Below are positions 1-64,000 of a stretch of DNA of 64,000 nucleotides, piece after piece. Source of the stretch: Burkholderiaceae bacterium (lineage in GTDB: Bacteria > Pseudomonadota > Gammaproteobacteria > Burkholderiales > Burkholderiaceae_E). Position 1 is the stretch's first letter, and each line of letters begins with the position of its first letter. The stretch lies in NCBI GenBank assembly GCA_036525975.1, contig DATCZK010000001.1:5-64004 (forward strand), given 5' to 3'. The notes below the pieces were generated by a model. The model did no database searches. It was not told where the DNA came from and saw nothing but the letters and a program-made list of their open reading frames with translations. The position numbers and the translations under genes were made by a program.

Positions 1-443
1 CCGCCGGCCAGGTTCGCCACCTGCGGCGTGGCGGTGCCCGCGCCGAGCAGCCCGCTGTTGACCGTGTACGGGTCGCGCCGCACCAACTCGCCGTAGGTGG
101 CCGAGAACATCCAGTTGCCCTGGCGCTTCCAGAGGAAGTCGAGCTCGCGCGCTTCGCCCAGCACGTCGGAGCCATTAAGGCGCGTCATCGTGCCGGTGTC
201 GTCGTTGCGCCGGTAATAGTCGAAGTCGAGCAGTCCGTAGCCGTCGCGCCGGCCCAGGCCGTTGTACTGGCCGAACTGCGCGCGGTCGGCCTTGTCGCCG
301 GACACGACGCCCACGCCGGCGCTCACCGAGGCCTCCATCACGCTCTCGTCGTCGTCCGCCGCGTGCGCGGGCCCGAAGGCCGCGACCAAGGCCAGGGCGA
401 GGATGGACTGGCGCAAACCAGGGTGCCGAACGATCGTTTTCAT
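1..443 (-). CDS. mtrB: MtrB/PioB-family decaheme-associated outer-membrane beta-barrel porin (N-terminal 147 codons; continues past the window edge)
   Basis: Absent from the ORF track because it is open at the edge. Reverse complement of 443..1 reads without a stop from ATG 443..441: MKTIVRHPGLRQSILALALVAAFGPAHA/ADDDESVMEASVSAGVGVVSGDKADRAQFGQYNGLGRRDGYGLLDFDYYRRNDDTG... It has a signal peptide followed by the GVG-VS-D..FG-Y-GL pattern I associate with MtrB/PioB porins. It starts 16 nt after the mtrA stop. Confidence 0.8.
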   Translation of the reverse strand, partial: MKTIVRHPGLRQSILALALVAAFGPAHAADDDESVMEASVSAGVGVVSGDKADRAQFGQYNGLGRRDGYGLLDFDYYRRNDDTGTMTRLNGSDVLGEARELDFLWKRQGNWMFSATYGELVRRDPYTVNSGLLGAGTATPQVANLAG

Positions 444-459
444 CGCTTCGCTCCCGTTC

Positions 460-1428
460 TCATCGGAACAACAGTTGCGGCGTCGGGTTCGTGGCCGACG
501 GATTGTTCGAGCCGTGAACCTGCGTGTGGCAGTTCATGCAGCTGCGCCCCTGCCACAGGTTGACGACGTTCTTGCCGCTGGAGAGCGCCCCCACCGCCGG
601 GGCCTGGCCCGCGCCCGGCGAGGTGAACACGCCCCTCTGCCCGGCCAGCGCGCCGACCTCGCCGGCCACGTGCGGCGTGTGGCACTGCTGGCACAGCATC
701 GGCGGGCGCGACGTGAGCAGCGCAGCGATCGAGCTGCCGTGCGGGTTGTGGCAATTGGAGCAGTCTTCCACGACCGGGTCGTGCTGGAACACGAAGGGCC
801 CGCGCTTCTCGGCGTGGCAGGTGTAGCAGGTGTCGTTGGCGCTGTCGCGCTTGACGAGCTTCGGGCCGGCCGAGCCGTGCACGTTGTGGCAATCGGCGCA
901 GGTCATCTTGCCTTCGGGAATCGGGTGGCGCGAGGGCTTGAGCACCTGCGCGCGCTGCTCCTTGTGGCAGTTGTAGCAGAGGTTCACCTGCCCGGCCTTG
1001 GTGAGCGCGCGGTCTTCGTTCGTGTGGATCCGGTGGCACGACGAGCACGCGACGTCCGCCGAGGCGTGCTGGCTGCCGCCCCAGAACGCGCGCTTGGCGT
1101 CCTTGTCGTGGCAGCTCATGCAGATCTCGCTGCGCTCGGCGGGCTGCGCGCCGCCGTTTCGGCTGAACACGACGTCGGGCTTGGGCCGCTTGCTCACGCC
1201 CTCGGGCTTGTCGATGTGCGTGGGGCTCGGGCCGTGGCACGACACGCAGGTGGGCGTGCGCTTGTCCTTCTTCACCGCGTGCGCGGTCTTGCTCCAGTCG
1301 GTGAGGTCGTCCTCGTCGTGGCACTCCACGCACTGCGCCGAGATCTCGGCGTTGGTGAGCGCCCACGCGGGCGAGCACAGCCCCGCGAGAACCAGGCCGA
1401 AGACTGCAAGTGCACCGTTGATTCGCAT
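460..1428 (-). CDS. mtrA: Periplasmic decaheme c-type cytochrome, MtrA/DmsE/MtoA/PioA family
   Basis: 322 aa with a signal peptide (..CSPAWA/LT). Exactly ten CXXCH motifs: CVECH, CVSCH, CMSCH, CSSCH, CYNCH, CADCH, CYTCH, CSNCH, CQQCH, CMNCH. Size and heme density match the MtrA family. It lies between the mtrC-like and mtrB-like genes. Confidence 0.93.
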   Translation of the reverse strand: MRINGALAVFGLVLAGLCSPAWALTNAEISAQCVECHDEDDLTDWSKTAHAVKKDKRTPTCVSCHGPSPTHIDKPEGVSKRPKPDVVFSRNGGAQPAERSEICMSCHDKDAKRAFWGGSQHASADVACSSCHRIHTNEDRALTKAGQVNLCYNCHKEQRAQVLKPSRHPIPEGKMTCADCHNVHGSAGPKLVKRDSANDTCYTCHAEKRGPFVFQHDPVVEDCSNCHNPHGSSIAALLTSRPPMLCQQCHTPHVAGEVGALAGQRGVFTSPGAGQAPAVGALSSGKNVVNLWQGRSCMNCHTQVHGSNNPSATNPTPQLLFR

Positions 1429-1498
1429 GCGAACCCCTCAAAAACAAGAAGACGGGGGCCGCACGAGCGCCCCCATCGGTGATGCCATCGCGTGCTTC

Positions 1499-4087
1499 TT
1501 ACTTCTGGCCGTGGACGATGTCCACACCCTTGAAGCTGCCGCTCGAGTGGCAATCCGCGCAGATCTCCTGCGTCTTCATGCTGTCTTTCTGCGACACGCT
1601 GCCGAAGTTCCCGAAGCCCGCGCCGCCGAAGCTCGCAACGTGCCCGATCGCCTTGGCCGAGTCGTGGCACGCCGTGCAGGTGGCCGCCTTGGGCGTGATC
1701 ACCACCCAGCTGAGCGGATCGGTCTTCGCCTTCAACGTGGCCGAATCGATCGGCTTGGACACGACCGCGCCCACCGGCCCGCGGTCGATCTTGTACGAGT
1801 TGTTCACGTGGCAGACGTTGCAGTTCAGCCCCACCCCCGGCCACGCCACCTCGGCGGCGTAGTTCTCCACGCCGGAGGCGAACGGGGTGCCGGCGAGCAC
1901 CGTGGGCGTCGTGAGCCAGGGCTCGAACAGCGTGCCGGCCGGTGCCGATACCGGGTTGTTGGCGCTGGTCGAGCTCACGGCCCCCGTGGCGGCGTCCGCG
2001 AGCAGGATGCCGTCCTTGCTGAACGGACCGGCGACCTTGTTGCCGTGCGTGAACGGGAACGCGCGCTTCGAATTGCCGTGGATGCCGTGGATCATCCGCT
2101 TGAACTGGTACGACTCGGAGAGCGTGAGGCCGTTCGTCATGATCGTGGACGACATCCGGTTCGGGTCGTGGCAGACCACGCAGGCCTCGACCGCGTTGCG
2201 CGCGCCGCCGTGGAAGGCGTTGGCCAGCGTGTTCGAGCCCGAGGTCGTGCCGAGCGCGCCGTGGCACACGTTGCACTTCTCGTTGCTGACGATCTCGCGG
2301 CGCGGGTTCAACGTGCCGCTGACCGCGAACTCCTTCGACGCGTTGCGCATCACGGTGTTCACATACTCGCGCGGCACCACCTCGGGCCGCGGGTCGGTGG
2401 CCCACTTCACCTCGAGCTTGGGCTCCTTGACCTGGCCCAGGCTCACCACGCGCGCGGTGCCCTGCACGACCATGTTCGGCGTGTCGTCGGGGATCGGGAT
2501 GGTGATCGTGTAGCGGTTGCTGCCGTCGTTCACGCCGTTGGCCGCATAGGCGTTCGCGCTGCTTCCGCCGATGTTGTAGGCGGTGTACTCGGTGACCGCG
2601 AGCGGCTGCCCGAGCATCGCCGGCCACGTGACGCGGAACTGCAGGTTGCCGAACTTCGTGTTCACGGCTCCGCTGGGCGGACGGCAGACGTTGGGCGCCG
2701 GGTAGGTGCAGTCGGGCGTGACCAGGTCGTACGCGGCGTTGCCGTTGGTGGGGTCGGAGACGAAGTACTTCACCGTAACGGAGCGACCCTTGCCGTCCGC
2801 CGTGTCGTTGAACACCACGCTCTCGATGTTCATCCGGTACTTGGCGGCGTTCTCCTCGTTCTGGTTCCAGTGCACGCGCTCGGACGACCACTTCGAGCCG
2901 ACGCCGTGGCAGAAAACGCAGTTCGCGTTCGTGAGGTCCTTGGCGACAGATCCGGGCCCGACGAGCGTCTCCGCGGCTGCCTTGTGGACCGTGTCCCAAT
3001 CAGAGCCGGCCTTGTTGGCGTGGCAGGTGAGGCACGCCTCCTTGCTCACCACCTTCTTCCAGTTGTCGCCCTGCGGCGTGGCCGGGTTCGAGCCGTCGTG
3101 GCACTTGGTGCAGTTGCGCAGGTCTTGCGGGAAGCCGACCTCGGCGTAGGGGTGCTTGCTGTCGCGGTAGCCCCAGATCGTGTAGTCCTCGCCGCCTTTG
3201 CCGTCGTCGAGCGCCTTCTTGAGCAGCCGGCCCGAGTGGATCTTGTGCACCATCGTGGCCATCGTGAGCACGTTGCCGCTCTCGGGGTCGGTGGTGCCGG
3301 GGTTGTGGCACATCACGCAATACTGGGTGTCCACGCGCCCGCCGCCGTGCAGCGCGAGCTTCTCGTGGCAGCCGTTGCACGACGACACGTCGGCCATCTT
3401 GCGCGTCTTGCCCGGGTCGGTCACGGCCACCGACTTGCCGCTGGCGTCGAAGGTCACGTCGAAGTAAGGGTTCACGCGCACCGTCTCGCCGGCGGCGTTC
3501 GTGTAGCTCAGCTGGATCGCGATCCGGTGCGTGCGGTTGGGCTCGAACACCGCGCCGTTGGTCTTGGTGGGATCGGTGACGTCGGTCTTGAAGGTGTAGG
3601 TGTAGTAACCGTCGTCGTTGTAGACGAGCGTGCCGCCGGAGTCGGTGGACGCCTGGCGCGCGGTGGCGAGCACCGGAGTGCCGCCTGGTCCGTAGCCGGC
3701 CTTGCCGGTGACCTCGTTCGAGACGTAGTTCACCCACTGGTCGGGGTTGCCGCCAGTGCCGGGCACGAGCTTGACCAACGCCAGGCGCGCGTTGCTCGTG
3801 GTGAGCGTCTTCACCACGGCGCCGTCGGAGAACACGGTGAAGTTCACCTGCGGCGGGCTGTTCACGACCACCGCGGGCACGCCGGCGTTCTGGAGAACGG
3901 TGAAGGGCGCCGCCGAGTTCTCGGCGCTGTCGTTCGCCAGGTTCGCCGCCGCCGCTGCGATCACTTCCTTGAGCGTGGTCGGATTCGGGGGGGGCGTCAC
4001 GGGGTCGCTGCTGCCGCCCCCGCCGCAGGCCGCCAGGCTCAACGCGATCGCCAGTGGAAGACCGAACCTCAGGATTGCCGACTTCAT
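1499..4087 (-). CDS. mtrC: Decaheme c-type cytochrome lipoprotein, OmcA/MtrC-like (outer-surface terminal reductase type)
   Basis: Start taken at the internal MKSAILRFGLPLAIALSLAAC (lipobox LAAC followed by GGGGSS), giving 862 aa. Ten CXXCH motifs fall in two blocks of five (residues about 237-394 and 605-847). They are separated by a roughly 210-aa heme-free stretch and preceded by a roughly 215-aa heme-free N-terminal domain, which is the four-domain MtrC/OmcA layout. A Cys pair (DCTYPAPNVC) sits in the central heme-free domain. Confidence 0.8.
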   Translation of the reverse strand: MKSAILRFGLPLAIALSLAACGGGGSSDPVTPPPNPTTLKEVIAAAAANLANDSAENSAAPFTVLQNAGVPAVVVNSPPQVNFTVFSDGAVVKTLTTSNARLALVKLVPGTGGNPDQWVNYVSNEVTGKAGYGPGGTPVLATARQASTDSGGTLVYNDDGYYTYTFKTDVTDPTKTNGAVFEPNRTHRIAIQLSYTNAAGETVRVNPYFDVTFDASGKSVAVTDPGKTRKMADVSSCNGCHEKLALHGGGRVDTQYCVMCHNPGTTDPESGNVLTMATMVHKIHSGRLLKKALDDGKGGEDYTIWGYRDSKHPYAEVGFPQDLRNCTKCHDGSNPATPQGDNWKKVVSKEACLTCHANKAGSDWDTVHKAAAETLVGPGSVAKDLTNANCVFCHGVGSKWSSERVHWNQNEENAAKYRMNIESVVFNDTADGKGRSVTVKYFVSDPTNGNAAYDLVTPDCTYPAPNVCRPPSGAVNTKFGNLQFRVTWPAMLGQPLAVTEYTAYNIGGSSANAYAANGVNDGSNRYTITIPIPDDTPNMVVQGTARVVSLGQVKEPKLEVKWATDPRPEVVPREYVNTVMRNASKEFAVSGTLNPRREIVSNEKCNVCHGALGTTSGSNTLANAFHGGARNAVEACVVCHDPNRMSSTIMTNGLTLSESYQFKRMIHGIHGNSKRAFPFTHGNKVAGPFSKDGILLADAATGAVSSTSANNPVSAPAGTLFEPWLTTPTVLAGTPFASGVENYAAEVAWPGVGLNCNVCHVNNSYKIDRGPVGAVVSKPIDSATLKAKTDPLSWVVITPKAATCTACHDSAKAIGHVASFGGAGFGNFGSVSQKDSMKTQEICADCHSSGSFKGVDIVHGQK

Positions 4088-4200
4088 TGTGTTCTCTCTG
4101 GTTCCATCACACACACAAAGCGGCCGGATCGTCTCCGGCCGCCGCTGGTTCCGCGCGTACGGCGCGAGCTACTTCATCGTTCGACTCCCGCCCCGCATCG

Positions 4201-4830
4201 CTACTGCAGGCTGGCTCTTGGCTGCGACCCCGCCACCGGCACGCGCGGGATCTTCAGCCGCTCGCGCAGCTCGACCGGTCCGTCGCCCTCGGGCTCGGTA
4301 TGGGCGATGCCGTAGTGGCACTCGATGCAGGTCCAGCCCTCGGCGCGCGCCTTGGCGTGCCGCGTCTGCGCCTTCTCGGTCTGCTTCTCCTTGTCCATCT
4401 TCTCGAAGGTGTGGCAGTTGCGGCACTCGAGCGAGTCGGTCTCGAGCATGCGCACCCAGACGCGCTCGGCGAGCATCGCACGGTGCGCGTCGTACTTCTC
4501 CTTCGTGTCGATCACGCCGCGAATGTGGCCGATGACCTCGAAGGTGGCGCGCATCTTGCGCAAGATGAGCGGCACCGGCTCGTGCGGCACGTGGCAGTCC
4601 GTGCAGATCGCGCGCACCCCGGTGCGGTTCGTGTCGTGGACGGTGCCGCGGTACTCCTTGTAGGGGTTGTCGCGCATCTCGTGGCAGCCGATGCAGAACT
4701 CCTCGGTGCTGGTCACGGCGAGGCCGTAGGCCCCGCCGATCGCCATCAGCATCGCGGCGAACAGGCCGGCCACCCCGAGGCCGAGGTAGAGCTTCCACTT
4801 GCGGCGTGGGGAGGCCGTTGGAGATGCCAT
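4201..4830 (-). CDS. cymA: NapC/NirT/CymA-family membrane-anchored tetraheme cytochrome c (quinol dehydrogenase)
   Basis: 209 aa. N-terminal transmembrane helix (KLYLGLGVAGLFAAMLMAIGGAYGL). Four CXXCH motifs (CIGCH, CTDCH, CRNCH, CIECH) with NapC/NirT-like spacing. Confidence 0.85.
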   Translation of the reverse strand: MASPTASPRRKWKLYLGLGVAGLFAAMLMAIGGAYGLAVTSTEEFCIGCHEMRDNPYKEYRGTVHDTNRTGVRAICTDCHVPHEPVPLILRKMRATFEVIGHIRGVIDTKEKYDAHRAMLAERVWVRMLETDSLECRNCHTFEKMDKEKQTEKAQTRHAKARAEGWTCIECHYGIAHTEPEGDGPVELRERLKIPRVPVAGSQPRASLQ

Positions 4831-4892
4831 CGTCGAACCTCGATCTGGGTCGGTACCGGTTCACCCCGCGCCGCGAACCGCGGCGCGCGGAA

Positions 4893-5228
4893 TCAGCGCG
4901 AGAGGATGTACTCGATCACGTTCTTGATCGCCGCCTCGTCCTTGGTCTTCATGATCGCGTGCTTCTCTTCCTTGCCGTCGACCTTGATCGTGGGGCCGGT
5001 GGTGAGGTGCTTGTGCAGCTTCGCCGCGGCGTCGGGCTTGCCCTTCAACTCGGCGGCCGTTTCCTTGTAGGCGGGGCCGTCTTTCTTCTTGTCGGCCGAG
5101 TGGCACTTCGTGCACTTCTCTTTCTTGAGCAGCGCGGTGGCCGCTTCCTCGTCGACCGCGGCGTTGGCGGTGTTGGACAACACGAACAGCGCCGCGGCGG
5201 CTGCCGTGAGCATATGCACTGCTTTCAT
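4893..5228 (-). CDS. Periplasmic monoheme class I cytochrome c (c551/c552-like)
   Basis: Only the last 111 codons of track ORF 4893..6254 look real: MKAVHMLTAAAAALFVLSNTANA/AVDEE..KCTKCHSADKKKDGPAYKETAAELKGK... It has a signal peptide and a single CXXCH. The CH..(K)GPAYK..AAK pattern is shared with Pseudomonas cytochrome c551. ATG at 5228..5226. Confidence 0.8.
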   Translation of the reverse strand: MKAVHMLTAAAAALFVLSNTANAAVDEEAATALLKKEKCTKCHSADKKKDGPAYKETAAELKGKPDAAAKLHKHLTTGPTIKVDGKEEKHAIMKTKDEAAIKNVIEYILSR

Positions 5229-5351
5229 CTGCTTCTCCCGTGTTATTCGGTTCGATGGGCGTGGGCCCACGATTCGGCCCAAGGGTACCTGAACGACGCG
5301 CTCCGTCAACGAGCGCGCGCCCGAATTCAGACCATGTTGCATCGCGCGAAC

Positions 5352-5392
5352 AATATGACAAATCGGCAAATTCTCAAATTGACAAGTATCAA
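5352..5392 (-). promoter_or_regulatory. FNR/Anr-type box plus -10 element (class II geometry) upstream of the cytochrome operon
   Basis: On the gene strand: TTGATACTTGTCAA (5392..5379; consensus TTGAT-N4-ATCAA, one mismatch), then 21 nt, then CATATT (5357..5352). It lies in the only clearly AT-richer gap of the region (5229..5449), about 150 nt upstream of the ATG at 5228. Confidence 0.45.
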
Positions 5393-5449
5393 TGCGCCGC
5401 CCGCCTGCCGCGGGGTATGAGAGGCGCCTGCCCGTGTCGACAAGGGCCC

Positions 5450-6358
5450 TCAGCCGCGCACCGCGTGTTCCGGCGGCGCGACCGGCTCCACCGTCACGCG
5501 CACGTCGAGCCGCTGCTCGTCGCCGCCGCGCACCACGCCGCGCAGCGGCGGCACGTCGCGGTAGTCGCGCCCCCACGCGAGGGTGACGAACTCGAGGTCG
5601 GCGAGCTTCGCGTTGGTGGGGTCGGCGTCCACCCAGCCCAGCCCCGGGCACCAGGCCGAGACCCACGCGTGCGACGCGTCGGCCCCGACCAGACGCGGCT
5701 TGCCCGGCGGGGGCGTGGTGAGGATGTAGCCGCTCACGTAGCGCGCCGGCAAGCCGAGCGAGCGCAGCGCGCTCACCATCAGGTGCGCGAAGTCCTGGCA
5801 CACCCCGCGCCGGTTCTCGAGCAGCGTCGTGACCGGCGTGGACACGGTGGTGGCGACCGGGTCGAACTCGAACTCGCCGTGGATCAGCCGCGCAAGGCCC
5901 TGCAGGGCCTGCAGCCAGGGCCGGCCGGGCTCGAACGCGCGCCGGCCGAATTCGGCGGCGCCGGGCAGCAGCGGCGCGAACGGCGAGGGCGCGAGGTACT
6001 GGGCCAGCTCGTAGCGCCGTGCGTGAGGTCCCCCGGCGGCATCGTCGCAGACGATCTCCCAGGGGGGCGAAACGGCGCCGGACGCCGGCGCGCGCGCGGC
6101 CACCTCCACCAGCGACCGCGCCCGCACCAGCAGCACGTCGTGCGGCCGGGCCACCAGGAAGCGCCTGAGCGGATTGCCGAAGTAGTCGAGCGAGCGCTCG
6201 ATCTCCGAAGGCTGGGGTTCGACCTCGAGGCTGTGCTCGAGCAACCGCTGCCACACGGTTGCGCGTGGCTCGAGGTGCACGAGTTGCCAGGCGTGCACGA
6301 CCGACGACTCGTAGTGGTACTCGGTTTCGTGCGTCACCTGATAGCGCGCGCCGGCCAT
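5450..6358 (-). CDS. Transglutaminase-family protein (Bact_transglu_N plus transglutaminase core)
   Basis: 302 aa. It begins MAGARYQVTHETEYHYESSV, the typical N-terminal transglutaminase-associated domain. The core carries catalytic-type Cys/His/Asp motifs: RRGVCQDFAHLMVSALRSLGLPARYVSGY ... SHAWVSAW.PGLGWVDADPTN. Confidence 0.9.
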   Translation of the reverse strand: MAGARYQVTHETEYHYESSVVHAWQLVHLEPRATVWQRLLEHSLEVEPQPSEIERSLDYFGNPLRRFLVARPHDVLLVRARSLVEVAARAPASGAVSPPWEIVCDDAAGGPHARRYELAQYLAPSPFAPLLPGAAEFGRRAFEPGRPWLQALQGLARLIHGEFEFDPVATTVSTPVTTLLENRRGVCQDFAHLMVSALRSLGLPARYVSGYILTTPPPGKPRLVGADASHAWVSAWCPGLGWVDADPTNAKLADLEFVTLAWGRDYRDVPPLRGVVRGGDEQRLDVRVTVEPVAPPEHAVRG

Positions 6359-6368
6359 CCCACCCCCT

Positions 6369-8825
6369 TCAGGTGCCGAGCGCGTGCTGGCGCACGGCGT
6401 CGCCGTGGCTGAACACCCGCTCGTTGAATCGCTCGCCGAGCTGCGTTGCCGCTGCGCGCAGGTCGGCGACGAGCGCGAGCAGCCGCGCGGCGTCGGGGTC
6501 GAGGTCGGCGCCCGGGTCGAGCGACTGCAGCCGCGCGAGCAGCGGTTCGAACAGGTCGCTCCCGCAGGGGCCCACCAGCTTCTCGAGCCTGCCCAGGAAG
6601 TCCACCAGCCCCTTCACCTGGAACATCACCGCGCGCGGGTTGTTCGCGTCGAGCACGAGCAGGTCGAGCACCGGCAGCCACTCGGGGCTGCCGAGGTATC
6701 GCGAGCGGTAAGTGATCGTGGAGTCGGCAAGAGACACCAGCCAGCCGAGGCCCGAATCCCGGCCTTCGGTCATGGCGGCCTCGAGCGCCAGGCACAGCGA
6801 ACCGAGGCGCTCGACCCGCCTGCCGATCGACAGGAATCGCCAGCCGGTGTCGCGCGTCATTGCGTCGAGCACGAAGCCCGACTGGGTCATCAGGCTGCCC
6901 ACGACGCGGTCGAGCCAGCCCGCGGCCTGCGACAGGCTGAGCGGCCTGCCGAAGGCGTGATCCTGCACGAGCCGGTTGAGCGTGCGCCAGTGGTCGTTCG
7001 AGATGCGGTCGCGCAGCGTGAACCCGGCGGCGGACATCCGGCGCAGGCACTGCGCGAGGCCGCCGGGGCGCTGCTCGATCGACGCGGCGGCGAGCAGCGC
7101 GGCGCCCGCGTTCTCGTCGTCCGCCAGCAGGTTCGAGCGGCGACACAGCGCGACCAGCGCGGTGGTGGCCGCCGGGTCTTCGTCGGGCTCGGTCAGCACC
7201 GTGTTCAGGGCGATGCGCAGCAGCCGCGCGATGTCTTCGCTGCGACTCGCGTAGCGCCCGAACCAGAACAGGTTCTCGGCGACCCGCGACGGTATCGAGG
7301 TTCCGGCCCGCACCAGGTCGGCCGGGCCCACGGTGCGCCCGAGCAGCGTGATCGCGGTGTTCACGGGGCCCGCGGCCATCACCCAGGTGTCTTTCGACGA
7401 GCCGCCGCGCTGCATCGACACCACGCGCACGTTGCGCCGCCCCGCAACGCGCGTGAGCCCCCCCGGCATCACCGCGTAGCCGCGCTCGCGCGCCGCCGCG
7501 AACACCCGAAGGCTCATCGCGCGCGCGGCGAGCTCGCCGCCGTTGGCCGCCTCCAGCGCCGGCACGAGCGACAGGTGCACGAGCTCCTGGGCAACGTAGC
7601 GCTCGGGGTTCGCCCGCACGCGATCGCGAAACCGCTCCGCCTCCTCCCCTTCGAGGTCTTCCCCGAACACCGGGTCGAAACGAAACGCCGGGGTGGCCGG
7701 CTTGAACACCAGCGACTCGAAGCGGTTGAAGGCCTCGTCCAGCGCCGCGGGCTCGCCGCACCACCAGGTGGCCACCGACGGCAGCTCGAGCGCCTCGCCC
7801 AGCAGGTGCTGGCTGAGCGCGGGCAGGTAGCCCAGCAGCGAGCCCGACTCGAGCACGCCGGTGCCCAGCGCGTTGGCCACCAGCACGGTGCCGCGGCGCA
7901 TGCACTCGGCGAGCCCGGCCACGCCCAGCGTGGAGTCGGCGCGCAACTCGAGCGGGTCGCACAGGTCCTCGTCGAGGCGACGCAGGATCGCGTGCACGCG
8001 GCGCGGGCCCTCGAGCGTCTTGAGCCAGACCTTGGCTTCGCGCACGGTGAGGTCGGCGCCCTCGACCATCGGGAACCCGAGGTAGCGCGCGAGGATCGCG
8101 TGCTCGAAGTAGGTCTCGTGGTAAGGCCCCGGCGTGAGCAGCACGGTGAGCGTCGCGCCGTCGCCCCCGGGCGCGAGCCGCGCCATCGAAGCCCGCATCG
8201 CGTCGAAGAAGCCGGCCAGCCGCTCCACGTGCATCGCACGGTACGGCTCGGGAAAGATCCGCGACACGATCATGCGGTTCTCCACCGCGTAGCCGGCGCC
8301 TGAGGGCGCCTGCGTGCGGTCCGACAGCACCCACCAGCGGCCGTCGGGCGAGCGCGCGAGGTCGGCCGCGAACAGGTGCAGGAACACGCCGCCCGGCACC
8401 CGCGCGCCGTGCGCGGCGCGCATGAAGCCGCCCGGGCCGAACACCAGCGCGGGCGGGATCATCCCGTCGCGAAGGATGCGCTGCGGCCCGTAGAGGTCCG
8501 CGAGGATCGCGTTGAGCAGCCGGGCGCGCTGCGCGACCCCCGAAGCGATCATCTCCCACTCGTGCGCCGGGATCACCATCGGCAGCGGGTCGAGCTCCCA
8601 CGGCCGGTTCACGCCCTTCGGGTCGGCGTACACGTTGTAGGTGATGCCGATGTCCTGCACCTGGCGCTCCACCGCGGCGAGCCGGTCGCGGATCGCCAGC
8701 GGGCCGGTTTCCGAGAGCGAGGAGAGGAGCTGCGCCCATTGCGCCCGCGGCCGCTCGGGCGTTTCCATCAGCTCGTCGAAGCGCGTCCTCGCGGTGGCGT
8801 ACGAGGCGAGCAGGTCGGTAGGCAT
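6369..8825 (-). CDS. Fusion protein: circularly permuted type-2 ATP-grasp domain (N-terminal about 480 aa) plus alpha-E domain (C-terminal about 310 aa)
   Basis: 818 aa. The N-terminal half has the pattern of the CP_ATPgrasp_2/DUF404-407 proteins (..ITYNVYADPKG..RPWELDPLP.. ; ..YHETYFEHAILARYLGFPMVEGADLTV..). The C-terminal half matches alpha-E (..SRVAENLFWFGRYASRSEDIARLLR..; ..STITYRSRYL..). There is a 2-nt gap to the upstream gene and a 10-nt gap to the downstream gene. Confidence 0.9.
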   Translation of the reverse strand: MPTDLLASYATARTRFDELMETPERPRAQWAQLLSSLSETGPLAIRDRLAAVERQVQDIGITYNVYADPKGVNRPWELDPLPMVIPAHEWEMIASGVAQRARLLNAILADLYGPQRILRDGMIPPALVFGPGGFMRAAHGARVPGGVFLHLFAADLARSPDGRWWVLSDRTQAPSGAGYAVENRMIVSRIFPEPYRAMHVERLAGFFDAMRASMARLAPGGDGATLTVLLTPGPYHETYFEHAILARYLGFPMVEGADLTVREAKVWLKTLEGPRRVHAILRRLDEDLCDPLELRADSTLGVAGLAECMRRGTVLVANALGTGVLESGSLLGYLPALSQHLLGEALELPSVATWWCGEPAALDEAFNRFESLVFKPATPAFRFDPVFGEDLEGEEAERFRDRVRANPERYVAQELVHLSLVPALEAANGGELAARAMSLRVFAAARERGYAVMPGGLTRVAGRRNVRVVSMQRGGSSKDTWVMAAGPVNTAITLLGRTVGPADLVRAGTSIPSRVAENLFWFGRYASRSEDIARLLRIALNTVLTEPDEDPAATTALVALCRRSNLLADDENAGAALLAAASIEQRPGGLAQCLRRMSAAGFTLRDRISNDHWRTLNRLVQDHAFGRPLSLSQAAGWLDRVVGSLMTQSGFVLDAMTRDTGWRFLSIGRRVERLGSLCLALEAAMTEGRDSGLGWLVSLADSTITYRSRYLGSPEWLPVLDLLVLDANNPRAVMFQVKGLVDFLGRLEKLVGPCGSDLFEPLLARLQSLDPGADLDPDAARLLALVADLRAAATQLGERFNERVFSHGDAVRQHALGT

Positions 8826-8827
8826 CG

Positions 8828-11800
8828 TCAGGAGCCGCGTCGCAGGTCGAGCGTGAAGGGGTAGTTCGGGTTCTGCGGCTGCGTCTCGAGCGCCACCTGG
8901 CCGGGCGTGTGCCCCGTCCGGAAGAAGCGGGCCAGCCGCCGCGCCTCAGCCTCGTAGGCGTTGACCGGGAAGGTCTGGTAGTTGCGCCCGCCGGGATGCG
9001 CGACATGATAGCGGCACCCGCCCATCGAGCGGCCCATCCAGCCGTCGACCAGGTCGAAGGTGAGCGGCGCGTGCGGCGCGATCGTCGGGTGCAGGCTCGA
9101 GGCCTGCTGCCACGCGCGGTAGCGCACGCCCGCGACGAACTCGCCCGCGTTGCCGGTGGGCTGGAGCGGCACCCGGCGCCCGTTGCAGTAGATCGCGTGC
9201 CGGTCGTCGATCAGGCCGTGCACCTTCACCTGCAGGCGCTCGAGCGTTGCGTCGACGTAGCGCGCCGTGCCGCCGGGCGCGCCCTCCTCGCCCATCACGT
9301 GCCAGGGCTCCAGCGCCAGCCGCAGCTCCACCTCGACGTTGCGCGCGGCGAAGTCCCCCAACCGCGGGAACCGGAACTCGAAGTGCGGCGCGAACCACTC
9401 GGCCTGCAGCGGGTAGCCCAAGGCCGCGGTCTCCTCGATCACGTCGGCGAAGTCGTCCCAGACGAAATGCGGCAGCATGAAGCGGTCGTGCAGCTCGGTG
9501 CCCCATCGCTTGAGCCGCGCGGGTCGGTAGGGTTGCCGCCAGAAGCGCGAGACCAGCGCGCGCATCAGCAGCTGCTGCGCGAGGCTCATCCGCGCGTGCG
9601 GCGGCATCTCGAAGGCGCGCATCTCCAGCAGCCCGAGCCGCCCGGTGGCGCTGTCGGGCGAGTACAGCTTGTCGATGCAGAATTCCGCGCGGTGGGTGTT
9701 GCCGGTCACGTCCACCAGCAGGTGGCGCAGCAGCCGGTCGATCTGCCAGGGCGGCAGGCTCGGCCCGGCCTGCGACTGCAGCCGCTCGAGTTCGCGAAGC
9801 GCGATCTCGATCTCGTACACCGATTCGTGCCGCGCCTCGTCGATTCGCGGCGCCTGGCTGGTGGGCCCGATGAACAGGCCCGAGAACAGGTACGACAGCG
9901 ACGGGTGGTTGTGCCAGTACGCGACCATGCTCGCGAGCAGGTCGGGCCGGCGCAGGAAGGGCGAATCGCCCGGCGTCGCGCCGCCCAGCACGAAGTGGTT
10001 GCCCCCGCCCGTGCCGGTGTGCCGCCCGTCGATCATGAACTTCTCGCTCGACAGGCGCGTGTGGTGGGCGGCCTCGTAGAGGAACGTGGTCTGCTCGACC
10101 AGCATCCGCCAGTTGTGCGCCGGGTGGACGTTCACTTCGATCACGCCCGGGTCGGGCGTCACGCGCAGCACGGCGAGCCGCGGGTCGCGCGGCGGCTCGT
10201 AGCCCTCCACCACCACCGGCAGGCCCGTCTCGTGCGCGGTGGCCTCGATCGCGGCCACCAGCTCGAGGTAGTCCTCCAGCGCGCTGGTGGGCGGCATGAA
10301 CAGGTGCAGGCGGCCGGCGCGCGTCTCCGCGCACAGCGCCGTGCGCGTGATGTCCGCGGCCGACTCGAACATCGCGGGCGCGCGCTCGTCGGCGGGCGTC
10401 TCGAGGCCGCCCGCTTGCGCAGCGGCGGCGGACGCTGCGCGCGCGCCCGGCGAAACGCCCGCACCCGGCGGCTGCATCAGGATCTGCGCGTGCGAGGGCA
10501 AGGGCGGGAACGACTGCGTCGGGTCCGGCGCGTGCACCCACGGATAGTCCGAGGGCGCGACCCAGGGCTGCGAGTCGAGCGGCAGGCGAAAGCCGATCGG
10601 GGAGTCGCCAGGCACCAGGTAGCAGCGCTCGTCGCGCAGGAACCATCGGCCGCTGCGCCAGCGGCGCGGCCCCTGGCTCGCGCGCGCCACCGGCAGGACG
10701 TGGCCCGCCGGCTTGTCGAGTCCCTCGGTGAAGATGCGGCGAATGCGCGCGCGCTCCTGCGCGTCCTCCAGGCGCGAGTCGAAGGGGTCGACGTTCACCG
10801 GCAGGCGGCGCTCGCGCCAGAGGTAGTACCAGCTGTCCTCGAAGGCGGGAAAGACCAAGCCCGGGTCGAGACCCAGCCTCGCGGCCACGCGCGCGAGAAA
10901 AGCCTGCGACTGCGCGGCCGTGACGCCGTAGTCGGCCTCGTCGTCGGCGATCAGCGCCGGGTCCGACCACACCGGCTGGCCGTCCTTGCGCCAGAACAGG
11001 TTCAGCGACCAGCGCGGCAGCGGCTCGCCGGGGTACCACTTGCCCTGGCCGAAGTGCGACAGGCCCGTGGGCGCGTAGTGGTCGCGCAGCCGCGCGAGCA
11101 GCTCGCCGGCGCGCTTGCGCTTCAGTGGCCCCAGCGCCGCGGTGTTCCACTCCGCGCCGTCGCGGTCGTCGATCGAGACGAAGGTGGGCTCGCCGCCCTG
11201 CGTGAGCCGCACGTCGTTGGCATCGAGGTCTTCGTCGATGCGATGCCCCAGCGCCTCGATCTGCGCCCACTGCGCCTCGGAATAGGGCTTGGTGACGCGG
11301 GGCGCCTCCCAGATCCGCTCCACGCGCATCGCGTGCGAGAACTCGCATTCGGCCGGTTCCACCAGGCCGGTCACGGCAGCCGCCGACGCCGGGTCGGGCG
11401 AGCACGCCACCGGGATGTGCCCCTCGCCCGCGAGCAGCCCCGAGGTGGGGTCGAGCCCGATCCAGCCCGCGCCGGGGAGGTAGACCTCGCACCATGCGTG
11501 CAGATCGGTGAAGTCGGCCTCGGCCCCCGAGGGGCCGTCGAGCGACTTCACGTCGGGCTTGAGCTGGATCAGGTAGCCGGAAGCGAAGCGGGCCGCCAGC
11601 CCGAGGTGGCGAAGGAGCTGCACCAGCAGCCAGCTCGTGTCGCGGCACGACCCCTCGCCGAGCGCGAGCGTCTGCTCGGGCGTCTGCACGCCGGGCTCGA
11701 GCCTGACCAGGTAGCGCGTGTCGGCCTGCAGCTTGCGGTTCACCTCGACCAGGAAATCCACGGTGCCCGTCTCGGGGCGCCGGAGCGCGTCCAGGTACTG

Positions 11801-12184
11801 CGCGAAGCGCGGGGTCGCGGGCTGCCTGACGAGGTACGGCGCGAGCTGGTGGAGCTCGTCGTCGGTGTAGCGGAACGGGAACTTCTCGGCGTAGGGCTCG
11901 AGAAAGAAGTCGAAGGGATTGAACACCGACATCTCGGCGACGAAGTCGACCTCGATCCGCAACGCGTCGGTCTTGTCCGGAAACGCCAGCCGCGCGAGGT
12001 AATTCGCCTGCGGGTCCTGCTGCCAGTTGATGAAGTGCCCGGCCGGCTCGACCCGCATCGAATAGCTGAGGATGCGCGTGCGCGAGTGCGGGCACGGGCG
12101 CAGCCGCACGATCTGCGGGCCGAGCGCGACCGGCCGCTCGTAGCGGTACGACGTGAGGTGATTGAGCGCTACGTGGATCGACAA
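8828..12184 (-). CDS. Large transglutaminase-family protein with a DUF2126-type C-terminal region
   Basis: Sequence shows ..SIHVALNHLTSYRYERPV.. (Bact_transglu_N), EGSCRDTSWLLVQLLRHLGLAARFASGY ... LHAWCEVYLPGAGWIGLDPTSG (transglutaminase core), then a roughly 800-aa conserved extension. The ORF runs to 12229. I prefer TTG at 12184 because GGAG lies 7 nt upstream and homologs as I recall them begin at MSIHV. The start is uncertain by 15 codons. Confidence 0.88.
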   Translation of the reverse strand: MSIHVALNHLTSYRYERPVALGPQIVRLRPCPHSRTRILSYSMRVEPAGHFINWQQDPQANYLARLAFPDKTDALRIEVDFVAEMSVFNPFDFFLEPYAEKFPFRYTDDELHQLAPYLVRQPATPRFAQYLDALRRPETGTVDFLVEVNRKLQADTRYLVRLEPGVQTPEQTLALGEGSCRDTSWLLVQLLRHLGLAARFASGYLIQLKPDVKSLDGPSGAEADFTDLHAWCEVYLPGAGWIGLDPTSGLLAGEGHIPVACSPDPASAAAVTGLVEPAECEFSHAMRVERIWEAPRVTKPYSEAQWAQIEALGHRIDEDLDANDVRLTQGGEPTFVSIDDRDGAEWNTAALGPLKRKRAGELLARLRDHYAPTGLSHFGQGKWYPGEPLPRWSLNLFWRKDGQPVWSDPALIADDEADYGVTAAQSQAFLARVAARLGLDPGLVFPAFEDSWYYLWRERRLPVNVDPFDSRLEDAQERARIRRIFTEGLDKPAGHVLPVARASQGPRRWRSGRWFLRDERCYLVPGDSPIGFRLPLDSQPWVAPSDYPWVHAPDPTQSFPPLPSHAQILMQPPGAGVSPGARAASAAAAQAGGLETPADERAPAMFESAADITRTALCAETRAGRLHLFMPPTSALEDYLELVAAIEATAHETGLPVVVEGYEPPRDPRLAVLRVTPDPGVIEVNVHPAHNWRMLVEQTTFLYEAAHHTRLSSEKFMIDGRHTGTGGGNHFVLGGATPGDSPFLRRPDLLASMVAYWHNHPSLSYLFSGLFIGPTSQAPRIDEARHESVYEIEIALRELERLQSQAGPSLPPWQIDRLLRHLLVDVTGNTHRAEFCIDKLYSPDSATGRLGLLEMRAFEMPPHARMSLAQQLLMRALVSRFWRQPYRPARLKRWGTELHDRFMLPHFVWDDFADVIEETAALGYPLQAEWFAPHFEFRFPRLGDFAARNVEVELRLALEPWHVMGEEGAPGGTARYVDATLERLQVKVHGLIDDRHAIYCNGRRVPLQPTGNAGEFVAGVRYRAWQQASSLHPTIAPHAPLTFDLVDGWMGRSMGGCRYHVAHPGGRNYQTFPVNAYEAEARRLARFFRTGHTPGQVALETQPQNPNYPFTLDLRRGS

Positions 12185-12272
12185 GGTGGAGCTCCGTGGG
12201 TTGTGGACGACCGGGCGCGCGGCCCGCAAGTGCGCGCGCGCGCCGGCGCGCGCTCACCGATCGCCGCGCCGG

Positions 12273-12641
12273 TCATCGCTGCGCGAATGCCCCCGGGCCC
12301 GGCGCCCGCGGGAGCTGCGCGCGCTCGGACTTGCACACGCCCGGCGGGCAGGGGTAGTGATAGTAGCGATCGTTCAGGTAGCGCGAGACCGCGTCGATCT
12401 CCTCGTCGAGCCACACCGCGCCGAGCTCGCGATCCCAGCGCACCACGAACGCCCTGATCTCGGCGAAAGACCGCGCCGCGCGCGGGTTTCGCTGGTGCAC
12501 GCTGCGGTCGTGACAGAGCCCGCAGCGCATCTCGTACAGCACGCGTCCGCGAGCGGTCTCCGGGCTCTGGGCGACGGCGCCCGGCGCGGCGAGCGACAGC
12601 GCCGCCTGAACAACCGCCACCGCCACAACCCTGCCGAGCAT
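12273..12641 (-). CDS. Small secreted c-type cytochrome (single CXXCH), family unclear
   Basis: Start taken at MLGRVVAVAVVQAALSLAAPGAVA/QS (signal peptide). A single CGLCH motif is present. The composition is non-degenerate, unlike the Arg-rich overlapping frames. I could not recognise a family. Confidence 0.55.
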   Translation of the reverse strand: MLGRVVAVAVVQAALSLAAPGAVAQSPETARGRVLYEMRCGLCHDRSVHQRNPRAARSFAEIRAFVVRWDRELGAVWLDEEIDAVSRYLNDRYYHYPCPPGVCKSERAQLPRAPGPGAFAQR

Positions 12642-12741
12642 TGCGCCGCACCTCCCGCGCAGATCGCGCCGCGCTTCCTCTCGCAATGCTAGCAGGTGCG
12701 GGCGAGCGCCCCGGGTTGCGGGGCCGCGGCGCGGGAAACGG

Positions 12742-14919
12742 CTATTTGAGCTCGATCGTGACCGAGCTCTCGCCGACGTTGCCGGCCGCGTCGAAGGCGC
12801 GGGCCGTGATCGTCCACTGCCCGGGCGAAACCTTGCGCGCGTTCCAGTTCACCGAATAGGGCGCGCCGGCGTCGGTGCCCACCAGTTGCCCGTTGGCGTA
12901 GAACTCCACGCGCGCAACCCCGTCGCTGTCGGTGGCGCTGGCCGCGAGCGAGACCCGCCCGCGCTTGAGCACCGCCCCCGCCGACGGGCTGGTCACCGAG
13001 ACCACCGGCGCCACCGCGTCGCTGAACACGACGTAGGTTCCGGTGGCCGACGCGCTGCCGCCGCCCGCCGCCGAGTCGGTGGCGCTCGCCGTGATCGCGT
13101 ACGCGGCGTCGGCGGCCGTGGTTGCCGAAGTCACCGACCAGGTCAGGGTCGCGCTCGCGCCGGGCGCCAGCGCGACGGCCGACGGCGCGAACGAACCCGA
13201 GAGGGCGCCGGGCAGCGCCTGGGTCATGCTGAACGTGCTGCCCGGGCAGGCCGCGCTGTTGCGGTTGGTCACGGTGGCGGTGTACTGCCTGGTCTGGCCG
13301 GGCGCGCCCGACTGGCTCGGCGGGCTGAGCGAAACGGCGGGGGCCGACGGGGTGCACGCCGGCGTGCCGCTCGCCACCGCGACGGTGGCCGCGCCGCCGC
13401 TGATCGACTGCACCGTGACCGAGACGCCGTTCGCCGCGTCGCTGAAGGTGCCGCCCGGGCCGAGCGCGGCGAGGAAATAGGTCTTGCTGCCCAGCGCGCC
13501 GTTGGAGCGGTGCACGCTGATCTGGTTCTTGTAGCCGCTCGAGAGGTTGAAGTCGAAGCCGTCGCCGGTGCGCAGGCTCAGGTAGTAGTGCTCGCCCGTG
13601 TCGGGCTTGGCGATGCGCAGGATCTGCGCGGCGGTCGACGCCGTGTTCGACGTGGACACGATCGAGTACGAGCCGCTCGAGCTCGCGTCGACCACGGTGC
13701 CGGTGGGCTGCCAGCCCGCGGCGATCCGGTTCGACGCGTTGAACTGCACCATCCGCGCACCGCCCATCGGGTCCGAGCCGTCGCCGTACTCGGCGCCGGG
13801 CGTGGCGGCGTGGTGGAAGCGCAGGTTGTGGCCGATCTCGTGCACGAACACGCCGGTGCTGCAGGTGGCCACCCACGACTGCGTGGGGAACGACCCGCCG
13901 AGGTAGGCGAGCCCCGCCCACCCGCAGCTGCTCACCGGCGGGATCGCGTACGAGATGCGCCGGTAGCTCGACAGGTTGATTCCGGCCGCCTGCGCGGCGG
14001 CCTTGAGCGCGCTGCCCCAGCCCGTGTAGTCGCAGGCGCCGCCCGACGAGTAGCCGATGTTGAAGGGTCCGACCACCTGCCCGGAGAACGACACGAGGTC
14101 GCGCGAGGTTTCCCTGTACAGGCGGTTGAGCGACGCGACGCTCGCGTCGGCGCTGAACAGGTTCGTCGCCACCTGCCCGGTGCCGCAGCTGAAGGCCTTG
14201 TCGGTGAAGTTCGCGGCGATCACGAGCGTGGTCTCGTTCACCGGCGCTGCGAGCGGCGTGGACGAAGTCGTGCTGGTCGAGCCCGAGGTGCCTCCGCCGG
14301 AACCGCCGCCCTTATTCGGCGCCGCCAGCGTCTCGACATTGCGGCGGTGGCCCACGACGAGGTGGTCCTTCAACAGCACGCCGCGGATCTTCACGTAGCT
14401 GTCCACGAGCTGGCGCAGCTCGTCGGCCGACAACGAAGCGTCGGCGGCGTCGATGTTCAGCCGCGTGGTCGTGCCGCTGGCGCTCACCTCGAGGAAGAAG
14501 TCCTCGCGCGTGCGGCCGTTGGCGAAGTCGTCGCTCACGCGCCCGAGCACCTTTCCGGTGGCGTCCACTTCCTGCTCCAGCCCGGCCGCGAGCGCCGCCG
14601 GGACCTTCGCGCGCAGCGATCCGGGAAGCGCCGCGAGCAGCACCTTCTCCGGGTTGCTCTTGACGATCGAGTACAGCGCCGCCTGGCGTTGCGCGATCTG
14701 CTCGAGCAGCTGCTGCTGCACCTGCGGCTTGTCCTTCGCCTCGGCGCGCTGCAGCCGTCGCAGGGTCGCGAGCATCTGGTTGGTGAGCACGGTGGCGGTC
14801 TCCCCGGCCGCGGGCTCGGGCTCGTGCGGCCCGTCGTGCGCGTGCGACGGCGAGATCGTCGCGGCAAGAAGGAACAGCGCCGCGATCGCGGCGCGCGGGA
14901 AGTTTCGGGATGCCGGCAT
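12742..14919 (-). CDS. Secreted zinc metalloprotease, metzincin-like (gametolysin/M11-like HExxHxxxxxH), with C-terminal Ig-like domains
   Basis: 725 aa with a signal peptide (..LLAATISPSHA/HDG). There is a Gly/Ser/Thr linker (GGGSGGGTSGSTSTTSST). The zinc motif is VFVHEIGHNLRFHHA, followed by GDGSDPMG. The C-terminus looks like Ig-like repeats (..VARVEFYANGQLVGTDAGAPYSVNWN..). Confidence 0.8.
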   Translation of the reverse strand: MPASRNFPRAAIAALFLLAATISPSHAHDGPHEPEPAAGETATVLTNQMLATLRRLQRAEAKDKPQVQQQLLEQIAQRQAALYSIVKSNPEKVLLAALPGSLRAKVPAALAAGLEQEVDATGKVLGRVSDDFANGRTREDFFLEVSASGTTTRLNIDAADASLSADELRQLVDSYVKIRGVLLKDHLVVGHRRNVETLAAPNKGGGSGGGTSGSTSTTSSTPLAAPVNETTLVIAANFTDKAFSCGTGQVATNLFSADASVASLNRLYRETSRDLVSFSGQVVGPFNIGYSSGGACDYTGWGSALKAAAQAAGINLSSYRRISYAIPPVSSCGWAGLAYLGGSFPTQSWVATCSTGVFVHEIGHNLRFHHAATPGAEYGDGSDPMGGARMVQFNASNRIAAGWQPTGTVVDASSSGSYSIVSTSNTASTAAQILRIAKPDTGEHYYLSLRTGDGFDFNLSSGYKNQISVHRSNGALGSKTYFLAALGPGGTFSDAANGVSVTVQSISGGAATVAVASGTPACTPSAPAVSLSPPSQSGAPGQTRQYTATVTNRNSAACPGSTFSMTQALPGALSGSFAPSAVALAPGASATLTWSVTSATTAADAAYAITASATDSAAGGGSASATGTYVVFSDAVAPVVSVTSPSAGAVLKRGRVSLAASATDSDGVARVEFYANGQLVGTDAGAPYSVNWNARKVSPGQWTITARAFDAAGNVGESSVTIELK

Positions 14920-15120
14920 GGGTGTCCTCTGCGCGCGGCACCTCGGCCTTCACTGGCAGGGCCCTCTCCCGACCAGCCGCCGACGCGGACCGCGCGATCG
15001 AGGCAAATGTCACACGAACCCCCGGCATTTCCGCACGGCGCAGGGACGAGCGGCGCGTATGCCGCGACGCGCGGAACGGCGGCAAATCCCCGTGCCCGCG
15101 AAGCGCGCGGCCGTCGGGGT

Positions 15121-15885
15121 TCAGCGTCCTTGCGTCGCCGCCCGGATCGCCAGCGACGCGGCGGCGAAGCCCATCGTCGCGGTCACCGTCACGATCGAGC
15201 CGTAGCCGGCGCAGGCGAGCGCCGCGCCCGCCCCGGAACCCGCCGCGCCCCGGGACGCGGCTTCGCCGGTGCGCTGCGCGTCGAAGTGCAGCGCCGGCAC
15301 GCCGAACGCGCGATCGCGCTCGCGCGTGAAGCCGTGGTCGCGCCGAAGGCGCGAGCGCACCGACGCGAGCAGGCGGTCGCCGCGCGCGATCGCGAGGTCG
15401 GTGCATCGCAGCCCGAGCGGGTCGGCGATCGCGCCGGCCGCGCCGCACACGACGATCGGCTGGCGCCTTTGCGCGCACACCGAGATCATCGCCGCCTTCG
15501 CGCGCGGCTGGTCGATCGCGTCGATCACGATCGCGCCCTCGGGCAGCAGCTCGCCGGCATTGGCGTGCGTGACGAAGTCGTCCACGAGTTCCACCGCGCA
15601 GTCCGCGGAGATCTGCGCGATGCGCTGCGCCATCACCGCGATCTTCGACGCCCCGAGCGTGGCCTCGAGCGCGTGCACCTGGCGGTTGAGGTTGGATTCG
15701 GCAACGTGATCGAGGTCGATCAGCGTGAGCCGCCCGACGCCGCTGCGCGCGAGCGCCTCGGCCGCCCACGACCCCACGCCACCCACGCCGGCGATCGCCA
15801 CGTGCGCGCCGCGCAGCCGCTCGAGCGCGTCACCGCCGAGCAGGCGCGCCACGCCGCCGAAGCGGCGCGCGTGTTCTTGCTGCAC
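15121..15885 (-). CDS. tcdA: tRNA threonylcarbamoyladenosine dehydratase (ThiF/E1-like, TcdA/CsdL)
   Basis: 254 aa. Sequence RFGGVARLLGGDALERLRGAHVAIAGVGGVGSWAAEALARSGVGRLTLIDLDHVAESNLNRQ shows the ThiF-family Rossmann fold with the typical TcdA N-terminus. Confidence 0.88.
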   Translation of the reverse strand: MQQEHARRFGGVARLLGGDALERLRGAHVAIAGVGGVGSWAAEALARSGVGRLTLIDLDHVAESNLNRQVHALEATLGASKIAVMAQRIAQISADCAVELVDDFVTHANAGELLPEGAIVIDAIDQPRAKAAMISVCAQRRQPIVVCGAAGAIADPLGLRCTDLAIARGDRLLASVRSRLRRDHGFTRERDRAFGVPALHFDAQRTGEAASRGAAGSGAGAALACAGYGSIVTVTATMGFAAASLAIRAATQGR

Positions 15886-15898
15886 GGCGCGCCGCGCC

Positions 15899-16867
15899 TC
15901 AGGGCAGCAGCAGCGTGGAGCCGGTGGTCTTGCGGCTCTCGAGGTCGCGGTGCGCCTGGACCACGTCGCCGAGCCGGTAGCGCTGGTCGATCTCGATCTT
16001 CACCTTGCCGCTGGAGACCATCCGGATCAGGTCGGCCGACATCTCCTCGAGGTTGGCGCGGTTCGCGGTGTGCGCCATCAACGAAGGGCGGGTGATGTAG
16101 AGCGAGCCCTTGAGCGCCATCAGCGACATCGGGGCGACCGCCCCCGACGCATTGCCGAAGCTCACCATCAGCCCGAAGGGCTGCAGGCAATCGAGCGACG
16201 CCTGGAAGGTGTCCTTGCCGACGCCGTCGTAGACCACCGGAACCATCTTGCCCCCGGTGATCTCGCGCACGCGCTCGACGATGTTCTCCTCGCGGTACAG
16301 GATCGTGTGGTCGCAGCCGTACTTGCGCGCGAGCGCGGCCTTCTCCTCGGAACCCGCCGTGCCGATCACCGTCACGCCCAGCGCCTTGGCCCACTGCATC
16401 GCGATCAGCCCGACGCCGCCCGCCGCGGCGTGAAACAGGATCGTCTGCCCTTTGTGCAGCTTGTAGGTGCGGTGGAACAGGTACTGCACGGTGAGGCCCT
16501 TCAACATCATCGCCGCGCCCGTCTCGTAGCTGATCGTGCGCGGCAGCTTCACCAGCGGCTTCACCGACATGTTGCGAAGCTCGGCGTACGAGCCCGGCGG
16601 GCGGTCGGCGTAGGCGACGCGATCGCCCACTTTCAGGCCGGTGACCCCGGCGCCCACCGCGGTGACCTCGCCGGCAGCCTCCAGGCCGATGCCGGCGGGC
16701 AGCGGCTGCGGGTACAGGCCGGTGCGGAAGTACACGTCGATGTAGTTCAGCCCGATCGCGTGGTTGCGCACCTGCGCCTCGCCCGGGCCCGGCGCGCCGA
16801 CTTCCACGTCCACGTACTTCATCACCTCGGGGCCGCCGGTGGTCTCGATTCTGATTGCCTTGGTCAT
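15899..16867 (-). CDS. qor: NADPH:quinone oxidoreductase (zeta-crystallin-type MDR)
   Basis: Real part of track ORF 15899..19054: MTKAIRIETTGGPEVMKYVDVEVGAPGPGEAQVRNHAIGLNYIDVYFRTGLYP.. with AAAGGVG nucleotide motif; 322 aa. An alternative start is 4 codons upstream, at 16879. Confidence 0.9.
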   Translation of the reverse strand: MTKAIRIETTGGPEVMKYVDVEVGAPGPGEAQVRNHAIGLNYIDVYFRTGLYPQPLPAGIGLEAAGEVTAVGAGVTGLKVGDRVAYADRPPGSYAELRNMSVKPLVKLPRTISYETGAAMMLKGLTVQYLFHRTYKLHKGQTILFHAAAGGVGLIAMQWAKALGVTVIGTAGSEEKAALARKYGCDHTILYREENIVERVREITGGKMVPVVYDGVGKDTFQASLDCLQPFGLMVSFGNASGAVAPMSLMALKGSLYITRPSLMAHTANRANLEEMSADLIRMVSSGKVKIEIDQRYRLGDVVQAHRDLESRKTTGSTLLLP

Positions 16868-16901
16868 CTTCTTTCCCATTGAAGTCGGTGGGCACGCGCG
16901 A

Positions 16902-16923
16902 GCGCCCGCCCGCGGGCGGGCGC
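16902..16923 (-). terminator. GC-rich hairpin between the carbamoylase operon and qor (possible terminator; no U-tract)
   Basis: GCGCCCGCC-CGCG-GGCGGGCGC: perfect 9-bp stem, 4-nt loop, about 40 nt downstream of the stop at 16966. Confidence 0.3.
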
Positions 16924-16965
16924 GCCTGTTCGCATGCAATTGAAAGTATAGCGAGCGACGCGCGC

Positions 16966-17901
16966 TCAGGGCGGCGGGATCGCGCCCTTGCGTTCCACGA
17001 TCATCGCGTAGGCCTGCGGCTCGCGATGGCGCGCGAAGTTGAACGTGGTGGTCTTGTACGACTTCGTGAGGTCGAGGTCGCAGCGCGCGATCGCCAGCTC
17101 GTCGGCGCTGGTCGTGCACGCGCCGACGATCTCGCCCGAGGGCGCGACGACGATCGAATTGCCGATCTGGTCCACGCCCTCCTCCACGCCGGCCTTGGCC
17201 ACGCCCACCACCCACGTGCCGTTCTGGTAGGCGCCCGCCTGCATCACGAGCTCGTTGTGGAAGTGCGAGAGGTTGTCGTGCTCGGGCGCCGGCGGATTGT
17301 GCACCGGCGTGTTGTACCCGATCAGCACCATCTCCACGCCCTGCAGCCCCATCACCCGGTAGCTCTCGGGCCAGCGGCGGTCGTTGCAGATGCACATGCC
17401 GACCAGGCCGCCGAAGGCGCGAAACACCGGGAAGCCGAGGTTTCCGGTCTCGAAGTAGCGCTTCTCCAGGTGCTGGAACCTGCGCCAGGGCTCGTGCTCG
17501 GCGTGCCCGGGCAGGTGGATCTTGCGGTACTTGCCCACGATCGCGCCGGTCTTGTCGACCAGGATCGAGGTGTTGAAGCGGCGCGTGCGCCCGTCTTCCT
17601 CGGCGAGCTCGGCGTAGCCGAGGTAGAAACCGACGCCCAGCTCGCGCGCGGCCTCGAACAGCGGCCGCGTCTCGGGGCCGGGCATCTCGCGCTCGAAGAA
17701 CGCGTCGACTTCCTCCTGGCGCTCGAAGTACCAGCGCGGGAAGAAGGTCGTGAGCGCGAGCTCCGGGAACACGACCAGGTCGCAGCCGTGCGACCTCGCC
17801 TGCGTCATCAGCGCCAGCATGCGCGCGACGACCTGGGTGCGCGACTCGGCGCGCGCGATCGGGCCGAGCTGCGCGGCAGCCACGGTGACGATTCTCGACA
17901 T
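16966..17901 (-). CDS. N-carbamoyl-D-amino-acid hydrolase (D-carbamoylase; nitrilase superfamily)
   Basis: 311 aa. Long stretches match the Agrobacterium D-carbamoylase as I remember it: VFPELALTTFFPRW, RRFNTSILVDKTGAIVGKYRKIHLPGH, FQHLEKRYFE, CNDRRWPE, GYNTPVHNPPAPEHD. Confidence 0.92.
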   Translation of the reverse strand: MSRIVTVAAAQLGPIARAESRTQVVARMLALMTQARSHGCDLVVFPELALTTFFPRWYFERQEEVDAFFEREMPGPETRPLFEAARELGVGFYLGYAELAEEDGRTRRFNTSILVDKTGAIVGKYRKIHLPGHAEHEPWRRFQHLEKRYFETGNLGFPVFRAFGGLVGMCICNDRRWPESYRVMGLQGVEMVLIGYNTPVHNPPAPEHDNLSHFHNELVMQAGAYQNGTWVVGVAKAGVEEGVDQIGNSIVVAPSGEIVGACTTSADELAIARCDLDLTKSYKTTTFNFARHREPQAYAMIVERKGAIPPP

Positions 17902-17904
17902 GGA

Positions 17905-19155
17905 CTACTCCTGCGAAGCGAGCTCGAGCAGCGTGTGCAGCAGCACGTTGGCACCGGCCTGCAGGTCTGCGGGCTCGGTGTGCTCGGCGGGGTTGTGGCT
18001 GATGCCCTTCACGCTGGGCACGAAGATCATTGCGCTCGGGCAGATTCGCGCGAACATCTGCGCGTCGTGCCCCGCGCCGGAGGTCATCCGGCGGTGCGAG
18101 TGGCCCAGTTGCGCCGCAACGGCCTCCACCCGGTCGGCCAGCGCGGCGTCGAAAGTCACCGGCTCGAAGCGCGCGAGCCGGCGCGTCTCGATCGAGACCT
18201 TCTCGTCGCTGGCGAGCTCGCGCAGGAACTGCTCGAGCCGCGCCTCGGCGTGGCGCAGCAGTTCCTCGTCGGTGTTGCGCAGGTCGGCGGTGAGCGTGGC
18301 GCGCGCCGCGATCACGTTGATCAGGTTCGGGTGCAGGTCCACCTTGCCCACCGTGCAAACCTGCGACCCGCCCATCTCGCGCGCGAGCGCGCGCAGGAAC
18401 GCGGCGATCGCCGCCGCGCAGTAGCCCGCGTCGCGGCGCAGGCGCATCGGCGTGGTGCCCGCGTGGTTCGACTGCCCGGTGATGGTGATCTCCTGCCACG
18501 AGATGCCCTGCAGGTTCTCCACCGCGCCGATCGTCACGCCCTCGGCGTCGAGCACGGGGCCCTGCTCGATGTGCAGCTCGAGGTAGGCGCTGGGCCTGAA
18601 CTGGCCGAGCGGCGCGGTGCCGGCGTAGCCGATGCGCCGGAGCTCCTCGCCCAGCACCTTGCCGTCGATCGAGACCGCCGCCAGCGCCTCGTCGAGCGGC
18701 ATCCCGCCCACGTACACGAGCGAGCCCAGCATGTCGGGGGCGAAGCGCGCGCCCTCCTCGTCGCTGAAGAACGCGACCACGATCGGCCGGCGCGTGACGA
18801 TGCCCGCGTCGTTCAGCGTCTGCACCACCTCGAGCCCGCCGATCACGCCCAGGTTGCCGTCGTAGCGCCCGCCCGTGCGCACCGTGTCGATGTGCGAGCC
18901 CGTCATCACCGGGTCGAGCGGCTCGGCGCCGCGGCGCAGGCCGAAGACGTTGCCGATCGGGTCGATCGACACCTCCAGCCCGAGCTCGCGCATCCAGCCC
19001 GCGACCAGGTCGCGGCCGCGGCGGTCTTCGTCGCTGAACGCGAGCCGGCAGCACCCGCCGCCCTCGATCGCGCCGATCTCGGCGAGCGCGTCGAGCCGGC
19101 GCAGCAGGCGCTTTGCGTCGACGCGAAGCGCCCGGTGTTCCGTCGCCGCGCTCAC
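17905..19155 (-). CDS. M20-family Zn-dependent amidohydrolase (allantoate amidohydrolase / N-carbamoyl-L-amino-acid hydrolase / beta-ureidopropionase type)
   Basis: Real part of track ORF 17905..20019. The GTG start at 19155 overlaps the dpaL stop as GTGA. Sequence: ..RLDALAEIGAIEGGGCCRLAFSDEDRRGRDLVAGWMRELGLEVSIDPIGNVFG..MTGSHIDTV..GGRYDGNLGV..; 416 aa. Confidence 0.88.
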   Translation of the reverse strand: MSAATEHRALRVDAKRLLRRLDALAEIGAIEGGGCCRLAFSDEDRRGRDLVAGWMRELGLEVSIDPIGNVFGLRRGAEPLDPVMTGSHIDTVRTGGRYDGNLGVIGGLEVVQTLNDAGIVTRRPIVVAFFSDEEGARFAPDMLGSLVYVGGMPLDEALAAVSIDGKVLGEELRRIGYAGTAPLGQFRPSAYLELHIEQGPVLDAEGVTIGAVENLQGISWQEITITGQSNHAGTTPMRLRRDAGYCAAAIAAFLRALAREMGGSQVCTVGKVDLHPNLINVIAARATLTADLRNTDEELLRHAEARLEQFLRELASDEKVSIETRRLARFEPVTFDAALADRVEAVAAQLGHSHRRMTSGAGHDAQMFARICPSAMIFVPSVKGISHNPAEHTEPADLQAGANVLLHTLLELASQE

Positions 19156-20375
19156 GCCATCACCTGCTCGGCGCTGCGCCCCACGATCGAGCGATGGATC
19201 TCGGGATCGGTGTCGCCTTCGCTCCCGAGCAGCAGCACGCGCGAATCGGGCCCGAGGCCGAGCGCGGCGCGCAACTGCGCGTTGCCGCGCGTTGCGAGCA
19301 GCGCGGCGAGGCCGGCCGCGCCGGTCTCGCCCGAGACGATGGCCGGGTCGCCCGCCGCCGGGTCGTCGAAGGCGCGCACGCCCTCGAGCGCGAAGCGATC
19401 GGCCACCGCCATGTACGCGTCGGCGGCGCCCGAGACGATCTCCCAGGCGAGCGGCGAAACCTCGCCGCACGCGAGCCCCGCCATCACGGTGTCGAGGTCG
19501 CCGTGCACGGCCACCGGCCGGCCCGCGAGCGCGCTCTGGAAGAAGCAGTCGGCGCGCTCGGGCTCCACCACGACCACGCGCGGCCGGCGCTCGCCCCAGG
19601 CGATCCAGAAGTTCGCGCACACCGACGCCGCCAGCGCGCCCACCCCGGCCTGCACGAACACGTGCGTGGGCGGCTCCTGCCCGAAGCCCGCGACCACCTC
19701 GCGCGACATCACGCCGTAGCCGTGCATCACGTCCACCGGAATGTCGCGATAGCCCTCGTAGGTGGTGTCGGACACCACCGTCCAGCCGTTGCGCTCGGCC
19801 CGCTCGGCGGCGTGGCGCACCGAGTCGTCGTAGTTGCCGGCCACGCGCACTGCCTCGGCGCCGAAGCGCGCGATCGCGGCGCGCCGGCCCTCGCTCACCG
19901 TGGCGTGGACGTAGATCACGCAGCGGCACCCGAAGAGCTGCGCCCCCCAGGCGACCGAGCGGCCGTGGTTGCCGTCGGTGGCGCAGGTCACGGTGACCCT
20001 GGAGGCAGCGTCGCGCCACCGCCCGGCGATCAGGTCGGCCGAGGTCACCGGCACGCCGCCGTTGGCGGCCTCGATCCGCGACTTGAGCAGCCGGAACACC
20101 GCGTAGGCGCCGCCCAGCGCCTTGAAGCTCTTGAGCCCGAAGCGACTGCCTTCGTCCTTGTAGCGCAGACCGGCCAGGCCCAGCGACGACGCCAGCCCCG
20201 GCAAGCGGTGCAGCGGCGTTGCGGCGTAGCCCGGCCAGCCCGCGATCTCGCGCTCGGCGGCGGCGAAGCCCGCCTCGCCGAGGATCGCGGAGCGGGCCGC
20301 GCCGTAGGGTTCCCCGCGCGCGGCGGCGCGGGGATTGGGAAGTACGCGGACGCCGTCCGCCTGCAAGACGATCAT
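19152..20375 (-). CDS. dpaL: Diaminopropionate ammonia-lyase (PLP-dependent, YgeX/DpaL type)
   Basis: 407 aa. It has ..LRYKDEGSRFGLKSFKALGGAYAV.. (PLP-lysine region) and ..TCATDGNHGRSVAWGAQLFG.., with length and pattern typical of DpaL. Confidence 0.88.
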   Translation of the reverse strand: MIVLQADGVRVLPNPRAAARGEPYGAARSAILGEAGFAAAEREIAGWPGYAATPLHRLPGLASSLGLAGLRYKDEGSRFGLKSFKALGGAYAVFRLLKSRIEAANGGVPVTSADLIAGRWRDAASRVTVTCATDGNHGRSVAWGAQLFGCRCVIYVHATVSEGRRAAIARFGAEAVRVAGNYDDSVRHAAERAERNGWTVVSDTTYEGYRDIPVDVMHGYGVMSREVVAGFGQEPPTHVFVQAGVGALAASVCANFWIAWGERRPRVVVVEPERADCFFQSALAGRPVAVHGDLDTVMAGLACGEVSPLAWEIVSGAADAYMAVADRFALEGVRAFDDPAAGDPAIVSGETGAAGLAALLATRGNAQLRAALGLGPDSRVLLLGSEGDTDPEIHRSIVGRSAEQVMA

Positions 20376-20391
20376 CCGCGCATGACCCCGA

Positions 20392-21438
20392 TTACTTGCT
20401 GTGCTTGGCGATGTCGGCGAGCATCGCGTTCAACATCGCGGTGCCCTCGGCGCCGAGCTGCTCCTCGATGATCTTGCGCACCGCGGGCTGCGACGACGCG
20501 GCGAACTTCTTCAGCTCGGCGGCCGGCACGGCGTTGACCTTCATCTTCTTGGCGAGCTTCGGAATGCCCTTCTCGGTGGAGGCCTCGATGATGCGCGAGA
20601 TGCCGCGCCCGGCGTTCACGGCCACGTCGGCCGCTTCGTCCACGATCTTCTTCTCTTCGGCCGTGAGGCTGTTGTAGAACTTCGGGCTCACGAACCAGAA
20701 GTACGGCGTGATCACGTGGTTGGTGATCGACAGGTACTTCTGCACTTCGTCGAACTTCGCGAAAGCGATGATCGGCACCGGGTTCATCTGGCCGTCGGCC
20801 ACGCCGGTCTGCAGCGCGGTGTACACCTCGGCCCAGGGCAGCGCGGTGGGCTGGCCGCCGAGCGAGCGGACGATCGCCTCGTGCGTGGGAAGCGTCATCG
20901 TGCGGATGCGCAGGCCCGCCATGTCGGCGGCGCTGGTGATCGGCTTCTTGTTGTTGGAAAAGGCGAAGAAGCCGCCCGAATCGAGCAGGCCGAGCACCTT
21001 CAGGCCGGTCTTGGCCTGCAGGTCGGCGGTGAACTTCTTGCCGAAGTCGCTGTCCTTGTCGATCACCTTGTCGGCCACCGCGATGTTCGGGAACGCGAAC
21101 GGCAGGTCGAACACGCCCACCATCTTGTAGTGCGAAGCAACGCCGCCCGAGGACGAGATCACCGACTCGACGATGCCGTCGCGCACCTGCTGGATGACTT
21201 CGTTGTCCTTGCCCAGCTGGCCGTTGGCGAAGATCTGCACCTTGATGCCGCCGTTGGTGGCCGTCTCGACCAGGTTCTTGAACACCGCGGCCATCGCGCC
21301 CGAGTGGCTGTCGAAGGGGCTGTCGGGGTTCAGGTGCGCGATGCGCATGGTCTTCTGCGCGAACGCCGGAGAGGCGCCGATGACCGCGGCAACGGCGGTG
21401 GCCGCGGCTGCGAATGCCAGTTTGCGGAAAGCTCTCAT
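20392..21438 (-). CDS. dctP: TRAP transporter substrate-binding protein (DctP family)
   Basis: 348 aa with signal peptide ..ASPAFA/QKT. DctP-family pattern (MRIAHLNPDSP..; ..KFDEVQKYLSITNH..). Confidence 0.9.
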   Translation of the reverse strand: MRAFRKLAFAAAATAVAAVIGASPAFAQKTMRIAHLNPDSPFDSHSGAMAAVFKNLVETATNGGIKVQIFANGQLGKDNEVIQQVRDGIVESVISSSGGVASHYKMVGVFDLPFAFPNIAVADKVIDKDSDFGKKFTADLQAKTGLKVLGLLDSGGFFAFSNNKKPITSAADMAGLRIRTMTLPTHEAIVRSLGGQPTALPWAEVYTALQTGVADGQMNPVPIIAFAKFDEVQKYLSITNHVITPYFWFVSPKFYNSLTAEEKKIVDEAADVAVNAGRGISRIIEASTEKGIPKLAKKMKVNAVPAAELKKFAASSQPAVRKIIEEQLGAEGTAMLNAMLADIAKHSK

Positions 21439-21495
21439 TTCAATACCTCCTGGTTCAACGATCGAAAAAGGGTTGATTCGGGAACGCGCGGTCGA

Positions 21496-22785
21496 TCAAT
21501 CCACGAGCCCGAGCAAGCGCGGAACGAACAGGGTGAGGTCCGACCAGTAGGCGATCAGCCCGAGGATCGCCACCTCGGCGATCAGGAACGGCCAGAGCGA
21601 CCTGGCGATGCGCTCGATGCGCTCGCCGGTGACCGAGGCGAGCACGAACAGGCACGCGCCCACCGGCGGCGTCATCAGCGAGATGTTAAGCGCCAGCACG
21701 ATCATGACGCCGGCGTGCACCGGATCCATGCCGATCGCCACGGTGAGCGGCGCGAGCACCGGCGCGAGGATCACGAGCATCGCGTTGATGTCCATGAACA
21801 TGCCGATGAACAGCAGCAGCGCGAGGATCAGCCCGATGATCACCTTCGGGTCTTCCGAGACCGCGAGGAACGCCGTGGCGATCATCTGCGGGATCTGGTT
21901 GAAGGTCATCCACCACCCGAGGATCGACGCCGAGGCGATGATCAGGAACACCACGCCGGTGATGCGCGCGGTGCGCACGAGCATCTGGTACAGGTCGGGC
22001 AGGCTCAGCTTGCGGTAGACCACGCCGCCCATGAACAGCGCGTAGGCGATCGCGATCGCCGCCGCCTCGGTGGGCGTGGCGATCCCGCCCAGGATCGAGC
22101 CCAGGATGAACACCGGCATCGCCAGCGCGGCGAGCCCGTCCTTGAACGCGACGAAGATCAGCCGCAGGCTCGGCCGCCCCTCGCCCTTGGGCAGGTTCCA
22201 GCGCCTGCCGAAGGCGGCGATCACGGCCATGCAGATCAGGCAGATCAGCAGGCCAGGAAGAATCCCGGCGGCGAACAGCCCGGCGATCGACACGCCCATC
22301 AGCGAGCCGTAGATGATCATCAGGTTCGACGGCGGAATCGTGGGCCCGATGATCGACCCCGCGGCCGTCACGGCGCAGGCGAAGGGGCGCGTGTAGCCCT
22401 TCTTCACCATCGCCGGCACCAGCGTGTTGCCAAACGCCGCGGCGTCGGCGGTGGCCGCGCCGGTGAGCCCGGCGAACATCACCGAGGCCACCATGTTCGA
22501 GTGCGCCATCCCGCCGCGCAGGTAGCCCACCAGCGCGTCGGCCAGCGCGATCAGCCGGTCGGTGATGCCCGAGCGGTTCATGATCTCGCCGGCGAGGATG
22601 AAGAACGGCATCGCGAGGAAGGTGAACAGGTCCAGCCCCGCGAAGAAGCGCTCGGGCGCCATGAGCAGGAAGCGGCCGCCCGGGTCGATCGTGAACATGC
22701 CCACGATGCCCGCGATCCCGAGCAGGTAGCCGATCGGCATCCCGAGCAGCAGCAGGCCGAAGAAGGTGACGGCCACGTAGATCAC
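21496..22785 (-). CDS. dctM: TRAP transporter large permease (DctM family)
   Basis: Real part of track ORF 21496..23310. The GTG start at 22785 overlaps the dctQ stop (GTGA). VIYVAVTFFGLLLLGMPIGYLLG.. is a polytopic membrane protein of about 429 aa. Confidence 0.9.
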   Translation of the reverse strand: MIYVAVTFFGLLLLGMPIGYLLGIAGIVGMFTIDPGGRFLLMAPERFFAGLDLFTFLAMPFFILAGEIMNRSGITDRLIALADALVGYLRGGMAHSNMVASVMFAGLTGAATADAAAFGNTLVPAMVKKGYTRPFACAVTAAGSIIGPTIPPSNLMIIYGSLMGVSIAGLFAAGILPGLLICLICMAVIAAFGRRWNLPKGEGRPSLRLIFVAFKDGLAALAMPVFILGSILGGIATPTEAAAIAIAYALFMGGVVYRKLSLPDLYQMLVRTARITGVVFLIIASASILGWWMTFNQIPQMIATAFLAVSEDPKVIIGLILALLLFIGMFMDINAMLVILAPVLAPLTVAIGMDPVHAGVMIVLALNISLMTPPVGACLFVLASVTGERIERIARSLWPFLIAEVAILGLIAYWSDLTLFVPRLLGLVD

Positions 22786-23312
22786 GGCGCGACGTGCTCG
22801 GGGTGCAGCCCGATGCGCGCCTGGTCGCGCACCGCGACCAGCGCGAGCTGGACGGCGGCGAGCGCCGCGGCCACCGGCACCGCGGCGAAGGGCAGCGCCT
22901 TGCTCATGCCGTAGATCATCGTGAAGGTGCGCGCGCCGCGCTCGGTGAGGCCCACGCCGTAGACGATGAGCAGCACGAAGAACGCGATGCCGAGCAGGTC
23001 GATGAGCAGCAGCAGCGCGCGGCGCGCCGCCAGCGGCAGCGCCGCGAACAGCATCTGCACGCCGATGTGCTCGCGCCGCGTGATGCCGCACGAGACCGCG
23101 AGCAGAGCCACCCAGATCATCAGGTAGCGCGCCGCCTCCTCCATGAACGTGATCGGCAGCGGCCAGACGTAGCGCACGATCACGCCGAGCCAGACGTCGA
23201 GCACGAGCACCACCATCAGCGCCACGCAGACGCGGTCGATCACGCGCGTGAGCCACTCGCTCGCGTTGTGCGCCTTCAGCGCCGCGCCGCCGAGCCCGGT
23301 CATGTCCCACAT
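22782..23312 (-). CDS. dctQ: TRAP transporter small permease (DctQ family)
   Basis: 176 aa with four hydrophobic helices. It sits immediately upstream of dctM and overlaps it. The start could be M1 or M4. Confidence 0.85.
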   Translation of the reverse strand: MWDMTGLGGAALKAHNASEWLTRVIDRVCVALMVVLVLDVWLGVIVRYVWPLPITFMEEAARYLMIWVALLAVSCGITRREHIGVQMLFAALPLAARRALLLLIDLLGIAFFVLLIVYGVGLTERGARTFTMIYGMSKALPFAAVPVAAALAAVQLALVAVRDQARIGLHPEHVAP

Positions 23313-23433
23313 CGATGCGTCTCCCCCTGTCGCGATCCCCGCGGCGCGCTGGCGGGCCGTTGCCGCCGCGCGAGGCCTTGTCGGCGGTCGCGTTTGCGCC
23401 TATTCTGGACCACGAATTTCAAAAAGTCCAACG

Positions 23434-24375
23434 ATGAAAAAGAAGTTTCAGCTGGTGCCGCCAGCCAAGGACGCGTCTGCCTCGGACGAGCAAGATCGAG
23501 GCCAACCGGCGAGGCGGCGTGCGCACGAGCGCGCGGCGCCGGCACTCGCCGCGCGCATCGAGCAGGCGTACGCGGCGATGCCGCCGAGCGAGAAGTCGGT
23601 GGCGAACCTGTTGCTCGAGTCGCCCGGGCGACTCGCGACGCATTCGGCCACCGAACTCGCGTCGCTCGCGCGATCGTCCAAGGCCGCGGTCACCCGCTGC
23701 ATGCGCCGGCTGGGATACGAGAGCTTCGCGCTGGCGCGCGCCGACGCGCGGCAGGCGCAGCAGTGGGGATCGCCGCTTTACCTCGCGGCCGTCGGCGAAG
23801 CCAGCGCACGCCGATCCGATCTCGACGCGCACGTTGCCGCGGACGTCGAGATCCTGAACAAGACGCGCGACGCGCTCTCGGAAGACGACCTGACCGCGGC
23901 TGCCCACGCGCTCGCCGGTGCGCGGCGCGTCGTTGTCCTCGGGTTCAGGAACAGCCATCTGCTCGCGGGTTTCGCCAGGGCGCAACTGGGGCTGTTGCGA
24001 CCCAACGTGGAGCTCGTTCCCACCGCGGGCGAGACGCTGGCCGAGGGTCTCGCCGAGCTCGGCCGCTCCGACGTCGTGCTCGCGCTCGGATTCAGGCGGC
24101 GCGTGCCCACCTTCGTGCGCGCGCTCGAGGTCGCGCACCGTGCCGGTGCGCGCATCGTCTACGTCACCGACCCCAGCGGCAGCGTCGCGCCGCGCACCGC
24201 AACCTGGACGCTTCGCTGCCACTGCCGCGGCGCCTCGCTGTTCGACAGCTACGTCGGCGCGATCAGCGTGCTCAACTACCTGGCCGCGCGGGTGGCGAGC
24301 CTGGTCGGGGAACCGGCCCGCAAGCGCCTGCAGGACGTGGAGCGGATGCACGGGGAACTGGGCGACCTGATCTGA
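23434..24375 (+). CDS. MurR/RpiR-family transcriptional regulator (HTH plus SIS domain)
   Basis: Start taken at MKKKFQLV (ATG 23434). ..MPPSEKSVANLLLESPGRLATHSATELASLARSSKAAVTRCMRRLGYESF.. is the RpiR HTH, followed by an SIS-like domain (ARRVVVLGFRNSHLLA..). It is divergent from the TRAP operon. Confidence 0.85.
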   Translation: MKKKFQLVPPAKDASASDEQDRGQPARRRAHERAAPALAARIEQAYAAMPPSEKSVANLLLESPGRLATHSATELASLARSSKAAVTRCMRRLGYESFALARADARQAQQWGSPLYLAAVGEASARRSDLDAHVAADVEILNKTRDALSEDDLTAAAHALAGARRVVVLGFRNSHLLAGFARAQLGLLRPNVELVPTAGETLAEGLAELGRSDVVLALGFRRRVPTFVRALEVAHRAGARIVYVTDPSGSVAPRTATWTLRCHCRGASLFDSYVGAISVLNYLAARVASLVGEPARKRLQDVERMHGELGDLI

Positions 24376-24409
24376 GCGAAAATCGCGGCGCCCACAAAGG
24401 AGCACCCGG

Positions 24410-25342
24410 ATGATCGACGTTCTCTCGATCGGCGAGCCGATGATCGAGTTCAACCAGACCTCGGCGCGCGAGCCCGCGTACCTGCGCGGCTTCGGCGGCG
24501 ACACCTCGAACGTGGCGATCGCGGCGGCGCGCAGCGGCGCGCGCGCCGGGTACGCCACGCGGGTGGGCGACGACGGCTTCGGGCAACTGCTGCTCGAGCT
24601 GTGGCGCGCCGAGGGGGTGGACACCTCGCTCGTTTCCGTGGACCCCGCGGCGCACACCGGCGTGTACTTCGTGACGCACGGCCCGCGCGGGCACGCGTTC
24701 AGCTACCTGCGGGCCGGTTCGGCGGCGAGCCGCCTCGGCCCGCAGGACCTTCCCGCCGAGCGCGTTGCGCAGGCGCGCATCGTGCACGCCTCGGGCATCT
24801 CGCTCGCGATCTCCGCGAGCGCGTGCGACGCCGTGCTGCACGCCTTCGACGCGGCGCGCGGCGCGGGCCGCCGGGTGGCGCTCGACTCGAACCTCAGGAT
24901 CAAGCTCTGGCCGCTCAGCCGCGCGCGCGCGATCATCGGCGCGGCCGCCGGCATGGCCGAGTACTTCTTTCCCAGCCTGGAGGACGCGACCGCGCTCTCG
25001 GGGTTGAGCGAGCACGATGCGATCCTCGACTGGGCGCACGCGCTGGGCGCCGCCGTCGTCTTTCTCAAGCTGGGCGCCGATGGCGTGGTCGTGAGCGAGG
25101 GCGGCCGGCGCGAACGCTTCGAGGGGCACCGGGTGAACGCGCTCGACGCGACCGGCGCAGGCGATTGCTTCTGCGGCGCGTGCCTTGCGCGCATCGCGGC
25201 CGGCGACTCGGTGTGGGAAGCCGCGCGTTACGCCAACGCCGCAGCGGCGTTGGCAACCACCGGATTTGGCGCGGTCGCGCCTCTCCCCGGACCCGAACAG
25301 GTGCGCGCGCTGCTTGCAAGCACTCGTTCCGCGCCGCGCTAG
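24410..25342 (+). CDS. PfkB-family sugar kinase (2-dehydro-3-deoxygluconokinase-like)
   Basis: 310 aa. It has MIDVLSIGEPMIEFNQ.. and the C-terminal DATGAGDCFCGA motif of ribokinase/PfkB kinases. Confidence 0.85.
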   Translation: MIDVLSIGEPMIEFNQTSAREPAYLRGFGGDTSNVAIAAARSGARAGYATRVGDDGFGQLLLELWRAEGVDTSLVSVDPAAHTGVYFVTHGPRGHAFSYLRAGSAASRLGPQDLPAERVAQARIVHASGISLAISASACDAVLHAFDAARGAGRRVALDSNLRIKLWPLSRARAIIGAAAGMAEYFFPSLEDATALSGLSEHDAILDWAHALGAAVVFLKLGADGVVVSEGGRRERFEGHRVNALDATGAGDCFCGACLARIAAGDSVWEAARYANAAAALATTGFGAVAPLPGPEQVRALLASTRSAPR

Positions 25343-25399
25343 CAGCGCCATGCCAACTCCGAAGCGCGCCGCGAGCGCTCGCTCGACGCGCGCGAAACT

Positions 25400-26179
25400 T
25401 CAGAACGTGCCCGGGTACGCGCCGCCGTCGATCAGGAAGTTCTGCCCCGTGACGTAGGCGGCTTGCGCGCTGCACAGGTAGGCGCAGGCCTGGCCGAACT
25501 CCTGCGGATCGCCGAGCCTTCCGGCCGGGACGCCGGCGATCCTGCGCCGCATCGCCTCTTCCTCGCTCACGCCCATCGACTTCGCCGTGGCGGCCAGCGT
25601 GGCGCGGATGCGGTCGGTGTCGAACACGCCGGGCAGCAGGTTGTTGATCGTGACGTTGTGCGCGACGGTCTTGCGGGCGAGCCCGGCGACGAAACCGGTG
25701 AGCCCGCTGCGCGCGCCGTTCGACAGGCCGAGCACCTCGATGGGCGACTTCACCGAGCTCGAGGTGATGTTCACCACCCTGCCGAACTTGCGCTCGATCA
25801 TCCGGTCCACCGTGGCCTTGATCAGCTCGATCGGCGTGAGCATGTTCGCGTCGAGCGCCTTGATCCAGTCGTCGCGCGTGAAGTTGCGGAAGTCCCCGGG
25901 CGGCGGCCCCCCGGCGTTGTTCACGAGGATGTCGATCTGCGGCGCCGCCGCCAGCGCCTGCGCGCGGCCGGCCTCGGTCGTGATGTCGGCCGCCACCGCC
26001 ACCACCTCCACGCCGGTCTCGTCGGCGATCCGCTTCGCCGCCTCGGCCAGGGTCCGCTCGGTGCGCGCGTTGATCACCAGGTTCACGCCCTCGCCGGCGA
26101 GCGCGCGCGCGCAACCGTAGCCCAGGCCCTTGCTCGCGCCGCACACCAGCGCCCACTTGCCCTTGATGCCGAAATCCAT
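25400..26179 (-). CDS. SDR-family oxidoreductase
   Basis: 259 aa. It has GKWALVCGASKGLGYG (TGxxxGxG-type), NNAG, and an S..Y...K-type region. Confidence 0.9.
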   Translation of the reverse strand: MDFGIKGKWALVCGASKGLGYGCARALAGEGVNLVINARTERTLAEAAKRIADETGVEVVAVAADITTEAGRAQALAAAPQIDILVNNAGGPPPGDFRNFTRDDWIKALDANMLTPIELIKATVDRMIERKFGRVVNITSSSVKSPIEVLGLSNGARSGLTGFVAGLARKTVAHNVTINNLLPGVFDTDRIRATLAATAKSMGVSEEEAMRRRIAGVPAGRLGDPQEFGQACAYLCSAQAAYVTGQNFLIDGGAYPGTF

Positions 26180-26188
26180 CGTCGTCTC

Positions 26189-27082
26189 CTAGTCTTTTCT
26201 CATCGTGAGCAGGAACACGCCCGCCAGCACGATCGCCGTTCCGAAGAGCTGCGTCGCCGAGACCGGCTCGTCGAGCAGCAGGGCCGCCGACGCGATCGTC
26301 GCGGCAGGGCCGAGCATACCGGTTTGCGCGGCGGCCGATGACCCCACGCGCGCCACCCCGACCATCACCATGAATATCGGCAGCACCGTGCACAGCACCG
26401 CGTTCACGACCGAGAGCCCGTAGACCTCGGCCGGCTGCGACACGAGCGCCCGCGCGTCGAGCGCCACCGCCTGCACAAGGCACGCGATGCACGCGACGAT
26501 GCTCGCCCACGCCGTGAGGCGGATCGGGCCGATGCGCGCAACGAACTCGCCCCCCACGACCAGGTAGACGGCGTAGGCGAGCGCGCTGCCGAACACCAGC
26601 GCCGCGCCCAGCGGAACGTCGTCGCCGGACACGTTCAGGTCGTGCCAGAACACGAACAGCACCCCCGCGTACGCGATCACGAGCGCGATCCACTCGAGCG
26701 GCACGACCCGCTTTCGCAGCACCAGCACCGAGATCAGCATCACCAGCGTGGGGTTGAGGTAGAGGATCACCCGCTCGAGCCCGGCCGAGATGTACTGCAG
26801 GCCGATGAAGTCGAGAAAGCTCGCGAGGTAATAGCCCACCAGCCCCATGCCCGCGATCGGCAGCACGTCGCGCGCGCCGAGCCGCGCGCCCGCGTTGCGC
26901 CCCGCGTACCAGGCCGCGAGCGCGAACAGCGGCAGCGCGAAGGCCATTCGCAGCGCGATCAGCGTGACCGGGTCGACGCCGTAGCGGTACGAGAGCTTGA
27001 CGATGATCGCCTTGAACGAGAACAGCACCGATCCGGCGGCCGCGAGCGCGAGGCCGCCCAGGCGCGCGCGCTGCGCGCTCAT
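26189..27082 (-). CDS. DMT-superfamily transporter (EamA-like)
   Basis: 297 aa with about 10 hydrophobic helices and an EamA-like duplicated architecture. Confidence 0.88.
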   Translation of the reverse strand: MSAQRARLGGLALAAAGSVLFSFKAIIVKLSYRYGVDPVTLIALRMAFALPLFALAAWYAGRNAGARLGARDVLPIAGMGLVGYYLASFLDFIGLQYISAGLERVILYLNPTLVMLISVLVLRKRVVPLEWIALVIAYAGVLFVFWHDLNVSGDDVPLGAALVFGSALAYAVYLVVGGEFVARIGPIRLTAWASIVACIACLVQAVALDARALVSQPAEVYGLSVVNAVLCTVLPIFMVMVGVARVGSSAAAQTGMLGPAATIASAALLLDEPVSATQLFGTAIVLAGVFLLTMRKD

Positions 27083-27091
27083 CTCCCGGGT

Positions 27092-28597
27092 CTACCGCCG
27101 GCGCAGGATCGAGCCGAGCACGCCGCGGATGACTTCGCGCCCGATCGTGGAGCCGATCGTGCGCGCCGCGCTCTTGGCCACCGCTTCGAGCAGCGAGTCT
27201 TTCCGCCCCGTGCCCCGCAGGATGCCCCCCAGCGCGCCGCCGCCGGAAGGCGCCGCCTTTTCGGCTTCCTTGCGCGCCGCCGCCTGCGCGGCCTCCTGTT
27301 CGGCCGCCTTCGCCTTGGCCGCCGCGTCGGCCGCCAGTTTCTCGTAGGCCGACTCGCGATCGAGCGGCTGCTCGTAGATTCCGGCGACGACCGAGCGGCG
27401 CATCACGTCGGCGCGCTCGGCGCCGTCGATCGGCCCGATGCGCGAGGCCGGGGGCATCACGAACGCGCGCTCGACCACGCTCGGGCGCCCCTTGGCGTCG
27501 AGGAACGACACCAGCGCTTCGCCCACCCCCAGCTCGGTGATCGCGGCCTCGGCGTCGAAGGCCGGGTTCTGGCGCATCGTGCTCGCGGCCGACTTCACCG
27601 CCTTCTGGTCGCGCGGCGTGAACGCGCGCAACGCGTGCTGCACGCGGTTGCCGAGCTGGCCCAGCACCGCTTCGGGCACGTCGAGCGGGTTCTGCGTCAC
27701 GAAATACACGCCCACGCCCTTGGAGCGGATCAGCCGCACCACCTGCTCCACCTTCTCGAGCAGTGCGCGCGGCGCTTCGTTGAACAGCAGGTGCGCCTCG
27801 TCGAAGAAGAACACGAACCTGGGCTTGTCGGGGTCGCCGACCTCGGGCAGGTTCTCGAACAGCTCCGAGAGCAGCCACAGCAGGAACGCGCCGTAGAGGC
27901 GCGGCGCGCTCATCAGGCGGTCGGCCGCGAGGATGTTGAGCACGCCGCGACCGCTCGCGTCGGTCTGCATCATGTCGTCGAGGTTGAGCATCGGCTCGCC
28001 GAAGAAGCGGTCGGCGCCCTGCGCGTCGAGCGCGAGCAGCCCGCGCTGGATCGCGCCGATCGACGCGGCCGAGACGTTGCCGTACCCGGTGGTGAACTGG
28101 CGCGCGTTCTCGCCCACGAACTGCAGCATCGCGCGCAGGTCTTTCGCGTCGAGCAGCAGCAGCCCGCGCTCGTCGGCGATCCTGAACACCAGGTGCAGCA
28201 CTCCTTCCTGCGTGTCGTTGAGCCCGAGCATGCGCGCGAGCAGCAGCGGCCCCATGTCCGAGACGGTCGCCCGCAGCGGGTGCCCCTTCTCGCCGAACAC
28301 GTCCCACAGCGTGACCGGGAACGCCCTGAACTCGGGCTCGGGCAGGCCGAGGCGGTCGAGGCGCTCGCTGAACCTGGGGCTGGTCGCGCCGGCGCGCGCC
28401 ACGCCGGTGAGGTCGCCCTTCACGTCGGACATGAACACCGGCACGCCGATCGACGAGAACGCCTCGGCCATCACCTGCAGCGTGACGGTCTTGCCGGTTC
28501 CGGTGGCGCCGGTGATCAGCCCGTGGCGATTGGCCAGCGCGGGGAGGATGCCCAGCTCGGTGTCGCCGGCGAGGGCGATTCTCATTGGTTCTGACAT
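27092..28597 (-). CDS. HerA-like P-loop NTPase (DUF853 / YjgR family)
   Basis: Real part of track ORF 27092..28972, with the start at [43 protein letters not shown] (Walker A). It has [10 protein letters not shown] (Walker B-like) and a Lys/Ala-rich C-terminal tail. Confidence 0.88.
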
Positions 28598-28651
28598 GGC
28601 CGCGGGGCGCGGCCGCGAGCGCCGCGCGTTGGTTTGGGTGGATCGGGTCGA

Positions 28652-28660
28652 TGCTAAAAT
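28652..28660 (+). promoter_or_regulatory. Possible extended -10 promoter element for yebC
   Basis: TGCTAAAAT (TGn + TAAAAT) lies 71 nt upstream of the yebC ATG in the divergent intergenic region. No convincing -35 element. Confidence 0.3.
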
Positions 28661-28730
28661 GACGGACTTCTCCCGCAATTCGACCACGCGCCGCGCGGGC
28701 AGCGCAAGCGCGTTCAGGAAGGGTTCCTCC

Positions 28731-29462
28731 ATGGCCGGCCATTCGAAGTGGGCCAACATCCAGCATCGCAAGAACCGCCAGGACGCCAAGCGCGGCAAGA
28801 TCTTCACCCGGGTGATCAAGGAAATCACGGTTGCGGCAAAACTGGGCGGCTCCGACCCCTCCACCAACCCGCGGCTGCGCCTCGCGATCGAGAAAGCCTC
28901 CGACGCCAACATGTCGAAAGACACCGTCACGAAGGCGATCCAGCGCGGCGCGGGCGAGCTCGACGGCGCCAACTACGAGGAGATCCGCTACGAGGGCTAC
29001 GGCACCGGGGGCGCCGCGGTGATCGTCGATTGCATGACGGACAACCGCACGCGCACGGTGGCCGACGTGCGCCACGCGTTCTCCAAGCACGGCGGAAACC
29101 TCGGCACCGACGGATCGGTGGCCTTCCTGTTTCGCCACTGCGGGCAGTTCCTGTTCGCGCCCGGCGCGCGCGAGGAGCGGGTCATGGAGGTTGCGATCGA
29201 TGCCGGCGCTGACGACGTCCTCACCGACGCCGAGGGCGGTCTGGAGGTCACCTGCGCGCCGGGAGACTTCGCCGGCGTGAAGAAGGCGTTCGACGACGCC
29301 GGCCTGAAAGCCGAGGTGGCGGAGGTCACGATGAAGCCGCTCACCGAAACCGAGATCGCGGGCGACGCCGCGCAGTCGATGCGCAAGCTGGTCGACGCAC
29401 TCGAAGACCTCGACGACGTGCAGCAGGTCTACACCAACGTCGTCTTCGACGAGAGCGAATGA
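28731..29462 (+). CDS. yebC: YebC/PmpR-family DNA-binding transcriptional regulator
   Basis: [32 protein letters not shown].. is the diagnostic YebC N-terminus; 243 aa. Confidence 0.93.
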
Positions 29463-29490
29463 AGCGCCCGCACGCGAAGCGCCCGCACGC
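29461..29490. repeat. Perfect 15-bp tandem duplication (GAAGCGCCCGCACGC x2) that includes the last two bases of the yebC stop codon
   Basis: Read directly: 29461..29475 is identical to 29476..29490. The yebC TGA is at 29460..29462. Confidence 0.9.
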
Positions 29491-29526
29491 GCGCCCGACT
29501 CGCGCCCCGACCCGGGCGGGGCGCCC

Positions 29527-30813
29527 GTGAAGCTGCTCGTGATCGGTTCGGGCGGCCGCGAGCACGCGCTCGCGTGGCGTCTCGTGCAATCGCCGCGCGT
29601 GCAGACCGTGTTCGTCGCGCCCGGAAACGGCGGCACGGCCCGCGAGCCGGGGCTGGAGAACGTGGCGATCACCGACCTCGTCGAGCTCGCCGACTTCGCC
29701 CTCGGCGAGGACGTCGCGTTCACGGTGGTCGGCCCCGAGGCGCCGCTCGCGGCCGGGGTGGTGGACCTCTTTCGCGAGCGCGGGCTGGCGATCTTCGGGC
29801 CCACCAGCGCCGCCGCCCAGCTCGAGTCGTCGAAGGACTTCGCCAAGGCCTTCATGAAGCGCCACGGCATCCCCACCGCCGCGTACGAGACCTTCACCGA
29901 CGCCGCCGCGGCGCACGCCTGCGTGGAGCGCCGCGGCGCGCCGATCGTCGTGAAGGCCGACGGCCTCGCGGCCGGCAAGGGCGTGGTGGTGGCCGCCACG
30001 GTGCAGGAAGCGCACGCCGCGATCGACGCGATGCTGGTGGGCAACAGCATGGGCTCGGCCGGCGCCCGGGTCGTGATCGAGGACTTCCTGCGCGGCGAGG
30101 AGGCCAGCTTCATCGTCATGGTCGACGGCCGCAACGTGCTGGCGCTGGCCTCGAGCCAGGATCACAAGCGCCTGCTCGACGGCGACCAGGGCCCGAACAC
30201 CGGCGGCATGGGCGCGTATTCGCCGGCTCCGGTGGTCACGCCCGAGATCCACGCCAAGGTCATGCGCGAGATCATCATGCCCACGGTGAGCGGCATGGCG
30301 CGCGAGGGCATTCCGTTCACCGGTTTCCTCTACGCGGGCCTGATGATCGACGACAGCGGCCAGCCGCGCACGCTCGAATTCAACTGCCGCATGGGCGACC
30401 CCGAGACGCAGCCGATCATGGCCCGCATCAAGAGCGACCTCGCGGCCGTGTTCGAGCTGGCGATCGAGGGGCGCCTCGACGAAGCCGAGGTCACCTGGGA
30501 CCGGCGCACCGCGCTGGGCGTGGTGCTCGCCGCGCCGGGATACCCGCAGGCGCCGCGCGCGGGCGATCGCATCCGCGGGCTCTCCGCCAGGGGCAACGCC
30601 CCCGACGCCGACTGCCTCGTGTTCCACGCCGGCACGCGCGACGAGGGCGACGAGATCGTCACGGCGGGCGGCCGCGTGCTGTGCGTGACCGCGCTGGGCG
30701 ACTCGGTGAAGATCGCGCAGTCGGTCGCGTACCAGGCGATCGAACAGATCGCCTTCGACGGCATGCAGTTTCGCAGCGACATCGGCCACCGCGCGCTGGC
30801 GCGCAAGCGCTGA
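29527..30813 (+). CDS. purD: Phosphoribosylamine--glycine ligase
   Basis: 428 aa with a GTG start. Sequence MKLLVIGSGGREHALAWRL.. and full-length PurD pattern. Confidence 0.95.
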   Translation: MKLLVIGSGGREHALAWRLVQSPRVQTVFVAPGNGGTAREPGLENVAITDLVELADFALGEDVAFTVVGPEAPLAAGVVDLFRERGLAIFGPTSAAAQLESSKDFAKAFMKRHGIPTAAYETFTDAAAAHACVERRGAPIVVKADGLAAGKGVVVAATVQEAHAAIDAMLVGNSMGSAGARVVIEDFLRGEEASFIVMVDGRNVLALASSQDHKRLLDGDQGPNTGGMGAYSPAPVVTPEIHAKVMREIIMPTVSGMAREGIPFTGFLYAGLMIDDSGQPRTLEFNCRMGDPETQPIMARIKSDLAAVFELAIEGRLDEAEVTWDRRTALGVVLAAPGYPQAPRAGDRIRGLSARGNAPDADCLVFHAGTRDEGDEIVTAGGRVLCVTALGDSVKIAQSVAYQAIEQIAFDGMQFRSDIGHRALARKR

Positions 30814-30846
30814 ACCCGGCGCGCACCACGAGAGCCCCGCCACGAC

Positions 30847-31782
30847 ATGCCAGACCAGGCTCCCGACGCGGCACCGCACGCGCAGCGCCCCGACAGCGCG
30901 GCCGTTCGCAACTACCTCGTTGCGCTGCAGGCCCGGATCGTGTCGGCGCTCGAGGCGCTGGACGGTACGCGGTTTCGCGCCGACCAGTGGCAGCGCCCCG
31001 AGGGCGGCGGCGGCACCACGCGGGTGATCGAGGAAGGCGGCGTGTTCGAGCGCGGCGGCGTGAACTTCTCGCACGTGTTCGGCGAGCGGCTCCCGCCCTC
31101 GGCGAGCGCGCAGCGCCCGCAACTCGCGGGCCGGGCGTTCGAGGCGATGGGCGTGTCGCTGGTGCTGCACCCGCGCAACCCCTACGTGCCCACCGTGCAC
31201 ATGAACGTGCGCTTCTTCGCCACGCGCGGCGGCGGCGAGCCGGTGTGGTGGTTCGGCGGGGGCATGGACCTCACGCCCTACTACCCGTTCGAGAAAGACG
31301 TCGTGCGCTTTCACTCGGTGTGCCGCGACGCGCTCGCCCCGCACGGCGAGCACCTGCACCCGCGCTTCAAGAAGTGGTGCGACGAGTACTTCTTCCTCAA
31401 GCACCGCAACGAGCCGCGCGGCGTGGGTGGGGTGTTCTTCGACGACTTCAGCGAGCTCGGGTTCGAGCGCTCGTTCGCGATGACCCGCAGCGTGGGCGAC
31501 GCGCTGCTCGAGGCCTACGTGCCGATCGTGCAGCGCCATCGCGACGCTGCCTGGGGCGAGCGCGAGCGCGCGTTCCAGGCCTACCGCAGGGGCCGCTACG
31601 TGGAGTTCAACCTGGTCTACGACCGCGGTACGCTGTTCGGGCTGCAATCGGGCGGGCGCACCGAGTCGATCCTGATGTCGATGCCCCCGGTGGCGCACTG
31701 GCGCTACGACTGGCAGCCCGACCCGGGCAGCGCCGAGGCGCGCCTGTACACCGACTTCCTGCGCCCGCGCGAATGGGTCTAG
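30847..31782 (+). CDS. hemF: Oxygen-dependent coproporphyrinogen III oxidase
   Basis: 311 aa. It has ..[30 protein letters not shown].. ; ..[14 protein letters not shown].. ; ..[15 protein letters not shown].., typical HemF motifs. Confidence 0.95.
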
Positions 31783-32453
31783 GGCCTGTTCGCGCCACGT
31801 TCGTGACACGCCAGCGCATCGGCATTCTCGGCGGCACCTTCGATCCGGTTCACGTCGGGCACCTCGCGCTGGCGCGCGCGGCGCGCGACGCGCTCGCGCT
31901 CGACGAAGTCAGGTTCGTGCCCACGGCGCGCTCGTGGCAAAAGGGCGCGGCGGGCGCGAGCGCGCAGCAGCGCCTGGCCATGGTTCGGCTGGCGGTCGGC
32001 GCCACGCCCGGCTTCGGAGTCGATGCGCGCGAGGTCGAGCGCGGCGGTTCGAGCTACACGATCGACACCCTGCAGGCGCTGCGCGCCGAGCTGGGGCCGC
32101 AACCCGCGCTGGTGCTGCTGATCGGCAGCGACCAGCTGCGCAACCTCTGGAGCTGGCGCCGGGCCGACCAGCTGCTCGACTACGCGCACATCGCGTGCAC
32201 GCAGCGCGGGCCGTCCGACCCGGCGCCCCTCGCGCCCGAGGTCGAGGCGCTGATCGACGCGCACGGCCGCGACGCGCTGCCCGACGAGGCCGCGGGGAGC
32301 ATCGTCTTCTTCACGATGCCGCCGGTGCCGGTTTCCGCGACCGCGTTGCGCGCCGAACTGGCGCGCGGCGCGCGCCCGCGCGAACTGGTTCCCCCCGGCG
32401 TTCTCGACTATATTGAAACGCATCGACTCTACCGGAGAGACAGTGCCCACTGA
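31773..32453 (+). CDS. nadD: Nicotinate-nucleotide adenylyltransferase
   Basis: Real C-terminal part of track ORF 29574..32453. It has [19 protein letters not shown] (the (H/T)xGH motif). ATG at 31773 overlaps the hemF end; an alternative GTG is at 31803. Confidence 0.88.
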
Positions 32454-32841
32454 AGCCAGAGAAAGACCCGGCGCGAGGCCGACCGACCTGCGCAAGCTGC
32501 AGCGGCTGGTGGTCGACGCGCTCGAGGAAGTGAAGGCGCAGGACATCCGCGTGTTCAACACCACCGATCTCACGGGCCTGTTCGACCGGGTCGTGGTGGC
32601 GTCGGGCACTTCGAACCGCCAGACCCGGGCGCTCGCGTCGCGCGTTTGCGAGAAGGCGAAGGCACACGGCGCGCAGGTGCTGTCGGTGGAGGGCGAGGAA
32701 ACCGGCGAGTGGGTGCTGGTGGACCTGGGCGACATCGTCGTGCACGTGATGCAGCCGGCCATCCGCAGCTACTACAACCTCGAGGAACTCTGGGGCAGCA
32801 AGCCGGTGCGCGTGAGGCTGGGCGCGCCCGCGGCGCGCTGA
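32443..32841 (+). CDS. rsfS: Ribosome silencing factor RsfS
   Basis: ..LQRLVVDALEEVKAQDIRVFNTTDLTGLFDRVVVASGTSNRQTRALA..WVLVDLGDIVVHVMQP..R.YYNLEELW. GTG at 32443 is preceded by GGAGAG. The track ORF begins at TTG 32413. Confidence 0.88.
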   Translation: MPTEARERPGARPTDLRKLQRLVVDALEEVKAQDIRVFNTTDLTGLFDRVVVASGTSNRQTRALASRVCEKAKAHGAQVLSVEGEETGEWVLVDLGDIVVHVMQPAIRSYYNLEELWGSKPVRVRLGAPAAR

Positions 32842-32898
32842 GCCCCGGGTGCGCGAGCGGCCCGACGCAAGAGCGGCGCGACCGGCCCGCGCCTGCCG

Positions 32899-33369
32899 AT
32901 GCTGATCCGCGTGATCGCCGTGGGCACCCGCATGCCCGGGTGGGTGAGCGAGGCCGTGGCCGAGTATTCGCGGCGGATGCCGGCCGAAATGCGTCTCGAG
33001 TGGCGCGAAGTTCGCGCCGAGCCGCGCTCCGCGAACGGCAACCCGCAGCGCTGGATGGAACGCGAGTGCGAGCGCATCCGGGCCGCCCTGCCGGCGAACG
33101 CGAGCGTCGTGGCGCTCGACGAGCGCGGCGCCGACCTCGACACGCGCGCGCTCGCGCAGCGCCTGCGGCACTGGCAGCGCGAGGCCCGCCCGGTCGCGAT
33201 CCTGATCGGCGGACCCGACGGCCTCGACGCCTCGCTCAAGTCGCAGGCGAGCGAGTCGATCCGGCTGTCCTCGCTCACGCTCGCGCACCCGCTCGTGCGC
33301 GTCGTGCTCGCCGAGCAGCTCTACCGCGCGTGGTCGCTGCTCGCGAACCACCCCTACCACCGCGAATGA
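32899..33369 (+). CDS. rlmH: 23S rRNA (pseudouridine1915-N3)-methyltransferase
   Basis: 156 aa. MLIRVIAVGTRMPGWV.. ; ..LSSLTLAHPLVRVVLAEQLYRAWSLLANHPYHRE is the RlmH C-terminus. Confidence 0.93.
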   Translation: MLIRVIAVGTRMPGWVSEAVAEYSRRMPAEMRLEWREVRAEPRSANGNPQRWMERECERIRAALPANASVVALDERGADLDTRALAQRLRHWQREARPVAILIGGPDGLDASLKSQASESIRLSSLTLAHPLVRVVLAEQLYRAWSLLANHPYHRE

Positions 33370-33428
33370 CCCCCGTCGCCGCCGTGCGCCTCCAACGGGC
33401 CGGTTTCCCGGTGCCGCCGGGCTAGCCG

Positions 33429-34079
33429 ATGGCCGCGGCGCAGCATCCGTTCATCTACCTCGCCTCGGCGAGCCCGCGGCGCCAGGAGCTGCTGCGCCAG
33501 ATCGGCGTCGCGTTCCGGCTGCTGCCCGCGGCGCCGGCGCACGAGGCCGAGGCGATCGAGCAGCCGATCGCGGCGGAATCCCCTGCGGTCTACGTGCGCC
33601 GCGTGGCGCTCGCCAAGCTCCACGCGGCGCTCGAGCGCCGCGAGCGCCTCGCGCTGCCGCAGGCGCCCGTTCTCGCCGCCGACACCACCGTGGCGCAGGG
33701 CGGCACGATGCTGGGCAAGCCGCTCGACGCCGCCGACGCGGCGCGCATGCTGCGATGCCTGTCGGGCCGCACGCACAGGGTGCTCACCGCGGTGGCGCTC
33801 GCGCACGGCAGCCGGCGGCGGCTGGCGGTGAGCGTTTCGCGCGTGACGTTCGCGCGGCTCACCCCGCGCCAGATCGACGCCTACGTGGCCACCGGCGAGC
33901 CTTTCGACAAGGCCGGCGGCTACGGCATCCAGGGCGCGGCCGGGGCCTTCGCGCGCCGGATCGAGGGCAGCTACTCCGGTATCATGGGCCTGCCGCTGTA
34001 CGAGACCGCGCGACTGCTGCGAGGCCTGGTCGATTCGCCACTGCTCGGCGGCACCCGCGCAACCGACCGACAGCGATGA
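33429..34079 (+). CDS. maf: Maf-family nucleoside triphosphate pyrophosphatase
   Basis: 216 aa. It has ..IYLASASPRRQELLRQIGV.. ; ..DKAGGYGIQG.., which are Maf motifs. Confidence 0.9.
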   Translation: MAAAQHPFIYLASASPRRQELLRQIGVAFRLLPAAPAHEAEAIEQPIAAESPAVYVRRVALAKLHAALERRERLALPQAPVLAADTTVAQGGTMLGKPLDAADAARMLRCLSGRTHRVLTAVALAHGSRRRLAVSVSRVTFARLTPRQIDAYVATGEPFDKAGGYGIQGAAGAFARRIEGSYSGIMGLPLYETARLLRGLVDSPLLGGTRATDRQR

Positions 34080-35539
34080 CCGAAGAGATCCTCGTCAACC
34101 ACGCCGCGCACGAAACCCGGGTCGCGCTGATCGAGGAGGGGGTCGTGCAGGAGCTGCACATCGAGCGCGCGGCCACCCGCGGGCTCGCGGGCAACGTCTA
34201 CCTGGGCAAGGTCTCGCGCGTGCTCCCCGGCATGCAGTCGGCGTTCATCGACATCGGCCTCGAGCGCGCCGCTTTCCTGCACGTGGCCGACCTGTGGCAG
34301 TCGCGCGCGCAGGGCAACGGGTCGACCCAGGCCGTTCCGATCGAGAAGCTGCTGTTCGAGGGCCAGCCGCTGCTCGTGCAGGTGATCAAGGATCCGCTGG
34401 GCACGAAGGGCGCGCGGCTCTCCACGCAGATCAGCATCGCGGGCCGCCTGCTGGTGTTCCTGCCGCAGGATCCGCACATCGGCGTGTCGCAGCGCATCGA
34501 GAAGGAGGCCGAGCGCGTGCAGCTCAGGGCCCGGCTGCAGGCCGTCGTTCCGCCCGACGAGCGCGGCGGCTTCATCATCCGCACCTCGGCCGAGGGGGCC
34601 AGCGAGCAGGAATTCGCCGCCGACCTGGAATACCTGCGCACGCGCTGGCGCGAGATCCTCGAAGCGAGCCAGCACCTGCCGGCGCCGTCGCTGCTCTACC
34701 ACGAGCTGAGCCTCGCGCAGCGCATCGTGCGCGACGTCGCGCACCCGCACACCGCGTCGGTGCTGGTGGACTCCCGCGCCGAGACCGAGCGGCTCGCGGC
34801 ATTCGCGGCAACCTACGTGCCTGCGCTCGTGCCGTGCATCCGCCAGTACAGCGGCGAGCGCCCGCTGTTCGAGCTGCACGGCGTGGAAGACGAGATCGCG
34901 CGCGCGCTCGCGCGCCGCGTCGACCTGAAGTCCGGCGGCTACCTGATCATCGACCAGACCGAGGCGCTCACCACGATCGACGTCAACACGGGCGGCTACG
35001 TGGGCGGGCGCAGCTTCGACGACACGATCTTTCGCACCAACCTCGAGGCCGCGCACGTGATCGCGCGCCAGCTGCGCGTGCGCAACCTCGGGGGCATCAT
35101 CGTCGTGGACTTCATCGACATGGCGAGCGCCGAGCACCGCGAGTCGGTGCTCCAGGAGCTGCGCAAGGCGCTGGCGCGCGACCGCACCCGCACCTCGGTC
35201 AACGGCTTCACGGCGCTGGGCCTCGTGGAGCTCACGCGCAAGCGCACGCGCGAGTCGCTCGCGCACGTGCTTTGCGAGCCCTGCCCCGCCTGCGCGGGGC
35301 GCGGCGTGCTGCGCACGGCTCGAACCGTGTGCTACGAGATCCTGCGCGAGATCCGGCGCGAGTCGCAGCAGTTCAACCCGCGCGAGTTCCGGATCCTCGC
35401 CGCGCAGGACGTGATCGACCTCTTCCTCGAGGAGGAGGCGCAGTCGCTCGCCGCGCTGTGCGACGCCATCGGCAAGCAGGTCTCGTTGCAGGTGGAGTCG
35501 ATCTACACGCAGGAGCAGTACGACATCATCCTGATCTGA
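34076..35539 (+). CDS. rng: Ribonuclease G
   Basis: ATG at 34076 overlaps the maf stop (ATGA). MTEEILVNHAAHETRVALIEEGVVQELHIER..GNVYLGKVSRVLPGMQSAFIDIG.. is an S1 domain followed by the RNase E/G catalytic domain; 487 aa. Confidence 0.93.
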   Translation: MTEEILVNHAAHETRVALIEEGVVQELHIERAATRGLAGNVYLGKVSRVLPGMQSAFIDIGLERAAFLHVADLWQSRAQGNGSTQAVPIEKLLFEGQPLLVQVIKDPLGTKGARLSTQISIAGRLLVFLPQDPHIGVSQRIEKEAERVQLRARLQAVVPPDERGGFIIRTSAEGASEQEFAADLEYLRTRWREILEASQHLPAPSLLYHELSLAQRIVRDVAHPHTASVLVDSRAETERLAAFAATYVPALVPCIRQYSGERPLFELHGVEDEIARALARRVDLKSGGYLIIDQTEALTTIDVNTGGYVGGRSFDDTIFRTNLEAAHVIARQLRVRNLGGIIVVDFIDMASAEHRESVLQELRKALARDRTRTSVNGFTALGLVELTRKRTRESLAHVLCEPCPACAGRGVLRTARTVCYEILREIRRESQQFNPREFRILAAQDVIDLFLEEEAQSLAALCDAIGKQVSLQVESIYTQEQYDIILI

Positions 35540-35603
35540 ACCCGCCGGCCGGCCTGGAAACCCGATCGAACCGGCCCCGGCGAAAAGGCGCACGAACCAT
35601 CCG

Positions 35604-36626
35604 ATGACACCGACCACACTCGTCACTGGCGCTGCCGGCTTCATCGGCATGCACGTCTGCGAGCGCCTGCTCGCGCAAGGCCACCGCGTGGTCGGCCTCG
35701 ACAACCTCAACGACTACTACGACCCGGAGCTCAAGCGCGCGCGGCTCGCGCAGCTCGAGCCGCGCGACGGCTTCGAATTCGTCCGGCTCGACCTCGCCGA
35801 CAACCCGGCGGTGGACGCCGTGTTTCGCGACCGCCGCCCGGAGTTCGTCGTCCACCTCGCCGCGCAGGCGGGGGTGCGCTACGCGCTCGACCACCCGTTC
35901 AGCTACGTCGACAGCAACCTGCGCGGAACGGCCTCGGTTCTCGAGGGTTGCCGGCACCACCGCGTGCGCCACCTCGTGTGCGCGAGCAGCTCGAGCGTGT
36001 ACGGCGGCAACGCCAAGGTGCCGTTCTCCGAGCGCGACCCGGTCGACCACCCGGTGAGCCTGTACGCGGCCACCAAGCGCTCCAACGAGCTGATGGCGCA
36101 CAGCTACGCGCACCTGTTCGGCCTGCCGGTGACGATGCTTCGCTACTTCACCGTCTACGGCCCCTGGGGTCGGCCCGACATGGCGATCTGGAAGTTCAGC
36201 GACGGCCTGCTCTCGTCGAAGCCGATCGACGTCTTTGCCGGAGGTCACCTGTCGCGCGACTTCACGCACGTCGACGACGCCGCCGATGCCACGGTCGCGC
36301 TGCTCGGGCTCGCGCCGCAGGCGGCCGCTCCGGGGCAGGCCCCGGCCGCCGCGCGCCCGGACGCGAGCTGGGCGCCGTTTCGCGTGCTCAACGTCGGGCG
36401 CTCGGACCCGGTCACCGTGAACGAGCTGATCGGCCACCTCGAGCGGCTCACCGGCGCGCGCGCGATCCGCCGCGAGCTGCCGATGCAGCCCGGCGACGTG
36501 GAGCGCACCTGCGCCGACCCGTCCGCGCTTCGCGCGCTCACCGGATTCGAGCCCCGGGTGGCGCTGGCCGACGGGCTGGCGAGCTTCGTGGACTGGTTCC
36601 GCGGCTGGCGTACCCGCTCGCGCTAG
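35604..36626 (+). CDS. NAD-dependent epimerase/dehydratase (UDP-glucuronate 4-epimerase-like)
   Basis: 340 aa. It has LVTGAAGFIGMHV (GxxGxxG), YAATK (YxxxK) and FTVYGPWGRPDMA, as in nucleotide-sugar 4-epimerases. Confidence 0.9.
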   Translation: MTPTTLVTGAAGFIGMHVCERLLAQGHRVVGLDNLNDYYDPELKRARLAQLEPRDGFEFVRLDLADNPAVDAVFRDRRPEFVVHLAAQAGVRYALDHPFSYVDSNLRGTASVLEGCRHHRVRHLVCASSSSVYGGNAKVPFSERDPVDHPVSLYAATKRSNELMAHSYAHLFGLPVTMLRYFTVYGPWGRPDMAIWKFSDGLLSSKPIDVFAGGHLSRDFTHVDDAADATVALLGLAPQAAAPGQAPAAARPDASWAPFRVLNVGRSDPVTVNELIGHLERLTGARAIRRELPMQPGDVERTCADPSALRALTGFEPRVALADGLASFVDWFRGWRTRSR

Positions 36627-36707
36627 CGCCGGCGGCGCGGCGGCGACCGAGCCGCGCGACACCGAGCCTGGCGACATCGCGCCGCGCGATCGAGCCGCGC
36701 TTCGCGC

Positions 36708-38447
36708 TCAGGCGCCGCCCGAATACTGGATCCGGTGCAGCAGCGCGTAGGCGCCGCCGCGCGCAACGAGCTCGTCGTGCCGGCCCTGCTCCACGATGCG
36801 GCCGCCCTCGATCACCACGATGCGGTCGGCGCGCTCGATCGTGGACAGGCGGTGCGCGATCACCAGCGTCGTGCGCCCGGCCATCGTGCGCTCGAGCGCC
36901 GACTGCACCTCGCGCTCGGTGTGCGAATCGAGCGCCGACGTGGCCTCGTCGAGCAGCAGGATGGGCGCGTTCTTGTACAGCGCGCGCGCGATCGCGAGCC
37001 GCTGGCGCTGCCCGCCCGAGAGCGTGGCCCCGCGCTCGCCGATCACCGCGTCCAGGCCCGCGGGCAGGTCGCGCACGTAGGTCTCGAGCGCGGCCGCCGA
37101 GAGCGCGTCCCAGACCGCCTCGTCGCTCACCTCGCCATCGACCCCGAAAGCCACGTTGGCCCGCACCGTGTCGTTGAACAGCACGATGTCCTGGCTCACG
37201 AGCGCGAGCTGCGCGCGAAGGCTCTCGAGCGTGAGATCGTCGACCGCAACGCCGTCGATCAGCACGCGCCCCGAAGTGGGCGAGAGAAAGCGCGGAACGA
37301 GGTTCACCAGCGTCGTCTTCCCGCCCCCGGAAGACCCGACCAGCGCCACCAGCTCGCCCGCGCGCACGTCGAGGTCCACCTCGTGCAGCGCGTCGCGCTC
37401 GGCCCCCGGATACCGGAACGAGACGCGCTCGAAGCGCAGCGCCCCCGTTGCCCGCGCCATCGTGCGGCGCCCGGCGTCGGCTTCGGGCGGGTGGTCGATC
37501 AGCTGGAACACCCGCTCGGCCGCAGCCAGCCCGCGCTGCAGCGCGCTGTTGACGTCGGCGAGGCGCTTGAGCGGCGCGAGGAGCATCAGCATCGCGGTGA
37601 CGAAAGACACGAAGCCGCCCACCGTGACCTGGCCGTCGATCGACTGCGCGAGCGCGATCGAGACGACGATCGCCATCGCCACCGCCGCGCACAGCTGCGT
37701 GATCGGCACGGTGGCACCGCCGGCGATCGCGTTGCGCATCGCGAATCCGCGCAGCTGGTCCGACGTGCGCCCGAAGCTGAGCGCCTGCTGCGCGTAGGCG
37801 CCGAACACCTTGATCACCTTGTAGCCGTGCACCGCCTCCTCGACCACGCGCGTGAGCTCGCCCGTGTGCTCGAGGCTGCGCCGGTTGAGCATGCGCATGC
37901 GCCTGCTGAACGCCATCACCACCAGCGCGAACACCGGCATCAGCGCCAGCGCCACCAGCGTGAGCTCCCAGTTGAGGTACAGCAGCCAGCCGAGCAGGCC
38001 GACCAGGACGAGCGAGTCGCGCACCACGGTCGTGATCACGCTCGTGGTCGCCATCGTGACGTTGTTCACCTCGAACACGATCTTGGAGATGAGCTGGCCG
38101 GCGGCCTCGCGCTCGAAATCCGAAGCCGGCAGCCGCAGCACGCGCGAGAACATCTCGCGGCGAAGGTCCACCAGCACCTTGTTGGCCACCCAGGTGAGCG
38201 CGTAGTTGCTGGTGAAGGTTGCGATCCCGCGGACGACGAAGATCGCGATGATCGCCGCCGGCACGAACCAGATCGCGATCTCGCCGCGCCCGGCGAAGCC
38301 GTCGTCGAGCAGCGTCTTCATCAGCGCCGGGAACATCGGCTCGGTGGCCGCGGCGACCACCATCGCCACGAGCGCCCACCCCAATCCGCGAAGGTACGGA
38401 CGCGCGTAGCCGACCAGCCTTCGGTATATGGCGAGACTCTCGTTCAC
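36708..38447 (-). CDS. msbA: Lipid A export ABC transporter permease/ATPase
   Basis: 579 aa. A six-helix transmembrane domain is followed by an ABC domain: GSSGGGKTT (Walker A), [15 protein letters not shown] (signature), ILLLDEATSALD (Walker B). Confidence 0.9.
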   Translation of the reverse strand: MNESLAIYRRLVGYARPYLRGLGWALVAMVVAAATEPMFPALMKTLLDDGFAGRGEIAIWFVPAAIIAIFVVRGIATFTSNYALTWVANKVLVDLRREMFSRVLRLPASDFEREAAGQLISKIVFEVNNVTMATTSVITTVVRDSLVLVGLLGWLLYLNWELTLVALALMPVFALVVMAFSRRMRMLNRRSLEHTGELTRVVEEAVHGYKVIKVFGAYAQQALSFGRTSDQLRGFAMRNAIAGGATVPITQLCAAVAMAIVVSIALAQSIDGQVTVGGFVSFVTAMLMLLAPLKRLADVNSALQRGLAAAERVFQLIDHPPEADAGRRTMARATGALRFERVSFRYPGAERDALHEVDLDVRAGELVALVGSSGGGKTTLVNLVPRFLSPTSGRVLIDGVAVDDLTLESLRAQLALVSQDIVLFNDTVRANVAFGVDGEVSDEAVWDALSAAALETYVRDLPAGLDAVIGERGATLSGGQRQRLAIARALYKNAPILLLDEATSALDSHTEREVQSALERTMAGRTTLVIAHRLSTIERADRIVVIEGGRIVEQGRHDELVARGGAYALLHRIQYSGGA

Positions 38448-38486
38448 GGCCGGCCGGATTCTAGCAGCGCGAGCGCGCCGCGCGGC

Positions 38487-41945
<3,459 letters not shown>

Positions 41946-41992
41946 CGGTAAAATTCTAACGCCGCGCGACCGCGGTCGACGAAAGAAAAACC

Positions 41993-42874
41993 TTGACCTC
42001 GAACATCGACCATCGGCGCGCGATCGCGTTGCTCTGTTTTTGTGCGCTGTGCTGGAGCACGGCCGGCGTGTTCACGCGCCTGCTCGACAACGCCGAGGGC
42101 TTCCAGATCACCTTCTGGCGCAGCCTGTTCTGCGCGGCGGGGGTGTTCGCCGCGCTGCTCTGGACGCAGGGCCGGCACGCCCTCGTCGCGCTCGTGTCGA
42201 TGGGCCTGCCCGGCCTGGTCTCGGGGGCGATGTGGGCGGTGATGTTCACCTGCTTCATGCTCGCGCTCACGCGCACCAGCACCGCCAACACGCTGCTCGT
42301 CTCGAGCCTCTCGCCGCTGTTCGCCGCGATCCTCTCGCGCGTCGTCCTGGGCGAGCGCGTGGGGCCCGGCACCTGGCTGGCGATCGCGGCCGCGCTCGGC
42401 GGCATCTGGTGGATGGTGCGCGACGGCGTCTCGGGCGAGGGCGCGATCGGGATGATGATCGCGCTGGGCGTGCCGGTGGCCGCGGCGATCAACCTCGTCA
42501 CGCTGCGCAGGATGCGCGCGCGCGTCGACCTCGCCCCGGCGGTGCTGGTGGGCGCGGTGATCTCGTGCGCTGCCACGCTGCCGCTGGCCTGGCCGGTGGC
42601 GGCGAGCGCCTGGGACCTCTCGATCCTGGCGCTGCTCGGCCTGGGCCAGCTCGCGCTGCCGTGCATGCTGCTGGTGCGCGTCGCGCGCCACCTCGCGCCG
42701 CAGGAGATCGCGCTGATCGGCCTGCTCGAGGTGGTGCTCGGGCCGATCTGGTCGTGGCTCGGCGCCGGCGAGGCGATGGCCGCTTCCACCGTCCAGGGGG
42801 GCGTGGTCGTGCTCGCGGCGCTGGCGGCCAATGCCTGGCTCAGCCCCTCGCGCGCCGCCGCGACCCCGCCCTGA
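41993..42874 (+). CDS. DMT-superfamily transporter (EamA-like)
   Basis: 293 aa polytopic membrane protein with an EamA-like repeat pattern. It is divergent from dnaE. Confidence 0.85.
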   Translation: MTSNIDHRRAIALLCFCALCWSTAGVFTRLLDNAEGFQITFWRSLFCAAGVFAALLWTQGRHALVALVSMGLPGLVSGAMWAVMFTCFMLALTRTSTANTLLVSSLSPLFAAILSRVVLGERVGPGTWLAIAAALGGIWWMVRDGVSGEGAIGMMIALGVPVAAAINLVTLRRMRARVDLAPAVLVGAVISCAATLPLAWPVAASAWDLSILALLGLGQLALPCMLLVRVARHLAPQEIALIGLLEVVLGPIWSWLGAGEAMAASTVQGGVVVLAALAANAWLSPSRAAATPP

Positions 42875-42900
42875 GCGGCGGCTCGGTGCACAATCCGGCG

Positions 42901-43722
42901 ATGACCACCCGGGCTTCCGCGACCCCGACCATGCAGGCGCTCGCCCGGTTCGACGCGCGCGGCGTGGCCGGGCTGTTCACCGACATCGACGACACGCTCA
43001 CGACCGACGGGCGGATGCCGGTGGCCGCCTACGACGCGGTGCAGCGCCTCGCGAACGCCGGGCTGCCGGTGGTTCCGGTCACGGGCCGCTCGGCCGGGTG
43101 GGCGCACATGGCGCTGCACCTGTGGCCCGTGCGGGCCGTGGTCGCCGAGAGCGGCGGGGTGTGCCTGTACCGCGACCCGGCGAACCGCCTGCGCTGGATC
43201 TACCACGCGCCGCCCGAGCAGATCCACGGCGAGCGCGCGCGCCTGGCCGCGCTCGCCGCTCGGATCATGCGCGAGATACCGGGCCTCGCGCTGGCGTCGG
43301 ACAACGCGTTCCGGCTCGTGGACTTCGCGCTCGACTACTGCGAGCAGGTCGAGCGCGTGCCCGACGCGCTGGTCGCGCGGGCCGTGCGGATGTTTCGCGC
43401 CGAGGGCTTCCAGGCGCGCGCCAGCACCGTGCACGTGAACGCCTGGAGCGGCGAGTTCGACAAGGCGCCGATGGCGCTTCGCTACCTGCGCGAGGCGGGC
43501 CTCCCGCCCGATCAGGCCGACGCGAGCCGCTGGGCGTTCGTGGGCGACGCCCCGAACGACGTGTCGATGTTCGAGGCTTTCCCGCGCTCGGTGGGCGTGG
43601 CCAACATCCTGCGTTTTCGCGAGCAGCTGGGCGTCGCGCCCGCCTTCGTCACGCGCGCCGCGTACGCCGACGGGTTCGTCGAGCTCGCCGGGCACCTGCT
43701 CGCGGCGCGCGGCGCCGCCTGA
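42901..43722 (+). CDS. HAD-IIB family hydrolase
   Basis: ATG at 42901. It has GLFTDIDDTLT (the DxDxT nucleophile motif), ..PVTGRS.. and ..FVGDAPNDVSMF.. (HAD motifs II-IV); 273 aa. Confidence 0.8.
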   Translation: MTTRASATPTMQALARFDARGVAGLFTDIDDTLTTDGRMPVAAYDAVQRLANAGLPVVPVTGRSAGWAHMALHLWPVRAVVAESGGVCLYRDPANRLRWIYHAPPEQIHGERARLAALAARIMREIPGLALASDNAFRLVDFALDYCEQVERVPDALVARAVRMFRAEGFQARASTVHVNAWSGEFDKAPMALRYLREAGLPPDQADASRWAFVGDAPNDVSMFEAFPRSVGVANILRFREQLGVAPAFVTRAAYADGFVELAGHLLAARGAA

Positions 43723-43745
43723 GGGCGCGCCGGGCGGCAACCGCT

Positions 43746-44579
43746 TCAGAGGATTCGCCGGCGCACCGCGCTCACGACGATCTCGGCCGCGATCACGATC
43801 GCGAAGATCGAGACGAGGACCATCGCGACGCGATCCCACTGAAACAGGTTGAGCGCGGTGTCGAGCGCCATCCCGACCCCGCCCGCCCCGACGAGCCCCA
43901 GCACCGACGACTCGCGCACGTTGATGTCCCAGCGCAGCAGCACGATCGACCAGAACGCCGGCTTGATCGCCGGCCAGTAGCCGTACCACAGGCGCGACGA
44001 GGCGCTCGCGCCCGCGGCCGTGAGCGCCTCGATCGGCCCCGGGGCGGCCTCCTCGATGGCCTCGCCCACGAGTTTGCCGACGAAACCGATCGAGCGAAAG
44101 GCGATCGCGATCGTCCCGGCCAGCGGCCCGGGGCCGAACACCGCCACGAACAGCAGCGCCCACACCAGCGAGTTGACCGAGCGGCTCGAGACGAGGACGA
44201 GCCGCGCGATGAAGTTGAGCACCCGGCTGCGCGTGACGTTGCGCGCCGCCATCACGCCGAACGGGAGCGCCATGACCACGGCCAGCAGCGTTCCGAGCGA
44301 GGCGATGTGCAGCGTCTCGACCAGCGCGCGGTGCACGCCGTCCTGGTAGTGGTCCCAGGCGACCGGCCACATCCGCTGCAGCATGTCCTGGATCTGCACG
44401 TGCGCGTCGAGCAGGAATTCCGGGATCACCTCGACGGTGCGGATCGACTGCACGATCGCCGCAACGATCGCGAGCCAGACCAGCAGGCGCGCCAGCCGCT
44501 GGCCCAGCGTGTGGCGCTGCCAGGTCCGCTCGAGGACGCCTCCCCCCGCTCGGGCGCCCGCGGCCGTTGCCTGGGTCAC
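43746..44579 (-). CDS. phnE: Phosphonate ABC transporter permease PhnE (second copy)
   Basis: Real part of track ORF 43746..44672. It has ..RNVTRSRVLNFIARLVLVSSRSVNSLVWALLFVAVFGPGPLAG..EA.EEAAPGPIEAL.A.GAS... The GTG start at 44579 is my choice; ATG at 44663 is an alternative. Confidence 0.8.
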   Translation of the reverse strand: MTQATAAGARAGGGVLERTWQRHTLGQRLARLLVWLAIVAAIVQSIRTVEVIPEFLLDAHVQIQDMLQRMWPVAWDHYQDGVHRALVETLHIASLGTLLAVVMALPFGVMAARNVTRSRVLNFIARLVLVSSRSVNSLVWALLFVAVFGPGPLAGTIAIAFRSIGFVGKLVGEAIEEAAPGPIEALTAAGASASSRLWYGYWPAIKPAFWSIVLLRWDINVRESSVLGLVGAGGVGMALDTALNLFQWDRVAMVLVSIFAIVIAAEIVVSAVRRRIL

Positions 44580-44604
44580 GGCTTCGCGCCCCTGGCCGCG
44601 GGTC

Positions 44605-45480
44605 TCACAGCTCGCCCTCGGCCGGGCGGCGCACGACGCTCGCGCGGTGCTCGCCGCGCACATCGTGGCCACCGAAGAAGTCGCCCAGACCGCGACCGTC
44701 GACGAACACCGCGCGCACGAAATTCGCGAGAAACTCGCCGAACATGATGATCGCGATGATCGTCATCAGGATCGCCAGCACGAAGTCGTAGTCGAAGCGC
44801 TGGAATGCCGAGAACAGCGTGCCGCCCACGCCCCCGGCGCCCACGATCCCCACCATCGTGGAGTTGCGCAGGTTCGAGTCCAGCTGATAGGTGGAAAAGC
44901 CGACGAATCGCGCCAGCACCTGCGGCAGCACGCCGAAGCCGATCACGTTCATGAACGACGCGCCGGTGGCGCGCACGGCCTCGATCTGCTTCATCGAGAT
45001 CTCCTCGATCGCCTCGGTGAACAGCTTGCCGATGAAGCCGATCGAGGCAACCGCGAGCGCGAGGATTCCCGCGAGCGCCCCGAAGCCCACGGCCTTCACG
45101 AACAGGATCGCGACGATCACCGGGTGCAGCGTGCGGCACAGCGAAACGAAGCCGCGCACCGGCCAGGTGACCCACCCCGGCATCAGGTTGCGCGCGCCGA
45201 GCACGCCGATCGGGAGCGCGAGCCCGATCCCCAGCGCCGACGCCAGGACCGCGATCTGCAGGCTCTCGACGATGCCCTTGAGCAGAACGTCCCAGCGCGT
45301 GAAGTCCGGCGGGAGCATCCGCGCAATGAACCGGGCGCCGTTGTCCAGGCCGACCTGGAAGCGCTCGTAGGAGAAGTCGAGCTGCGCCGCCGCGTAGACC
45401 GCGTAGACCACCGCCACGAGGAACGTCGCGCGCTGCGCGGCGCCGGCCCTGAACGGGGCGGCCGAAGGCGCGCCGCTCAA
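44605..45480 (-). CDS. phnE: Phosphonate ABC transporter permease PhnE (first copy)
   Basis: Real part of track ORF 44605..45642. It has ..ESLQIAVLASALGIGLALPIGVLGARNLMP..RTLHPVIVAILFVKAVGFGALAG..EAIEEISMKQIEAVRATGAS... The only in-frame start near the phnC stop is TTG at 45480 (weak RBS), so the start is uncertain. Confidence 0.78.
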   Translation of the reverse strand: MSGAPSAAPFRAGAAQRATFLVAVVYAVYAAAQLDFSYERFQVGLDNGARFIARMLPPDFTRWDVLLKGIVESLQIAVLASALGIGLALPIGVLGARNLMPGWVTWPVRGFVSLCRTLHPVIVAILFVKAVGFGALAGILALAVASIGFIGKLFTEAIEEISMKQIEAVRATGASFMNVIGFGVLPQVLARFVGFSTYQLDSNLRNSTMVGIVGAGGVGGTLFSAFQRFDYDFVLAILMTIIAIIMFGEFLANFVRAVFVDGRGLGDFFGGHDVRGEHRASVVRRPAEGEL

Positions 45481-45499
45481 CGTGTGCCGCGGCGCACGA

Positions 45500-46261
45500 T
45501 CAAGCCGCCTCCTCGATCCAGGTCTCGCCGCCGTAGATCCGGCTGAGCGTGTCGTTGTCCAGCGCCTCGGCGCCGCCGTCGAACACGATCTCGCCGTTGG
45601 ACATGCCCACGATCCGGTCGGCGAAGCGCCGCGCGAGCGCAACGTCGTGCATGTTGGCGAGCACCGGAATCTCGTTCGCGCGGCCCTGCTCGCGCAGCAG
45701 CGTCATGATCTCTACCGAGGTCTTCGGGTCGAGCGACGATGTGGGTTCGTCGGCGAGCATCACGCGCGGGTTCTGCATCAGCGCGCGCGCGATCCCCACC
45801 CGCTGGCGCTGCCCGCCAGAGAGCGCGTCGGCGCGCTGGTTGACGAATTCGGACAGGCCCACCACCTCGAGCAGCGAGAGCGCGTGGGCAATGTCCTCCC
45901 GCGCGAACTTGCGCCGCCAGGCGTCGAAGGCGCCGACGTAACCGAGCCGCCCCGTGAGCAGGTTCTCCATCACGGTGAGCCGCTCGACCAGGTTGTACTC
46001 CTGAAAGACCATCCCGATCTTGCGGCGCGCCGCGCGCAGCGCCGCGCCCCCCAGGCGCGTGAGATCCTCGCCGTCGAGCAGGATCGATCCGCTCGTGGGC
46101 TCAACCAGCCGGTTGATGCAGCGGATCAGCGTGGACTTCCCCGTGCCCGAGGGCCCGATGATCGCGGTGAGCCCCGTGCCCTGGACCGCGAGGTCGATGC
46201 CCCTGAGCACGGGCTGCCCGCGCCGGTACTCCTTGACGAGCCCGGAAACGACGAGTGACAT
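45500..46261 (-). CDS. phnC: Phosphonate ABC transporter ATP-binding protein
   Basis: The start is [24 protein letters not shown].., with GPSGTGKST (Walker A), [15 protein letters not shown] and [11 protein letters not shown]; 253 aa. Confidence 0.92.
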
Positions 46262-46284
46262 CGGCCTCGCCCCCGCCCGCCGCG

Positions 46285-47283
46285 CTACTTCTTCTTCTTC
46301 GCGGCTTCTTTCGCGACTTCCTTCTCGTACTGGGTGCGGTTGAAGGCCTGCCCCGCGCCCTCGGCCACCTGGCGCACCACCGCCCAGTCTTTCTGGAACG
46401 TGATCGGGAAGAAGCGATCGGCGCCCGCGAAGGCTTTCTTCATCTCGTCGGGGAAGCGATAGGCGTAGAAGCAATCGAGGATCTTCTTCGACAGCGCGGG
46501 TTCGAGGTCGTGCGCGATCGCGAACGAGGAGGTCGGGAACTTGGCGCTGCGATAGATGATGCGGAAGTCATCTTCCTTGATCTGGCCGCGCGACGCCATG
46601 CGCTCGAAGACGTCGGAGGCGACCGCGGCGCCGTCGTAGTCGCCGCTGTTCACGCCCATGACCGACTGGTCGTGCTTGCCCGAGAACAGGATCTTGTAGT
46701 CCTTGTCGGGCGTGAGGCCCTGCGACGGGAACAGCGCCATCGGGGCCATGTGGCCGGAGTTCGACGAGGGCGACGTGTGCGCGAATTTCTTGCCCTTGAG
46801 CTCGGCCAGCGTCTTGTACGGGCTGTCCTTCTTCACGATCACGATCAGGTTGTAGCCCTGGAACTCCTTCTCGGTGCCTTTCACCGCGAAGGGCACGGCG
46901 CCGGCGATGTTCACCGCGAAGGCGGTGGGGCCGGTGGAGAATCCCCCGACGTGCAGCCGCCCGGAACGCATCGCCTCGATCTCGGCGGCATTGCTCTGGA
47001 CCTGGAAGAACACCACCCGCTTGGACGTGCACTGGGCGAGGTAGTCGGTGAAGGGATTGAAGATCTTCTCGTAAACTGCCGGATCTTCCACCGGGGTGTA
47101 GGTGAAGACGATGGTCGAGGGGTTCTTCAGTTTCTTCGCGTCGCTGGGGGTGTCGGCGACGAGATCCTTGTTCGCGTCGCAGAACTGCGGGTCGAGATCC
47201 CCGCGGTTGGGGCAGCTGTCCTGGGCGAATGCGACGCCCGAAACCGCGAACGCAGCCAGGAATGCGAGCAATTGCTTGCGCAT
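46285..47283 (-). CDS. phnD: Phosphate/phosphite/phosphonate ABC transporter substrate-binding protein
   Basis: 332 aa with signal peptide ..SGVAFA/QD. PhnD-like pattern (..FTYTPVEDP..; ..[11 protein letters not shown]..). It carries an unusual Lys-rich C-terminal tail, KEAAKKKK. Confidence 0.9.
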
Positions 47284-47377
47284 GGTTGGTCTCCTCGATT
47301 GACGTTGTTCGGCGGGACGCTGTGGCCCCGGCGTGTGGCGCGATTATAGACGGCCCGTGCAACCCGCTTCTCCGACG

Positions 47378-48277
47378 ATGACGCATCGCCCGCCCCCTTC
47401 GCGATACATCGGCCGCTTCGCCCCCTCGCCCACCGGCCCGCTGCACGCGGGCTCGCTGGTCGCGGCAATGGGCAGCTACCTCGACGCGCGCGCCCACGGC
47501 GGGCTTTGGCTGATTCGGATCGAAGACCTCGACCCGCCGCGCGAGGTTCCCGGCGCGAGGCGCGCGATCCTCGAAGCGCTGCGCGCGCTCGGCTTCGAGC
47601 ACGACGGCGCCGTGGAGCTGCAGAGCGAGCGCGGCGCGCACTACGCGCGCGCGTTCGAGCGGCTGCGCGCGCTGGGCCTCGTGTACCCCTGCGCGTGCAC
47701 GCGCCGCGAGATCGCCGATTCGGCCCTTCCCGGCGCCGGCGGGGCGCAGCGCGGCCGCGAGCTCGTCTATCCGGGCACCTGCCGCAACGGGCTGCCCCCC
47801 GGACGCGAGCCGCGCGCCTGGCGCGTGCGCGTGGGCGACGCCACGATCGCGTGGCGCGACCGCGCGGCCGGCGCGCGCACCGAGCGCCTGGCCGAGCGGG
47901 TGGGCGACTTCGTGCTGCGCCGCGCAGACGGGCTGTGGGCCTACCAGCTGGCCGTGGTCGTCGATGACGCCCTGCAGCAGATCAGCGACGTCGTGCGCGG
48001 CGAGGACCTGATCGATTCGACCGCGCGACAGGTCTACCTGCAGCGATCGCTCGGCTTTCCGACTCCCCGCTACCTGCACCTGCCGCTGGTTCTCGCCGGG
48101 GACGGCGAGAAGCTCTCGAAGCAAAACGGCGCCCGCGCGATCGACACGGCCCGCCCGCTCGAAGCGCTCGGACAGGCGCTCGCGCACCTCGGCGTGGATC
48201 CGCCCGCGGCCCGCTCGGTGGCCGACTTCTGGCCGGCGGCGGTGGCCGCGTGGCGGCAGTCTCGCTGGATGCGCTGA
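47378..48277 (+). CDS. gluQ: tRNA glutamyl-Q(34) synthetase
   Basis: The start is [30 protein letters not shown] (HIGH-type motif), with ..[10 protein letters not shown] (KMSKS-type motif). Its truncated GluRS length (299 aa) is typical of GluQRS. Confidence 0.9.
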
Positions 48278-48285
48278 AGCGGCGA

Positions 48286-48328
48286 TTCGGCGCGCGCAGG
48301 GGTTTGCCCGAATTGCGCATGCGCCGAA
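48286..48328 (+). terminator. Imperfect hairpin downstream of gluQ (possible terminator; no U-tract)
   Basis: TTCGGCGCGCGCA ... TGCGCATGCGCCGAA: 8+5 bp stem with a 2-nt bulge and a 15-nt loop. It starts 9 nt after the gluQ stop. Confidence 0.3.
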
Positions 48329-48415
48329 CGGTGTTAGATTAGCTTTGGTTGCTGGCGCGGCCATGGGTTGTTGCGCCGCACAATTTTTCACGACATTCCA
48401 GATTGGGAGACCTCG

Positions 48416-49450
48416 ATGAGCAAGAACCTCAAGATCCTCGCGAGCGCGGTGGCGGCTGCCGCCGCGATCTCGGCCGCGCCGTCGGCGCATGCCGGCAAGA
48501 CCCTCGACGCGATCAAGGCGCGCGGGCAGATCGTGTGCGGCGTGAACACGGGCCTGGCCGGCTTCTCGCAAGCCGACAGCCAGGGCAACTGGAGCGGGCT
48601 GGACGTGGACACCTGCCGCGCGATCGCGGCCGCGGTGCTGGGCGACCCGAACAAGGTGAAGTGGGTGCCCCTCACCGCGCAGCAGCGCTTCACCGCGTTG
48701 CAGTCGGGCGAGATCGACATCCTCGCGCGCAACACCACCTGGACGCTCACCCGCGACGCGTCGCTGGGAATGAACTTCACCGCCGTCACCTACTACGACG
48801 GCCAGGGCTTCATGGTGCCGACCAAGCTCAACATCAAGAGCGCCAAGCAGTTGAAGGGCGCCACGGTCTGCGTGCAGTCGGGCACCACCACCGAGAAGAA
48901 CCTCACCGACTACTCGCGCGCCAACAAGCTCGACTTCAAGCCGGTGGTGTTCGAGAAGCAGGAAGCCACCACGGGCGCGTACTTCTCGGGCCGTTGCGCG
49001 GTGCTCACCACCGACGCGTCGGGGCTGGCGTCGATCCGCACCAAGGAAGCCAAGGATCCCAAGGAGCACGTGATCCTTCCCGAACTGATCTCGAAGGAGC
49101 CGCTGGGCCCGGTCGTGCGCCGCGGTGACGACGAGTGGTTCGGGATCGCGAAGTGGGTCATCTTCGGCCTGCTCGAGGCCGAGGAGTACGGGATCACCCA
49201 GAAGAACGTCGACGAGCAGCAGAAGAACAACAAGGATCCGGTCGTGATGCGCATCCTGGGCACCTCCGAGGACACCGGCAAGCTGCTGGGCCTGGACAAG
49301 GACTGGATGGTTCGCGCGATCAAGGCCGTGGGCAACTACGGCGAGATCTTCGAGCGCAACGTGGGCCCGAAGACGGCGCTGAACCTGCCGCGCGGCGTGA
49401 ATGCGCTGTGGAACGACGGCGGGCTGATGTACGCGCCGCCGGTGCGCTGA
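48416..49450 (+). CDS. aapJ: General L-amino acid ABC transporter substrate-binding protein
   Basis: ATG at 48416 follows GGGAGA. Long matches to Rhizobium AapJ as I recall it: CGVNTGLAGF, RFTALQSGEIDILARNTTWT, VTYYDGQGFMV, CVQSGTTTE, ISKEPLGPVVRRGDDEWF, GNYGEIFERN, YAPPVR. Confidence 0.9.
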   Translation: MSKNLKILASAVAAAAAISAAPSAHAGKTLDAIKARGQIVCGVNTGLAGFSQADSQGNWSGLDVDTCRAIAAAVLGDPNKVKWVPLTAQQRFTALQSGEIDILARNTTWTLTRDASLGMNFTAVTYYDGQGFMVPTKLNIKSAKQLKGATVCVQSGTTTEKNLTDYSRANKLDFKPVVFEKQEATTGAYFSGRCAVLTTDASGLASIRTKEAKDPKEHVILPELISKEPLGPVVRRGDDEWFGIAKWVIFGLLEAEEYGITQKNVDEQQKNNKDPVVMRILGTSEDTGKLLGLDKDWMVRAIKAVGNYGEIFERNVGPKTALNLPRGVNALWNDGGLMYAPPVR

Positions 49451-49470
49451 TCCGCGGCTGAGGTAGAACC

Positions 49471-49506
49471 GCAGCAGGCGCGCCCCGACCGGGGCGCGCC
49501 TGCTGC
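49471..49506 (+). terminator. Perfect 16-bp-stem hairpin in the aapJ-aapQ spacer (intra-operon attenuator / mRNA-stabilising stem-loop)
   Basis: GCAGCAGGCGCGCCCC-GACC-GGGGCGCGCCTGCTGC lies 20 nt after the aapJ stop and is followed by TCTC (no real U-tract). The spacer to aapQ is 199 nt. Confidence 0.6.
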
Positions 49507-49649
49507 TCTCGCCCGGGCGCGCACCGCGATCCGCGCGAGGCGAACGGCGAGCGGCGGCGAGGCGATCCGGCGCGATGGGCGCCGCCCGCCCACACCAAGA
49601 ACAATCTGCGGGCGCAAGCGCCACGCCTGCCAGGGGGAGGAGACCCGCG

Positions 49650-50828
49650 ATGCCCGAACGTGCCCCGCCGAAACGGCGTGACTGGTCCTGGCGCAGCCAG
49701 GCGTTTCGCGGCCTGGTCTACCAGGTCATCGCGATCGGCCTTGTCGTGCTGGGCGTCTGGTACCTGGCGCACAACACGCTCTCGAACATGGAGGCGCGCG
49801 GAATCCAGAGCGGCTTCGGGTTCCTGGGGCAGCCGGCCGGCTTCGACATCGGCGAGACGGTGATCCCCTACGACTCGCTCGACGGGTACTGGAAGGCGTT
49901 CCTGGTCGGCATGTTGAACACGCTTCGCGTGGCGATCGTGGGGATCATCCTGGCCACGATCGTTGGCACGCTGATCGGGATCGGGCGCTTCGCGCACAAC
50001 GCGCTGGTGCGCGGCCTGTGCTACGCGTACGTGGAAACGTTCCGCAACGTGCCGGTGCTGCTCCAGTTGCTGATGTGGTACCTCACCTTCACCGAACTCC
50101 TCCCGGCCCTGGCCGACGCGCTGTCGATCGGCAAGGTGGTCTGGCTGAGCAAGCACGGCCTTTCGTTCCCGCTTCCGGTCTGGGCGCTGGGGCATGCATT
50201 GGCCGCGCTCGGGGCGCTGGCGGGGATCGTCGTGGCGATCGCCTACCGGCGCTGGGCGTTGCGGCAGTTCGAGCTCACCGGCCGGGTGCGCAGCATGGTC
50301 TGGGTGCCGCTGGCGATCGTCGCGCTCGGCGCGTTCGCCGGATGGCTCGCCGGCGGCGCGCCCAGCCAGTGGAGCGTTCCGGAGCCGACCGTGTTCACGA
50401 TGGACGGCGGCGCGTCGGCGACGCCGGAGTTCATCGCGCTGCTGCTCGGGCTCGTGTTCTACACGGCGGCGTTCATCGCCGAAGTGGTGCGCGCCGGCAT
50501 CCAGTCGGTCTCGCACGGGCAGACCGAGGCCGCGCTCAGCCTCGGCCTCACGAAGAACCAGTCGATGCGGCTGGTGATCCTGCCGCAGGCGCTGCGGGTG
50601 ATCATCCCGCCGCTCACCAGCCAGTACCTGAACCTCACGAAGAACTCGTCGCTCGCGGTGGCGATCGGCTACCCCGACGTGGTCTCGATCGCCAACACCT
50701 CGCTCAACCAGACCGGCCGGGCGGTGGAGTGCATCGCGATCATCATGCTCGTGTACCTGGCGACGTCGCTGTCCACCTCGGCGTTCATGAACTGGTACAA
50801 CGCGCGCGCCGCGATCAAGGAGCGTTGA
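49650..50828 (+). CDS. aapQ: General L-amino acid ABC transporter permease
   Basis: ATG at 49650 follows GGGGGAGGAG. It is a polytopic permease of 392 aa with the ..EAALSLGLTKNQSMRLVILPQALRVIIPPL.. EAA-loop motif. Confidence 0.88.
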   Translation: MPERAPPKRRDWSWRSQAFRGLVYQVIAIGLVVLGVWYLAHNTLSNMEARGIQSGFGFLGQPAGFDIGETVIPYDSLDGYWKAFLVGMLNTLRVAIVGIILATIVGTLIGIGRFAHNALVRGLCYAYVETFRNVPVLLQLLMWYLTFTELLPALADALSIGKVVWLSKHGLSFPLPVWALGHALAALGALAGIVVAIAYRRWALRQFELTGRVRSMVWVPLAIVALGAFAGWLAGGAPSQWSVPEPTVFTMDGGASATPEFIALLLGLVFYTAAFIAEVVRAGIQSVSHGQTEAALSLGLTKNQSMRLVILPQALRVIIPPLTSQYLNLTKNSSLAVAIGYPDVVSIANTSLNQTGRAVECIAIIMLVYLATSLSTSAFMNWYNARAAIKER

Positions 50829-50829
50829 G

Positions 50830-51933
50830 ATGAGCGCCGTGTTCGAGCCGATCGCGCCGCGCGAGGCGCCCGTGAAGACCGAGGGCTTCGTGCCCTGGGT
50901 GCGCGCAAACCTGTTCGGCGACCTCAGGAGCATCATCGCCACCGTGGCGCTGATCGTGCTGGCGATCGCCTACATCCCGGGGCTCGTCGAATGGGCGATC
51001 GTGCACGCGGTGGCTCGCCCCGACGCCGACGCCTGCCAGGCCGCGCGCGGCACCGGTGCTTGCTGGGGCGTGGTGAGCGAGAAGTACCGCTTCATCATCT
51101 TCGGGCGCTACCCGTACGCAGACCAGTGGCGGCCGCTGCTGGCCACCGTGCTGCTGCTCGGGCTGCTGATGCTCAGCTGCATGCGCGTGTTCTGGAAGCC
51201 GTGGCTCGCGGCGCTGTGGGTGGCGGTGGTGGGCGCCTTCATGGTGCTGATGGGCGGCGGCTGGTTCGGGCTCGCGCCGGTGTCCACCGACCAGTGGGGC
51301 GGGCTGCCGCTCACGATCATGCTGGCGGCGCTGGGCATCGTGCTGGCCTTCCCGCTGTCGGTGGTGGTGGCGCTGGGGCGCCGCTCGCACCTTCCGGCGA
51401 TCCGCACCGTGTGCGTCTTCTACGTGGAGCTGATCCGCGGCGTGCCGCTGATCTCGGTGCTGTTCATGGCCTCGTTCATGTTCCCGCTGTTCATGCCGGT
51501 GGGCAAGTCGCCCGACGTGCTGATCCGGGTGCTGGTCGGGATCACGCTGTTCGCCGCCGCCTACCTCGCCGAGACGGTGCGCGGGGGCTTGCAGGCGATC
51601 CCGAAGGGCCAGATCGAGGCGGCGCAGTCGCTCGGGCTCAGCTACTGGCAGACGCAGCGCAAGATCGTGCTGCCGCAGGCGCTGGCGATGGTCGTGCCGG
51701 GCATCATGAACATCTTCATCGGCATCTTCAAGGACACGTCGCTGGTGACGATCGTGAGCCTGTACGAGCTCACCGGGGCGCTGAGCCTCGCGCTCAATTC
51801 GGACGCGGACTGGCGGCCGTTCAAGCTCGAGGGCTACTTATTCATCACGCTGATCTACTTCATCTGCTGCTTCTCGATGTCGCGCTACAGCCTGTGGATC
51901 GAAAAGCAGGTCTCGGTGAGCAAGACCCGATAG
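50830..51933 (+). CDS. aapM: General L-amino acid ABC transporter permease
   Basis: 367 aa with ..[29 protein letters not shown].. (EAA loop). It starts 1 nt after the aapQ stop. Confidence 0.9.
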
Positions 51934-51943
51934 GAACCGTGCC

Positions 51944-52687
51944 ATGAGCGAATACATCATCGAATTCCAGAAGCTGAACAAGTGGTACGGCAACAACTTC
52001 CACGTGCTGCGCGACATCGACCTGCAGGTGCGCGCGGGCGAGCGGATCGTGATCTGCGGCCCCTCGGGGTCGGGCAAGTCGACGCTGATCCGCTGCATCA
52101 ACCGCCTCGAGGAGCACCAGGAAGGCCGGCTGGTGGTGGACGGCACCGAGCTCACCGACGACGTCAAGGCCATCGACAAGGTGCGCAAGCAGGTCGGCAT
52201 GGTGTTCCAGCAGTTCAACCTGTTTCCGCACCTCACCGTGCTCGAGAACCTGACGCTCTCGCCGATGTGGGTGGGGAACACGCCGAAGAAGGAGGCCGAG
52301 AAGCGCGCGATGCAGCAGCTCGAGCGCGTGCGCATCGCCGAGCAGGCGCAGAAGTACCCGCTGCAGCTCTCGGGCGGTCAGCAGCAGCGCGTGGCGATCG
52401 CCCGCGCGCTGTGCCTCACGCCGAAGATCATGCTGTTCGACGAGCCCACCTCGGCGCTCGACCCGGAGATGATCAAGGAGGTGCTCGACGTGATGATCGA
52501 GCTCGCGAACCAGGGCATCACGATGCTGTGCGTCACGCACGAGATGGCCTTCGCCAAGGCCGTGGCCGACCGCGTGATCTTCATGGACATGGGGCAGATC
52601 GTGGAGGAGAACAACCCCCACGCCTTCTTCGACAACCCGCAGAACGAGCGCACCAAAGACTTCCTGTCGAAGATCCTCGGGCACTGA
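51944..52687 (+). CDS. aapP: Amino acid ABC transporter ATP-binding protein
   Basis: 247 aa with [24 protein letters not shown] and [13 protein letters not shown]. Confidence 0.93.
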
Positions 52688-52739
52688 CCCGGGCGCTGAC
52701 CCGGGCGCTGACCCGGACGCTGACCCGGGCGCTGACGCC
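52684..52739. repeat. 12-bp tandem repeat CTGACCCGGGCG x4 plus a partial fifth unit, which begins at the aapP stop codon
   Basis: Units at 52684, 52696, 52708 (one G>A change), 52720 and a partial unit at 52732. Each unit contains TGA in the aapP reading frame and a CCCGGG palindrome. Confidence 0.9.
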
Positions 52740-52781
52740 ACGCGGCGCGCCGCCGCCCGCGGCCCGCGCCCGGCGCCCCGT

Positions 52782-54230
52782 TCAGGCCTTCCTGCCGCCC
52801 AGGAGAGCCGGCACCGACTTCGCGCTGCGCTTTCGCGCGGCGCCGCCCTGCGAGGCAACCGGCTCGGGCTGGCTCTGCGCGTTCTCGTCGGGCACGTAGG
52901 GCTTGAAGAAGAACGGGTCGCTCGAGGTGCCCGGCACGCCGCTCCCGCCGCGCGGGCCGCGCGGCGCGTCGCGACGCGATCGCGCGGCGGTTTCGTCGCG
53001 GCGACCCCGCGGCGCGTCGTCTTCGCGGCGCGGCCGCGCCGGCGCCTCGTCGTCTCGCCTGGGCCGCGCGCGGCGCGCGCTGTCGGCGCCGCGGCCGATG
53101 CGCTCCATGGGGAGCTCTCGCTTGAGCAGCTTCTGGATCTCGTTGAGCAGCCGCTCGTCCTCGCCCGTCATCAGCGACAGCGCCACGCCGCTCGCGCCGG
53201 CGCGCCCGGTGCGCCCGATGCGGTGAATGTAGTCTTCGGGCGCGTAGGGCAGGTCGTAGTTGATCACTGCCGGCAGCTCCACGATGTCGAGCCCGCGCGC
53301 CGCCACGTCGGTGGCCACCAGCACGGCGATCTCGCCCTTCTTGAACGCCTCGAGCGTGGCCAGGCGCTCCTGCTGCGACTTGTCGCCGTGGATCGCGTTG
53401 GCGTTCAGGCCGTCTTGTTCGAGCTGGCGCGCCAGCCGGCTCGCCCCGATCTTGGTGTTGGTGAACACGATCACCTGCGAGAGCTCGCGCTCGCGCACGA
53501 GCTGGGCCACCGCGGCGCGCTTGGCGTCCGGGCCGTCGACCCGGAACACGATCTGCTCCACCATCTCGGCCGCGGCGTTGCGCGGGGCGACCTCCACCGA
53601 GATCGGGTCGGTGAGGAAGCTCTGGGCGAGCTTGCGGATGTCCGAGGAGAAAGTGGCCGAGAACATCAGGTTCTGGCGCGACTTCGGCAGCAGGTTGATG
53701 ATGCGCTGGATGTCGGGCAGGAAGCCCATGTCGAGCATGCGGTCGGCCTCGTCCATGACGAAGATCTCGACCTGCGACAGGTTCACGGTGCGCTGCTCCA
53801 CGTGATCGAGCAGCCGCCCCGGCGTGGCGATCAGCATCTCGCAGCCCGCGCGCATGGCCGCGAGCTGCGGCTTGATGTCTACGCCGCCGAACACCACCGC
53901 GCTCTTGAGGCTGGTGTGCCTGGCGTATTCCGCCACGTTCACGTAGATCTGGTCGGCCAGCTCCCGCGTGGGGGCGATGATCAGCGCGCGCACCGGATGG
54001 CGCGCGGGCGAGGCGCTGGCGTTGGCGTGCGGCAGCAGCCGTTGCAGGATGGGCAGCGCGAATCCGGCCGTCTTGCCGGTGCCGGTCTGGGCCGCGCCCA
54101 TCACGTCGCGCCCCATCAGCACGAGCGGTATCGCCTTGGCCTGGATCGGCGTGGGCTCGCGGTAGCCAAGCTCGGCCACCGCGCGCTGAATGGGCTCTGC
54201 GAGCGCGAAGTCGTTGAATGAATTGCTCAA
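52782..54230 (-). CDS. rhlE: ATP-dependent DEAD-box RNA helicase
   Basis: 482 aa. It has a Q-motif region (FNDFALAEPIQRAV..PTPIQ), AQTGTGKT, DEAD, SAT and HRIGRTGRAG. The C-terminal tail is Arg/Asp-rich. Confidence 0.92.
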   Translation of the reverse strand: MSNSFNDFALAEPIQRAVAELGYREPTPIQAKAIPLVLMGRDVMGAAQTGTGKTAGFALPILQRLLPHANASASPARHPVRALIIAPTRELADQIYVNVAEYARHTSLKSAVVFGGVDIKPQLAAMRAGCEMLIATPGRLLDHVEQRTVNLSQVEIFVMDEADRMLDMGFLPDIQRIINLLPKSRQNLMFSATFSSDIRKLAQSFLTDPISVEVAPRNAAAEMVEQIVFRVDGPDAKRAAVAQLVRERELSQVIVFTNTKIGASRLARQLEQDGLNANAIHGDKSQQERLATLEAFKKGEIAVLVATDVAARGLDIVELPAVINYDLPYAPEDYIHRIGRTGRAGASGVALSLMTGEDERLLNEIQKLLKRELPMERIGRGADSARRARPRRDDEAPARPRREDDAPRGRRDETAARSRRDAPRGPRGGSGVPGTSSDPFFFKPYVPDENAQSQPEPVASQGGAARKRSAKSVPALLGGRKA

Positions 54231-54305
54231 ATGTCTTTTTGTCCTGGCTCGACGCCTAAAGTCTCGGGAAATGTTCCCAACCCTCTATTGTCCCCCTTTC
54301 GAGGC

Positions 54306-54322
54306 TTTGTGCAAAGCACAAA
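54306..54322. promoter_or_regulatory. Palindrome TTTGTGC-AAA-GCACAAA in the rhlE/fadD divergent region (candidate operator or 5'-UTR stem)
   Basis: Perfect 7-bp arms around AAA, in the AT-richer part of the 176-bp intergenic region. It lies 76-92 nt upstream of the rhlE start and 85-101 nt upstream of the fadD start. Confidence 0.3.
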
Positions 54323-54406
54323 TCCGCCGGCCGCCCCGGGCGGTGGCCGACGCCGGGCTGCGCGATAATCGCCGGGGCCCGGCAGGAACCCGGGCGAGGA
54401 GCGGCC

Positions 54407-56041
54407 ATGAGCAGCAGGCACTGGCTCGCCGGTTACGGCGAGATCCCGGCCGAAGTCGACGTGCGGGCGTTTTCTTCGGTGACCGCGATGATGGAAGACG
54501 CGATGCGCCGCTTCGCCGACAGGCCGGCGATGCGATGCGCGGGCCTCACGCTCACCTACGCCGACCTCGACCGCCTGTCGCGCGACTTCGCCGCCTTCCT
54601 GCAGAACGAGCTCGGCGTGAAGAAGGGCGAGCGGATCGCGGTGATGACGCCGAACCTGCTCGCGTTCCCGATCGCGTTCCTGGGCATCGTCCGGGCGGGG
54701 GCCGCGCAGGCCAACGTGAACCCGCTGTACACGCCGCGCGAGCTCGAGCACCAGTTGAACGACGCGGGCGTGGAAACGATCGTCGTGTTCAGCGGCGTGT
54801 CGTCGACGGTGGCCGAGGTGATCGGCAAGACGAAGGTGAAGACCGTGATCACGAGCGGCGTGGGCGACGGCAGCGGTGCGAACGTTCCGAGCCCGCCGGT
54901 GGACGCCCGCCTCGGCAACGCGATCAGCCTCACCGACGCACTCGCGCGGGGCGCAAAGCTGCCCTTCACGCCGGTGGAGTCGAGCCTGGACGATCTCCTG
55001 TTCCTGCAGTACACCGGCGGCACGACGGGGCTGTCCAAGGGGGCCGCGCTCTCGCACGGCAACCTGGTGGCCAACGTCGCGCAGTTCAAGGCCTTCATGC
55101 CGGGCGCGATGCGCGATGGCAAGGAGGCGATCGTGACCGCGATCCCGCTCTATCACATCTTCGCGCTGATGGTGAACTTCATCACCTACTTCACGGTGGG
55201 CGCCGAGAACTGGCTGGTGCCGAACCCGCGCGACTTCGACAGCTTGCTCGCCACGCTCAGGGCCGCCAGGCCCTCGGTGTTCATGGGCGTGAACACGCTC
55301 TACGCGGGGCTCGTCGCGCACCCGGGCAGCAGGGAGGTGGACTGGTCGAACCTGCGGCTCGCCGGCGGCGGCGGCGCAGCCGTGATCAAGGCCGTGTCGG
55401 ACAAGTGGGAGGCGCTCACCGGCACCTTCATCCGCGAGGGCTACGGCTTGTCCGAAACCGGCCCGGTGCTGAGCTTCAACCCGATCTTCGTGCGGGAGTT
55501 CAACAGCACCACCGGCCTGCCGCTGCCCTCCACCGACATCAAGCTGCTCGACGAGCAAGGCAACGAAGTCGCGCTGGGCGAGGCGGGCGAGATCTGCGCC
55601 AAAGGCCCCCAGGTGATGAAGGGCTACTGGCGGCAGCCCGAGGCCACCCGGGCGGCGTTCACCGACGACGGCTATTTCCGCACCGGCGACATCGGCCAGT
55701 TCGACGCGCGCGGCAACCTCAGGATCGTGGACCGCAAGAAGGACATGATCCTGGTGTCGGGCTTCAACGTGTACCCCAACGAGATCGAGGCGGTGGCCAC
55801 CGCGTGCCCGGGCGTGGCCGAGTGCGCGTGCGTGGGCGTGCCCGACGAGAAGACCGGCGAGGCGGCGAAGCTGTTCGTGGTGAAGGCCCCCGGCGCTCGG
55901 CTCACCGAGGCCGAGCTGATCGCCCACTGCCGCAGGGAACTCGCCGGGTACAAGGTGCCGAAGGTCGTGCGCTTCATCGAGGCGCTGCCCAAGTCCACGG
56001 TGGGCAAGATCCTGCGCCGCGAGCTGCGCGACGCGGCCTGA
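54407..56041 (+). CDS. fadD: Long-chain-fatty-acid--CoA ligase (AMP-binding family)
   Basis: 544 aa with a GAGGAG RBS. It has LQYTGGTTGLSKGAALSH (AMP-binding motif), GYGLSET, TGDIG and ..LPKSTVGKILRREL. Confidence 0.9.
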   Translation: MSSRHWLAGYGEIPAEVDVRAFSSVTAMMEDAMRRFADRPAMRCAGLTLTYADLDRLSRDFAAFLQNELGVKKGERIAVMTPNLLAFPIAFLGIVRAGAAQANVNPLYTPRELEHQLNDAGVETIVVFSGVSSTVAEVIGKTKVKTVITSGVGDGSGANVPSPPVDARLGNAISLTDALARGAKLPFTPVESSLDDLLFLQYTGGTTGLSKGAALSHGNLVANVAQFKAFMPGAMRDGKEAIVTAIPLYHIFALMVNFITYFTVGAENWLVPNPRDFDSLLATLRAARPSVFMGVNTLYAGLVAHPGSREVDWSNLRLAGGGGAAVIKAVSDKWEALTGTFIREGYGLSETGPVLSFNPIFVREFNSTTGLPLPSTDIKLLDEQGNEVALGEAGEICAKGPQVMKGYWRQPEATRAAFTDDGYFRTGDIGQFDARGNLRIVDRKKDMILVSGFNVYPNEIEAVATACPGVAECACVGVPDEKTGEAAKLFVVKAPGARLTEAELIAHCRRELAGYKVPKVVRFIEALPKSTVGKILRRELRDAA

Positions 56042-56051
56042 GCGCGAGCGC

Positions 56052-56987
56052 TCAGCGCCCCCAGCGCAGCACCAGCGGGTCGAGCCGGCGCGCGGTCTCG
56101 AGCAGCCCCGCGCGCACCGCCGCGCCCATCGGCGCGAACGGGTGCCGCCCGGCGTCGCAGTCGATCACCCCGCCCTCCTTCATCAGCGCTTTCGCGGCCA
56201 GCAGGCCGCCCTGGCGGTTCTCGAAGTTGATCAGCGGCAGCCAGCGCGCGTAGGCCTCGACCGCCTCGTCGCGCCGGCCCGCGAGGTGCGCGTCGACGAT
56301 CGTGCGGATGCCGTCGGGGTAACCGCCGCCGGTCATCGCGCCGCTCGCGCCCGCGTCGAGGTCGGCCAGCAGCGTGATCCCTTCCTCGCCGTCCCAGGGG
56401 CCCTCGATCGCGTCGCCGCCGAGCGCGATCAGTTCGCGCAGCTTGGACGCTGCGGCCGCGGTCTCGATCTTGAAGTAGGCCACGTGCTCGATCTCGCGCG
56501 CCATGCGCGCGAGCAGCGGCGCGCCCAGCACCGTGCCGCTCACCGGCGCGTCCTGGATCATGATCGGGATGCGCAGCGCGTCGGAGAGGCGCGCGAAGAA
56601 CTCCACGATGCGCTCCTCGCCCGCGCGGATCGTCGCGCCGTGATAGGGCGGCATCACCATCACCATCGCGGCGCCCATCGCCTGCGCGCGGCGGCTGCGC
56701 TCGGCGCACACGCGGGTGGCGAAATGCGTGGTGGTGACGATCACCGGCACGCGCCCGGACACGTGCTCGAGAATGGCGCGCGCGAGCACCTCGCGCTCGT
56801 CGTCCGCGAGCGCGAACTGCTCGGAGTAGTTGGCGAGGATGCACAGGCCGTGCGAGCCGGCCTCGATCATGAAGTCCACGCAGCGCTTCTGGCTGGCGAG
56901 GTCGAGCTCGCCCGACTCGGTGAAGGTGGTGGGCACGACCGGGAACACGCCCCGGTAGCGAGGATTCGAGCGGCCGTGATCGGTCAT
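56052..56987 (-). CDS. Dihydrodipicolinate synthase-family (class I aldolase / dehydratase) protein
   Basis: Real part of track ORF 56052..58727. MTDHGRSNPRYRGVFPVVPTTFTESGELDLASQKRCVDFMIEAGSHGLCILANYSEQFAL.. ; YFKIE contains the Schiff-base Lys region; 311 aa. Its ATG overlaps the upstream stop (ATGA). Confidence 0.88.
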   Translation of the reverse strand: MTDHGRSNPRYRGVFPVVPTTFTESGELDLASQKRCVDFMIEAGSHGLCILANYSEQFALADDEREVLARAILEHVSGRVPVIVTTTHFATRVCAERSRRAQAMGAAMVMVMPPYHGATIRAGEERIVEFFARLSDALRIPIMIQDAPVSGTVLGAPLLARMAREIEHVAYFKIETAAAASKLRELIALGGDAIEGPWDGEEGITLLADLDAGASGAMTGGGYPDGIRTIVDAHLAGRRDEAVEAYARWLPLINFENRQGGLLAAKALMKEGGVIDCDAGRHPFAPMGAAVRAGLLETARRLDPLVLRWGR

Positions 56988-58159
56988 GCGAGCAACCCCC
57001 TGCGCGCGAGATCGCGCATCAACGCGCCGGCGCCGTAGGTCCAGGGCGCGGCTTCGTCGCTGTGCACGACGCGGTTGGCGAGCGTGCCCAGGCGCGGCGT
57101 GGACACCGTGACGACGTCGCCCACCGCGTGCGTGAACCCCTGCCCCGGGCCGAAGCGATCCTGCGTGGGCGCGAACATCGTGCCCAGGAACAGCACGAAG
57201 CCGTCGGGGTAGCGATGGTTCGCGCCGATGGTCTGCGCCACGAGGTCGAGCGGGTCGCGGCTGATCGCGGCGAGCGAGCTCGCGCCGCGCATCTGAAAGC
57301 CCTCGGGGCCGACGACCTCCAGCGAGAGCTCGCAGCCGCGCACGTCGTCGATGCCGAAACCGTCGTCGAAGAGCCGGATGAACGGGCCGATCGCGCAGCT
57401 CGCGTTGTTGTCCTTGGCCTTGCCCAGCAGCAGCGCGCTGCGGCCCTCGAAGTCGCGCAGGTTCACGTCGTTGCCGAGCGTGGCGCCCACGACCTCGCCG
57501 CGGCTGTTCACCGCGAGCACCACCTCCGGCTCGGGGTTGTTCCACTCGCTCTTCGGGTGGATGCCCACGTCGGCCCCGGTGCCCACCGCGCTCATCGGCT
57601 GGGATTTGGTGAACACCTCGGCGTCGGGGCCGATGCCCACCTCGAGGTACTGCGACCAGGCGCCCTGCGCGATCAGCACCTCCTTGAGCCGGGCGGCCTC
57701 GGGCGAGCCCGGGCGGATGCGCGCGAGGTTGTCGCCGATCACGGCCACGATCGCCTTGCGCACCGACTCCGCGCGCGCCGCGTCGCCGCGCGCCTGCTCC
57801 TCGATCACGCGCTCGAGCATCGACGCGACGAAGGTCACCCCGGCCGCCTTGATCGCCTGCAGGTCGCACGGTGCCAGCAGCCGGGGCCCGGAGGGGCCGA
57901 CGGCGCCGGCTGCGGAATTGGCCAGGAACGCGGCCGTCTCGCCGAGCCGCGCCCCGTCGTGCTCGCGCACGCGCCGCGCAACGTCGTCGAGCTCGAGCAG
58001 CGCGCTGCAGGTGGGCGCGAGGCGCGAGAGATCGGTCACGCCGTCGCCCTGCACGCGCACGAGCACCGGCCCCTGGCCGTCGACCCAGGCGCGCCCGACG
58101 AGCACCGCGCTCGCGTGGTCGAGCGGCAGCGCGCGCGAAGGATGGAGGTGGTGGTTCAT
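56984..58159 (-). CDS. Fumarylacetoacetate hydrolase-family protein (long, about 390-aa subtype)
   Basis: The start is MNHHLHPSR (ATG 58159). Recognised from ..GIHPKSEWNNPEPEVVLAVNSRGEVVGATLGNDVNLRDFEGRSALLLGKAKDNNASCAIGPF.., the FAH-fold metal/substrate region. Confidence 0.85.
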   Translation of the reverse strand: MNHHLHPSRALPLDHASAVLVGRAWVDGQGPVLVRVQGDGVTDLSRLAPTCSALLELDDVARRVREHDGARLGETAAFLANSAAGAVGPSGPRLLAPCDLQAIKAAGVTFVASMLERVIEEQARGDAARAESVRKAIVAVIGDNLARIRPGSPEAARLKEVLIAQGAWSQYLEVGIGPDAEVFTKSQPMSAVGTGADVGIHPKSEWNNPEPEVVLAVNSRGEVVGATLGNDVNLRDFEGRSALLLGKAKDNNASCAIGPFIRLFDDGFGIDDVRGCELSLEVVGPEGFQMRGASSLAAISRDPLDLVAQTIGANHRYPDGFVLFLGTMFAPTQDRFGPGQGFTHAVGDVVTVSTPRLGTLANRVVHSDEAAPWTYGAGALMRDLARRGLLA

Positions 58160-58358
58160 CGCTTTCTTCCCGAGGCGGGCCCGCGCAGGGCTGCAGCGGC
58201 TGCCGCCCCGGCCCGATGTCGATGCATGATACCCACACGATCGAAAAACGCGCGCTGCGACGCGGGCACTTGCGCTTACACTGGCGCCCGGACGGCGGCG
58301 ATCGGGCGGCGGCGATCGCAAGCTTCGGCGCCAAGCCCGCACATCGGAGACCTCGCCC

Positions 58359-58655
58359 ATGCCCTACGCGATCATCACGACCGACAAACCCGCCCACCTC
58401 GAACTGCGCACGTCGGTGCGCGCCGAGCACCTCGCCTACCTGCGCGCGCACGCCGGCATGCTGCTCGCCGCCGGCGCGCTGATCGAGGACGACGGCACCG
58501 GCGGCAGCGGCGGCGTGCTGCTCGTGGACACCGACGAGCGCGCGGTGGCCGAGCAATTCGCCGCCGACGACCCGTTCACCCGGGCCGGCCTGTTCGACAA
58601 GGTGGTGATCCAGCGCTGGCGCAAGGCGTTCGTCGACGGCAAGGCGCTGATCTGA
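58359..58655 (+). CDS. YciI-family protein
   Basis: 98 aa. It has ..RAEHLAYLRAHAGMLLAAGAL.. ; ..FAADDPFTRAGLFDKVVIQRWRK.., the typical YciI pattern. Confidence 0.88.
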   Translation: MPYAIITTDKPAHLELRTSVRAEHLAYLRAHAGMLLAAGALIEDDGTGGSGGVLLVDTDERAVAEQFAADDPFTRAGLFDKVVIQRWRKAFVDGKALI

Positions 58656-58674
58656 AATTTCGTCCGGAGCCACG

Positions 58675-60141
58675 ATGGACACCGCATTCGACCTGTTGAT
58701 CCGCAACGCCACCGTCGTCGACGGCACCGGCGCACCGCGCTATGGCGCCGACATCGGCATCAAGGGCGACCGCATCGCGCGCATCGGCGACCTCTCCGGG
58801 CAGCGGGGCGCCCTCGAGATCGACCTGCGCGAGCGCATCGCCGCGCCCGGGTTCATCGACGCGCACACGCACGACGACCGGTTCATGCTCTCCAACCCCG
58901 ACATGACGCCGAAAGTGAGCCAGGGCGTGACCACCGTGATCGGCGGCAATTGCGGCGTGTCGCTCGCGCCGATGCCGCGCCCGATCCCGGACCCGGTCAC
59001 GCCGCCGCTGAACCTGCTCGACGACGCCGGCGAGTGGTTCCGGTTTCGCAGCTTCGGCGCCTACCTCGACGCGCTGCGCGCCGCGCCGGCGGCCACCAAC
59101 TGCGCGATGCTGGTGGGGCACAGCACGCTTCGCATCACGACGATGGACGACCTGAACCGGCCCGCGACCGCGTCCGAGATCGCGGCGATGCGCGCGCTGG
59201 TGGACGAGGCGATGGCCGCGGGCGCGATCGGCGTGTCAACGGGGCTGTTCTACGAGCCGGCGATCGCCGCGCCCACCGAGGAAGTGATCGAGATCTGCAG
59301 GCCGCTCGCGGCGCACGGCGGCATCTACTGCACGCACATGCGCGACGAGGCCGACCACATCGTCGACTCGCTCGAGGAAACCTTCCGCATCGGCCGCGAG
59401 GTGGGCGTGCCGGTGGTGATCTCGCACCACAAGCTCACCGAGAAGGCGAACCACGGCCGCTCGAAGGAAACGCTCGCGCTGATCAGGCAGCGGATGTCCG
59501 GGCAAACCGTGTGCCTGGACTGCTATCCGTACACCGCCGGCTCCACCGTGCTCTCGGCGCACCGCGCCGCGGGCGCGTCGCGCGTGATCGTGACCTGGTC
59601 CAAGGCGCTGCCCGAGCACGCCGGCAAGGATCTGGCCGACATCGCGGAGACGATGGGCGTGTCGCAGGCCGAGGCGATCGATCGGCTGAACCCGGCCGGC
59701 GCGATCTACTTCAAGATGGACGAGGCCGACGTGCAGCGCATCCTCCAGTTCGACGAGACGATGATCGGTTCGGACGGCCTGCCGCACGACGCGCGGCCGC
59801 ACCCGCGGCTGTGGGGCACCTTCCCGCGCGTGCTGGGCCACTACAGCCGCGAGCTCAAGCTGTTCCCGCTGGAGACGGCCGTGCACAAGATGACCGGGCT
59901 CACCGCGCGCAACTTCGGGCTGCGCGACCGCGGCGTGCTCAGGGAAGGCGCGTTCGCCGACCTCACGCTGTTCGACGCGGACACGGTGGACGAGGCGGTG
60001 AGCTACGCGGCGCCGGTGGGCCCGGCGCGCGGCATCGACACGGTGATCGTGAACGGGCAGATCGTCTGGCGCGACGGCGCCAGCACCGGCGCCCGACCCG
60101 GGCGAGTCCTGGAGCGAGACGCCGCCGCCGCGGCGGGCTGA
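58675..60141 (+). CDS. N-acyl-D-amino-acid deacylase (D-aminoacylase; amidohydrolase superfamily)
   Basis: 488 aa. It has FDLLIRNATVVDGTGAPRYGADIGIKGDRIARIGDL.. and ..APGFIDAHTHDD.. (the HxH metal motif), with the length and pattern of D-aminoacylases. Confidence 0.9.
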   Translation: MDTAFDLLIRNATVVDGTGAPRYGADIGIKGDRIARIGDLSGQRGALEIDLRERIAAPGFIDAHTHDDRFMLSNPDMTPKVSQGVTTVIGGNCGVSLAPMPRPIPDPVTPPLNLLDDAGEWFRFRSFGAYLDALRAAPAATNCAMLVGHSTLRITTMDDLNRPATASEIAAMRALVDEAMAAGAIGVSTGLFYEPAIAAPTEEVIEICRPLAAHGGIYCTHMRDEADHIVDSLEETFRIGREVGVPVVISHHKLTEKANHGRSKETLALIRQRMSGQTVCLDCYPYTAGSTVLSAHRAAGASRVIVTWSKALPEHAGKDLADIAETMGVSQAEAIDRLNPAGAIYFKMDEADVQRILQFDETMIGSDGLPHDARPHPRLWGTFPRVLGHYSRELKLFPLETAVHKMTGLTARNFGLRDRGVLREGAFADLTLFDADTVDEAVSYAAPVGPARGIDTVIVNGQIVWRDGASTGARPGRVLERDAAAAAG

Positions 60142-60239
60142 GCCGCGCGATCGCCCGATCGCGGGGCTACTGGACGGCGGGGGGCGCACGGGCGGACAAT
60201 CGAAGTGCGGATCAACCGCATTCGAGCGAGGAAATCAAG

Positions 60240-60791
60240 ATGAACGAAAAGACCTCCACCCGCCTCGTGCGCGCCTCGGTTCTGGCCCTGGGCCTGAGCG
60301 CCTTGCTCGGCGCCTGCTACGTGGTGCCGATGAACCCCGACGGTTCGCCAGCCTGGCAGTACCTGCCGCCCCCGCCGCCGGCCGCCGGCGCTCCGGTCGC
60401 GGCGCCGCCGGCGATGCCCGCGATGGCGAGTTCCTATCAGGCGCGCCTTTATCCGATGAACGAACTGGCGGCGCAGTCCGGGCAGCTGGTGGCCACGATC
60501 GCCGACCTGCACACCGGGCGCGGCGTTCTGTCGATGACGATGGCCGGCGAGTTCCTCACCGGCGAGGCCACGCGCGTTTCCGACTCGCACCCCGGGTTCG
60601 GCGCGGTCTACCAGCGCGTGCTCAGGACGCCGATCAAGGTCGCGCCGGGCCAGCCCAGGGGGATCGCGAACGCCACCGGATCGCGCGGCACCTGGGTGAA
60701 CTGCGAGTACGTGCTCGAGCAAAGCGGCCGAGGAACGGGCGCGTGCATGATGTCCAACGGGGCCGCCTACCAGATCCACTTCGGGAACTGA
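60240..60791 (+). CDS. Hypothetical lipoprotein
   Basis: ATG at 60240. It has a lipobox (LSALLGAC), a Pro/Ala-rich linker (PPPPPAAGAPVAAPPAMPAM), then a roughly 120-aa domain with normal composition. I recognise no family. Confidence 0.6.
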   Translation: MNEKTSTRLVRASVLALGLSALLGACYVVPMNPDGSPAWQYLPPPPPAAGAPVAAPPAMPAMASSYQARLYPMNELAAQSGQLVATIADLHTGRGVLSMTMAGEFLTGEATRVSDSHPGFGAVYQRVLRTPIKVAPGQPRGIANATGSRGTWVNCEYVLEQSGRGTGACMMSNGAAYQIHFGN

Positions 60792-60848
60792 GGCCGCTCG
60801 CGCGCCGCTGAACCGGGGCGAAGGCCCCGCGGGGTTATCCTTCGTGCC

Positions 60849-62612
60849 ATGTACGCGCGCCACTTCGGGCTGAGCCAGCCGCCGTTCTCGATCGCGCCCG
60901 ATCCGCGCTACCTCTTCATGAGCGAGCGCCACCGCGAGGCGCTCGCGCACCTGCTCTACGGGGTGCGCGGCGGCGGCGGTTTCGTCGTGCTCACCGGCGA
61001 GATCGGCGCGGGCAAGACCACGGTGTGCCGCAGCTTCCTCGAGCAGATCCCCCCGGGCTGCGAGGTGGCCTACATCTTCAACCCGAAGCTCACGGTGCAG
61101 GAGCTGCTCGGCTCGATCTGCGCGGAGTTCCGCGTGCCCTACCGGCACGAAGGCCCGGGAGTCGCGACGGTCAAGGACTACGTCGACGCGCTCAACCAGT
61201 ACCTGCTGAAGATGCACGCGGCGGGGCGCAACAACGTCCTGATCATCGACGAGGCGCAGAGCCTGTCGGCCGAGGTGCTCGAACAGCTGCGCCTGCTCAC
61301 CAACCTCGAGACGAACGAGCACAAGCTGTTGCAGATCGTGCTGATCGGGCAGCCCGAGCTGCGCGCGATGCTCGCCCGCCCCGAGCTCGAGCAGCTCGCG
61401 CAGCGGGTGGTCGCGCGCTACCACCTCGGCGCGCTCTCGCAAACCGAGAGCCGGCACTACGTGGCGCATCGCCTCGCGGTGGCGGGCCTGACGCAGGCGC
61501 CGCCGTTCAGCGACGCGGCCATGGCGCGCATCCACCGCTATTCGCGCGGGGTGCCCAGGCGCATCAACCTGTTGTGCGACCGCGCGCTGCTCGGCGCGTA
61601 CGCCAAGGGCGAGAGCCGCGTGGACCAGCGCACCGTGGACGCCGCCGCGAAAGAAGTGCTCGAGCGCCCCGACCTGGCGATGGTCAAGCGCAAGCGCCTC
61701 GAGCGCGCGGCGCTGCTCGCGGCGGGGCTGGCCACCGGGGCGGCGCTCGCGGGCGTGGTCACCTTCGCGCTCGACCCCGCCGGGCGCGTGACCTCGCCCG
61801 CGGACCGGGCCGCGCTCGCCGGCGCGGCGTCGACGGCGGTTGCGGGCGGCGCCGCGGTGGCGGCGTCACGGCCGGACAGCGCTGGCGCGCCGGCGGCGAC
61901 GCCTTCCGAAGCCGGGGGTGGCGCGGCCAAGGGGGAGCCGGCCGCGGCGCTCTCGCTTGCATCGTCCGCGGCCACCGCTTCGCGGCCCGCCGAGGCGCAG
62001 GCTTTCGACCTGCCCACGGGCTTCGCGTCGATGGTGGGCGCGCAGGACGATGCGTGGCGCGAACTGGCGCGGATCTGGGGAATCGCCCCGCTCGAGGGCG
62101 ACCCTTGCGCGGCCTCGCAGCAGCGCCAGATCCAGTGCTATCGCAACCCGAACATCACGCTCGCGCTGATCAGGCAGCTCGACCGCCCCGGAATCCTCAC
62201 GCTGCGCGACGCCGACAAGCGCGCCGCGCACGCCGTGCTGACCGGGCTGTCGGACAAGGACGCCACGCTGCGCATCGGCAACGCCTCGCGCACGGTTTCG
62301 CTGGTGTCGCTGGCCGACTACTGGCGCGGCGAGTTCACGACGCTGTGGCGGGCGCCGCCGGGCTACTCGGGCAGGAACGTCACGAGCAGCGCGGCCCCGA
62401 GCGCGCGCTGGATCGCGCGCCACCTCGCGGCCGCGCGCGGAGAGACGCGCCCCCTCGCCGGGGGTTTCGACGACACCGAACTGCGGGGCTGGGTGCACGG
62501 GTTCCAGCTGGCGCAGGGCCTGCCCTCGGACGGCATCGCCGGCCCGGTGACGCTGATGCGCCTGAACCGCGTGATCGGCATCGACGAGCCGAAGCTCGCG
62601 GCGGAGAACTGA
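60849..62612 (+). CDS. gspA: ExeA/GspA-family AAA ATPase with a C-terminal peptidoglycan-binding domain
   Basis: 587 aa. It has MYARHFGLSQPPFSIAPDPRYLFMSERHREALAHLLYG.. and GEIGAGKTT (Walker A), a central transmembrane helix plus Ala-rich linker, and a C-terminal ..FQLAQGLPSDGIAGPVTLMRL (PG_binding_1-like). Confidence 0.9.
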   Translation: MYARHFGLSQPPFSIAPDPRYLFMSERHREALAHLLYGVRGGGGFVVLTGEIGAGKTTVCRSFLEQIPPGCEVAYIFNPKLTVQELLGSICAEFRVPYRHEGPGVATVKDYVDALNQYLLKMHAAGRNNVLIIDEAQSLSAEVLEQLRLLTNLETNEHKLLQIVLIGQPELRAMLARPELEQLAQRVVARYHLGALSQTESRHYVAHRLAVAGLTQAPPFSDAAMARIHRYSRGVPRRINLLCDRALLGAYAKGESRVDQRTVDAAAKEVLERPDLAMVKRKRLERAALLAAGLATGAALAGVVTFALDPAGRVTSPADRAALAGAASTAVAGGAAVAASRPDSAGAPAATPSEAGGGAAKGEPAAALSLASSAATASRPAEAQAFDLPTGFASMVGAQDDAWRELARIWGIAPLEGDPCAASQQRQIQCYRNPNITLALIRQLDRPGILTLRDADKRAAHAVLTGLSDKDATLRIGNASRTVSLVSLADYWRGEFTTLWRAPPGYSGRNVTSSAAPSARWIARHLAAARGETRPLAGGFDDTELRGWVHGFQLAQGLPSDGIAGPVTLMRLNRVIGIDEPKLAAEN

Positions 62613-62616
62613 AGCC

Positions 62617-63426
62617 GTGTCGCTGATCCTCGACGCGCTGCGAAAGGCGGACTCCGAACGCGAGCGCGGTTCGGTGCCGGGCCTGCACGCCCATCCGCTG
62701 CCGGCGCTCGCAGCCGAACCGGCGCAGGCCTCCCGCAAGCGAGCCTGGCAGTGGGCGCTGGCCGGCCTCGCGGTCGCGGGTGCGCTCGCCTGGTACGTGG
62801 CCGCGCGCGACGCAGGCTGGGCGCCGGCGGAATCGCCCCCCCCGAAGGCGGTGCCTGGCGCGGCGCGCGCCTCGGCCCCGACAACGACCGCGGCCACGCG
62901 GGCAGCCGCGGCTCTCGCGCGCGGCGAGCTGCCCCCGGCGGCCGAGCCGGCGCCCTGGCCCGCGCGCGAGAGCCGCGGCGCGGCACGGTCGGCCGCCGAG
63001 CCGGCAACTGCCGAGCCGGCAACCGCGGCACTCGCAGCAACCGCACCGGCGACTGCCGAGCCGGGGCGCACCGCGCCGGCGGGCACCTCCCGGGCGACCC
63101 CCGCCCCCACGGCCGGTACGCCCCGACCCGGGGCGCAGGCGAGCGTTGCGCCCGCTGTCGCTTCGCCTTCCGCCGACGCGCGGCCGCCAGCCGAGGCCGG
63201 GGTCTACGCCGTGGAACAGCTGCCCCAGCACATCCGTTCCCAGTTGCCGGCGCTGTCCGTCACCGGCGCGATCTACTCGCCGAACGCCGCGGACCGCACG
63301 CTGATCGTGAACGGGCGCCTGGTGCGCGAAAAGCAGTCGCTCGCCGCCGACCTCTCGCTCGAGCAGATCGGCCAGAAATCGGCGGTGCTCAGCTTCAGGG
63401 GGTACCGCTTCGAGCTCAGGTTCTAG
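62617..63426 (+). CDS. gspB: General secretion pathway protein B (ExeB/GspB)
   Basis: 269 aa with a GTG start 4 nt after the gspA stop. MSLILDALRKADSERERG is the GspB-type N-terminus. This is followed by a transmembrane helix, a long Ala/Pro-rich linker, and a C-terminal ..LSVTGAIYSPNAADRTLIVNGRLVRE.. domain. Confidence 0.8.
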   Translation: MSLILDALRKADSERERGSVPGLHAHPLPALAAEPAQASRKRAWQWALAGLAVAGALAWYVAARDAGWAPAESPPPKAVPGAARASAPTTTAATRAAAALARGELPPAAEPAPWPARESRGAARSAAEPATAEPATAALAATAPATAEPGRTAPAGTSRATPAPTAGTPRPGAQASVAPAVASPSADARPPAEAGVYAVEQLPQHIRSQLPALSVTGAIYSPNAADRTLIVNGRLVREKQSLAADLSLEQIGQKSAVLSFRGYRFELRF

Positions 63427-63462
63427 CCCGCGCCGGGCGGCGGCCGTTATACACTGCCGAGG

Positions 63463-63488
63463 CCACTCCCGACCACCACTCCCGACCA
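63463..63488. repeat. Perfect 13-bp tandem duplication CCACTCCCGACCA x2 upstream of the GDSL gene
   Basis: Read directly: 63463..63475 is identical to 63476..63488. The repeat spans 31-56 nt upstream of the ATG at 63519. Confidence 0.9.
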
Positions 63489-63518
63489 ACAACCCGATCG
63501 AAAGCGGAGGCACAGAAG

Positions 63519-64000
63519 ATGAGGCTGCTCAAGACGATCCTCGCATGCTTGGCCGCGGCGAGCCTGCTCGCTGCCTGCGGCAGCGGCGACAAGGTCCAGT
63601 TTCGGTACGTCGTTTCCTTCGGCGACAGCGTCAGCGACGCCGGCACCTACAAGGTGGGCACGATCGCCGCGCTGGGCGGCGGCCAGTTCACCGTGAACGG
63701 CCCCACGGCCAAGACCTGGACGCAGATCCTGAGCGATCTGGTGCACCAGCGCGAACCCGGCTGGCCCCGCCAGTGCGCCGCGCAAACCGGCATGCTGCCC
63801 AACAACGGCGCAACCGGCGCGCCGGTCACCGACTTCCCCAACTGCTTCAACTATGCGCAGGGCAGCAGCCGCGTGAGCTCCAGCGGCACCGGCCCCAACG
63901 GCGTCGGGCTGCAGGCGTACGGCGACTCCAACCTCGGCTTCATGGCCGATTCGCTGCTCGAGCAGATGAACCGGCACCTCGCCAGGGTGGGCGGCAGCTA
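63519..64000 (+). CDS. SGNH/GDSL-family hydrolase lipoprotein (partial; runs off the window)
   Basis: Absent from the ORF track because it is open at the edge. A GGAGG RBS precedes MRLLKTILACLAAASLLAAC (lipobox), then the ..YVVSFGDSVSDAG.. GDSL block I. Confidence 0.8.
   Translation, partial: MRLLKTILACLAAASLLAACGSGDKVQFRYVVSFGDSVSDAGTYKVGTIAALGGGQFTVNGPTAKTWTQILSDLVHQREPGWPRQCAAQTGMLPNNGATGAPVTDFPNCFNYAQGSSRVSSSGTGPNGVGLQAYGDSNLGFMADSLLEQMNRHLARVGGS

Follow-up and report, generated by a model that had tools for sequence, protein, structure and literature searches.

A predicted Group 4 mtrCAB cluster with MtoD-type and ImoA-type cytochrome genes in a Burkholderiales-type genome

MtrCAB Group 4 comprises Betaproteobacteria, mostly Burkholderiales, and it is almost only here that mtoC/mtoD homologues adjoin mtrCAB; cymA lies within the cluster in members of almost every MtrCAB group, and frdABCD and ccm genes are frequent neighbours of Group 4 clusters (Baker et al. 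2022, PMC8805035). Table S1 of that survey assigns to Group 4 Caenimonas koreensis, Ideonella sp. A 288 and Ramlibacter lithotrophicus, together with Albidoferax (Rhodoferax) ferrireducens T118, a demonstrated Fe(III) reducer listed with MtoD-1 and MtoD-2 (PMC8805035). For Limnobacter sp. AS06rmzACSIP_596 it gives MtrB (NLD69081), MtrA (NLD69082), MtrC (NLD69083), CymA-beta (NLD69084) and MtoD (NLD69085) as consecutive entries. The presence of cymA in the R. ferrireducens mtrABC cluster is older knowledge, credited to Shi et al. 2012 in a passage of PMC6295460. In Sideroxydans lithotrophicus ES-1, biochemistry from 2026 found no interaction of MtoD with either ImoA or MtoA; the actual partner of both is PmcA, a second, low-potential His/Met monoheme cytochrome encoded beside imoA (PMC13390432). 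S. lithotrophicus MtoD has a potential of +155 mV, and the authors proposed a terminal oxidase as its recipient. ImoA titrates between 0 and −400 mV and can substitute for CymA as quinol oxidase in Shewanella.

The window analysed here, a stretch of DNA of 64 kb, carries five co-directional genes on the minus strand in the order mtoD-like, cymA/imoA-type, mtrC, mtrA and mtrB (Table 1). Recomputed coordinates gave gaps of exactly 62, 113, 70 and 16 nt, as reported in an earlier sequence-only reading of this DNA. Family models also agreed with the gene identities proposed there (NapC/NirT tetraheme, MtrC, MtrA and MtrB), and confirmed the monoheme protein as a c-type cytochrome.

Table 1 Features of the cluster and its upstream region (positions in the window).
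Feature	Position	Strand	Evidence
mtrB 5′ part (MtrB/PioB outer-membrane porin), first 147 codons, cut by window edge	1..443	-	TIGR03509, PF11854
mtrA, DmsE/MtrA-family periplasmic decaheme cytochrome, 322 aa	460..1428	-	TIGR03508, 298 bits
mtrC, OmcA/MtrC-family decaheme outer-surface lipoprotein, 862 aa	1499..4087	-	TIGR03507, 580 bits
GC-rich hairpin, 10 bp (8 G-C), then TTTGTGTGTG, in 113-nt cymA–mtrC gap	4119..4143	-	sequence
Tetraheme NapC/NirT-family quinol/quinone oxidoreductase, 209 aa	4201..4830	-	PF03264, 216 bits
mtoD-like periplasmic monoheme class I cytochrome c, 111 aa	4893..5228	-	PF00034, 38 bits
Sigma-70-like promoter TTGAGA, 16 nt, TATTGT, in 221-nt gap 5′ of first gene	5350..5377	-	consensus match
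FNR/CRP-family box TTGATACTTGTCAA (TTGAT-N4-ATCAA, 1 mismatch)	5379..5392	-	consensus match

The 862-residue protein aligned end to end with TIGR03507 (model positions 2–672 of 672), scoring 580 bits where the cut-off is 209; on this comparison the sequence-only reading had staked its assignment to the OmcA/MtrC family. Consistently, PF22113 matched twice and PF22112 once, the ten CXXCH motifs are arranged as 5 + 5, and a lipobox (LAAC) is present at Cys21. The domain III pair Cys460-X7-Cys468 is kept in 74–78 of 84 homologues, and the relatives in the PDB are MtrF, OmcA, UndA and MtrC. MtrA, with ten CXXCH motifs, exceeded the TIGR03508 cut-off (298 versus 192 bits) and is 44% identical to Shewanella baltica MtrA (6R2Q_A, E = 5.6e-59). 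The MtrB fragment, which begins with a signal peptide, scored 56 bits with TIGR03509 and 48 bits with PF11854, falling below the full-length cut-off solely because the window cuts the gene. Indeed, in a metagenome contig 99.65% identical to the window (L081), the mtrB reading frame continues without a stop for at least 724 residues and the protein passes TIGR03509 (440 bits, cut-off 240; model positions 2–639 of 662); the sequence available ends about 25 residues short of the MtrB C-terminus and so before anything downstream of mtrB. MtrB matched no PDB chain by sequence. An N-terminal CXXC motif has been reported for MtrB of metal-reducing Gammaproteobacteria; MtrB of the window lacks it, as its first 147 residues contain no cysteine. 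Collectively, these matches establish MtrB as a predicted outer-membrane barrel, MtrA as a predicted periplasm-facing decaheme and MtrC as a predicted surface decaheme lipoprotein.

The product of the first gene has a Sec signal ending at ANA, before AV, a single CXXCH (CTKCH, residues 39–43) and a distal His90. Its best PDB match was MtoD (4XXL; E = 1.4e-23, 47–48% identity), whose His95 aligns with His90. All 54 homologues share this histidine, and among them Met93 is present only in the protein of the window. A His/Met c551 was rejected on these grounds, and the earlier label "c551-like" gives way to MtoD-type; the match and the conserved ligand identify a predicted soluble bis-His cytochrome. 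The second gene encodes a protein with one N-terminal membrane helix and four CXXCH motifs. Its heme-I motif, CIGCHEM, follows the CXXCHXM pattern of ImoA, NrfH and NapC, which is absent from Shewanella CymA. His65, Lys92, His158 and His177 are all kept, with spacing that matches His74, Lys101, His167 and His186 of ImoA. The label NapC/NirT/CymA thus stood as regards family, heme number and membrane anchor but not as regards likeness to Shewanella CymA, and the motif and spacing mark the protein as a predicted inner-membrane NapC/NirT protein of ImoA / "CymA-beta" type.

To place the cluster, MtrC relatives were drawn from a scan of 185,579 reference species and the best 80 were compared. All 80 belong to Burkholderiales-type genomes or MAGs (56–66% identity), in line with the high-GC betaproteobacterial host suggested earlier; because identity does not exceed 66%, none of the reference species scanned is the host species. 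Near relatives at 59–65% include C. koreensis, Ideonella sp. A 288 and R. lithotrophicus. Judged by these nearest neighbours and by the Limnobacter gene order, the cluster is a predicted member of Group 4. The pair of monoheme and tetraheme genes stands directly 5′ of mtrC in six species representatives and two partial or variant cases, and in about 18 of the 80 loci it lies no more than 10 kb from mtrCAB; an MtoD homologue directly precedes mtrC in about 20 further loci. The exact five-gene layout is a minority within the group (6 to 8 of the 80 loci), one carrier being the cultured Paucibacter soli AS307 (L005). Adjacency to frdABCD and ccm genes was also found in two of the loci (L003 and L005); no ccm maturation genes were seen in the window, judged by Pfam in its first 25 kb and by N-terminal sequence further on. 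The sequence-only reading had described a mixture of architectures. mtrC, an MtoD homologue and a tetraheme do lie in cis, but given the Limnobacter listing there is no support for calling the arrangement new or unusual. Since the same layout was catalogued in related bacteria in 2022, the window provides a further example of a known betaproteobacterial system, and novelty of the architecture does not hold.

Upstream of the first gene, the FNR-type box lies ~157 nt from the mtoD-like ATG and ~42 nt from the predicted start site, near position 5343. TTGAT-N4-ATCAA with at most one mismatch occurs twice in the window versus 0.16 expected. Of the 80 related loci, 42 have the same box in the 350 nt that precede the mtoD-like or mtrC start, compared with 0–2 matches for each of 19 composition-matched permutations of the half-site. 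The box is identical across four near-identical metagenome contigs. The sigma-70-like site is the only promoter-like site in positions 1–6500 (shuffles average 0.3), and its position would set the box centre near −42, in class II FNR geometry. A conserved box at this distance points to control of the cluster by oxygen limitation. Several sensors of the CRP/FNR family, responding to O2, NO or other signals, recognise TTGAT-N4-ATCAA, and FNR-type activation is also compatible with microaerobic lithotrophy. The gap between cymA and mtrC holds a strong 10-bp GC hairpin followed by UUUGUGUGUG, which may act as an attenuator or RNA-stability element. The hairpin is not conserved among the relatives, a comparable stem being present only in one (L002). 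With this hairpin in place, the earlier statement that the five genes form one transcription unit is unproven.

The region is probably best explained as a Mtr porin-cytochrome cluster of Group 4, the Burkholderiales type, with the order mtoD-cymA(beta)/imoA-mtrC-mtrA-mtrB. By homology with Shewanella CymA and Sideroxydans Mto, the tetraheme would exchange electrons with the quinone pool, and periplasmic carriers, whether the MtoD homologue, cytochromes encoded elsewhere or both, would bridge to MtrA. The MtrA–MtrB–MtrC complex, by homology with Shewanella MtrCAB, would then form the electron route across the outer membrane, with insoluble Fe/Mn minerals, humics or electrodes as acceptors or donors. 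The conserved box and predicted promoter suggest that an FNR/Anr-family regulator may turn transcription on at low oxygen. The earlier claim that the cluster encodes every step from the quinol pool to the surface is unproven, as S. lithotrophicus MtoD binds neither ImoA nor MtoA (PMC13390432).

Such a conduit is inherently reversible, and we uphold the earlier view that its direction cannot be read from gene content. We see about an even chance that its main role is outward transfer, in mineral or humic respiration under oxygen limitation. This leaning comes from the presence of MtrC, which Fe(II)-oxidiser isolates with MtoAB lack, from the Fe(III) reducer T118 in Group 4 and the cymA in the R. 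ferrireducens cluster, from the substitution of ImoA for CymA in Shewanella and its range of 0 to −400 mV, and from the frequent adjacency of Group 4 clusters to frdABCD and ccm genes. Mainly inward uptake is a possibility to which we give clearly less weight. In that case Fe(II), Mn(II) or reduced minerals would supply electrons to MtrC and MtrAB, a terminal oxidase, of cbb3 type or another, would receive them through the high-potential MtoD-type monoheme, and the ImoA-type tetraheme would feed a fraction into the quinone pool. The use of both directions takes up what likelihood is left. Against the outward leaning, and in support of uptake, the bis-His ligand of the MtoD-type monoheme is invariant, and MtoD (+155 mV), with no ImoA or MtoA interaction, has been proposed as donor to an oxidase. 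In Mn(II)-oxidising co-culture, R. lithotrophicus RBP-2 (Group 4) expresses mtrCAB, and metal oxides are deposited by Ideonella sp. A 288 and Burkholderiales bacterium JOSHI_001 (PMC8805035). The FNR boxes are compatible with microaerobic induction, the tetraheme has the ImoA-like CXXCHXM motif, mtrC occurs together with mtoAB in seven Gallionellaceae MAGs, and Rhodoferax MIZ03, with mtrABC, both oxidises and reduces iron. However, the literature shows use of MtrC for oxidation in no isolate, T118 itself belongs to Group 4, no PmcA-like low-potential second monoheme adjoins the tetraheme (in ES-1, PmcA couples MtoA to ImoA), and no autotrophy or oxidase genes were seen beside the cluster in the window.

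Two further readings question the cluster itself. The tetraheme and monoheme might merely adjoin mtrCAB, serving as a NapC/NirT/TorC quinol dehydrogenase for a soluble nitrate, nitrite or TMAO reductase and as a general c-type carrier. The cymA–mtrC hairpin could divide two transcription units, ES-1 MtoD is without interaction with MtoA or ImoA, and the NapC and TorC models do match the tetraheme (E = 1e-57 to 1e-64), but its scores fall far below the equivalog cut-offs (NapC 194 versus 349, TorC 203 versus 478). A Pfam scan of the first 25 kb of the window found no nap, nir or tor genes, and no further CXXCH-rich protein is encoded anywhere else in the window. Given also the recurrent placement of both genes, or of an MtoD homologue, directly 5′ of mtrC and the FNR box 5′ of the first gene of the array, we consider this very unlikely. 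Even less probable is a decaying, non-functional remnant of a horizontally acquired island. It would accord with the lower GC content of the cluster (0.65–0.69 versus 0.71–0.74 in the flanks), with the argued mobility of mtrCAB (Baker et al. 2022, PMC8805035) and with the ending of every matching metagenome contig (99.6–99.8% identical) within mtrB. Yet all five frames are open with full heme motif sets, GC3 is 0.93–0.97 in each gene, the same as in the remaining window and thus host-like, curated cut-offs are passed and ligand residues are conserved. Moreover, across these near-identical contigs the monoheme and tetraheme genes are unchanged and the differences in mtrC are mostly synonymous. 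Among the genes examined on the visible side, by Pfam in the first 25 kb and by N-terminal sequence alone further on, none was recognised as a transposase or integrase. By these features the cluster is real and intact, and its genes look functional.

Loci joining a quinol dehydrogenase, a periplasmic carrier and mtrCAB, as in the window, are also found in the Vibrio/Aeromonas "Group 2" (cymA or netBCD, pdsA, mtrCAB; PMC8805035), so the idea of a self-contained conduit was already described; there, however, the carrier is the diheme PdsA rather than MtoD, the tetraheme is of "CymA-gamma" type and the hosts are Gammaproteobacteria. Shewanella MtrCAB (6R2Q, S. baltica) shares the three-part outer-membrane module, with MtrA 44% identical, the MtrC model matched end to end, the 5 + 5 hemes, the domain III Cys pair and a NapC/NirT tetraheme partner; MtrC of the window is about 190 residues longer. 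In Shewanella, electrons cross the periplasm on the tetrahemes STC and FccA rather than on a monoheme. Its cymA is unlinked to mtrCAB (PMC8805035), whereas the cymA-type gene of the window lies in the cluster. The ES-1 Mto system (MtoA, MtoB, MtoD, ImoA/CymA-ES-1, PmcA) resembles the window in its MtoD (47–48% identical, bis-His kept), its ImoA-type motif and ligand spacing, and a decaheme and porin of the same families, but it is without mtrC, and the PmcA gene beside its imoA has no adjacent counterpart in the window. T118 likewise has a betaproteobacterial Group 4 cluster with cymA together with mtrABC. It carries two cymA genes, a CbcL-like mtrH and further cytochromes (PMC6295460), compared with one tetraheme, one monoheme and no visible CbcL-like gene in the window, and in the Rhodoferax-type loci compared mtoD directly precedes mtrC with no cymA between. 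The Limnobacter locus (JAAZBL010000211.1, L026) has the five genes of the window in the same order and orientation, at amino-acid identities of 58% (monoheme), 72% (tetraheme), 62% (MtrC), 70% (MtrA) and 65% (MtrB N-terminus). It belongs to another genus and has other flanking genes; its MtrC has about 860 residues and 10 hemes, and an FNR-like box stands about 146 nt upstream of its mtoD.

ORF listing and direct translation reproduced exactly the five co-directional genes described in the sequence-only reading, including the gaps of 62, 113, 70 and 16 nt between them (Table). All five genes start with ATG, each preceded by a purine-rich stretch, and the GC3 of the cluster genes (0.93–0.97) is at the level of the remaining window. 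The 862-aa protein, which had been proposed to belong to the OmcA/MtrC family, was recognized by TIGR03507 (OmcA/MtrC) with 580 bits at a cut-off of 209, its residues 73–859 aligning with positions 2–672 of the 672-position model. The hemes of this MtrC fall into two pentaheme groups (residues 237–390 and 605–843), and Pfam placed the domain PF22113 twice and PF22112 once, at 117–211. The only cysteines outside the heme motifs and the lipobox form a Cys460-X7-Cys468 pair in domain III, which is kept in 74–78 of 84 homologs and is a candidate disulfide. In Shewanella, the domain III disulfide is tied to flavin binding. MtrC of the window exceeds that of Shewanella by roughly 190 residues. MtrA scored 298 bits against TIGR03508 (DmsE/MtrA, cut-off 192), and its match to chain A of 6R2Q, S. 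baltica MtrA, has 44% identity and an E value of 5.6e-59; the matches of MtrC to solved structures (MtrF, OmcA, UndA and MtrC) were weaker. The MtrB fragment gave 48 bits with PF11854 and 56 bits with TIGR03509, the latter staying below the full-length cut-off of 240 because the window holds only 147 aa, and a comparison of MtrB with PDB sequences returned no match. In an exact-sequence look-up, the tetraheme was recorded, and no record of MtrA or MtrC was found. The gene identities of MtrC, MtrA, MtrB, the tetraheme and the monoheme had been read accurately, and the finding is real.

Table. Features of the mtr cluster and its upstream flank (positions in the window).
Feature	Position (nt)	Strand	Description
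MtrB (start only)	1–443	minus	147 aa; signal peptide; frame open up to the window edge
MtrA	460–1428	minus	322 aa; ten CXXCH; signal peptide
MtrC	1499–4087	minus	862 aa; ten CXXCH; lipobox L-A-A-C21
GC hairpin	4119–4143	minus	in the 113-nt cymA–mtrC gap; 10 bp, 8 G-C pairs, followed by UUUGUGUGUG (U/G-rich tail)
Tetraheme	4201–4830	minus	209 aa; four CXXCH; one N-terminal hydrophobic (membrane) helix
Monoheme cytochrome	4893–5228	minus	111 aa; one CXXCH; Sec signal ending ANA|AV
Sigma-70-like promoter	5377–5350	minus	TTGAGA-16 nt-TATTGT; only such site in 1–6500
FNR-family box	5392–5379	minus	TTGATACTTGTCAA; TTGAT-N4-ATCAA with one mismatch; just upstream of the promoter-like site
Four-part cluster	5450–12229	minus	directly upstream of the mtr genes; transglutaminase-like, circularly permuted ATP-grasp + alpha-E, large Bact_transglu_N / DUF2126 protein
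Small ORF	12273–12641	minus	122 aa; signal peptide; single CGLCH; no Pfam match; ~7 kb from the cluster
Secreted protein	12742–14919	minus	725 aa; Peptidase_M11 (gametolysin) + Big_7, by Pfam on the identical gene in L081
TRAP transporter region	16966–23312	minus	DctPQM, carbon-nitrogen hydrolase, M20 peptidase, PLP-dependent enzyme; RpiR-type regulator adjoins

The monoheme cytochrome matched PF00034 with 38 bits. Among solved structures it is closest to 4XXL, the MtoD of Sideroxydans lithotrophicus ES-1, with which it aligns over the whole chain at 47–48% identity (E = 1.4e-23); ordinary c551/c552 proteins reached 1e-7 or worse. ES-1 MtoD has an unusual bis-His ligation through His47 and His95, at +155 mV (PMC4412085). 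His90 of the window's protein aligns with MtoD His95 and is invariant in all 54 homologs encoded near related mtr clusters. Three residues past this distal His lies Met93 (codon 4950–4952), which is found in the window sequence only and in none of the 53 other homologs. An identity as a His/Met c551 was rejected in view of the invariant distal His and of the restriction of the neighboring Met93 to the window's protein, in which this residue may mark a switch to His/Met ligation. Judged by its homologs, the monoheme is an MtoD-type cytochrome with predicted bis-His ligation.

The tetraheme matched PF03264 (NapC/NirT) with 216 bits, at a threshold of 24. It is neither a NapC nor a TorC by the equivalog models, scoring 194 against a cut-off of 349 for NF007906 and 203 against 478 for TIGR02162. 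Its heme I motif, CIGCHEM, conforms to CXXCHXM, with the Met kept in 21 of 23 homologs. This motif is conserved in NrfH, some NapC and ImoA (the ‘CymA’ of ES-1) and is absent from Shewanella CymA (PMC13390432). The predicted distal His of hemes II–IV and the quinone-site Lys (His65, Lys92, His158 and His177) are invariant in all 23 homologs, and their spacing of 27, 66 and 19 equals that of ImoA His74, Lys101, His167 and His186, as compared by reported residue positions. On these features the tetraheme is assigned to the ImoA / CymA-beta subtype of NapC/NirT. Together with the 4XXL match of the monoheme, the CXXCHXM motif and the ligand spacing bear out the earlier suspicion that the two small genes represent an ‘oxidizer’ half, the pair being MtoD-like and ImoA-like.

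The exact tetraheme sequence is present on 23 metagenome contigs. Four of these were fetched (L081–L084) and match the window at 99.6–99.8% identity across as much as 14 kb, gap-free and with equal gene order. On L081 (99.65% identical), mtrB runs without a stop for at least 724 aa, with a TIGR03509 score of 440 bits (cut-off 240) over model positions 2–639 of 662. MtrB proteins of relatives with the same architecture are 694–736 aa long, and so about 25 C-terminal residues should lie beyond the end of L081. All contigs carrying the cluster stop inside mtrB. The window and the four contigs agree fully in the two small cytochrome genes and in the 221-nt upstream region, and their differences in mtrC are mainly synonymous. 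The differences pile up in the mtrB 5′ end (1–500) and in an mtrC segment (2001–2500). This pattern, together with the contigs ending in mtrB, suggests strain-level diversity, or an assembly-breaking paralog, in surface-exposed parts.

The neighbors of the cluster appear to be ordinary metabolic and housekeeping genes. No ccm, frd, nap or mobile-element genes, and no cytochrome maturation or export functions, were seen in the window by Pfam over the first 25 kb and by a CXXCH screen and N-terminal sequences beyond, and scans for Rfam families and tRNAs found nothing in it. Directly upstream of the mtr genes lies a conserved four-part cluster with a transglutaminase-like protein, and among the related loci L024 alone shares part of it, near its own mtr genes. 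A small ORF with a single CGLCH, ~7 kb from the cluster, may encode a small c-type cytochrome, and a secreted protein with an M11 peptidase domain is encoded at 12742–14919. The TRAP transporter region looks like an ordinary catabolic island with no relation to the mtr cluster.

MtrCAB systems have been split into seven groups, and Group 4 consists almost entirely of Betaproteobacteria, mainly Burkholderiales (Baker et al. 2022, PMC8805035). In the same study, mtoC/mtoD homologs beside mtrCAB were nearly exclusive to Group 4, and an in-cluster cymA occurred in some members of nearly every group. An mtoD homolog and a CymA-beta-type gene directly upstream of mtrC, as found here, are Group 4 accessory genes according to the text and Table S1 of that study. 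By MtrC identity, the nearest Group 4 members in Table S1 are Caenimonas koreensis (65%) and Limnobacter (62%), with Ideonella sp. A 288 (61%) and R. lithotrophicus (59%) as further neighbors; the Shewanella proteins are far more distant from those of the window than the Group 4 relatives are. On these nearest neighbors the cluster is a probable member of Group 4, although it may instead have an affinity with Group 3 betaproteobacteria.

A scan with one genome per species detected MtrC relatives in at least 218 species-level genomes. The best 80 of the 218, with an MtrC identity of 56–66%, come from Rubrivivax, Piscinibacter, Ramlibacter, Caenimonas, Paucibacter, Rhodoferax, Polaromonas, Ideonella, Limnobacter and other Burkholderiales. 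As even the best relatives reach only this identity, the host species is absent from the scanned reference set. The exact order cytc-cymA-mtrC-mtrA-mtrB, where cytc denotes the mtoD-like monoheme gene, recurs in six of these 80 loci: L002, L003 (Piscinibacter), L005 (Paucibacter soli AS307, an isolate), L010, L021 (Zeimonas) and L026 (Limnobacter). Two more loci (L001 and L050) have the same order in partial or variant form. Both small genes lie within 10 kb in ~18 of the 80, an MtoD homolog immediately precedes mtrC without an intervening tetraheme in ~20, and neither small gene is within reach in ~30. Judged by ORF sizes and order, mtrB is followed by a ccm-like operon in Paucibacter soli (15935–21583 of L005) and by frdABCD-like genes in Piscinibacter (16396–19697 of L003), as described by Baker et al. 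for the genes beside mtrCAB in Group 4 (PMC8805035). In two loci, a membrane protein of 212–218 aa overlaps or abuts the mtrB stop (L002, 15721–16359; L021, 15824–16480). Mtr-type conduits allow bacteria to respire or feed on solid Fe/Mn minerals and electrodes, and betaproteobacterial Group 4 conduits are common in genomes from soil, groundwater and wastewater. The main value of the window lies in an additional, apparently intact case from a species missing in the scanned reference set, which recurs in several metagenomes at 99.6–99.8% identity. Paucibacter soli AS307, which is cultured and has an equal five-gene layout, is usable for genetics.

The 221-nt gap before the first gene is locally AT-rich and contains the sigma-70-like promoter and the FNR-family box listed in the Table. 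Only two matches to the FNR consensus with at most one mismatch were observed in the 64-kb window, against 0.16 expected. The center of the box lies ~42 nt upstream of the start predicted from the −10 hexamer, and relative to this predicted start site we infer the class II FNR arrangement (near −41.5). Across the 80 related loci (1.35 Mb), 46 of 91 box matches precede an mtoD-like or mtrC start by no more than 350 nt; such upstream boxes occur in 42 of the 80 loci, and many are perfect palindromes. As a composition control, each of the other 19 half-site permutations gave 0–2 hits in these upstream regions. Boxes of the TTGAT-N4-ATCAA type are also recognized by other CRP/FNR-family sensors. 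We read these data as predicting conserved control by an FNR/Anr-type regulator of oxygen limitation. The literature searched contains no report of an FNR box for these clusters, and Baker et al. make no mention of FNR. The conserved FNR-type box points to oxygen limitation as the predicted condition under which to seek expression. A broader proposal, which we consider tentative and rather unlikely, is that the Group 4 mtoD-(cymA)-mtrCAB clusters constitute a conserved FNR/Anr-type regulon, with the high-potential MtoD-type monoheme as a second periplasmic exit to a terminal oxidase. If true, one FNR-induced module could serve ordinary heterotrophic Burkholderiales both for microaerobic electron uptake from Fe(II)/Mn(II) minerals and for the reduction of minerals under anaerobic conditions.

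The cluster may form a single transcription unit, as proposed in the sequence-only reading. The hairpin between cymA and mtrC could act in read-through attenuation or in stabilization of the upstream transcript. It was rejected as a conserved terminator, being absent from the architecture-sharing loci except for a comparable stem in L002, and is given little weight because it is not conserved in relatives.

By homology, the tetraheme would exchange electrons with quinones, periplasmic carriers would link it with MtrA, which inside MtrB would pass electrons to MtrC at the surface. In a 2026 study of ES-1, MtoD did not interact with ImoA or with MtoA, while PmcA, a low-potential His/Met monoheme encoded next to imoA, interacted with both; in Shewanella lacking FccA and STC, however, both MtoD and PmcA were able to carry electrons from CymA to MtrA (PMC13390432). 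Whereas the PmcA gene adjoins imoA in ES-1, no PmcA-like gene is adjacent to the cluster in the window, and hence the MtoD homolog, or cytochromes encoded elsewhere in the genome, may provide its periplasmic link.

Modules of the Mtr and Mto types can run in either direction, and trees do not resolve MtoA cleanly from MtrA. We give a mainly outward flow of electrons an even chance. We lean outward because MtrC is present, because the Fe(III) reducer Albidoferax (Rhodoferax) ferrireducens T118 belongs to Group 4, and because ImoA is capable as a quinol oxidase over a potential window of 0 to −400 mV; the FNR-type box and the frequent occurrence of fumarate reductase and ccm genes as Group 4 neighbors argue in the same direction. 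Electron uptake as the main role appears doubtful to us, although a high-potential carrier such as MtoD would favor it, as would the expression of R. lithotrophicus mtrCAB on Mn(II), the deposition of metal oxides by Ideonella sp. A 288 and Burkholderiales bacterium JOSHI_001, and the mtrC carried by Gallionellaceae MAGs. Rhodoferax MIZ03, which also speaks for an inward capacity, does both, and flow in both directions takes the remaining probability.

The mixture of ‘reducer’ and ‘oxidizer’ architectures described in the sequence-only reading is not new, as Limnobacter has the identical order in Table S1 of Baker et al. There, Limnobacter sp. AS06rmzACSIP_596 (contig JAAZBL010000211.1, locus L026) is listed under Group 4 with MtrB NLD69081, MtrA NLD69082, MtrC NLD69083, CymA-beta NLD69084 and MtoD NLD69085, five genes in a row (PMC8805035); tblastn on this contig gave the gene order of the window. 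In R. ferrireducens, mtrABC is clustered with mtrH and two cymA genes (PMC6295460, citing 2012 work), so that cymA lies within the mtrABC cluster as it does here. ‘Self-contained’ loci, in which mtrCAB lies together with genes for a periplasmic carrier and a quinol dehydrogenase, have already been described in Vibrio and Aeromonas. Compared with these systems, the cluster is a further, apparently intact example of a known layout and not a new architecture.

Follow-up and report, generated by a model that had tools for sequence, protein, structure and literature searches.

A TRAP transporter operon combining 2,3-diaminopropionate ammonia-lyase with two carbamoylase-family amidohydrolases: a candidate module for scavenging ureido derivatives of diaminopropionate

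Organization of the operon and its flanking regions

The window analysed here is a 64,000-nt stretch of a contig from a Burkholderiaceae bacterium. Its minus strand carries a six-gene operon at positions 16966-23312, in the order dctQ, dctM, dctP, dpaL, an AllC/HyuC-type M20 amidase gene and a D-carbamoylase (DCase) gene. The first gene, dctQ (22782..23312), encodes the 176-aa small membrane subunit of a TRAP transporter (PF04290, 78.3 bits against a cut-off of 28.3). It is followed by dctM (21496..22785), which has a GTG start and encodes the 429-aa large membrane subunit (PF06808, 373 bits; TIGR00786, 389.5 bits against a cut-off of 268), and by dctP (20392..21438), which encodes a 348-aa periplasmic solute-binding protein with a signal peptide (PF03480, 255 bits). 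The 407-aa product of dpaL (19152..20375) is a 2,3-diaminopropionate (DAP) ammonia-lyase (NF006058 equivalog, 497 bits against a cut-off of 276). The M20 amidase gene (17905..19155, GTG start) encodes 416 aa of the AllC, HyuC and beta-ureidopropionase family (TIGR01879, 418 bits against 204; NF006769, 489 against 452), and the last gene (16966..17901) encodes a 311-aa N-carbamoyl-D-amino-acid hydrolase of the nitrilase fold, which matches the DCases 8i99, 6lcg, 1fo6 and 1erz in PDB over its full length (E 4e-131 to 2e-124).

Read from the sequence, the dctQ stop overlaps the dctM start in a GTGA, and the GTG start of the M20 gene lies on the dpaL stop in the same way. The other junctions are gaps of 57 nt between dctM and dctP, containing an AGGAGG-like site, 16 nt between dctP and dpaL, and 3 nt between the M20 and DCase genes. 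The six genes, their coordinates and their tight packing, as given in a preliminary description of this DNA, were thus borne out, and the absence of hydantoinase and racemase genes that it reported holds within the operon. A consensus scan found no terminator-like site on the minus strand inside the operon. Directly past the DCase stop, the scan and the sequence gave a terminator-like hairpin (16952..16968, minus strand), the probable end of the operon; a second GC-rich palindrome follows it, ahead of a quinone oxidoreductase gene. Contigs from metatranscriptome libraries of two studies matched pieces of all six genes and spanned three of the junctions, which lends weak support to the reading preferred below.

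An RpiR/MurR-family regulator with HTH_6 and SIS domains (Pfam, 36 and 45 bits) is encoded divergently at 23434..24375 on the plus strand. Its reading frame is open from 23248, and the translation indicates the ATG at 23434 as the likely start. The 121-nt region between dctQ and rpiR (23313..23433, read from the sequence) presumably contains the promoters and operator. It has one imperfect GC palindrome (23337-23356), and a consensus scan of these 121 nt found no sigma-70-like site. An RpiR orthologue of 54-69% identity is divergent from the TRAP form of the operon in about 13 loci, and that of Cupriavidus (45% identity) is co-directional.

Properties of the enzymes and of the binding protein

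As judged by sequence comparison, the enzyme identities are firm. DpaL matches E. coli DpaL (PDB 4d9g) at E 3e-78 and shares 40.6% identity with YgeX of E. coli; the residues Lys77, Asp120 and Asp189 (E. coli numbering) did not vary in any of the 54 aligned sequences. The solved relatives of the M20 amidase include N-carbamoyl-beta-alanine amidohydrolase (8c46, E 6e-101) and the L-carbamoylases 8apz and 3n5f. The amidase is not of the YgeY family (32 bits against E. coli YgeY), a point against the reading preferred below; the case for its role is made from where the gene stands and what its family catalyses, not from orthology. In the alignment the DCase keeps the Glu47/Lys/Cys triad and the CNDRRW substrate motif. 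DCases act on many N-carbamoyl-D-amino acids, and the sequence by itself therefore does not point to DAP derivatives.

DctP is the component that sets the substrate of the operon. Its best solved relatives are 4nq8, 4ngu and 4p47 (E 3e-47 to 2e-44), and the structure model has the TRAP binding-protein fold (Z 20-24), at a pLDDT of only 66.8. Like the binding proteins of SiaPQM, DctPQM, TeaABC and IseP, with which the transporter shares its three components and fold, DctP keeps the Arg and Asn of the carboxylate clamp (R179 and N219; roles of the carboxylate-site residues taken from PMC11668362). Two observations count against a ureido acid as ligand. DctP is at most 31% identical to its nearest solved relatives, whose reported ligands are hydroxy and sugar acids, and Phe158 replaces Arg152 of 4P47, which changes one of the three usual carboxylate-site residues. 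Unlike the known TRAP transporters of small organic acids, this DctP clade accompanies carbamoylases and DpaL: identity was 75-95% in dpaL-containing loci and 58% in TRAP loci that have a pair of PLP enzymes instead. Within the limits of the literature searched, no ureido acid is known to be a TRAP ligand.

Conservation of the module and its position in urate-type clusters

Relatives of the operon were collected by their DCase, the constancy of which is therefore built into the search, and the counts rest on the 61 closest DCase loci that could be judged. dpaL was present in 48 of them and the complete dpaL-M20-DCase trio in 45. The gene order of the operon is repeated across many genera, and its genes have not come together by chance. 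The trio stands behind exchangeable importers, which are of the TRAP, Dpp-type ABC, Liv-type ABC or MFS kind. Three loci have dpaL and DCase without M20, which ties the DCase product to DpaL; 16 of the 61 lack dpaL, M20 or both, which counts against the preferred reading, since the core may serve more than one substrate. Cupriavidus oxalaticus X32 has the order RpiR-dpaL-M20-DCase-MFS together with a YgeY-family hydrolase (NF009555, 393 bits against 321), and a divergent D-aminoacylase gene is present in 11 Dpp-type loci (PDB 1m7j, E 6e-162); UacY of C. difficile belongs to the same family.

Four contigs tie the module to the upper urate pathway. One of them (L073) has, in order, a Se-dependent XDH (TIGR03311, 883 bits against a cut-off of 830), an SsnA-like gene, two PLP enzymes, a YgfK-like gene, a D-hydantoinase (526 bits against 393), M20 (66% identical to that of the window) and DCase (80%). 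This M20 is nearer to that of the window than are the window genome's own paralogues (47% and 34%), and in a quick tree the DCase nests within the clade of DCases from the trio. The SsnA-like gene is short and under its cut-off, which counts against the preferred reading. In L140 a HyuA-type hydantoinase is followed by M20 (73%) and DCase (83%), and in L141 by M20 (71%), where the contig ends. In L139 the same type of HyuA stands immediately after YgfK and SsnA, which are 68.5% and 70.7% identical to their E. coli counterparts. The window-type M20, and the DCase where the contig reaches it, thus stands after HyuA in the position of YgeW and YgeY in E. coli, whose ygeW-ygeX-ygeY-hyuA neighbourhood is as the preliminary description had it.

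Like the reductive urate pathway of E. coli, C. sporogenes and C. difficile, which runs through 2,8-dioxopurine or yanthine, the operon would convert 2,3-diureidopropanoate via a mono-ureido-DAP and DAP to pyruvate. The last enzyme is truly homologous, with the catalytic residues of DpaL/YgeX kept. However, in E. coli the two decarbamoylations fall to a carbamoyltransferase with carbamate kinase and to a DapE/ArgE-type M20, whereas here both would be hydrolytic, by the nitrilase-fold DCase and the AllC/HyuC-type M20, and would give no ATP gain. XdhD, YgfK, SsnA and an adjacent HyuA are absent from the window; the importer and the RpiR regulator stand in their place.

The hyu clusters of the hydantoinase process, known from Agrobacterium, Ensifer, Pseudomonas and Arthrobacter, consist of hydantoinase, D- or L-carbamoylase, racemase and permease. 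The DCase of the window is about 64-65% identical to the industrial enzymes, with the same catalytic and carboxylate-binding residues, and the M20 is of the HyuC family; unlike such clusters, the operon has both carbamoylase types and a DAP lyase, and neither hydantoinase nor racemase. Alphaproteobacterial plasmid DCases, which form a long outgroup branch in the quick tree, are accompanied by an XRE regulator, an adenine-deaminase-like amidohydrolase, an alanine-racemase-family protein and a BMP ABC importer, but not by dpaL. The logic is similar to that of the aerobic ureide pathway (AllC, ureidoglycine aminohydrolase, ureidoglycolate amidohydrolase), since 2,3-diureidopropanoate is allantoate plus one carbon and would lose its two ureido groups stepwise. 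The M20 falls into an NCBIfam subfamily named 'allantoate amidohydrolase' but does not reach the AllC equivalog cut-offs (TIGR03176, 289 bits against 598). A cupin ureidoglycine hydrolase is lacking, and the product would be DAP and then pyruvate, not glyoxylate.

Proposed pathway and alternative explanations

Two papers of 2025 established (R)-2,3-diureidopropanoate (DUPA), 3-amino-2-ureidopropanoate and albizziin as real bacterial metabolites of reductive urate degradation, and are at odds over which mono-ureido intermediate is real, a point against the reading given below. HyuA yields DUPA, YgeW or the D-aminoacylase-like UacY takes off one of its ureido groups and YgeY the second, and YgeX then forms pyruvate. 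Owing to the R configuration, the 2-ureido compound is an N-carbamoyl-D-amino acid, the substrate class of DCases. We consider it probable, with considerable room for doubt, that the operon forms a self-contained unit with which ureido derivatives of DAP are scavenged. DctP would capture the acid in the periplasm for import by DctQM; the candidates are DUPA and its half-hydrolysed forms 3-amino-2-ureidopropanoate and albizziin, singly or in combination. The DCase would hydrolyse the ureido group at the alpha carbon, which has the D configuration, and the AllC/beta-ureidopropionase-type M20 the 3-ureido group. DpaL would turn the resulting DAP into pyruvate and two molecules of ammonia, with RpiR controlling the operon. 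Each molecule would give pyruvate, up to four NH3 and two CO2. The module would be the hydrolytic counterpart of the YgeW (or UacY), YgeY and YgeX steps, coupled to an importer and uncoupled from the steps that reduce and open the ring. Import, decarbamoylation and deamination of a ureido or carbamoyl derivative of DAP, either of albizziine type in one or the other enantiomer or doubly carbamoylated, had been proposed in the preliminary description, and the gene context (M20 and DCase after HyuA, recruitment of YgeY-family or UacY-like enzymes) argues for such a substrate. Its statement that no pathway of this kind had been described behind a TRAP transporter holds within the literature searched, where we found no hydrolytic, transporter-linked form of ureido-DAP breakdown; the chemistry itself was published in 2025.

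None of SsnA, YgeW and YgeY scored above its cut-off in the window genome, which fits uptake rather than endogenous production. The absence of the upper pathway also requires an outside source of ureides in sediment or water, and this counts against the scavenging of ureido-DAP, as does the fact that phosphosugars are the usual signal of RpiR/SIS regulators. The genome has two D-aminoacylase homologues, one of them in the window at about 58675-60141.

The operon could instead serve general scavenging of N-carbamoyl amino acids. Possible sources of these include 5-substituted hydantoins, opened spontaneously or by enzymes, and amino acids carbamoylated by cyanate. The D forms would then go to the DCase and the L forms to the M20, with DpaL as a loosely attached deaminase of serine- or DAP-like products. 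The two amidohydrolases are classic D- and L-carbamoylase types and DCases are broad, one D-hydantoinase scores above its cut-off elsewhere in the genome (contig C89), and some relatives without dpaL carry other PLP enzymes or L-serine dehydratase (L085, L094, L086, L089). We nevertheless regard this explanation as rather unlikely. The frequency of dpaL among the judged loci and its translational coupling to the M20 gene speak against it, and general scavenging has no need for a DAP-specific lyase with all catalytic residues invariant. It also leaves unexplained the M20-DCase pair after HyuA in XDH/SsnA/YgfK clusters and the recruitment of a YgeY-family hydrolase, and the PLP pair that replaces dpaL in relatives also stands in for YgeX in a urate-type cluster (L167).

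Two narrower substrates account for less. Albizziin is a natural plant amino acid and an in vitro substrate of YgeY/YgeX, and the M20 resembles beta-ureidopropionases, so that catabolism of L-albizziine (L-2-amino-3-ureidopropionate) from legume seeds and litter could be envisaged, in which the M20 removes the 3-ureido group, DpaL finishes and the DCase is an add-on for the minor D form. This is improbable: no member is as constant as the DCase, a consequence of how the search was built, and the DCase occurs with dpaL in the three loci without M20, the carriers, among them Piscinibacter sakaiensis 201-F6 and Thauera mechernichensis TL1, are mostly Betaproteobacteria of aquatic, sludge and sediment origin and not plant associates, and the link to HyuA, SsnA and YgfK indicates purines. 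A branch of reductive pyrimidine breakdown, importing beta-ureidopropionate, beta-ureidoisobutyrate or a 5-substituted analogue with the M20 as beta-ureidopropionase, would agree with the closest named solved relative of the M20 (8c46) and with the many metagenome hydantoinase loci that have a distant nitrilase-type partner typical of PydB-PydC. It is highly improbable, since DpaL does not act on beta-alanine and such a pathway leaves a strict D-alpha-carbamoylase without a function; two further TIGR01879 paralogues in the genome could handle pyrimidines, and the nitrilase partners beside dihydropyrimidinases are only about 30% identical to the DCase of the window.

With ureido-DAP scavenging as the preferred explanation, the operon most likely enables a freshwater or sediment betaproteobacterium to scavenge open-chain ureido intermediates of oxygen-free uric-acid breakdown. 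If this is true, D-carbamoylase, an industrial enzyme, would gain a natural role.

The operon and its proteins

The window genome belongs to the Burkholderiales (Betaproteobacteria) and comprises 3.2 Mb in 211 contigs at 98.6% completeness; the G+C content of the window is about 71%. The operon lies on the minus strand and consists of dctQ (22782-23312), dctM (21496-22785), dctP (20392-21438), dpaL (19152-20375), an M20 amidase gene (17905-19155) and a D-carbamoylase (DCase) gene (16966-17901). GTGA overlaps join dctQ to dctM and dpaL to the M20 gene, and the remaining gaps are 57, 16 and 3 nt. A preliminary description of six genes with this order and these junctions agreed with the sequence and the family matches in every detail checked. 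Its claim that the operon has no hydantoinase or racemase also held, neither being found across 15899-27082; a classical hyu cluster, in contrast, has an adjacent hydantoinase and usually a racemase.

A gene for an RpiR/SIS regulator is divergent from the operon, with 121 nt between them and a likely start at 23434, and a terminator-like hairpin is located directly 3' of the DCase stop codon. A scan of the operon region for sigma-70-like promoters was negative. Metatranscriptome contigs matched pieces of all six genes and bridged three of the five junctions (dctQ/dctM and dpaL/M20 were not spanned by the listed pieces). Such contigs neither establish a single transcript nor rule out DNA carry-over, and they lend weak support to expression and co-transcription. 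Phosphosugars are the usual ligands sensed by RpiR regulators. A PfkB-family kinase gene (24410-25342, plus strand), 34 nt after rpiR, was considered as a clue to a sugar acid and rejected, since it does not accompany the operon elsewhere. In a relative of the same genus (L012), an SDR gene stands directly beside rpiR, and the kinase is probably outside the operon system.

At the level of sequence, the family assignments of the operon proteins are unambiguous. DpaL scored 497 bits with NF006058 (equivalog cut-off 276) and 348 bits with the narrower TIGR03528, under its cut-off of 532. It matched PDB 4d9g over the full length (E 3e-78). Lys77 (PLP), Asp120 and Asp189 (E. coli numbering) were invariant in all 54 aligned sequences, including that of the window. 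We take Asp189 to have a catalytic role. The equivalog score, full-length similarity and catalytic residues identify the protein as DpaL (EC 4.3.1.15), in which the roles of Lys77 and Asp120 have been described (PMC4000059).

The DCase matched 8i99 over residues 1-306 (E 4e-131) and is about 65% identical to solved industrial D-carbamoylases, with full-length similarity. In the alignment it keeps Glu47, the lysine of KIHLPGH and the CNDRRW motif, leaving the Glu-Lys-Cys triad intact. The nitrilase-fold triad, the Asn173/Arg175/Arg176 carboxylate site and the similarity to solved enzymes identify it as a DCase (EC 3.5.1.77; residue roles in PMC11503299). The M20 amidase scored 418.5 bits with TIGR01879 (cut-off 204) and contains both PF01546 and PF07687, the catalytic and dimerisation domains of M20 enzymes, which places it in that family. 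TIGR01879 covers AllC, HyuC and M20-type beta-ureidopropionases (also UAH), and the protein does not reach any of the equivalog cut-offs (AllC, ErtE and others), so the match defines the family rather than a substrate within it. Its match to E. coli YgeY was 32 bits.

DctQ (PF04290), DctM (PF06808) and DctP (PF03480) are all above the Pfam cut-offs, a TIGR cut-off was also passed by the TRAP subunits, and their genes overlap or lie side by side, as in a DctP-type TRAP transporter. In the alignment, R179 and N219 of DctP fall on Arg173 and Asn213 of 4P47, the conserved Arg and Asn of the carboxylate clamp, and the supporting Arg152 of 4P47 corresponds to Phe158, so one usual carboxylate-site arginine is replaced (residue roles in PMC11668362). 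The solved relatives are at most 31% identical, and their reported ligands are hydroxy and sugar acids. A DctP model built by AlphaFold from 13 aligned sequences reached a pLDDT of only 66.8, and its comparison with PDB structures returned the TRAP binding-protein fold (Z 20-24). Two solved structures close to this protein, 4NGU and 4N8G, may have D-Ala-D-Ala as ligand, which played no part in our reading.

Conservation of the enzymes and exchange of importers

dpaL is patchy in the genus: when 21 other genomes of the genus were searched, 3 gave a match. We scanned for the DCase in one genome per species and found at least 578 relatives, the 80 closest of which (77-87% identity) were analysed. 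Gene content could be judged in 61 of these loci, which had enough upstream sequence. dpaL-M20-DCase in this order was present in 45 of the 61, M20-DCase only in 11, dpaL-DCase only in three and DCase only in two; about a quarter of the judged loci are thus without dpaL and/or M20. The three dpaL-DCase loci fit import of 3-amino-2-ureidopropanoate. Upstream sequence of 7 kb or more was available for 52 loci, of which 29 had a Dpp/Opp-type ABC importer, 16 had RpiR plus TRAP and seven had neither; in other relatives the importer was an MFS carrier or of the Liv-type ABC kind. The importers are interchangeable, and therefore it is the set of enzymes that is conserved, fronted by an exchangeable transporter for a small amino-acid-like acid.

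Cultured carriers include Piscinibacter (Ideonella) sakaiensis 201-F6, Thauera mechernichensis TL1, Zwartia hollandica and Cupriavidus oxalaticus X32. On a plasmid of the last (NZ_CP038636.1, L113:5556-12585), the genes run on one strand as RpiR-dpaL-M20-DCase-MFS (ACS family)-YgeY-family hydrolase, and the hydrolase scored 393 bits with NF009555 (equivalog cut-off 321). The PLSDB record of this plasmid leaves the region unannotated. Two Thauera loci (L021 and L022, ~11520-12850) have an NCS2 permease gene on the opposite strand, some 0.6 kb downstream of DCase; its product shares 34-35% identity with UacT, the urate transporter of E. coli.

Eleven Dpp-type loci have in addition a divergent orthologue of D-aminoacylase (PDB 1m7j, E 6e-162), the family to which UacY belongs. 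There is no UacY-type (Amidohydro_3) gene in the operon of the window. D-aminoacylase homologues are found elsewhere in the genome, one at 58675-60141 (plus strand), 35 kb from the operon, and a second copy on contig C83. The former is 54-56% identical to the D-aminoacylase beside the Dpp-type operons.

Sister systems occur without dpaL. In three TRAP loci (L086, L089 and L092), M20 and DCase are followed by ThrC-like and CysK-like PLP enzymes, and the DctP of these systems is only 58% identical to that of the window. Locus L079, with a LysR regulator and no TRAP genes, likewise has M20, DCase and the PLP pair without dpaL. In L085 and L094, an iron-sulfur L-serine dehydratase replaces the CysK-like gene. 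The CysK-like enzyme gave four matches among 400 genomes of the order, with uninformative surroundings. Alphaproteobacterial plasmid DCases (~64% identical) have other neighbours, dpaL not among them, and fall on a long outgroup branch in the tree. A search for homologous proteins gave only near-identical Betaproteobacterial proteins and no distant DCase contexts.

Relation to the reductive urate pathway

The reductive urate pathway was solved in 2025 and has so far been described for anaerobes and gut bacteria. According to two studies and a commentary, XdhD and YgfK carry out the reduction of urate, and ring opening by SsnA and HyuA yields (R)-2,3-diureidopropanoate (DUPA). The first ureido group is taken off by the carbamoyltransferase YgeW, or in C. 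difficile by the D-aminoacylase-like hydrolase UacY; the M20 enzyme YgeY takes off the other, and YgeX (DpaL) turns 2,3-diaminopropionate (DAP) into pyruvate. The two studies conflict on whether the real mono-ureido intermediate is the 2-ureido or the 3-ureido compound. Because of the R configuration, 2-ureido compounds are N-carbamoyl-D-amino acids, the substrate class of DCase, and a 3-ureido group makes a beta-ureido acid, of the class on which M20 beta-ureidopropionases act.

The window genome differs from this scheme at several steps. XdhD-type molybdenum enzyme, YgfK, SsnA and HyuA genes are absent from the window. The operon has no YgeY-family M20 gene, and we judge from its sequence that the operon's M20 amidase is not a YgeY orthologue. 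Genome-wide, the best NF009555 match was 105 bits (cut-off 321), the best YgeW-family match 39 bits (cut-off 500) and the SsnA-family match 172 bits (cut-off 455); among the relatives, a YgeY-family hydrolase was found only in Cupriavidus (393 bits). Since SsnA, YgeW and YgeY are not above cut-off, the substrate is probably imported from outside. The only D-hydantoinase above cut-off in the genome is encoded at 198-1562 of contig C89 (G000:C89, L100), a 3-kb contig, beside a protein with a flavin-reductase-like domain. With this enzyme, ureidomethyl-hydantoin may also be used.

Unlike in the window, urate upper-pathway genes are adjoining in two related contigs, L073 and L139. We compared the fetched loci with E. 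coli reference proteins from the annotated K-12 region. L073, from a Betaproteobacterial MAG (L073:1-10951 = G431:C23, ~46334-58235), carries a urate-type cluster. It begins with a Se-dependent XDH (883 bits, cut-off 830), followed by an SsnA-like gene (best NCBIfam match SsnA) that is short, under cut-off and appears to overlap the XDH end. CysK-like and ThrC-like PLP enzymes stand where YgeX would be, and the N-terminal half of a YgfK-like gene follows on the opposite strand. The last three genes encode a HyuA-type D-hydantoinase (526 bits, cut-off 393; identity to E. coli HyuA 42%), an M20 amidase that shares 66% identity with that of the window and a DCase that shares 80%. None of the E. 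coli urate genes was found in the 16 kb upstream of the XDH.

A metagenome scan with the L073 hydantoinase as query gave three more contigs. L140 has a HyuA-type gene, then M20 (73% identical to that of the window) and DCase (83%), and L141 has a HyuA-type gene, then M20 (71%) and the contig end. L139 has YgfK (68.5% identical to E. coli), full-length SsnA (70.7%) and a HyuA-type hydantoinase 72.5% identical to that of L073. The L073 DCase is nested in the clade of DCases from dpaL-M20-DCase loci (quick ML tree), and the window M20 is much nearer to the L073 M20 than to the two paralogues of its own genome (47% and 34%). In such clusters M20 and DCase stand directly after the HyuA that makes DUPA, and therefore the window carbamoylases have orthologues at the position of YgeW and YgeY in E. 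coli. In L167, the CysK-like/ThrC-like pair occupies the YgeX position of a urate-type cluster. This pair, the YgeY-family recruit of X32 and the UacY-family D-aminoacylase of the 11 loci point the same way, also tying the module to the urate pathway.

Further loci with urate-pathway genes were also encountered. One lies in G059, a very small genome of the same order (0.9 Mb, one contig), where L019:5620-10823 has ygeW, ygeX, ygeY and hyuA 60-80% identical to those of E. coli; such closeness is unexpected in this order and suggests horizontal transfer or an unusual lifestyle. Two metagenome contigs (L178 and L179) have C. difficile-type clusters in one direction, with SsnA, YgfK, HyuA, XDH, UacT-like, YgeX, YgeY-like and D-aminoacylase-like genes.

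A candidate hydrolytic route and its rivals

The identities of the enzymes, their conservation and the contexts that bridge to the urate pathway are observed; what is imported, which hydrolase takes which ureido group and that RpiR is in control we infer as follows. A ureido-DAP acid would be bound by DctP and imported by DctQM. DCase would remove the D-alpha ureido group and M20 the beta ureido group, and DpaL would convert the DAP to pyruvate and ammonia, with the operon putatively under RpiR. We tentatively propose, with confidence a little short of even, that the natural role of DCase is D-2-ureido hydrolysis of (R)-DUPA or (R)-3-amino-2-ureidopropanoate. DCase and the AllC-like M20 would then make up a lower branch of reductive purine degradation that is hydrolytic throughout. 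In many Betaproteobacteria of water and sludge, only that branch would be present, behind high-affinity importers, and these bacteria would live partly on nitrogen-rich ureides leaked by anaerobic purine degraders.

DCases accept a broad substrate range, and the operon might instead serve general scavenging of N-carbamoyl amino acids, which we consider unlikely. Catabolism of plant L-albizziine, itself a ureido derivative of DAP, is improbable, and a pyrimidine ureido-acid route, for which an M20 family that includes beta-ureidopropionases could be cited, is more improbable still. Each of the three explains fewer of the context facts than hydrolysis of urate-derived ureides does, and fits poorly to the invariant DpaL, the linkage to HyuA, SsnA and YgfK, and the YgeY- and UacY-type recruits.

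The pathway chemistry is already known (2025); for the hydrolytic, importer-linked form with DCase and an AllC-type M20, no description was found in the literature searched. D-carbamoylases have been used for decades in making D-amino acids, and their natural role has been unclear. If the proposed hydrolysis of urate-derived ureides is true, the family would gain a physiological substrate, and DctP would be the first binding protein of a TRAP system with a ureido acid as ligand. A strictly D-alpha-specific carbamoylase and a beta-ureido-type amidase would also give a separate experimental handle on the dispute between 2-ureido and 3-ureido intermediates, and the cultured carriers make the ureide reading directly testable. 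The urate pathway would then have a second, hydrolytic solution for its last steps, built from other enzyme families and common in environmental Betaproteobacteria, and its open-chain intermediates would pass from one organism to another as nutrients, a form of cross-feeding.
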